Shown: one piece after another, positions 1 to 24,000 of the stretch
How the letters are laid out: every line of letters begins with the position of its first letter
Numbering within the stretch: position 1 is the stretch's first letter
NCBI GenBank assembly: GCA_035270985.1
Contig: DATESD010000171.1
Span: 1-24,000, forward strand
DNA: 24,000 nucleotides
Origin: Bacilli bacterium
GTDB lineage: Bacteria > Bacillota_I > Bacilli_A > ML615J-28 > CAG-698
Reading direction: 5' to 3'
Notes under the pieces: model-generated
What the model was told of the DNA's origin: nothing
Seen by the model: only the letters and a program-made list of their open reading frames with translations
Database searches by the model: none
Translations under genes and position numbers: made by a program

Positions 1-1
1 A

Positions 2-1288
2 CTATACCGAGCCCTAACAGAAAAAAGCAATCCATATTTACCGCTTAATTTACTAGAGGTCGGATTAATAAAAACTGGCCGAGATGATAAATATTACGAT
101 ATGTTTCGCTCAAGAATAATGTTTCCGATTGATGACTTAAACGGAAATATTGTTGGCTTTAGCGGTCGGACTTACCATAAAACAAGCAAAGATGAAGCAA
201 AATATGTTAATAGTAATGAAAATATAATTTTCAAAAAAAGCAATATTCTTTATAATTATTCTCGCGCCATTAACACGATCAAACAAAAAGATCATGTCTT
301 TATTTTTGAAGGGTTTTTAGATGTCATTGCTGCCTACCGAGCAAAAGTGGAAAATACTATTGCAACAATGGGAACTGCGCTAACTAATCAACAAATCATT
401 GCAATTAAAAAAACTACTATGAATATAACGCTTTGCTTTGATGGCGATAACCCCGGCATTGAAGCTACCAAGAGAGCAATCGATTTATTTAACCGCGCTA
501 ATTTCAACATTAAAGTAATGCTTTTGCCGGAAAATCTTGATCCTGATGAATATGCAAATAAATTTGGAACGGAAAGTTTAAATGACTTTTTGGAAAATAA
601 GGCTTTAAGCGCTCCGGAATATCTCTATGAATTAGAAAAACGTAACTTGAATATCAATGATCCTTATAGTATTGAATCTTTTAAGAAAAATGTATTCAAT
701 TTTTTGCGTTTGTTTAATACTAGTTCTCTAACTGAATTTTATATTAAAAAAACCGCGGCTGATTTAGAAATGGCGACCTCATCGTTAAAAGATGATTATA
801 AAAAAGGCCAACAAAAGCAAACTATTTCTGCACCGCGCAGTCGCGAGGCAGGAAGAAGGCCAGCCGCAACAAAGAAACGTTATATCGCCAATGAGAAATG
901 TGCTATTTATCATGCGTATTTTTCTAAAGATTCGTGCACTCTGATTTCAAGTGAGAAAACTAATTTTACTTATGCTGATCCAGATAATCGTAATATTTTA
1001 TTTAAATTATTTGACTTTTATAAAACTAACGATAAAGTTAACGATGATTTTGTTAATTTATTGACTGCAGAAGAAAAACAGATACTAACAAAAATCTTAC
1101 AAAAGATAAACAGTGATAATCTAATAAGCTTAGAAGAATGCTTACAAGTAAATATTGAGTTTTTCAATGAAAAAATTCAAGAAAAATTACGAGAATCTTT
1201 TAAGGACGATGAAATTGACGATAAAAAAGCAATGGAATTTATTAATTCTAAAAGAATTACCACTAAAATAGTTAAAAAAGAGGAGTGA
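2..1288 (+). CDS. dnaG: DNA primase DnaG, 5'-truncated by the window edge
   Basis: Frame 2 is open from nt 2 ([43 protein letters not shown]...), so the ATG at 101 is internal. Primase/TOPRIM-type motifs are present: [35 protein letters not shown] stop at 1286-1288. dnaG-rpoD synteny as in the Bacillus sigA operon. Confidence 0.9.
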
Positions 1289-1292
1289 CCTT

Positions 1293-2558
1293 GTGAACTA
1301 TGAAAATCCTGAATTAGAATTAATTGTTGAAGATGGAAAGAAAAAAGGATATGTCGCTTTAAAAAAAATACTCGCAATTGTTGATGAAGAAAGTGAAGCT
1401 TTTGATGAAGTAACTAAAAAGTTGGAAGCTCTCAACATTGATATAGTGCGTGATTCTGATTTAGAAGCTTATGAATCTAACGATATCGATATCGATTCAG
1501 ATAGGTTTGTTGAAGATTTTGATGGTTTCATTGGTGAATTAGAAGGTGATCCTGAATTTACCGAGTTTACTAATGAAATTGAAAACGATTTAAAGACAAA
1601 AGATATTGAAGATATCGTTTCTGCGGTTATTACTCATACTCAAACTGATGATCCAGTAAAAATGTATTTAAAAGAAATTGGCCAAGTGCCACTATTAACG
1701 ACTACACGTGAACTAGAATTATCGCGAATTGTGCAACAAGGCTTGATTGCAAAAGATATTATTGAAATAGTTGAACTTGGGCGTCGAGAAGTAACTAACG
1801 AAGAAAAAGAAAAATTAAATTTATGTATTGAAGATGGTGAAGATGCTCGAGCGATAATAATTGAATCAAACTTAAGATTAGTTGTTTCGATTGCAAAAAG
1901 ATATTTAGGCCGTGGGATGCAATTTCAAGATTTGATTCAAGAAGGCAATATGGGATTAATGAAGTCAGTAACAAAGTTCGATCCCACTAAAGGCTTTAAA
2001 TTTTCAACATATGCAACATGGTGGATTAGGCAAGCGATAACTCGATCAATCGCTGATCAAGCGAGAACGATTAGAATTCCGGTTCATATGGTAGAGACTA
2101 TTAATAAACTAGTAAGAACGCAGCGAAAACTAACGCAAGAATTACGTCGGGAACCTACTCCTGAAGAAATTGCTGCGGAGATGAAAATTACGGTTGAAAA
2201 GGTCCAACAAATTCAAAAAATTGCTCAAGAGCCGGTTTCACTAGAAACTCCAGTCGGAGAAGAAGACGATTCAACATTAGGCGATTTTGTTCATGATAGC
2301 GAATTACCCAATCCACTTGATTATACGATTAACGAAAAATATAAAGAAGAAATTGATGAAGTATTAAAAACTTTGACTCCTCGAGAAGAAAAAGTATTGC
2401 GTTTACGTTTCGGTTTAGCCGATGGTAAACCTCATACATTAGAGGAAGTAGGCAAAGAGTTTGGGGTAACCCGCGAAAGAATTAGACAAATTGAGGCTAA
2501 GGCTATTAGGAGACTTCGACATCCGACTAGGCAAAAGCGACTTAGCCAATTTAAATAA
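1293..2558 (+). CDS. rpoD: RNA polymerase primary (group 1) sigma-70 factor, copy 1
   Basis: GTG at 1293 lies 7 nt after AGGAG (1281-1285). The 421-aa product has an acidic N-terminal region and the conserved blocks [79 protein letters not shown] and [30 protein letters not shown]. Confidence 0.95.
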
Positions 2559-2590
2559 AATAACAGCTAAATTTGTTGTATTAAAAATAG

Positions 2591-3877
2591 TTGAAAAAGA
2601 GGAGTGATTGTATTAACTATGAAAATTCTGAATTAGATTTGATCGTTGAAGAAGGAAAGAAAAAAAGTTATGTCCCTTTAAAAAGCATTCTGGCGATTGT
2701 CGATGAAGAAAGTGAAGCTTTTGAAGAAGTAACTAAGAAATTAGAACATTTAAATATTGATATAGTTCAAGATTCTGACTTAGAGGCTTATGAATCTAAT
2801 GAGATCGATATTGATTCTGAAAATTTTGTTGAAGACTTTGATGGATTTATTGGTGAATTAGAAGAAGACCCGGAATTTGCTGAATTTACTAGTGATATTG
2901 AAAATGATTTAAAGGCGAAAGATATCGAAGATATTGTTTCTGTAGCTATTACTCACAGTCAAACTGATGACCCAATCAAGATGTATTTAAAAGAAATTGG
3001 TCAAGTACCGTTACTAACTACTATTCGCGAATTAGAATTATCGCGAATTGTTCAACAAGGCTTGATAGCCCAAGATATTATTGAAATAGTTGATTCTGGC
3101 CATCGTGAAGTAACTAGTGAAGAAAGAGAAAAGTTAGTATTATGTATTGCTGAGGGTGATGATGCCCGAGAAATCATAATTGAGTCTAACTTACGTTTAG
3201 TTGTTTCCATTGCGAAAAGGTATTTAGGCCGCGGTATGCAATTTGAAGATTTAATCCAAGAAGGTAATATGGGGTTAATGAAATCAGTGCCTAAGTTTGA
3301 TCCAACGCGAGGATTTAAATTCTCAACATATGCAACATGGTGGATTCGCCAAGCAATAACTAGATCGATTGCTGATCAATCAAGAACTATTAGAGTCCCT
3401 GTTCACATGGTGGAAACTATTAATAAGCTATTTAGGGCGCAACGAAAACTAACACAAGAATTACGACGGGAGCCAACTCCTGAAGAAATTGCTGCGGAGA
3501 TGAAAATCACAGTTGAAAAAGTGCAGTTAATTAGAAAGATTGCTCAAACTCCGGTTTCGCTAGAAACTCCAGTTGGAGAAGAAGATGATTCAACGTTAAG
3601 TGATTTCATTCCGGATAATGAATTACCTAACCCACTTGATTATACTATTAACGAAAAATACAAAGAGGAAATCGATGAAGTATTAAAAACATTGACTCCT
3701 CGAGAAGAAAGAGTCTTACGGTTGCGCTTTGGCCTAGTTGACGGGAAACCTCATACACTAGAAGAAGTAGGCAAAGAATTTAATGTTACTCGTGAAAGAA
3801 TTAGACAAATAGAAGCTAAAGCTATTAGAAGGCTTCGTCATCCGACTAGAAAAAAGAGACTAAGTCAATTCAAATAA
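2591..3877 (+). CDS. rpoD: RNA polymerase primary (group 1) sigma-70 factor, copy 2 (tandem paralog; start codon uncertain, TTG 2591 or ATT 2612)
   Basis: Colinear with copy 1 at a constant offset of 1319 nt with no indels. All sigma-70 blocks are intact. The position homologous to the copy-1 GTG start is ATT (2612), preceded by the conserved AGGAG (2600-2604) at the same 7-nt spacing. The longest ORF starts at TTG 2591, which has no Shine-Dalgarno sequence upstream. Confidence 0.9.
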
Positions 3878-3881
3878 AATT

Positions 3882-3911
3882 GCAGATAGTTTACTATCTG
3901 CTTTCTTTATT
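3882..3911 (+). terminator. Rho-independent terminator after rpoD copy 2
   Basis: Perfect 9-bp stem GCAGATAGT / ACTATCTGC (3882-3890 / 3893-3901) with loop TT, followed by TTTCTTTATT. Confidence 0.8.
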
Positions 3912-3922
3912 AGAGAGGAGAA

Positions 3923-4576
3923 ATGATGGCATCACTAAGATTAAAAACAATCGCTAACTATATTGAACCTTATAAAACAATTGCTGATGTAGGATGCGAT
4001 CATGGGCACTTAATACTAGAAGCATTTGAAAATCATTATATTGATTTTGCTCAAGCAATTGATAATAAGTCTTTACCATTAAAAAACGCCTTAAAAAACA
4101 TAACTAAAGCTGGTTTATCGAGTAAAGTTATTTTCACTTTAGGCGATGGCTTAGAGAATTTGTGGGAGGGCATCGAAGTTATTGTCATTTCTGGAATGGG
4201 TGGCTATAATATTATAAAGATATTAAGCAATAATAGTAATAATGAAGCTAAAAGATTTATCCTGCAAGCTAATCGTAATGTTTACAACTTGAGAAAATAT
4301 TTAATGGAAAATGGCTATCGGATTGTTGATGAAGATATTATTCTGGAAGACGAAAGGCACTACGAAATAGTTGTTTGTGAACGAACTGCACGGGTGGTAG
4401 ATTATAGTGAAAAAGAACTTAGATTTGGGCCGGTTTTGTTGAAAAAAAGAAGTCAAGTTTTAATTGATAAACTAAAACAAGAAAGAGATAAATTAGCTTT
4501 AATCGATATAAAAGTTGAATCAATCGATGAAAAAATAAGGAGGTTAGATGAAATTATATGCTCGCGAAAAAAATAA
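3923..4576 (+). CDS. trmK: tRNA (adenine22-N1)-methyltransferase TrmK/YqfN family
   Basis: N-terminal SAM-binding block IADVGCDHGHL and the ..VISGMGG.. motif. Position directly after sigA and before a NIF3 gene matches Bacillus synteny (sigA...yqfN-yqfO). GGAG at 3917-3920 favours the second ATG (3926) as the start. Confidence 0.8.
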   Translation: MMASLRLKTIANYIEPYKTIADVGCDHGHLILEAFENHYIDFAQAIDNKSLPLKNALKNITKAGLSSKVIFTLGDGLENLWEGIEVIVISGMGGYNIIKILSNNSNNEAKRFILQANRNVYNLRKYLMENGYRIVDEDIILEDERHYEIVVCERTARVVDYSEKELRFGPVLLKKRSQVLIDKLKQERDKLALIDIKVESIDEKIRRLDEIICSRKK

Positions 4577-5349
4577 TTGAATATCTGGAGAAAAGATTTC
4601 CTCGAGAAAATGCTGAAGATTTTGATATTCCTCGAATCGGATTAATTGTTGGTAGAGACGATTTTATCGTTAATAACATTTTATTGGCACTAGATTTATC
4701 AGTAGAAGTTGTTAATGAAGCGATAAAAAATAAGGCTAATTTTATCATTATTCACCATCCTTTCTTTTTTGAACCAATGCATAAAATATTGTTAAATACT
4801 GAAAAAGGTGATGTTGCCAAGGTGTTATTAGTGAACGATATTTCTGTATATGCGATGCACACAAACTTAGATGTCGGTGCTGGCGGTGTTAATGATGTTC
4901 TTGCTGAAAAACTTGAAATTATGAATATTCAAATCGCTAATGGTGAAGTAGGAAAACATAATTACTTGCGTTTCGGTAATATAAAAGAAATTACTTTAGA
5001 AGGACTAGCTAGATTTGTCAAAGAAACGTTTAATTTGACGGGTGTCAAAATACTAGGCGATTTCGCCCAAAAAATAAGCAAAATAGGTGTTATAGGCGGT
5101 AGTGGTGCTCATGATTTTGATATTGAATGTGCCTATCAGAACGGCTGTCAAGTTTTAATAACTGGCGAAGTAAAATTAAATAATGCTCAATACGCGAAAT
5201 ATTTAGGCTTAAACATTATTGAAGTGAACCATGGCGTCGAAAAATTTGTTTTTTATAAATTAAAAAAAGATCTAGAAATTGATCTAGATCTAAAAGATAA
5301 AGTTAAAGTATCGAAGTTTGAAACGGATCCTTTAAAATTCTTTGCATAA
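4558..5349 (+). CDS. yqfO: NIF3-family (YqfO/GTP cyclohydrolase 1 type 2 homolog) metal-binding protein
   Basis: NIF3 hallmarks IIIHHPFFF, AMHTNLDV and GGSG. The start overlaps the trmK 3' end by 19 nt. Synteny with trmK. Confidence 0.8.
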   Translation: MLAKKIIEYLEKRFPRENAEDFDIPRIGLIVGRDDFIVNNILLALDLSVEVVNEAIKNKANFIIIHHPFFFEPMHKILLNTEKGDVAKVLLVNDISVYAMHTNLDVGAGGVNDVLAEKLEIMNIQIANGEVGKHNYLRFGNIKEITLEGLARFVKETFNLTGVKILGDFAQKISKIGVIGGSGAHDFDIECAYQNGCQVLITGEVKLNNAQYAKYLGLNIIEVNHGVEKFVFYKLKKDLEIDLDLKDKVKVSKFETDPLKFFA

Positions 5350-5375
5350 AAAAAGTAGCTAAGGCTACTTTTTTA
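5350..5375. terminator. Bidirectional rho-independent terminator (serves yqfO on + and ferredoxin on -)
   Basis: AAAAAAGTAGC-TAAG-GCTACTTTTTT. The stem GTAGC/GCTAC is extended by A/T pairs, and there is an A-run on one side and a T-run on the other. Confidence 0.65.
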
Positions 5376-5383
5376 TGTTAGTT

Positions 5384-5551
5384 TTATTTTTCAATAATTG
5401 CTTCTACTGGGCACACTTCTTGGCATGAACCACAATCGATACAAGCTTCTGGATCGATAACATAAATATCGCCTTCCTTAATGCAATCAACTGGGCATTC
5501 AGATGCGCAAGTACCACAAGCGATACATGAATCTGTAATAAATCTTGGCAT
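5384..5551 (-). CDS. 2x[4Fe-4S] ferredoxin, 55 aa (not in the supplied ORF track)
   Basis: Hand translation of the minus strand gives MPRFITDSCIACGTCASECPVDCIKEGDIYVIDPEACIDCGSCQEVCPVEAIIEK*. It carries two CxxCxxCxxxCP cluster motifs. GGAGG lies 7 nt upstream of the ATG (5549-5551); the TAA stop is at 5384-5386. Confidence 0.9.
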   Translation of the reverse strand: MPRFITDSCIACGTCASECPVDCIKEGDIYVIDPEACIDCGSCQEVCPVEAIIEK

Positions 5552-5577
5552 AAAAAGTCCTCCTTTAATCCTCCTAT

Positions 5578-5606
5578 ATTATACTATAAATAGTAAAATA
5601 GGTAAA
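5578..5606 (-). promoter_or_regulatory. Putative sigma-70 promoter of the ferredoxin gene
   Basis: On the minus strand: TTTACC (5601-5606), 17-nt spacer, TATAAT (5578-5583). Confidence 0.4.
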
Positions 5607-5665
5607 GACATATTTGTAAAAATAGCAATGAAAACGAATACTGTCATTTATAAGTATTGTAATAC

Positions 5666-5694
5666 TTGCATTTTATCGATAATTATAGTAAAAT
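5666..5694 (+). promoter_or_regulatory. Putative sigma-70 promoter of yneF
   Basis: TTGCAT (5666-5671), 17-nt spacer, TAAAAT (5689-5694), about 30 nt upstream of the yneF ATG. AAGGAG RBS at 5709-5714. Confidence 0.5.
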
Positions 5695-5723
5695 AACTTA
5701 TATTAAAAAAGGAGTGATACAAT

Positions 5724-5954
5724 ATGTGGACGCTACAAATTTGGGCTTGGTGTTTAATTATTTTGGGCTTTCTTCTTGTTGGAGCTGTGATAGGCTTTTT
5801 CGTTTCAAGAAAAATAATGACAAAATATTTAGAAAAGAACCCTCCTGTTAATGAAAAAATGATCCGTGTTATGTTCCAACAAATGGGAAGAACACCATCA
5901 GAGAAGCAAGTACGTCAAGTTATGGCTTCGATGACTCAAGCTAAAAATGAATAG
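5724..5954 (+). CDS. yneF: UPF0154 (YneF) family small membrane protein
   Basis: 76 aa with an N-terminal TM helix (WAWCLIILGFLLVGAVIGFFVSRK) followed by YLEKNPPVNEKMIRVMFQQMGRTPSEKQV, typical of UPF0154. Good RBS. Lies in the yne-plsY-parEC neighbourhood as in Bacillus. Confidence 0.8.
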   Translation: MWTLQIWAWCLIILGFLLVGAVIGFFVSRKIMTKYLEKNPPVNEKMIRVMFQQMGRTPSEKQVRQVMASMTQAKNE

Positions 5955-5968
5955 TTAGAATTAAAAAT

Positions 5969-5999
5969 AAAACATGCTCCGAAAGGGCATGTTTTTTTA
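5969..5999. terminator. Bidirectional terminator between convergent yneF and plsY
   Basis: AAAACATGC(t)CC-GAAA-GGGCATGTTTT. The 9-bp outer stem plus a 2-bp inner stem is closed by a GAAA tetraloop, flanked by an A-run and a T-run. It overlaps the plsY stop codon. Confidence 0.7.
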
Positions 6000-6644
6000 T
6001 TGACTGTTTTTTCTTCCCCACTTTATTTTTGCCTCTTGATGGTGATATAATCTTTTAATGTTACTGAGATGGCGAAAGTAAATTACCGATAGAGATATTA
6101 ATGATACAATAGCGAAGTAGATATCGATATCTTTTGCTAATATATAGTCGTAACCGATAAAAGTCATTATCACAACGATTATAGTAACAAAAGAAGCGGA
6201 TATTAAAGATCCCAAGGAAACATAACTTGATAAGTAAGTTACAAGAAAGAAAATTATTAAGGCGATTAATAATAACCATGGGCAATATCCGAGAATAACT
6301 CCTCCACTCGTGGCAACTGCTTTTCCCCCTTTAAATTTTAGATAGATTGAGAAGGTATGCCCCAGGATGGCGAACAAACCGTATATCATCGGCGATAAAA
6401 AACAATATTCACTGGGGATGATATTAAATCTAAATAAGAAGACAATAATAAAACCTTTAAAGGTATCTAAAACATAAGTTATTATTGCGTATTTGTTTCC
6501 TAGAACTCTACCGGTATTTGTAGTGCCGATGTTTTTGCTCCCGTGTTCTCTAATATCAACGCCTTTAATTTTACCGATGACAAAGCCGAAGGGGATTGCC
6601 CCCAATAAATAAGCAACAACAAGTAAACCATATTTAATCATCAT
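5997..6644 (-). CDS. plsY: Glycerol-3-phosphate acyltransferase PlsY
   Basis: Polytopic membrane protein with YLLGAIPFGFVIGK..G.DIREHGSKNIGTTNTGR.LG and HTFSIYLKFKGGKAVATS. The position next to parE-parC matches Bacillus (yneS-parE-parC). Confidence 0.9.
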   Translation of the reverse strand: MMIKYGLLVVAYLLGAIPFGFVIGKIKGVDIREHGSKNIGTTNTGRVLGNKYAIITYVLDTFKGFIIVFLFRFNIIPSEYCFLSPMIYGLFAILGHTFSIYLKFKGGKAVATSGGVILGYCPWLLLIALIIFFLVTYLSSYVSLGSLISASFVTIIVVIMTFIGYDYILAKDIDIYFAIVSLISLSVIYFRHLSNIKRLYHHQEAKIKWGRKNSQ

Positions 6645-6667
6645 ATATTTTCTCCAATTTGTTATTT

Positions 6668-6696
6668 ATTATACCACAAAGTGATTAATAAAACAA
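6668..6696 (-). promoter_or_regulatory. Putative extended -10 promoter of plsY
   Basis: On the minus strand: TTGTTT (6691-6696), 17-nt spacer, TGgTATAAT (-10 at 6668-6673). GGAGA RBS before the ATG. Confidence 0.45.
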
Positions 6697-6819
6697 TATT
6701 GAAAAACAAGAAAACATTGTTGATTAACATGGTCATTGAAATACGAAAAAAACTTTTGAAGAGAGGTTAAACATACTCATAAAGCATTAATGAATACGAA
6801 AAGCAACTTAAAATATTGT

Positions 6820-6848
6820 TTTACTTTTCGTTTAATATATGCTATAAT
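6820..6848 (+). promoter_or_regulatory. Putative extended -10 promoter of the parE operon
   Basis: TTTACT (6820-6825), 17-nt spacer, TGcTATAAT (-10 at 6843-6848), about 25-35 nt upstream of the parE start codons. Confidence 0.5.
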
Positions 6849-6870
6849 ATAGATAGATTAATAAGAAGGA

Positions 6871-8841
6871 ATGATGAATATGGCAAAAATTAAAAGCGAT
6901 GATTACACTGGTGAAAAGATTCAGGTCTTAAAAGGACTAGAAGCTGTTAGGAAACGTCCGGGGATGTACATTGGTTCAACCGACTCACGGGGGCTTCATC
7001 GCCTAATATGGGAAATCATTGACAATGGCGTTGATGAAGTGTTGGGTGGTTTTGCTAACCATGTTAAGGTTATTATTCGCAAGGGTAATATTGTTGAAGT
7101 ACAGGACAACGGCCGCGGGATCCCGATTGATATGCATAAAGAGGGAGTCCCAACACCACAGGTTGTCTTTGCTACTTTGCATGCTGGTGGAAAATTTGAC
7201 TCTACAGGGGCATATAAAGTTTCTGGAGGCCTTCACGGAGTTGGAGCGAGCGTCGTTAATGCTTTGAGTGAATGGATTGAATTAACAATTAATCGTGATG
7301 GTAAGCAATATTTTCAAAGATTTGAAGATGGAGGCAAAGTTATTCGTAAGCCGAAGATTGTTGCCGATTCATCAAAGCGAAAAGGAACTACTGTTGTTTT
7401 TAAACCTGACTCGTCAATCTTCTCAACAACGTTAATAGATTATAAATTATGTGCTCAACGCTTAAAAGAAGCAGCTTTTCTAATAAAAGGCTTAAAAGCT
7501 GAATTATTTGATGAAAGAAATAATACTCATGAAATATTTAAATATGACGATGGGATTGTTGAATATGTCAATACACTAAATGAAGGAAAAGAAAAGATTC
7601 ATGAACCTGTTTACTTGGTTGGATCTTATGGTAAGATTCAAGTGGAGGCCGCACTGCAATATACGACTAAAACATATTCTGAAAATGTTTTATCGTTTGT
7701 TAATAATATTAAAACTCGCGATGGTGGAACTCATGAAACAGGGTTAAAGAGTGCCATTACAAAAACTTTTAATGATTATGCAAGGATGAAGGGCTTATTA
7801 AAAGATAAAGATCCAAACCTTGATGGTGTTGATATTCGTGAGGGACTAACGGTAGTCTTATCAATTCGCATTCCCGAAGATTTGTTGCAATTTGAAGGCC
7901 AAACTAAAAATAAACTTGGAACTGCTGATGCAAAGGTGGCAGTCGAACAAGTTGTTGGTGAGCAATTTAAATTTTATTTGTCGGAAAAAGGAGAAATCGC
8001 TAATATTCTAATCAATAATGCTCTTCGGGCCTTTAGAGCTCGTGAAGAAGCCCGTAAAGCTCGTGACTCGGTGCGGATGATTAAGCAAAAAATCGGCAAA
8101 CCGATAAATATGAATGGCAAACTGAGTCCAGTTATTGAAAAAAACCCAGAAAGAAATGAACTGTTTATCGTTGAGGGTGATTCAGCGGGAGGAAGTGCCA
8201 AACAAGGGCGTGATAGTCAATATCAAGCAATTCTTCCATTACGTGGTAAAGTAATAAATGCCGAAAAAACCAAAACTGATGAATTGTTAAAAAACGAAGA
8301 AATAATGGCAATGATTCATGCAATTGGGGCTGGATTTGGACGCGATTTTAATATTAGTAAATCGAACTATAAAAAAATAATTATCATGACCGATGCTGAT
8401 ACTGATGGTGCACATATTCAAGTTCTGCTATTGACTTTCTTTTTTCGGTATATGGCTGAATTAATTTTAAATGGATATGTTTACATTGCTTTGCCACCGC
8501 TTTATAAAATATCAGGTAAAAATATTATTGAGTATGCCTGGACCGATGAAGATTTAAAAACAAAAGCGGGAACTTATAAAAATATCAATATTCAAAGGTT
8601 TAAAGGCTTAGGGGAAATGAATAAGGATCAGCTATGGGATACAACGATGAATCCGGAAACAAGAACCTTAATTAGAGTTAATATTGAAGATTTTAGTGAT
8701 GCCGATGGCCGCATTAGTGTTTTAATGGGCGATGATGTTGAACCACGTCGCGAATGGATTGAAAAAAACGTTTCCTTTGAATACATTGATAACTTTACTT
8801 TAGAAAACGCGGAGGCAACAAACGATGGCCAAGAAATCTAG
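6871..8841 (+). CDS. parE: DNA topoisomerase IV subunit B (ParE); likely true start ATG 6880
   Basis: GHKL ATPase and TOPRIM motifs: [72 protein letters not shown]. Paired with a ParC-type A subunit. AAGGA at 6866-6870 is best spaced for the third ATG (6880). Confidence 0.88.
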
Positions 8842-11281
8842 TATAACTAAAAAAATTAATGCATTTGTTGATGAAAAGATTTTGAATGAAAATCTCGAAG
8901 ACATTGTTGGCGAAAGGTTTGCCCGCTATGCTAAATATATTATTCAAGATCGTGCTCTCCCCGATGTCCGTGATGGCTTAAAACCAGTCCAAAGAAGAAT
9001 TCTTTTTGCGATGTATAAACTTGGGCTTTTTAGTAATAAGCCTTACAAAAAATCGGCGCGAATTGTCGGTGATGTAATTGGTAAATACCATCCTCATGGA
9101 GATACTGCTGTTTATGAAGCGATGGTGAGATTATCACAAGACTTTAAAATGCGATTACCACTAGTTGATATGCATGGTAATAATGGTAGTATTGATGGTG
9201 ATTCACCAGCAGCTATGCGTTATACTGAAGCAAGATTATCAAAATATGCGGAATCATTACTTCAAGATATAAATAAAAAAACAGTAGGTTTTATTCCAAA
9301 TTTTGACGACGAGGAATACGAACCAACAGTTTTACCAGCAAAATTTCCTAATCTCCTTGTAAATGGGTCGACCGGCATATCAGCGGGATATGCTACTGAT
9401 ATTCCTCCTCACAATATTGATGAGATTATTAATGCCGTTATCTACCGGATGAATAACCCTGAATGTAGTTTAAAAGAGATTATGAATATTGTTAAAGGCC
9501 CTGATTTTCCGACTGGTGGGATTGTCCAAGGAATTGAAGGAATAAAAAGTGCTTATAAGAATGGCCGCGGCAAAATTATTGTTAAGTCGAAAACGGAAAT
9601 TATTGAAGAAAAGAATATGTTTAAATTAGTTATTACTGAGATTCCCTATGAAGTTAATAAATCAGTACTAGTTAAAAAAATGACTGATGTTGTTGAAGCT
9701 AAAAACGTCGATGGTGTTATTGATATTCGTGATGAGAGTGGTCGTGACGGACTACGAATTGTCGTTGATATTAAAAAAGACATTAACCCTGAATTCATCC
9801 GTAATTTCTTCTTTAAATCAACTGATTTACAAGTGAACTATAATTTCAATGTGATAGCTATCGCTAATAAACGACCAACGCAAATGAGTTTAATCGAAAT
9901 TATCGATGCTTATATCGCTCATCAAAGAGAAATTGTTACTAATAAAAGCAATTATGAACTGCATAATGCAAAAAAGAGATTGCATATAGTCGAAGGTTTG
10001 ATTTCAATGATTTCGATTTTAGATGCCGTAATTAAAACGATTCGTTTTTCGGCGAACAAGAAAGATGCTAAAGAAAACCTCGTTTCAACGTATGAATTTT
10101 CCGAAGAACAAGCGGAAGCAATTGTTATGTTGCAACTTTATAAGTTAACTAACACTGATATATATGCTTTGCAAAAAGAAAAAGAAGATTTAAATCATAG
10201 TGTTGAACAATTAAACGATATTTTATCTAATGAGTCTTCATTGCTGTCGGTTATAAAAAACGAATTACTAACGACCCTAACAGAACTATCTTCACCACGA
10301 AAAACTGTTATTGAACATAAAATTGATGAAGTTAAAGTTGAAGTCAAAGAACTAATAGCCAAGGAAGATGCGATTCTTTTAATAACTCGTGATTGTTATA
10401 TTAAAAGAATGACACCGAAAAACTACGCTATCGAAGAAGAAACGAAGCTTAAAGATAATGATATTATTATCGCAAAATACGATGTCACGACGCTTGATAC
10501 TTTGCTGTTATTCACTAACCAAGGTAATTATGTATATTTGCCAGTGCAAAACATTCCTGATGTTAAACATAAAGATTTGGGGCGCAATGTCAGTACCCTA
10601 GCTTCAATTGCCGCTGATGAAAAAGTAATCTTCACAGTTGCCATTGATGACTTTAATGCTGATCGCTATCTTTTGTTTACTACTAAAAATGGTTTGACGA
10701 AGCGAACACATATTCGTAATTTGAACGCTGAGCGATATTCTCGTGCTTTAAAAGCAACAAAGATTCGTGATAATGATGAATTAGTTAGTGTTGATATTTG
10801 CCACGGTGATGAAAATGAAGTTGTCATGGTAACGAAACTAGGATTTATAAATCGCTATAACGCTAATGAAATTAGTTTATTTGCTCCCGCCTCTTTTGGT
10901 GTCAAAGCTTTAGAGATGAAGGGTAGACCTGATGACGAGGTCGTAGCAGGCCATTACATAGATAGCAAAGATACAATTATGTTGTTGAATCAAAAAGGCG
11001 TAATTAAAAAGATGAAGCCAAGTGATATTACTAAAGGCAAGAAAAATCATGTAGGTCGTCAATACGTTGCAATCGCAAAAAAGAATCCGGTTTATGTTGT
11101 CGATTGTGAAATCATTCATAAAAACAATGCTGATTTTAGTAATGACAATATCTTTATCGAAGGTACTGAGGGATTAACAGGACTAAATTCAGCCGGCAAA
11201 ACAAGCCCTAAAATAGGGGACATAGGTAGTGTAACAAAAATAATAATGGCGCGCAACAATAGCGATTTCGCTAAGGATTAG
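8825..11281 (+). CDS. parC: DNA topoisomerase IV subunit A (ParC)
   Basis: [20 protein letters not shown] and the ParC-type block [24 protein letters not shown] (GyrA has ..GQGNFGS..). No GyrA-box (QRRGGKG) at the start of the C-terminal domain. GGAGG at 8812-8816. 17-nt overlap with parE. Confidence 0.88.
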
Positions 11282-11291
11282 AGGTGCTTTT

Positions 11292-12323
11292 ATGAGTTGT
11301 ATAAAAAATATTAATAGATTTTTAATCCCCAATGATGTGATTGTTGTTCTAGGTGAGATTTACAGGTATATTGGAAATTCCAAACGCTATAACGAAGTCG
11401 TGGGCGGTGATAAGGAAAGAGTAATCGAACAAACAGTTGAGCGTGATGCATATTTCCTGGGATCTTTGATAAAACTTGATATCAGCGATATGCGTAGCCG
11501 TCTTATTATTACTAAGGATTCTAGTCCGCGTAATAAAGAAGAAACAACCTTGTATAATCTTAAAGATATGTTGATGACTTTACAAAAAAGACCTAAACAA
11601 TTTGGAATTCAAAGTAATGATATTTTAAATATTATCAATTTTGTCTTTTCTCACGCTAATAATCCGATAAAATTTGATTACGCGACGACAGAAAAGAAGT
11701 CTATCTTGCAAAGCCAGAACATGAAAAGCAAGAGATTAATTATTGATGAAATTACGGAAGATATTAACACGCTATTACAAAATAATAGCTTTGAAAAGAT
11801 CACGCTTTACTTGCATTACTTTATCGATTTTTATAACATAAAACCCTTTACTGCACAAAATGAATTAGCAAGTTTGTTGTTGCTGTATTTATTGATAATT
11901 AAGACAGATGTTGAAGCGTTTAAATATGTTAGTTTTTTCCAATTGGTTAAAGAAGATTACCATAATTTCCAAACGGAACTACTTAATGCAAGTTTTAACT
12001 GGCAAGAGGGGTATTCGCAATCGCTTGGTTTTATTCGTTATATGGAAAAATTAATTTTAAAAGGATATACACGAACAGAAGAAATTATCAAAAATTATAA
12101 ATTTGATCAAAAGTTAAATAAAATTGATAATATTGAACGAACAATTAGCAATATGAAAGAAGTATTTGCTAAAGAAGAAATCAGAGTAATTCACCCCTAC
12201 GTCAGCGAGTCAACGATCAATAGGGCTTTAATCAATCTTCGCGATGGTGGTTATATTAAGCCAATTGGCAAAGGCCGGAGCGCAAAGTGGATGAAAGTCG
12301 CACGAGGTTATAATAATGACTAA
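11292..12323 (+). CDS. Fic-fold-like protein with degenerate active-site motif and a C-terminal winged-helix domain (putative; the coding call itself is solid)
   Basis: GAGGTG RBS 5 nt before the ATG, 10 nt after the parC stop. Residues 175-200 (HYFIDFYNIKPFTAQNELASLLLLYL, nt 11814-11891) align by eye to the Fic core h.F..IHPF.DGNGR..RLL, but with His->Lys and GNGR->QNEL. The C-terminal STINRALINLRDGGYIKPIGKGRSAKW resembles the wHTH tail of many Fic proteins. Confidence 0.45.
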   Translation: MSCIKNINRFLIPNDVIVVLGEIYRYIGNSKRYNEVVGGDKERVIEQTVERDAYFLGSLIKLDISDMRSRLIITKDSSPRNKEETTLYNLKDMLMTLQKRPKQFGIQSNDILNIINFVFSHANNPIKFDYATTEKKSILQSQNMKSKRLIIDEITEDINTLLQNNSFEKITLYLHYFIDFYNIKPFTAQNELASLLLLYLLIIKTDVEAFKYVSFFQLVKEDYHNFQTELLNASFNWQEGYSQSLGFIRYMEKLILKGYTRTEEIIKNYKFDQKLNKIDNIERTISNMKEVFAKEEIRVIHPYVSESTINRALINLRDGGYIKPIGKGRSAKWMKVARGYNND

Positions 12324-13104
12324 AGCTAATTATCATACTCACACGTATTTATGTGGTCACGCCGAAGGCTTGCCTATTGATTATGTTAAAAAAGCAATTG
12401 AACTAGGCCTTGAACATATTGGCATATCTGATCATGGTTATTTAAAAAGCAGATGGACAGAAAGAATGAATCTTGATTCCTACCAAAACATTTACTTAAA
12501 AAACATCGATGAAGCTATCGAAAAATATGGTGCTAAAATCAAAATTTTTAAAGGCTTAGAATTAGAATATCTTGAAGGATATGATGATTTATACAAACGT
12601 TATTTTAAAGAAAATGATTATTTAATGTTAGGCCAACATATTGTTGAAGTTGACCATGTAGATTTTGATTTATATAAACCAATGAATGATAAGTTAATTA
12701 TTGCTTACAAAAATGCAGTTATAAAAGGGATGGAAAGTGGTTATTTTAAAATTCTAGCTCATCCTGATTTATATATGCTGAGATACTTAGAATGGAATGA
12801 CTTAACAGAAGCGATTGCTATTGCAATTACCGAAAGTGCGATAAAAAATGATGTTTATTTAGAAATAAATAGCAATGGCACGCGAAGAACAGCGACATAT
12901 ACAAATGATCTAGAATTAACGTGGCTATATCCACGCTTAGAATTTTGGCGAATTGTCAGTCGCTATCCAGAAGCGAAGGTAATTGTCGGCGACGATGCTC
13001 ATTATTTAGATCACCTTCATGATCTAGCCGTGAAAAATGCAATCTTGTTTGCCCAAAAATTGGGAATAAAATTACATGATAAGATTCTATCGGTGCTAGA
13101 ATGA
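12316..13104 (+). CDS. PHP-domain phosphoesterase, HisJ (histidinol-phosphatase-like) family
   Basis: N-terminal NYHTHTYLCGHA, then GISDHGY, ILAHPD and VGDDAH, which together form the PHP metal-ligand pattern. 8-nt overlap with the upstream gene. Confidence 0.75.
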   Translation: MTKANYHTHTYLCGHAEGLPIDYVKKAIELGLEHIGISDHGYLKSRWTERMNLDSYQNIYLKNIDEAIEKYGAKIKIFKGLELEYLEGYDDLYKRYFKENDYLMLGQHIVEVDHVDFDLYKPMNDKLIIAYKNAVIKGMESGYFKILAHPDLYMLRYLEWNDLTEAIAIAITESAIKNDVYLEINSNGTRRTATYTNDLELTWLYPRLEFWRIVSRYPEAKVIVGDDAHYLDHLHDLAVKNAILFAQKLGIKLHDKILSVLE

Positions 13105-13880
13105 ACCGGAAAAGATTTGTTTATTGGTTAATTAGCATTATTGTTACGTTGGCCTTAATAATTTATATTTGGTTTTCTGATGATGAATACTATATGTTTT
13201 ACACATTATTAGGCATGGGATTGATTTTCCCTAACTTCACATTTAAAAAAATAGAAAAGCGAAAATTAATGGAAATTATTGTTGATTATTCACAAACGGG
13301 GAATGTTAAAAAGTATCTTGATTCTTTAAGCCTTTTCAACAAGAAAATGGTAAAAAATAAAAAAAATAAATATTTTGATTTAATATCATATGCCCATGCT
13401 TATATGGATATGGGTAACTTTGAAGGGGCAAAAGATATTTTAGATAAATTAGTTGAAGAAGAACCAAGGTTTACAAGTTTAATTCGCTTTTTCTATTATC
13501 GAGCGTGGATAAATTATTTCCTAAATTACGGTTTAGATGGTGAAGCTAAAAAACTTTTAGATCAGTTAAAAGCGATGATTGAGTTAGCAGCTCCACAGCT
13601 TAGACAGCAATACATTATTAATTATCAAATTTTGGTGGCGAAATATAATATTCGTTGTGATGTCCTACTAATTGAAACAAAAGCAACATTGAAACAAATA
13701 ATCGATGCTAATCCGACGCCTTTAATGACAGCATCGACTAGTTACTACGTTGGAATTATCGAATATAAACTAGGCAATTTTAGCGAAGCTAAAAGCATCT
13801 TTAATGAGGTCGCTAAATTTAATGAACAGCTCCATTTTGTTGTTAAAGCAAAAGAATATTTACATAGATTATCAGAATAG
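13101..13880 (+). CDS. Membrane-anchored helical-repeat (TPR-like) protein, function unknown
   Basis: ATGA overlap with the PHP gene. Two N-terminal hydrophobic helices (YWLISIIVTLALIIYIWF, YTLLGMGLIFPNF). TPR-like repeats are present, e.g. ISYAHAYMDMGNFEGAKDILDKLVEEEP and SYYVGIIEYKLGNFSEAKSIFNEVAKFN. Confidence 0.6.
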   Translation: MNRKRFVYWLISIIVTLALIIYIWFSDDEYYMFYTLLGMGLIFPNFTFKKIEKRKLMEIIVDYSQTGNVKKYLDSLSLFNKKMVKNKKNKYFDLISYAHAYMDMGNFEGAKDILDKLVEEEPRFTSLIRFFYYRAWINYFLNYGLDGEAKKLLDQLKAMIELAAPQLRQQYIINYQILVAKYNIRCDVLLIETKATLKQIIDANPTPLMTASTSYYVGIIEYKLGNFSEAKSIFNEVAKFNEQLHFVVKAKEYLHRLSE

Positions 13881-13905
13881 AGCACTGAATAAAAGTGCTT
13901 TTTTA
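13881..13905 (+). terminator. Rho-independent terminator of the parE operon
   Basis: AGCACT-GAATAAA-AGTGCT followed by TTTTT, starting 1 nt after the stop codon. Confidence 0.8.
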
Positions 13906-13913
13906 AGGTAAAA

Positions 13914-13942
13914 TTGACTTTTTATGCGATTTTTATTATAAT
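13914..13942 (+). promoter_or_regulatory. Sigma-70 promoter of the two-component operon
   Basis: TTGACT (13914-13919), exactly 17 nt of spacer, TATAAT (13937-13942). Confidence 0.65.
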
Positions 13943-13971
13943 AATAGTAAGTAATGACGAAGAGGTGTTTT

Positions 13972-15561
13972 ATGTATAAATTGATACTTGTAGACGATGA
14001 ACAAGATGTACGCAATAGAATTATTGCCTCAATTCAGAAAATTGATAGTGGGTTTGAAGTTATTGCCAATTATGACAATAGTTTAGATGCTTTTGAGGGT
14101 ATAATTCAGCTGAATCCAGATTTGGTTGTTACAGACATAAGAATGCCATTTATGACGGGGATTGAACTTTTGAAGAAAATCAAGGAAAGCCTACCTTTGA
14201 TTAAATCAATTATTATCACAGGCTTTGATGAATTTGATTATGCGAGACAGGCGATTGATTTAGGAGTTTCTGGCTTCCTAACTAAGCCGATTACAATGAC
14301 TGATTTAGAAGAAGTTTTGCGGAAAGCAAAAGAAGATCTCGATGAAGAGTTCCAGCGAAATACTAACCTGGAGAACATGGAAAACTTTATTAAAGAATCG
14401 TTGCCCTTGATTAAAGAAAATAATTTGCAAAGATTGATATCCTTATCTAATCCAGAAAAAAAATTCTTAAAAAAATTAGAAGGTAACGGTATATTTTTAA
14501 ATTATAAATACCATTTAGTTACTGTTATGGATATGGACTTAGATTTAGAAAATACTAACATCGAAAAATATGAGATGAATTTTCTTGCTGTTAAAAAGTT
14601 TATTGATGAAGGCTTACAAAATTACTTTTACCATGAGACATTTACTAAAAATGATGAAATAGTTACGATTATTAAATCTAATGATGCTATAACAATGAAG
14701 CAAGTAGAACATTGTTTTGAATATGTCTTGATGAAAACGAAGAAGTTCCTCGAGTTTACAATCAGTGTCGGCATTAGTAATTCATCTACGCATAAAAACT
14801 TTAAAGAAATGTATCGTGAAGCTCAATCTGCTCTCGAATTGCGTTCAATAATGGGTGGGAATGAGATCTATTTTGTGAGCAATATTGATAGCAATTATCG
14901 AAAAGTCCGGATGATTGATGATGATGAATTAAAGGAATTGAGTTATGCAATTAAGTACCGCACAGGAAGTGAAACAAAAGCTTTATTAATGTCGCTTAAG
15001 GAAAAAATTGCTAAACCAGAATACATCATATATAACCCTTTTAATCTATCTAACATTTTAAACTCTATTGTAAAGTCATGTGATGACTTGGATATTTTCT
15101 ATGGAGAAAGTAAAATGTCTTTTTATGAAAGATTATTTGAAATGAAAACCTTAGATGAAACATTTAATTGGTTTGAAAGTTTAATCGGTAAAATTAAAAC
15201 GATTAACCAAAACACTATAGCTGACAGTATCCAAAGAAATTTAAATAAAATTACTAATTATATTGATTCTCATTACACTGATAATGATTTAAGTTTAGAA
15301 TTTTTATCAGATAAAGTAAATATAAGTATTAGTTATATAAGTGCTATTTTGAAAAAAGAGCAAAACACAACTTTTGTAAAATATGTAACATATTTGCGAA
15401 TGGAAAAAGCTAAAGAACTTTTACAAAATCCTAACATGAAAATAGTAGATGTTGCTGAGGCAGTAGGGTATAGTGAGCCTTATTATTTCAGCCATAGTTT
15501 TAAAAAATATCAGGGCGTGTCCCCGAAAGAGTATCGTACGAGTGAAAGTACGGAAAAATAA
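13972..15561 (+). CDS. Two-component response regulator, CheY receiver + AraC-type HTH (YesN family)
   Basis: Receiver motifs ILVDDE and VVTDIRMPFMTGIELL. C-terminal AraC HTH: ISYISAILKKEQNTTFVKYVTYLRMEKAKELL...GYSEPYYFSHSFKKYQGVSPKEYR. I prefer ATG 13972 (MYKLILVDDE, GAGGTG just upstream) over the track start at 13954, which would lie about 5 nt from the predicted transcription start. Confidence 0.85.
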   Translation: MYKLILVDDEQDVRNRIIASIQKIDSGFEVIANYDNSLDAFEGIIQLNPDLVVTDIRMPFMTGIELLKKIKESLPLIKSIIITGFDEFDYARQAIDLGVSGFLTKPITMTDLEEVLRKAKEDLDEEFQRNTNLENMENFIKESLPLIKENNLQRLISLSNPEKKFLKKLEGNGIFLNYKYHLVTVMDMDLDLENTNIEKYEMNFLAVKKFIDEGLQNYFYHETFTKNDEIVTIIKSNDAITMKQVEHCFEYVLMKTKKFLEFTISVGISNSSTHKNFKEMYREAQSALELRSIMGGNEIYFVSNIDSNYRKVRMIDDDELKELSYAIKYRTGSETKALLMSLKEKIAKPEYIIYNPFNLSNILNSIVKSCDDLDIFYGESKMSFYERLFEMKTLDETFNWFESLIGKIKTINQNTIADSIQRNLNKITNYIDSHYTDNDLSLEFLSDKVNISISYISAILKKEQNTTFVKYVTYLRMEKAKELLQNPNMKIVDVAEAVGYSEPYYFSHSFKKYQGVSPKEYRTSESTEK

Positions 15562-17278
15562 TTTTTTAAACAAAAAAAGATCGATAGAGTTTAATATTCT
15601 CGTTTCTTGTCTATCGATTATGGTGGGATTTTCTTTGCTGTTAAGCTTATTGTCACTAAATAGCTTTTCTGAATTTGTCCAAAATACTTCTGAAGCCCAA
15701 ACAAAAGAAATTAGCCGACAAATTGTTCATAATTATGATAATTACATTTCAACAATCATTGATGCCTATAACGGTATTCAAGTAAAAATTGACAACTTAG
15801 ATGTTAAGGCTAGTGCTGAAGTGACTAGAGGTTATCTTGAAGATTTCTTGTTATTTAAAACCGATATTACCGACATTTCTTTGTTTTCTCTTGATGGTGT
15901 ACTCTATGGATCAACAACTACAACTATTTATAATCCAGGCTTGGTAATCCAACAAGCTTGGTTTGAACGGGCTGTCAATGAGCCATCATTAGTCTTTTTC
16001 TCAAATCCTTATATTGTCGATGGTGATTTCCGTATTTTAGTCAGCAAAGTAGTTAAACATAATCGGGGAACTGAAAAAGCTTTGATGATGATGGAATTAG
16101 ACTCGAGTCCGATAATTAACCTTGCTGAAAGTGCGAATTTAGGCAAAGAAGGGCGAATATTACTGCTAGACAGCGATTATAACAATATTTATTCGTCGAT
16201 AAACGATAAAGAACTAAGTAAAGCTATTCGGACCGTCAAAGAAATTATTATTGGTTCTGGTAAGGCACACCTTAATAGCTATGATATGGATGTCAATGTT
16301 GACACACTAACAAATACTAAATGGAAAATTGCTGTTTTTATTAATATTGATAACACAAAAGCTGTTCAAGAAAATTATATTTTTATTATCATCATTATTG
16401 GTCTATTTATGGTAGTGGCTGCGGTTACGATTATTGGGTTTACTTCCCGAAGAATTGCCAATCCATTAAAGGTTTTAGAAAAATCGATGAAGAAAATTGA
16501 ACAAGCAGACTTTTTAATCATCGAACCCGTCGAAGAAGGTTCGCAAAAAGAAGTAGCAAGCCTTAGTAATAGCTTTAACTTGATGATGGCCCGAATCAAA
16601 GAGCTGATGGACCGAATTATTGTTGAACAAAATGCTCAACGTGAAAGCGAGTTAAAAGCGTTACAAAGTCAAATAAATCCTCATTTTCTATACAATACTT
16701 TGGATTCGATAGTTTGGTTAATTGAAAACGATAAAAACACTGATGCCTCGCAAATGGTTGTGGCGCTCGCAAAATTATTTAGAATAAGTATTTCGCGCGG
16801 GAGAAATATAATTACTATCAAGGATGAATTAGAACACGCTCGTAGTTACTTAATTATTCAAAGATTTCGCTATTCCGATTCTTTTAAATATGAATTTGAT
16901 GTCGATGAAGAAGTGCTAGAATACACTACAATGAAACTTATCTTACAGCCTTTAATAGAAAATGCTATCTATCATGGCTTAAAAAATATAATTGATGAAG
17001 GCTTTATTAAAATAGGCGCTCATCGCGAACAAGATAATGTTGTTTTTACGGTAACAGACAATGGCTATGGCCTAAAAAAAGAGAAGATCGAGCAATTATA
17101 CACTAATTTTAAAAATCCTCACCTAAATGATGGCGTTGGATTGAAAAATGTATATTTAAGATTAGTATTATATTATGGTAAGGCGGCAGATTTGCAAATT
17201 GAAAGCGAACTTGATGAAGGAACAACCATAAAAATAATAATACCAATAAAAAGGAGTGAGCAGAATGTTGAGAATTAA
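15542..17278 (+). CDS. Sensor histidine kinase, YesM/LytS-like (2 TM + extracytoplasmic domain + HAMP + His_kinase + HATPase)
   Basis: Motifs LKALQSQINPHFLYNTLDSI, LIENAIYHGL, VTDNGYGL and GVGLKNV. There are two TM segments. The start is uncertain: there is no ATG/GTG/TTG between the regulator stop and the first TM helix. In-frame GTG 15542 gives MKVRKNNFLNKKRSIEFNILV... and overlaps the regulator by 20 nt. Confidence 0.8.
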   Translation: MKVRKNNFLNKKRSIEFNILVSCLSIMVGFSLLLSLLSLNSFSEFVQNTSEAQTKEISRQIVHNYDNYISTIIDAYNGIQVKIDNLDVKASAEVTRGYLEDFLLFKTDITDISLFSLDGVLYGSTTTTIYNPGLVIQQAWFERAVNEPSLVFFSNPYIVDGDFRILVSKVVKHNRGTEKALMMMELDSSPIINLAESANLGKEGRILLLDSDYNNIYSSINDKELSKAIRTVKEIIIGSGKAHLNSYDMDVNVDTLTNTKWKIAVFINIDNTKAVQENYIFIIIIIGLFMVVAAVTIIGFTSRRIANPLKVLEKSMKKIEQADFLIIEPVEEGSQKEVASLSNSFNLMMARIKELMDRIIVEQNAQRESELKALQSQINPHFLYNTLDSIVWLIENDKNTDASQMVVALAKLFRISISRGRNIITIKDELEHARSYLIIQRFRYSDSFKYEFDVDEEVLEYTTMKLILQPLIENAIYHGLKNIIDEGFIKIGAHREQDNVVFTVTDNGYGLKKEKIEQLYTNFKNPHLNDGVGLKNVYLRLVLYYGKAADLQIESELDEGTTIKIIIPIKRSEQNVEN

Positions 17279-18326
17279 AAAAGCATTACTACTTATTGCA
17301 TTTTTATTAATTTCTCTAGTTACTGTTAGTTGCAAGAAAAACACGGTGCAAATAGGTGTTTTAGTTTATAGTGAGTCTGATGCTAAAATAAGTGAAATAA
17401 TAGAATATGTTAAAACAAATATAAATTCCGAATATGAATTGTTGATTAAATATGCTAATCAATCACAGTCAGTGCAAAACGATCAATTCTTAGAAATGCT
17501 AGACTTGAAAGTTGATTTAATTCTCGTTAATTTGGTTGATAGATTGGTCGCTAACACGTTTGTTGAGAAAAGCAACATAACTAATACTCCTTTAATTTTC
17601 TTCGATCGTGAGCCATTATACGAGGATTTATTGCGAGGAGATGCTGCTTATTATGTAGGTTCAGACTCGAAAGGCTTCGGAATATTGCAGGCGCGAATGT
17701 TGAAAACAGTGTCAGGATCTGCGTATGATCCAATTAGAGCCGTTGATAAAAACAATGATGGTATATTGCAAATTGTATTTATGAAGGGTGAGCAAGGCCA
17801 CCAATTAACTGAATATATTACGGATACATGTATTTCAGAAATCCTTGCTAAGCAATATAAAATAGACGTTTTGACGATGGAATTCACTGATTGGCGCCGA
17901 GAAACAGCTAAAGAAAAAATGGCTAAAATTTATAAGAAATATGGAAATAGTATTGAAGTTGTCATTGCTAACAGCGATGAATTAGCTTTAGGAGTAATTG
18001 ATTTTGTTATCGAGAAAAACTTGAAATTAGTTTCCTCAGGAAATAAAGAATTCATGCCGTTTGAAATTATCGGGGCGACCGCCAATGAAGAGAGCATCGC
18101 CGCAATAAAAAAAGGTTTTATATATGGTAGTGTTATTGACGATCATATTGCCAAAGCAAAAGTTATCATATCGCTAGTTGAATTTTTACTTTATAAAAAG
18201 CCGGGAGATGTATTTTCGATTACAGAATGCGAAGAGGGAATCGACAAGGACAATATTTGCGCGGAAAATAACCTTATGATTTACATATCGGGTGAAGAAA
18301 TTAGTAAAAAGACTTTGAACAAATAA
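17265..18326 (+). CDS. MglB-like (periplasmic-binding-protein type I) sugar-binding lipoprotein
   Basis: AAGGAG (17251-17256) lies 8 nt before ATG 17265. Signal peptide with lipobox ..LVTVSC. Blocks recalling galactose/glucose-binding protein: QNDQ...VDLILVNLVD, PLIFFDREP, AYYVGSDSKGFGILQ, NNDGILQIVFMKGEQGH, IEVVIANSDELALG. Confidence 0.78.
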   Translation: MLRIKKALLLIAFLLISLVTVSCKKNTVQIGVLVYSESDAKISEIIEYVKTNINSEYELLIKYANQSQSVQNDQFLEMLDLKVDLILVNLVDRLVANTFVEKSNITNTPLIFFDREPLYEDLLRGDAAYYVGSDSKGFGILQARMLKTVSGSAYDPIRAVDKNNDGILQIVFMKGEQGHQLTEYITDTCISEILAKQYKIDVLTMEFTDWRRETAKEKMAKIYKKYGNSIEVVIANSDELALGVIDFVIEKNLKLVSSGNKEFMPFEIIGATANEESIAAIKKGFIYGSVIDDHIAKAKVIISLVEFLLYKKPGDVFSITECEEGIDKDNICAENNLMIYISGEEISKKTLNK

Positions 18327-18344
18327 TTCGAATAAACAAAAGAT

Positions 18345-18379
18345 AAACCACCTTGTTCTAATGAAGGGTGGTTTTTTTA
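18345..18379 (+). terminator. Rho-independent terminator of the sensor operon
   Basis: AAACCACC(TT)-loop-(AA)gGGTGGTTT with a one-nt bulge, running into T7. Confidence 0.7.
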
Positions 18380-18582
18380 ATTTTATGTCAGACAAATTAT
18401 TTAAATATGCTAGTATAGGTCGCGTGAGAGAAGATTAGGAAAAGCATGATAGGTAATCAACAATAAGATTCTCTAATAAGCCGTGTAGCGATAGGGATCT
18501 CGTAAACAAAACCATATATACATATAATAGAGAAATGCTATTTTTAAAAAAACATATTTTATCAAACAGCAAACGAAGAAGA

Positions 18583-18640
18583 GGCATAGCTATAAATAAG
18601 GGAAAATTGTCATTTTGTTTATAACTGCCTTTTATTTTGA
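18583..18640 (+). terminator. Long imperfect hairpin followed by a T-rich tract (orphan terminator-like element)
   Basis: Pairings are GGCA/TGCC (18583-86 / 18626-29), TATAAA/TTTATA (18591-96 / 18618-23) and AAAAT/ATTTT (18603-07 / 18612-16), followed by TTTTATTTT. There is no ORF upstream between it and the 18345 terminator. Confidence 0.3.
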
Positions 18641-18650
18641 TGTCTTATCA

Positions 18651-18678
18651 AGTGCCTATAATAAATATTATGTAAAGT
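18651..18678 (+). other. dif: Candidate dif site (XerC/XerD chromosome-dimer resolution site)
   Basis: AGTGCCTATAA-TAAATA-TTATGTAAAGT. By hand it matches 23/28 to the B. subtilis dif as I recall it (ACTTCCTAGAA-TATATA-TTATGTAAACT; XerD arm 10/11). It matches 21/28 to E. coli dif (GGTGCGCATAA-TGTATA-TTATGTTAAAT). It sits exactly where gene orientation switches from + to -, 4 kb from xerD. Confidence 0.65.
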
Positions 18679-19267
18679 AAAATATACATAGGAGCTCGGC
18701 ATAGATATACAAACGATGTTTAAACTTTGAAAGGCAAAATAATATGGTAGTTATATGTGGCTGCTGTTTAATAATTATATTTTTGCTTGTGAGGAGGCAT
18801 AATAGTTTTCCCGGATTTTATATTTATAACGATCTAAAAACAAAAAAATGCAGATAATTAGAGCTTTGTTTTGGCTAATCAGCTAACTGTTGGAGCGCTA
18901 TAGGCGAGTTATATTTTAATTTAGTTGACTGATATGAATTATCTTTACCAGTGAATTCTTTAAAAAGGGAATCAATTTTAGGGCGAACTATTTCTGAAAA
19001 ACACATAAGGATAGTATTAAACGTGGAAAATATTCCTAAAAAAATTATAACGGTTTCACCTAAGCTGGTTATATTTAATTTATTCGCTAATATTTAAAAA
19101 ACCCTTGTAATTTCGCTTTTGTCGGCTTCTTTCTCAAAGGTGATTAATTAACTGTTGTAGGATAGTAAAACGATTACAGGCGAAATAATTGACCTAAAAA
19201 CTACTCTGGCAATAAGACTGCTCTTTTATGTGACCATTAGTATTAAAAGCTTAATTAGTGGCTAAGA

Positions 19268-19300
19268 TAGCATTACTCGAATGCTAATTTATTTATTTTT
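19268..19300 (+). terminator. Orphan terminator-like hairpin
   Basis: TAGCATT-ACTCG-AATGCTA (perfect 7-bp stem) followed by ATTTATTTATTTTT. No intact gene lies upstream on the plus strand. Confidence 0.35.
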
Positions 19301-19397
19301 AGATTAAGTTCAACCTCTCTTGTGAACAAAAAAAACAGAAATAAATGTACTCATTATTGTATTTGGGTATGTTAAAGCAAATAAAAGCTGGATAAAT

Positions 19398-19430
19398 AAA
19401 AAAATGCAGAATTGATCTGCATTTTTATTT
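19398..19430. terminator. Bidirectional terminator; on the minus strand it terminates the lipoprotein gene
   Basis: AAAAAAATGCAGA-ATTGA-TCTGCATTTTTATTTT. The 7-bp stem ATGCAGA/TCTGCAT is flanked by A7 and T-runs and lies immediately after the stop codon at 19432-19434. Confidence 0.75.
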
Positions 19431-19431
19431 T

Positions 19432-20214
19432 TTAAGGAAATAACACTTTTACTTGGACTGATTTAATCTCATTCGCGGCATTTAACACTTTAAAAGTAAT
19501 ATAATTTTTAGTTGAATCGCGATTTATTAAAGTTCTTTTTGTAACTGCTTGGCTATGAATATCTAAAACTTTTTCTTCAACAAGAACGTATTCAGTATTA
19601 TCTAATGTTGTAAATTCAGTCATTGTTGCTGTAACGATTGTTGAATGTATTAACTGATTTCTGCTATTAAATTCACGAATAACATTATCGTCAGGAGTAT
19701 CAACTTTATTGATTTTTATTATGTAAGACAATACATAATTATAAGTTTTTATAACGACTTCTTCTGATTTATTTAAAAAATAACTTCCTCCAGATATATT
19801 AGTTATTTGATTTTTTAGAGAAAGCTCATAGGTACCATCAGTATTTTTATATATGCCATAAATTAAGATTGGGGTTGTAACGTTTATGCTTTGATAGTAA
19901 TTACCATTGATAAAAGCACAAACACTATCCGGGCTAATAATATCACCATCTAAGTAACTATATTCATATTTAAAGTCAAATAAAGCATCGCCGAGAAAAC
20001 TAATAATAGTGTATTCATCATTTAATATGAATCCGTTAATAGGTATATCATCTAAATTAGATAAATTTTTTATGTTTTCTAGTTCTTCAGTACTTTCGAT
20101 AATAGTCAAACCGACCATTTTTTTTGTTCCCTCTGTAACTTCTCGTTGTAAGCAGCCAGCTAACAGGAACATAGATAAAATTAACATGATCATAATTAGG
20201 TGACGTTTAATCAT
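19432..20214 (-). CDS. Lipoprotein of unknown function
   Basis: Signal peptide MIKRHLIMIMLILSMFLLAGC with the classical lipobox LLAGC. GGAG RBS upstream. I recognise no family motifs in the mature part. Confidence 0.75.
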   Translation of the reverse strand: MIKRHLIMIMLILSMFLLAGCLQREVTEGTKKMVGLTIIESTEELENIKNLSNLDDIPINGFILNDEYTIISFLGDALFDFKYEYSYLDGDIISPDSVCAFINGNYYQSINVTTPILIYGIYKNTDGTYELSLKNQITNISGGSYFLNKSEEVVIKTYNYVLSYIIKINKVDTPDDNVIREFNSRNQLIHSTIVTATMTEFTTLDNTEYVLVEEKVLDIHSQAVTKRTLINRDSTKNYITFKVLNAANEIKSVQVKVLFP

Positions 20215-20308
20215 ATATGCTAGCTCCTTGCTCTAATTATAATTAAAAATAGATTTTTTTTAAGTTTAAATAGTCTTGAAAAGTAATAAAACAAATATTA
20301 ACATATAA

Positions 20309-20337
20309 ATTATAACATAATATCTTTTAAGAAGCAA
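20309..20337 (-). promoter_or_regulatory. Putative extended -10 promoter of the lipoprotein gene
   Basis: On the minus strand: TTGCTT (20332-20337), 17-nt spacer, TGtTATAAT (-10 at 20309-20314). This leaves a 5' UTR of about 85 nt. Confidence 0.5.
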
Positions 20338-20361
20338 TTAATATTTGTTTGCAATAAATAG

Positions 20362-20398
20362 AAAAAGCATGAAAATTTAATCATGCTTTGTTTTTTTT
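20362..20398. terminator. Bidirectional terminator, probable end of the xerD-deoB-lipase transcript
   Basis: AAAGCATGA-AAATTTAA-TCATGCTTT (9-bp stem) with T8 on the plus side and TTTTCTATTTATT on the minus side. It lies about 130 nt downstream of the lipase stop. Confidence 0.65.
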
Positions 20399-20529
20399 CG
20401 CTTTGCGTATAATCTTATTAAAACGATAGTTTATAGCCCTTTTCTGAGAAGATTATCTTTAATTAAGTGGGTAATTAGCTGTTGTTATCCTCTAATGAGG
20501 GCAATTTTCGTATATTTTTACGATATTTT

Positions 20530-21459
20530 TTAATGCTTAGCTAACCACGTGAAAATATCATTTTTAACTTCTTCTTTACATAATTCTAGCAAGATTTCAT
20601 GGCGAGCTTGATCATATAGTTTAAATGTTAAATCACTCATTTGCTTTTTAACATATGTATTATAAAGCTTAGTTGAATTTTTTCCGCAACCGCCAACAGG
20701 ATCGTTACCACCACTTAAAATCAATAATGGTAAGTCTTTTCTGACTAACTCAAAATTGGCATTAATATCTTTTAAACCTTTGAAAAAATCTTTAAAGTAA
20801 GCGGCTGTAAAGATACCACCGCAATATGGATCAGCAACATATTTATCAACTTCTTTTTCATCACGATTTAACCAATCAAATTCAGTTCGATTAGGCTTAA
20901 AAACATTATTATAAGATTTAAAAGATAAATTATTCAGTAAGTTACTGCGATATCGTCGCCCCTTAAACTTGTTAGTAATTTGGGCAATAAGTAAACCGAT
21001 ACTTAAAAGTAAATTAGGGTTTTGTGAGGAACCACTTAAAATTAAACCGTCTATTTTAGTACCATATAATTGGGCAAAACGCTGGCCAATGAAAGATCCC
21101 ATGCTATGGCCAAACAAAATAATTGGTGAATCTGGATTCTCTTCTTTGATAATTTCACAAATTTCCGATAAATCGGTAACCATTATTTCAAAGTTATCGC
21201 CTTCGCCCATATAACCATAATCTTGTTGGGATAAAATAGTATCTTTATGACCTCTTTGATTATGTCCATAAACAATATAGCCTTTTTGGGCAAGTTCTTT
21301 AGCAAAATCGTCATATCTCTCGATATGTTCGGCCATTCCGTGAGAAATTAAGATGGCTCCTTTAAAAAGTTGTCCTTCTTTAAACCACTTATAGCCTTTA
21401 ATATGTCCTTCATTGCTGAGATTATAAGTAACTGAAACTTTCTTTACTAACTCGTTCAT
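20530..21459 (-). CDS. Alpha/beta-hydrolase, lysophospholipase / monoacylglycerol-lipase-like
   Basis: ILISHGMAEH..RYDDFA, nucleophile elbow GHSMGS, and a late ..ARHEIL.. His motif. ATGA overlap with deoB. Confidence 0.75.
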   Translation of the reverse strand: MNELVKKVSVTYNLSNEGHIKGYKWFKEGQLFKGAILISHGMAEHIERYDDFAKELAQKGYIVYGHNQRGHKDTILSQQDYGYMGEGDNFEIMVTDLSEICEIIKEENPDSPIILFGHSMGSFIGQRFAQLYGTKIDGLILSGSSQNPNLLLSIGLLIAQITNKFKGRRYRSNLLNNLSFKSYNNVFKPNRTEFDWLNRDEKEVDKYVADPYCGGIFTAAYFKDFFKGLKDINANFELVRKDLPLLILSGGNDPVGGCGKNSTKLYNTYVKKQMSDLTFKLYDQARHEILLELCKEEVKNDIFTWLAKH

Positions 21460-22658
21460 TTTTTCTCTCCTTTTATTAGATCTTTAAGAAAACTTTTACC
21501 ATTTTCCATTGGTTTTAAAGCGAAATTATCTAAAATAGTTGCTCCAACATCACTAAAAGTATTTCTAACGCCTAAATTTTGGCCTTTAAGGCTTGGTGAA
21601 TAAGCAAGGAGTAAAACATACTCTCTTGTATGATCGGTTCCAAAATGGGTTGGATCATTTCCATGATCAGCACAGACAATTAATAAATCATCGTCTTTGA
21701 TGTAGTTTAGTAATAACTTTAATTGTGAGTCAAACTCTTCAAGACAATTAGCATAGCCAATAGCATCACGACGATGCCCGTAAAGAGCATCAAAATCAAC
21801 GAGATTAACAAAACACAAACCATTGAAATCAATCTTTTCGGCAATCTTAATTGTTTCTTCCATGCCGTGGTAATTACTTTTAATTTTTGTTGATGCAGTT
21901 ATTCCCTCACCATCAAAGATATCATTTATTTTACCAATAGCAATTACATCATGATTATTTTCTTTTAAGTAGTCAAGTGCTGTTTGCGCAAGAGGCTTGA
22001 CAGCATAATCATGACGATTTGCAGTCCTTTTAAAAGTTTCATTATTACTACCAATGAATGGTCTGGCAATAATTCTTCCAACCATCCATTCTGGATTTTC
22101 TAAAGTAATTTTACGAGCAATCGCGCAAACACGATATAATTCTTGGAGAGGAACGATATCTTCATTAGCAGCAATTTGTAAAACGGAATCGGCTGATGTA
22201 TAAATTATTAAAGCTTTAGTTTTTACGTGTTCTTCTCCTAAAACTTTAATTATTTCGGTACCACTAGCTGCATAGTTGCCAATAAACTTATGACCGGTTT
22301 CAAGTTCTAACTTTTTAATTAGTTCTTGGGGAAAACCATTGTCAGTAAAGGCGGGAAAACTTTGTTTTACTTCTAGTCCCATCATCTCCCAGTGTCCCGT
22401 TAAGGTATCTTTGCCAACACTTAATTCTTTCATTTTACCATATGAAGCTAGAGGAGATTTGTTTGGTGGAGTGTTATTGATGTCAGTTATATTTCCTATC
22501 CCTAGCTTTGCTAGGGTAGGGATTGAAAAATCTTTTTTACTATGACTAAGATGTTTTAAAGTGTTAGCGCCTTGATCATTATATAAATGGCTATCAGGCA
22601 TTTCGCCAACACCAAGTGAATCAGCGACAATGACAAAAATTCTTTTAAATTTTTTCAA
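21456..22658 (-). CDS. deoB: Phosphopentomutase DeoB (TTG start)
   Basis: RIFVIVADSLGVGEMPD, TLTGHWEMMG, NLVDFDALYGHRRD and ADHGNDPT motifs. The start codon at 22656-22658 reads TTG, with a GGAG RBS inside the xerD 3' end. Confidence 0.9.
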   Translation of the reverse strand: MKKFKRIFVIVADSLGVGEMPDSHLYNDQGANTLKHLSHSKKDFSIPTLAKLGIGNITDINNTPPNKSPLASYGKMKELSVGKDTLTGHWEMMGLEVKQSFPAFTDNGFPQELIKKLELETGHKFIGNYAASGTEIIKVLGEEHVKTKALIIYTSADSVLQIAANEDIVPLQELYRVCAIARKITLENPEWMVGRIIARPFIGSNNETFKRTANRHDYAVKPLAQTALDYLKENNHDVIAIGKINDIFDGEGITASTKIKSNYHGMEETIKIAEKIDFNGLCFVNLVDFDALYGHRRDAIGYANCLEEFDSQLKLLLNYIKDDDLLIVCADHGNDPTHFGTDHTREYVLLLAYSPSLKGQNLGVRNTFSDVGATILDNFALKPMENGKSFLKDLIKGEKK

Positions 22659-22659
22659 A

Positions 22660-23568
22660 TTATTTGTTCTCCTTTCTAGCTCGTGGATGAGCGGCTAAAT
22701 AAACTTGTTTTAATTTAGCACTATTAATGTGAGTATATATTTCCGTTGTTGAGATATCTTCATGTCCTAACAATTCTTGGATTAGTCGTAAATCAATTCC
22801 TCTTTCAAGTAAATGTGAGGCGAAAGAGTGCCGTAATTTATGGGGTGAAATCGGTTTAGTTATTCCCGCTAGCAAAGCTTTTTCGCGAATAATAACAAAG
22901 AAAGCTTGTCTAGTTAGTGGAGTACCACTCCTTTTGTTCAAGAAAAAATAGTTACCACTTTTAGGCTTTGCCAATTTAGGGCGTGCTTCTTTTAAATATA
23001 AATTCAAAAAATCAATTGCTTCTTCACCAACAGGGACAATTCTTTCTTTATTTCCTTTACCTAAGATTTCCATAAAGCCCATCTCTGGATGATAATCCGA
23101 TAATTTCAATTTAATTAATTCGCTAACGCGTAATCCCGAAGAATATGTTAACTCAATCATGGCTTTATTCCGCATTTCAATAGGGGAATCAATAGTTAGT
23201 GATTGCAATAATTTATCGATTTCATCAATTGATAAAACAGTAGGAAGCTTTTTTTCCTGTTTGGGGTTAGCCACCATTTTTGCAACATTGGTAGTTACAT
23301 ATTTTTCTAACAATAAAAATTTATGGAAAGATTTTAGGGAAGATAACTTTCGCGCCTGCGATGAAGCAGCAATGTGTTTTCTTTTTAAACTGCCGATAAA
23401 AGCCCGAACATCTTCAACTTCAATATCAATCGGTGTGGTTTTCTTACGAACATTTACAATGAAATCACAATATTTTTCAATATCATTTTTGTAACTCTCA
23501 CAAGTGTTAACGCTTAGAGCGAGTTCATCACGAATATAAAACTCATACTCGCGGATATATTTTTCCAT
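22660..23568 (-). CDS. xerD: Tyrosine site-specific recombinase XerD (XerC not excluded)
   Basis: Catalytic signature ..GLRVSEL.., PHKLRHSFASHLLERG.DLR.IQELLGHEDISTTEIYTH. The xerD(ripX)-deoB(drm) adjacency is as in Bacillus. Confidence 0.8.
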   Translation of the reverse strand: MEKYIREYEFYIRDELALSVNTCESYKNDIEKYCDFIVNVRKKTTPIDIEVEDVRAFIGSLKRKHIAASSQARKLSSLKSFHKFLLLEKYVTTNVAKMVANPKQEKKLPTVLSIDEIDKLLQSLTIDSPIEMRNKAMIELTYSSGLRVSELIKLKLSDYHPEMGFMEILGKGNKERIVPVGEEAIDFLNLYLKEARPKLAKPKSGNYFFLNKRSGTPLTRQAFFVIIREKALLAGITKPISPHKLRHSFASHLLERGIDLRLIQELLGHEDISTTEIYTHINSAKLKQVYLAAHPRARKENK

Positions 23569-23606
23569 TTAATTATCACCTATTTTCCTGTTAAGTATAA
23601 GCATTT

Positions 23607-24000
23607 TTAAATAAAGTTAACTAAGACCTCATTCATTAAATATAACTTATCAATAGGGACCTTTACCGCAACATTATCATCAACTATCAAGCCTTTTATA
23701 ATTAAATCGCTCAGGAAAGGGTATTTTTGATATATATCGATGCCAAATTTAGTGAAAAAGAGATTTTTGTTAACGCCATCTAATTTTCTTAAACCGAGGA
23801 TCATTTCTTCTGCCATTATTTCATTATCAGTTAAAACGGTAGTTTCTAAATAACTTAATTCTTTATTATCAATCCCGTTAAAATAAGCTTCAAGATTAAT
23901 AATATTAGTGTAACGAATATCGTCAATATAGAAACTTGCTCCGGCACCGATGCCGATGTAGTTTTGATTATTCCAATAGACAAGGTTGTGCTTTGACTGG
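23607..24000 (-). CDS. hemW: Radical-SAM HemW/HemN-like protein, C-terminal part (5' end beyond the window)
   Basis: The frame stays open upstream of the track ORF to the window edge: ..QSKHNLVYWNNQNYIGIGAGASFYIDDIRYTNIINLEAYFNGI...ILGLRKLDGVN...F. This is the HNL.YW..Y.G.G.GA.S block plus the HemN_C domain. Confidence 0.75.
   Translation of the reverse strand, partial: QSKHNLVYWNNQNYIGIGAGASFYIDDIRYTNIINLEAYFNGIDNKELSYLETTVLTDNEIMAEEMILGLRKLDGVNKNLFFTKFGIDIYQKYPFLSDLIIKGLIVDDNVAVKVPIDKLYLMNEVLVNFI

Follow-up and report, generated by a model that had tools for sequence, protein, structure and literature searches.

A tandem pair of primary-type sigma factor genes in an uncultured Acholeplasma-family bacterium, with one-sided divergence of the second copy

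Primary-like sigma factor paralogues in bacteria

Sigma factor families grew through duplication of rpoD, and almost all known primary-like paralogues are ancient, so that the first steps of this growth are no longer visible. The group-2 or alternative primary sigma factors, which include cyanobacterial SigB-E, actinobacterial HrdA/C/D and SigB, Burkholderia SigI/SigJ and proteobacterial RpoS, commonly (though not universally) lack or shorten region 1.1. They are paralogues that arose by rpoD duplication, kept regions 1.2-4 and closely similar promoter determinants, and coexist with an essential primary sigma (PMC2194791). In the Bacillota, Clostridioides difficile has two group-1-type SigA proteins, SigA1 (CD1455) and SigA2 (CD1498), which are 65% and 56% identical to SigA of B. 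subtilis and are encoded about 40 genes apart. One of them adjoins dnaG and serves exponential growth, and the other is an additional, primary-like copy (PMC7438776 Table 1; bioRxiv 10.1101/2021.06.06.447298); sigA2, with a SigH-dependent promoter of its own, is ascribed to stationary phase. A pair is also found in 'Bacillales bacterium UBA3206' (L010), in the order dnaG – sigA – second sigA-like gene – trmK. A literature search for tandem rpoD or Acholeplasma sigma duplications found nothing relevant.

The pair described here, from an uncultured Acholeplasma-family bacterium, is part of this known phenomenon of primary-like sigma paralogues. It lies on a 24-kb stretch of DNA, referred to as the window, which is the part of this genome that the analysis covered. 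As in C. difficile, a member of the Bacillota carries two SigA-type factors. However, the copies are adjacent, apparently co-transcribed, 88% identical to each other, and so much less diverged than the C. difficile proteins, and confined to a very narrow clade. Copy 2 resembles the group-2 factors in being a primary-sigma paralogue in the same genome with regions 1.2-4 and similar promoter-recognition residues; whereas those factors are ancient, usually dispersed and independently regulated, copy 2 is young, in tandem and has a full-length acidic N-terminus. The UBA3206 pair occupies the same slot, which suggests an independent sigA duplication at the same locus in another Bacilli lineage. It is much older. 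A 103-aa ORF lies between sigA and the second copy, which shares about 51% identity with the query and shows WW→AW in the -10 melting motif as well as an altered region 2.4/3.0. A first-pass annotation of the window had called tandem primary sigmas unusual. This holds locally, since the three closest relatives have a single gene and a second neighbouring sigA-like gene occurs at only 1 of 80 other species loci, but primary-like paralogues as such are well described elsewhere. With this locus, a Mollicutes-related lineage with a small genome joins the organisms that have two SigA-type factors, and the three single-copy relatives reveal its ancestral state.

Organisation of the locus

The features of the locus are as follows.

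101..1288, plus strand: 3' part of dnaG (DNA primase), with Pfam Toprim and DNAG_N matches
1262..2580, plus strand: repeat unit 1 of the 1319-nt tandem duplication (offset scan, repeat finder, alignment of 5' and 3' flanks)
1280..1285, plus strand: Shine-Dalgarno site GAGGAG of copy 1, 7 nt 5' of the GTG start, read in the sequence
1293..2558, plus strand: rpoD/sigA copy 1, 421 aa, GTG start (ORF listing; Pfam and NCBIfam matches)
2559..2590, plus strand: inter-copy spacer with a decayed terminator hairpin and no T-run (terminator search, fold energy, flank alignment with relatives)
2581..3899, plus strand: repeat unit 2 of the tandem duplication (repeat finder, offset scan, flank alignment)
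2599..2604, plus strand: Shine-Dalgarno site GAGGAG kept in copy 2, 7 nt 5' of the ATT codon (sequence and flank alignment)
2612..3877, plus strand: rpoD/sigA copy 2, 421 codons from the ATT at 2612 (Pfam and NCBIfam matches)
3882..3911, plus strand: terminator-like hairpin GCAGATAG-TTTA-CTATCTGC, followed by a T-rich run (terminator search and fold energy)
3923..4576, plus strand: trmK (tRNA m1A22 methyltransferase), the ancestral 3' neighbour of rpoD (Pfam TrmK match; synteny in the relatives L002, L092 and L093)

Homology between the copies runs at a constant, gap-free offset of 1319 nt, from about 1262/2581 to about 2565/3884 (repeat finder and ungapped offset scan), and identity per 30-nt bin in the ungapped scan is 67-97% inside the duplicated span and 23-47% outside it. 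The duplicated unit begins within dnaG and includes its final ~27 nt (from ~1262); the dnaG orthologue of L002 has 592 aa and likewise lies directly 5' of rpoD. In repeat unit 1 the dnaG tail is followed by the Shine-Dalgarno site and rpoD copy 1, and what is left of the rpoD terminator hairpin comes last, in degenerate form. The locus is thus a tandem segmental duplication: a constant-offset direct repeat that reaches beyond the gene, into the dnaG tail with the Shine-Dalgarno site on one side and the hairpin remnant on the other, with copies that are each other's closest relatives. Copy 1 lies directly 3' of dnaG and copy 2 directly 3' of copy 1, in the synteny of the macromolecular-synthesis operon. 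Rfam and tRNA scans of the 24-kb window gave no matches.

The two full-length, head-to-tail rpoD/sigA genes reported in the first-pass annotation at a 1319-nt offset without indels were recovered by the ORF listing, the repeat finder and the offset scan, and all the peptide strings it quoted are present in the sequence. Its description of both copies as intact holds for the open reading frames but needs correction at the start of copy 2, where the position homologous to the copy-1 start has ATT and no canonical start codon. The ORF listing gives copy 2 as 2591-3877 (plus strand, TTG), and the protein would have 428 aa if this in-frame TTG at 2591 were used.

Sequence divergence and domain content

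The copies differ at 51 of 420 aligned residues (87.9% identity) and at 212 of 1260 nt (83.2% DNA identity), 152 of these being third codon positions; dS is 0.96 and dN/dS 0.074. These exact counts agree with the earlier hand estimates of 51 substitutions, about 88% protein identity and a 15-17% DNA difference with many changes at third positions. Also as first described, 33 of the 51 amino-acid changes are N-terminal (within residues 2-189), and the alignment supports a clustering of changes in the N-terminus and in regions 3.0/3.2.

Both copies contain the Pfam domains Sigma70_r1_2, r2, r3 and r4 in order (E 1e-9 to 1e-31), and both exceed the curated cut-off of 354 for TIGR02393, the RpoD C-terminal equivalog-domain model (390.1 bits for copy 1, 384.4 bits for copy 2). 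Neither copy reaches the cut-offs of the full-length equivalog models PRK05658 and PRK09210, which is what a divergent N-terminus would lead one to expect. The region 1.1 model PF03979, for which many family homologues have a precomputed match, gives 21.0 bits against a cut-off of 22.5 for copy 1 and no match at E ≤ 0.001 for copy 2. Copy 2 keeps all 119 N-terminal residues, gap-free and collinear with copy 1, which speaks against the reduction or loss of region 1.1 common in group-2 factors, and the net charge of these residues is -29 in copy 2 and -25 in copy 1. Sequence conservation makes copy 1 the candidate for the essential, major growth sigma; it shares 91-93% identity with the rpoD of the nearest, single-copy relatives.

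The divergence was strongly one-sided, which the first-pass annotation overlooked, with a burst of change in copy 2 followed by stasis. On the stems that follow the duplication, about 34 amino-acid changes fall to copy 2 and 3 to copy 1 (binomial P = 1e-7), and the least-squares ω of the stem is 0.155 for copy 2 and 0.006 for copy 1. Taking L002 as the outgroup leaves copy 1 with 5 changes of its own and copy 2 with 37. As a stem ω of 0.155 is well below 1, the burst may reflect a transient relaxation of constraint rather than positive selection.

Promoter-reading residues and sites of change

The residues for recognition of the -10, extended -10 and -35 elements, which correspond to Y430, W433, W434, Q437, T440, R441, H455, E458, R584, E585, R588 and Q589 in E. 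coli, are canonical and identical in both copies, including the VTRERIRQ motif (alignment). The near-invariance first noted for the promoter-reading helices thus extends to identity at the recognition residues themselves and, since these are unchanged, the accompanying proposal that both sigmas read the same promoters is plausible for copy 2.

Copy 2 changed in the core-binding helix of region 2.2, at the end of region 2.4, in regions 3.0/3.1, on both flanks of the region 3.2 finger and in the acidic N-terminus. Eight of the 34 copy-2 stem changes fall at columns that are at least 97% invariant in 119 homologues, and one family-invariant residue altered in copy 2 lies in the core-binding helix 2.2. 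Across the 192 such columns, copy 2 departs from the family residue at 11, two of which are common to copy 1; copy 1 departs only at these 2, and among family members the average is 0.69 such departures and the highest number 4. The diagnostic residues of copy 2 are E212, S257, L306, R308, T313, S330, P334 and N391. With a numbering offset of +190 to E. coli σ70 (checked on six anchors), Q212E of copy 2 aligns with L402, in helix 2.2, and the region 2.2 changes L402F, E407K and N409D alter the interaction of σ with core (PMC3326312). Region 3.2 controls open-complex stability and the binding of the initiating NTPs (PMC6265461). However, the copies do not differ at the tip of its finger (EEDDSTL, E. 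coli 513-519), which leaves the flanks as the source of any effect on region 3.2 function. These sites (helix 2.2, regions 3.0/3.1, the 3.2-finger flanks and region 1.1) are candidates for re-tuning, and the ~34 listable substitutions, later locked in by selection, offer a small testable set for the re-tuning of a sigma factor with no change of promoter specificity.

Expression signals

At the homologous start position the three relatives have ATG, copy 1 has GTG and copy 2 has ATT in both lineages that carry it, and the copy-2 Shine-Dalgarno GAGGAG is identical in the sister lineage. A Shine-Dalgarno motif precedes 14 of the 18 ORFs of the window, and none precedes the TTG at 2591. In annotation, the two genes should not share the plain label 'RpoD', and the start of copy 2 needs attention.

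The terminator search found no terminator-like site in the 2559-2590 spacer and one only after copy 2, in agreement with fold energies of -5.3 kcal/mol (z -1.6) for the spacer hairpin remnant and -13.3 kcal/mol (z -3.6) for its counterpart 3' of copy 2. This counterpart matches the hairpin found 3' of the single rpoD in L002, L092 and L093, and the element at 3882..3911 is the ancestral rpoD terminator, now present only after copy 2. Because the spacer hairpin has decayed and lacks a T-run, read-through from copy 1 into copy 2 is expected, and we infer co-transcription of the copies from this decay of the intervening terminator. A promoter consensus scan found nothing in the 2559-2590 spacer, and the search for a promoter belonging to copy 2 gave only weak 9/12 consensus matches (27, against 25 ± 5 in shuffled sequence). 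Copy 2 is probably a young, co-transcribed and weakly translated primary-like paralogue, and the ATT start together with co-transcription hints indirectly that it is a minor sigma species.

Proposed history of the pair and possible roles of copy 2

The account that we favour, and hold as a whole with moderate confidence, is that of an in-situ duplication with an ancestral copy 1 and a fast-then-frozen, co-transcribed, specialised primary-like copy 2. A 1319-bp segment, running from the final ~27 nt of dnaG through the ribosome-binding site and the complete rpoD gene to the terminator hairpin, was copied in tandem in the ancestor shared by two closely related Acholeplasmataceae lineages. Copy 1 kept the ancestral sequence and would serve as the housekeeping sigma. 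Copy 2 passed through a short phase of accelerated protein evolution in which ~34 substitutions were fixed, several at family-invariant positions, affecting the sites given above, of which the region 2.2 helix is the one that binds the β' clamp, and afterwards came under purifying selection as strong as that on copy 1. Copy 2 may direct RNA polymerase to the same promoters as copy 1 and differ in competition for core, open-complex stability, the kinetics of initiation or escape, or sensitivity to regulators. It would be co-transcribed with copy 1 and inefficiently translated, whether from the ATT with an intact Shine-Dalgarno site or from the TTG that lacks one, and would therefore be a minor sigma species.

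It is possible that copy 2 is a second housekeeping sigma that acts at the same promoters and is distinct in its kinetics or regulation, the re-tuned core-binding helix (Q212E), region 3 and the more acidic N-terminus making its holoenzyme respond differently to nutritional signals or to a regulator encoded by the cell or by a phage. It might, for instance, serve as a back-up sigma beyond the reach of an anti-sigma or phage take-over factor, or alter the balance between rRNA and biosynthetic promoters. If so, the pair would show a group-2-type sigma early in its birth, caught in nature while the causal substitutions can still be counted (~34).

A plain dosage duplicate, in which both genes encode functionally equivalent housekeeping sigmas and the second is kept only to raise or buffer sigma supply, would also have identical DNA-recognition residues, strong purifying selection on both copies and apparent co-transcription with no terminator in between. 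We nevertheless consider it unlikely, as the divergence is one-sided (34 against 3) and copy 2 has altered residues that are invariant in 119 homologues. Moreover, copy 2 of both lineages has lost the canonical start, whereas selection for more product would predict the reverse, and there is no sign of the gene conversion that often homogenises dosage duplicates.

Timing and origin of the duplication

A survey of relatives for one versus two copies, as proposed in the first-pass annotation, found the pair in the sister lineage and a single rpoD in the three closest relatives (L002, L092 and L093), all with the order dnaG–rpoD–trmK; L002 is the best protein match in the GTDB species collection among the matches listed (91% identity). 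In DNA neighbour-joining trees the duplication clade, the copy-1 orthologues of the two lineages and the copy-2 orthologues each have 100% bootstrap support, and the 100% support for copy 1 and copy 2 as sisters relative to the three nearest lineages holds at third codon positions alone. Estimates of dS are 0.96-1.36 between copies and 1.35-2.0 to outgroups; values near or above 1 are close to saturation and branch lengths are therefore rough. These results place the duplication after the split from the three single-copy relatives and before that of the two-copy lineages. With a dS between copies of ~1.0, the duplication is old, as was first proposed. Gene conversion between the copies was considered and rejected: site patterns number 100 for orthology against 8 and 7 for the alternatives, and the longest identical run, 32 nt, equals the chance expectation (permutation mean 31.8).

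The long branch of copy 2 could in principle mean descent in another lineage, with an rpoD and dnaG tail from an unsampled relative integrated by homologous recombination beside the resident gene, and in a protein neighbour-joining tree with eight further outgroups the duplication clade reaches only 74% (copy 2 outside it, 2%). Such a xenologous origin is very unlikely given the full support in the DNA trees, also at third positions alone, and a dS between copies below that to any outgroup. In addition, the repeats stay in exact register without gaps, the duplication extends to the dnaG tail and the Shine-Dalgarno site, and no copy-2-type protein turned up outside the clade among the 5.8 billion protein clusters searched.

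Constraint on the copies since the duplication

The first-pass annotation had regarded both copies as being under purifying selection and neither as decaying, and had put dN/dS forward as a check. The overall ω of 0.074 is far from 1, and values between lineages are far lower still. For copy 2, dS is 0.553, dN 0.007 and ω 0.013, with 7 amino-acid changes over 420 residues; for copy 1, whose sister-lineage orthologue covers the last 356 codons only, ω is 0.020. Since its burst, copy 2 has thus been as constrained as copy 1. A decaying or silent duplicate heading towards a pseudogene might show an ATT in place of ATG or GTG at the homologous start and a raised rate of amino-acid substitution after duplication, as copy 2 does. 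However, this fate is highly improbable for a reading frame that is intact in two lineages at dS ≈ 0.55, with a conserved Shine-Dalgarno site and no indels, and the between-lineage ω of 0.013 effectively refutes it.

Occurrence of the pair in independent assemblies

An independent metagenome contig (L001) that is 99.9% identical carries both copies, and contigs of the sister lineage (L082-L091) from at least 10 sequencing runs show the order copy-1 tail, copy 2 and trmK, L082 being 90.8% identical to the window at the DNA level. An assembly artefact, whether a collapsed or chimeric repeat or two strains joined, might be suspected from the metagenomic source and the existence of strains at ~91% identity, but can be practically dismissed, as the first-pass annotation had held, because the same pair recurs in these independent assemblies, contigs of other runs (L083, L086 and L089) span the junction of the copies, 17% of sites differ between the copies and no identical run common to them exceeds 32 nt, and copy 2 is not the allele of the sister strain but forms a clade of its own with the sister-lineage copy 2. 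Breaks of the Logan contigs at k-mers common to the two copies were also considered and rejected, as identical runs between them do not exceed 20 nt in the sister lineage and the starts of the contigs do not fall at such runs.

The tandem sigma factor pair

Two primary sigma factor genes (rpoD/sigA) lie head to tail in the 24-kb window (G+C content 32%), in the order dnaG, rpoD copy 1, rpoD copy 2, trmK, a NIF3-family gene, plsY (on the opposite strand), parE and parC, followed by ordinary chromosomal genes.

Features of the sigma factor locus
101-1288: dnaG, truncated by the window start
1293-2558, + strand: rpoD copy 1, GTG start, 421 aa (ORF listing)
2591-3877, + strand: rpoD copy 2, TTG start, 428 aa (ORF listing)
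3882-3911: rpoD hairpin and T-run, conserved after copy 2 as after rpoD in the relatives (-13.3 kcal/mol, z -3.6)
3923-4576: trmK, 3' neighbour of rpoD copy 2
4558-5349: NIF3-family gene, after trmK

The first-pass annotation, which had reported two full sigma genes at a 1319-nt offset from the sequence alone, was correct in this observation, as confirmed by ORFs, domain matches, a repeat finder run on the window (direct repeat, 1319-nt spacing) and an ungapped scan at that offset, in which identity is 67-97% per 30-nt bin from ~1262/2581 to ~2565/3884 and at a background of 23-47% beyond. Its hand-alignment counts are exact: the proteins differ at 51 of 420 residues (87.9% identity), and 33 of these changes lie in residues 2-189. 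At the DNA level 212 of 1260 nt differ (83.2% identity; 34, 26 and 152 at codon positions 1, 2 and 3). Both proteins contain Sigma70 regions 1.2, 2, 3 and 4, and their scores with the RpoD C-terminal equivalog-domain model, 390 and 384 bits, exceed its curated cut-off of 354. The duplicated unit starts ~27 nt before the dnaG end, includes the Shine-Dalgarno site and ends in the rpoD terminator hairpin, as predicted for a tandem duplication in situ.

An assembly artefact is ruled out by other contigs carrying the same pair. An independently assembled food metagenome contig (L001, ERZ940653) is 99.9% identical to window positions 1-10725 and contains both copies. A protein search also found an orthologue of copy 2 (P0001, 98% identity); 14 contigs, derived from 10 or more sequencing runs, carry it. 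In the ten contigs listed, the tail of a copy-1-type gene lies 32 nt upstream of this gene in all ten and trmK lies downstream in nine, the exception (L089) ending just past copy 2; the junction between the copies is spanned by L083, L086 and L089. One of these contigs, L082, matches the window at 90.8% identity across 11.5 kb, and therefore represents a distinct sister lineage bearing the same tandem pair.

Origin of the duplication

The three closest other lineages, used as outgroups (L002; L092, GCA_964411675.1; and L093, a Logan contig), each have a single rpoD in the order dnaG–rpoD–trmK. Synonymous divergence (dS) is 0.96-1.36 between copy 1 and copy 2 types. The value for the same copy compared across the two lineages that have the pair is 0.48-0.55, and distances to the single-copy relatives are 1.35-2.0. 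The split between the two copies and the outgroups satisfies the four-point condition on both dN and dS. In DNA neighbour-joining trees, the grouping of all four copies apart from the outgroups and the pairing of each copy with its orthologue have 100% bootstrap support with all positions and with third positions alone; with first and second positions the copy 1 pairing has 90% and the other two splits 100%. When eight more distant outgroups are added to a protein tree, the duplication clade receives 74%, and placement of copy 2 outside it 2%. Gene conversion since the lineage split was considered and rejected, as 100 informative sites support orthology versus 8 and 7 for the alternatives. The longest identical run between the copies is no longer than expected.

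Burst and stasis in copy 2

Divergence of the pair is strongly polarised, copy 1 being ancestral and copy 2 derived, and support for this evolutionary picture is good. Taking L002 as outgroup, copy 1 has 5 private changes and copy 2 has 37; polarised with both two-copy lineages and all three outgroups, stem fixations number 34 in copy 2 and 3 in copy 1, with 4 ambiguous (binomial P 1e-7). Least-squares branch lengths give a copy-2 stem with dS 0.366, dN 0.057 and ω 0.155, and a copy-1 stem with dS 0.268, dN 0.0016 and ω 0.006. Since the lineage split, copy 2 has been constrained equally to copy 1 (ω 0.013 for copy 2, with dS 0.553 and dN 0.007; ω 0.020 for copy 1). On this evidence copy 2 is neither a decaying gene nor a mere spare: it went through one quick burst of change and was then fixed. 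With ω below 1, the burst may reflect either positive selection on some of the sites or a transient relaxation. Between the copies, overall dN/dS is 0.074, with a maximum of 0.30 in the 151-189 linker, 0.11-0.15 in region 1.1 and the acidic linker, and a minimum of ~0.03 in regions 1.2, 2 and 4.

The changes in copy 2 affect residues that are otherwise rarely altered. When the pair is aligned with 119 homologues that the protein search gave, 192 columns are ≥97% invariant; of these, copy 2 has a residue other than the family's at 11 and copy 1 at 2, against a mean of 0.69 and a maximum of 4 for ordinary family members. Stem changes at these columns are G19S, Q212E, A257S, Q306L, Q308R, E313T, G330S and G391N; K233R, I262V, V274F, V333I, H334P, K367R and Q414K fall in highly conserved columns. 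E. coli σ70 numbering is obtained by adding 190, from PDB alignment coordinates (anchors checked: W433/W434, H455, Q406/E407, P504, D516-F522 and R584). Q212E (E. coli L402) lies in the β' coiled-coil-binding helix of region 2.2, where L402F, E407K and N409D change the σ-core interaction (PMC3326312). A257S and I262V (A447 and I452) lie at the end of region 2.4, V274F and T276A in region 3.0, Q306L and Q308R in region 3.1, and E313T (E503) adjoins P504. G330S, V333I, H334P and S336N (G520 to 526) lie just past the σ finger, which governs open-complex stability and initiating-NTP binding (PMC6265461); the finger tip, EEDDSTL (513-519), is the same in both copies. The first 119 residues have a net charge of -29 in copy 2 and -25 in copy 1, so copy 2 is slightly more acidic there; growth-dependent regulation can reportedly be rewired by single region 1.1 changes (PMC7641759). 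Residues reading the -10, extended -10 and -35 elements do not differ. Because these are identical and the changes lie elsewhere, the two proteins would be expected to share promoter specificity, with copy 2 possibly altered in holoenzyme formation, initiation kinetics or sensitivity to regulators. The first-pass interpretation of the pair is thus supported overall, and to it are added the polarity, the burst followed by stasis, the altered invariant core-interface and region-3 residues, a non-canonical start and a narrow distribution.

Expression signals

The rpoD start codon is ATG in the three outgroups and GTG in copy 1; the homologous codon of copy 2 is ATT (2612) in both two-copy lineages, with GAGGAG intact 7 nt upstream. 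The sole canonical in-frame start for copy 2 is TTG at 2591, directly after a stop codon and with no Shine-Dalgarno motif, which 14 of the 18 window ORFs have. Initiation of copy 2 is therefore likely to be weak from either codon. The TTG start chosen by gene callers adds the extension MKKRSDC (within 2591-2614), which is what remains of the dnaG tail and Shine-Dalgarno site read as protein; in the sister lineage it has one non-synonymous change (C to Y). As annotated, the 428-aa protein probably has a wrong N-terminus, or at least an uncertain one. The hairpin after copy 1 is degenerate (-5.3 kcal/mol, z -1.6, no T-run), so co-transcription of the two copies would be expected. A consensus promoter scan was uninformative in this AT-rich DNA.

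Distribution and known paralogues

Primary-like rpoD paralogues are well described, and hence the pair is an unusually young, tandem case of a known type rather than a new kind of system. Clostridioides difficile has two group 1 factors, SigA1, which adjoins dnaG and serves exponential growth, and SigA2, with a SigH-dependent promoter and a stationary-phase role (PMC7438776; bioRxiv 10.1101/2021.06.06.447298). Actinobacteria and Burkholderia have 'alternative primary' sigmas, and RpoS probably arose by duplication of rpoD (PMC2194791); group-2 sigmas are present in cyanobacteria. A literature search found no tandem rpoD pair reported in Acholeplasmataceae. In a search of 5.8 billion protein clusters, P0001 was the only copy-2-type protein, all other top matches having copy-1-type residues.

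Among 80 species-level loci (with ~6 kb to either side), one other has a second sigA-like gene nearby. This locus, L010 from Bacillales bacterium UBA3206 (DEWQ01000002.1, 5983-8829), reads dnaG, sigA (396 aa), a 103-aa ORF, a sigA-like gene (387 aa) and trmK. It is a second, apparently independent example of a SigA-type gene pair at this chromosomal position. Its second copy is far more diverged (~51% identity to the query), with YATAWIRQAISRSFDTSSRTIRVPSHIIE in place of the SigA motif ending PVHMVE, and may show how such an event looks at a greater age. The window pair is a naturally occurring, clear-cut illustration of how sigma paralogues begin to diverge, conceptually expected and open to test with a few point mutants.

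Gene neighbourhood

In the GTDB species set, the nearest genome among the matches listed is the Acholeplasmataceae MAG L002 (JAAYBG010000029), and ORFs intact under translation table 11 are consistent with this family. Scans of the window for tRNAs and Rfam families gave no match. A 55-aa 4Fe-4S ferredoxin gene (5384-5551, - strand), smaller than the 60-aa threshold of the ORF listing, is called on related contigs (L001 5386-5553) and is flanked by the NIF3-family gene and a UPF0154 gene. A three-gene sensory module occupies 13954-18326.

Genes of the sensory module
within 13954-18326: response regulator with AraC-type HTH, 535 aa
within 13954-18326, GTG at 15473: Cache-domain histidine kinase, His_kinase/HATPase_c type, 601 aa
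within 13954-18326: periplasmic-binding-protein-domain protein, 356 aa

As listed, the kinase ORF shares 89 nt with the regulator gene, so the kinase probably starts downstream of GTG 15473. Two ORFs, of 343 aa (11292-12323) and 260 aa (19432-20214, - strand), matched no Pfam family at E ≤ 1e-5; the former keeps its position between parC and a PHP-domain gene in the sister lineage (L082 8970-10001). A 302-aa tyrosine recombinase (22660-23568, - strand), with Phage_integrase and SAM-like N-terminal domains in a XerC/XerD-like architecture, neighbours a metalloenzyme-superfamily gene and an S33-type hydrolase gene.

Follow-up and report, generated by a model that had tools for sequence, protein, structure and literature searches.

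Two well-described dif sites serve as reference for the locus reported here. That of Bacillus subtilis 168, on which CodV and RipX act, reads ACTTCCTAGAATATATATTATGTAAACT, and that of Escherichia coli MG1655, the target of XerCD and FtsK, reads GGTGCGCATAATGTATATTATGTTAAAT (Kono et al., 2011, supplement 2, PMC3025954). A direct activating role of the translocase has not been established for Firmicutes, and in the XerS/difSL module the site is 31 bp long with an 11-bp centre and has xerS immediately adjoining it (review PMC5357621). The xerD gene usually lies near the origin of replication, and dif is found no more than about 1.4% of the genome length away from the skew shift-point, with which it need not coincide (Kono et al., 2011, PMC3025954). 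Acholeplasma laidlawii was admitted to that study only on having orthologs of both XerC and XerD in KEGG, and in strain PG-8A the predicted dif site and the skew shift-point are 0.038% of the genome apart (Kono et al., 2011, PMC3025954). In a literature search on Xer recombination in Acholeplasma and Izemoplasma, neither genus was named among the top-ranked results. The dif site is a well-known class of element, and what is new here is its occurrence in an uncultured relative of these two genera.

The window, by which we mean the whole stretch of 24,000 nucleotides that we analysed, is chromosomal housekeeping DNA of about 32% GC. At positions 18651-18678 of its forward strand it holds the 28-mer AGTGCCTATAATAAATATTATGTAAAGT, which is very probably the dif site on the chromosome of an uncultured bacterium of low GC content (32%) with relatives in Izemoplasmatales and Acholeplasmatales. 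The bacterium belongs to a group of wall-less, low-GC Bacilli, related to these two orders, that is known almost only from metagenomes. Read directly, the site has the 11-6-11 layout of a complete dif, AGTGCCTATAA-TAAATA-TTATGTAAAGT, with an inner palindrome ATAA/TTAT and a right arm that fits the XerD-arm motif TTATGTnAA; sequence, layout and inner arm ends are as a first-pass annotation of the window had described them. The B. subtilis and E. coli dif sequences on which that annotation relied both agree with the published ones (Kono et al., 2011, supplement 2, PMC3025954). Our recount returned the matches that it had claimed, 23/28 positions against B. subtilis (8/11 in the left arm, 5/6 in the centre and 10/11 in the right arm) and 21/28 against E. 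coli. The left arm (18651-18661), a putative XerC/CodV half-site, agrees at 11/11 positions with its counterpart in the predicted A. laidlawii dif; the centre TAAATA (18662-18667), where strand exchange would take place, is the same hexamer as in the predicted Oceanobacillus dif; and the right arm TTATGTAAAGT (18668-18678), a putative XerD/RipX half-site, recurs unchanged in the same place in the dif sites predicted for L. johnsonii and D. hafniense.

A position weight matrix was derived from 34 distinct dif sites predicted in the literature, 33 of them in Firmicutes and one in A. laidlawii, and gave the site a score of 33.9 bits. Leave-one-out scores of the 34 training sites range from 20.9 to 42.2 bits, which places the site in the middle of the range of accepted dif sites and far above background; with both strands of the window considered, the runner-up has a score of -2 bits. 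The first-pass annotation had cautioned that AT-rich partial matches can arise by chance, and a non-functional look-alike would indeed find favourable ground in a genome of 68% A+T, given that the consensus has A or T at 22 of its 28 positions; a perfect TATAAT hexamer also falls inside the site. Against this, the exact null distribution gives P = 7e-12 per position for a score of 33.9 bits, or 3e-5 sites expected per 2 Mb on both strands, and the best score among 40 simulated 24-kb windows (first-order Markov) was 15.2 bits. The 23/28 match to the B. subtilis site would itself be expected 0.04 times per 2 Mb. A chance match is excluded by these figures and by the identity of the 28-mer in a relative in which the spacer around it has diverged, described below, so that a look-alike of this kind keeps next to no probability and the caution is settled in favour of dif.

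Convergent genes enclose the site in a non-coding spacer of 1105 bp (18327-19431), in which the ORF maps show no coding sequence. On the left, the spacer is bounded by the gene of an MglB-like sugar-binding protein on the forward strand, ending at 18326, and on the right by a gene on the reverse strand for a 260-aa lipoprotein-like product, ending at 19432; the annotated position, in a convergent spacer at the point where gene orientation reverses, is thereby borne out. Scans against Rfam and for tRNAs found neither an Rfam family nor a tRNA in the spacer, and the promoter and terminator scans yielded a sole find there, the terminator hairpin of the lipoprotein gene at 19400-19426. The genes to the left of the site include dnaG, two tandem copies of rpoD, a Nif3-like gene, plsY, parE and parC, and further those for a PHP phosphatase, a TPR protein, a YesN/YesM-like two-component pair and the sugar-binding protein. 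On the other side, the lipoprotein-like gene is followed by an alpha/beta hydrolase gene, deoB and xerD.

Several other features of this neighbourhood were recorded. The two rpoD paralogues (1293-2558 and 2591-3877, both on the forward strand) stand in tandem directly downstream of dnaG, are full-length, share 88% protein identity and both score strongly against RpoD models; a tandem duplicate of the housekeeping sigma factor is unusual. Two ORFs fall under the usual ORF cut-off: one of 55 aa at 5384-5551 on the reverse strand, ferredoxin-like with two CxxCxxCxxxCP motifs, and one of 76 aa at 5724-5954 on the forward strand, a membrane protein that we take, judging by eye, to resemble the YneF/UPF0154 family. 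Three Acholeplasma MAGs (L133-L135) likewise have a YneF-like gene left of dif, at a distance of about 0.7 kb. With the GTG start under which it is listed, the histidine kinase ORF at 15473-17278 on the forward strand shares 89 nt with the response regulator gene upstream of it, and its true start probably lies further downstream. Within the spacer, a patch at about 19130-19200 (GTGATTAATTA ... AAACGATTACAGGCGAAAT), downstream of the terminator hairpin of the lipoprotein gene, is common to the window and to three of its relatives (L141, L138 and L132) and is not found in a fourth (L130); it has no Rfam match.

Related loci were collected with patterns that fix 21-24 of the 28 positions, so that invariance at those positions is partly imposed by the sampling and relatives that lack a site were missed by design. 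The exact 28-mer had no match in the collection of genome contigs scanned; the pattern GTGCCTATAATNNNTATTATGTNAA, which the window site matches, was found in 17 genomes of that scan, once in each. A single contig of the same species was found, a 9.4-kb ENA food-metagenome contig (L001) that encodes the exact XerD protein; over 5.2 kb it agrees with the window at 99.7% identity, and on the right it adds 4.2 kb with a hemN-like gene, lepA, recU and a DUF402 gene. For the product of the sugar-binding protein ORF, delimited from a GTG start, no exact match was on record. This contig ends at window position 18813, 135 bp to the right of dif, which could reflect chance, low coverage or strain heterogeneity at dif. 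The closest relatives found beyond the species are a JGI metagenome contig (L141), with 79% nucleotide identity, an Izemoplasmatales MAG (L138), with about 75%, and two MAGs classified as Bacilli (L132 and L130).

The contig L141 is syntenic with the window on both sides and its dif is identical at 28/28 positions, while the spacer outside dif is only 43% identical in pairwise alignment; the longest exact run in that alignment, of 29 nt, encloses dif. The site in both L138 and L132 is AGTGCCTATAATATATATTATGTAAAGT, which matches at 27/28 positions, and that in L130 is AGTGCCTATAATATATATTATGTTAAAT. The centre is the most variable part among the relatives and reads TAAATA, TATATA or TGTATA, a variation that is not an artefact of retrieval, because positions 13-14 were left free in the search pattern. 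The left-arm sequence is not specific to Acholeplasma-like bacteria, since dif sites of the type GTGCCTATAAT...TATTATGTnAA also occur, once each, in MAGs of Gemmatimonadota and Bacteroidota (L122, L123, L125, L127-L129, L131, L136 and L137).

Gene order around the site was followed with tblastn. In L138 the histidine kinase and sugar-binding protein genes precede dif, and the lipoprotein, hydrolase, deoB and xerD genes follow it; in L132 and L130 dif is likewise followed by the hydrolase, deoB and xerD, with the lipoprotein gene not in every case. The three Acholeplasma MAGs (L133-L135) carry a yneF-like gene on one side of dif and deoB-xerD on the other, with XerD proteins only 44-51% identical to that of the window, and a further locus (L126) has parC some way before dif and deoB some way after it. 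In all six MAGs L130, L132, L133-L135 and L138 deoB-xerD stands on the same side of dif. The junction with the yneF-plsY-parEC side to one hand of dif and the deoB-xerD side to the other thus recurs in Izemoplasmatales, Bacilli and Acholeplasma MAGs, with dif linked to deoB-xerD at 1.2-4 kb across the Acholeplasma and Izemoplasmatales-like MAGs (in L126 in part). Conservation of the 28-mer against a diverged spacer, together with this constant gene junction, is the evidence for dif that does not turn back on the search patterns. With the matrix score, the scant chance expectation and the nearby xerD, it upholds the candidate dif of the first-pass annotation.

The same comparison bears on a reading in which the 28-mer is a secondary Xer site, either an IMEX junction or a relic copy, and the functional dif is located at another place. 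More than 120 viral-classed contigs of IMG/VR (L002-L121) carry dif-like sites that match a looser pattern, CCTATAATNNNTATTATGTNAA, mostly with the right arm TTATGTTAAAT, and these could belong to elements that exploit Xer or to host DNA at prophage borders. The break of the same-species contig 135 bp from dif, and a skew at four-fold sites that does not switch at the site (below), would also suit a secondary site. Its score, however, is mid-range for primary dif sites, no second site of at least 8 bits occurs within the 28 kb covered by the window and L001 or in 20 related loci, the clade-specific pattern has no match among the IMG/VR viral contigs, and the flanks are housekeeping genes in a junction conserved out to Acholeplasma. 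We therefore regard a secondary site as highly improbable and retain the reading of a primary chromosomal dif.

The xerD gene (22660-23568, reverse strand), which the first-pass annotation had placed 4 kb away, encodes a tyrosine recombinase of 302 aa that is a true XerD by the TIGR02225 equivalog model, against which it scores 343.4 bits (cutoff 329.6). Its scores against the XerC model (309.5 bits) and the XerS model (111 bits) fall under the respective cutoffs of 335 and 267, and Pfam finds the Phage_integrase domain and a SAM-like N-terminal domain. The gene lies 3982 bp from dif, with three genes between. A linkage of dif and xerD at 1.2-4 kb is atypical, because xerD is usually found near the origin (Kono et al., 2011, PMC3025954).

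Such linkage raises the question of whether the site, as a working dimer-resolution site, might be served by XerD alone, in a single-recombinase module like XerS/difSL. The gene lies 2.4-4 kb from dif in 8/8 syntenic loci that cover that side, an arrangement at odds with the usual position of xerD (Kono et al., 2011, PMC3025954), and no XerC/CodV gene was seen in the window or in the related loci examined, a tiny fraction of any of the genomes concerned. The two arms, on the other hand, agree at only 6/11 dyad positions by direct reading, as would be expected of two different recombinases, and conservation of the left arm between this lineage and Acholeplasma is separate from that of the right arm, which favours two proteins. 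In A. laidlawii both orthologs are present by the inclusion rule of the published set (Kono et al., 2011, PMC3025954). We consider service by XerD alone very unlikely, and the site is probably a dif of the usual kind with two recombinases.

By homology with XerCD-dif of E. coli and CodV/RipX-dif of B. subtilis (review PMC5357621), its operation can be outlined as follows. A recombinase of the XerC/CodV type would bind the less conserved left arm AGTGCCTATAA, an assignment that follows the preference of CodV for the left half-site in B. subtilis (PMC5357621), and the XerD encoded 4 kb away would bind the strongly conserved right arm. Homologous recombination between sister chromosomes would fuse them into a dimer carrying two copies of dif, which a translocase of the FtsK/SpoIIIE family may help to bring together at the closing septum. 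Two pairs of strand exchanges, made in sequence across the 6-bp TAAATA centre, would then add one crossover and restore the monomers.

The site occupies a terminus-like junction, at which replication forks may meet. Among the long ORFs to the left of it, 13/14 are on the forward strand, and 7/8 genes to the right are on the reverse strand, those of the L001 extension counted. The cumulative GC skew of the window peaks at about 19-20.5 kb, and GC skew falls across the site in 15/15 of the related loci, from about 10 independent lineages, that extend 700 nt or more in both directions (p = 3e-5), a fall that is independent of the orientation of the site, because the difference is unchanged by reverse complementing. 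A GC-skew switch, whose co-location with dif the first-pass annotation had proposed as a check, is seen in total skew, which peaks near the site, but the switch within the window can be explained by gene orientation alone. For the same reason of symmetry, an attempt to read the orientation of dif from the skew, by comparison with E. coli MG1655, was dropped, the skew pattern of a terminus being unchanged by reverse complementing.

A second check from the same source, the convergence of motifs that orient FtsK, had a similar outcome. The lactococcal KOPS motif GAAGAAG is polar towards the site, with counts on the two strands of 15:0 on the left and 0:3 on the right, but a count of 17 observed compares with 12.1 +/- 3.6 expected from codon shuffling, and the polarity is likewise within that expectation. 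The motifs GAGAAGGG and GGGNAGGG were essentially absent. Polarity of KOPS or SRS motifs was set aside as a criterion, the known motifs being either absent or accounted for by coding-strand composition. The orientation and skew signals all covary with the composition of the coding strand.

Positions under weaker coding constraint were also compared on the two sides. At four-fold sites, the GC skew of the coding strand is +0.02 in the forward-strand genes on the left and -0.41 in the reverse-strand genes on the right, where 7/7 genes are negative (Fisher p = 7e-8). The one left-hand gene on the lagging strand, plsY, has a four-fold skew of -0.29 and so resembles the reverse-strand genes on the right, and the right-hand genes of L138 and L132 have the same strongly negative four-fold skew, the counts in other relatives being too small to decide. 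In intergenic DNA, G exceeds C on the forward strand on both sides of dif. Taken alone, the four-fold and intergenic results suggest that the forward strand keeps its leading-strand role for at least 9.5 kb beyond dif on the right, a pattern that would fit forks passing dif and meeting more than 9.5 kb further right, but two-fold sites point the opposite way: their G/(A+G) and C/(C+T) ratios are alike on both sides, with plsY deviating. The right-hand four-fold skew could reflect either forks that run through dif or a regional effect of codon usage, and skew at neutral sites was abandoned as a test of fork direction, four-fold and two-fold sites giving opposite answers. Doubt about where forks meet leaves the assignment of dif intact, because dif need not coincide with the skew shift-point (PMC3025954).

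Beside the XerD arm, conservation continues for about 55 nt (18679-18735, forward strand) as runs and columns common to the relatives, in an extension that may not be part of dif. It includes a 12-nt exact run, AAATATACATAG (18680-18691), common to the window and L141, and scattered invariant columns across the window, L138, L132 and L130; it is absent from the flanks of the Acholeplasma sites and from 105 other dif-like sites. Three explanations for it were discarded. The extension is not a second Xer half-site; a hairpin formed by the inverted TATGTA/TACATA pair and a mini-ORF of four codons (ATG-TTT-AAA-NNN-stop) are not kept across the relatives, the mini-ORF not even in L141.

The extension bears on a further alternative, that the block conserved here acts chiefly as promoter or operator of some small transcript missing from the annotation, its resemblance to dif being incidental. 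Besides the one-sided conservation, the TATAAT inside the site and a GTATAAT that follows the right arm in L138 and L132 speak for a promoter. Yet the promoter scan found no sigma-70-like pair at the site and the Rfam search no family, the mini-ORF of the extension is not kept in L141, and a promoter would not reproduce all 28 positions of the dif profile. This alternative has negligible probability, and the block is better read as dif with conserved DNA beside it.

A bolder reading, in our judgement unlikely, makes dif in this lineage the core of a larger conserved module that consists of the 28-mer, the clade-specific extension of about 55 nt and the tightly linked pair deoB-xerD. The extension might then be the binding place of an accessory factor by which Xer recombination is controlled or forks are arrested, or else XerD might act without XerC. 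Were this true, the excess of G over C that persists on the forward strand at four-fold and intergenic sites right of dif might be a sign that forks regularly run past dif before they stop.

As a dif, the site would provide a confident marker of the terminus and a Xer target for a poorly known group of Bacilli. It could be used for orienting and closing MAG assemblies and for recognising elements that integrate at dif. The junction of the parEC side, dif and deoB-xerD is old and stable in the group. Knowledge of Xer recombination itself is unchanged by the site, and its main points of interest are the old linkage of dif to xerD in this lineage and the extension on the XerD side.

Set beside the known systems, the locus resembles plasmid sites such as cer and psi and IMEX attachment sites in having a Xer core of similar sequence. 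Those sites are carried by plasmids or phages, depend on accessory sequences beside XerC, or come as pairs of junctions. The window site, by contrast, is chromosomal and the only one in the 28 kb covered, has housekeeping genes on its flanks and follows a clade pattern without a viral match. With the XerS/difSL and XerH/difH modules it shares a recombinase gene genetically linked to its site; it differs from XerS/difSL in its length of 28 bp, its 6-bp centre, a recombinase that scores 111 bits where the XerS cutoff is 267, and a gene that stands 4 kb off behind three others, unlike xerS next to difSL. The E. coli dif, acted on by XerCD and FtsK, is alike in architecture, in the inner ATAA/TTAT and in 21/28 positions; the differences are a diverged XerC arm in the window and a GAAGAAG polarity no greater than codon composition provides.

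The B. subtilis dif of CodV and RipX has the same 28-bp 11-6-11 build, 23/28 identical positions and a right RipX/XerD arm that agrees at 10/11. Its left arm differs at three positions (AGTGCC in the window against ACTTCC, and T against G at position 9), and its centre is TATATA where the window has TAAATA. We take the adjacency of xerD and deoB in the window to resemble that of ripX and drm in B. subtilis, and the yneF-plsY-parE-parC block near dif is presumably also as in that species; ripX, as we understand it, lies far from dif there, whereas xerD in the window is 4 kb from it. The predicted dif of A. laidlawii PG-8A, a genome of similar composition (31.9% GC), likewise agrees at 23/28 positions and has the left arm at 11/11, but its centre is TGTATA and its right arm TTATGTTAACC. 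In the Acholeplasma MAGs, which have near-identical sites, dif and deoB-xerD are arranged as they are here.
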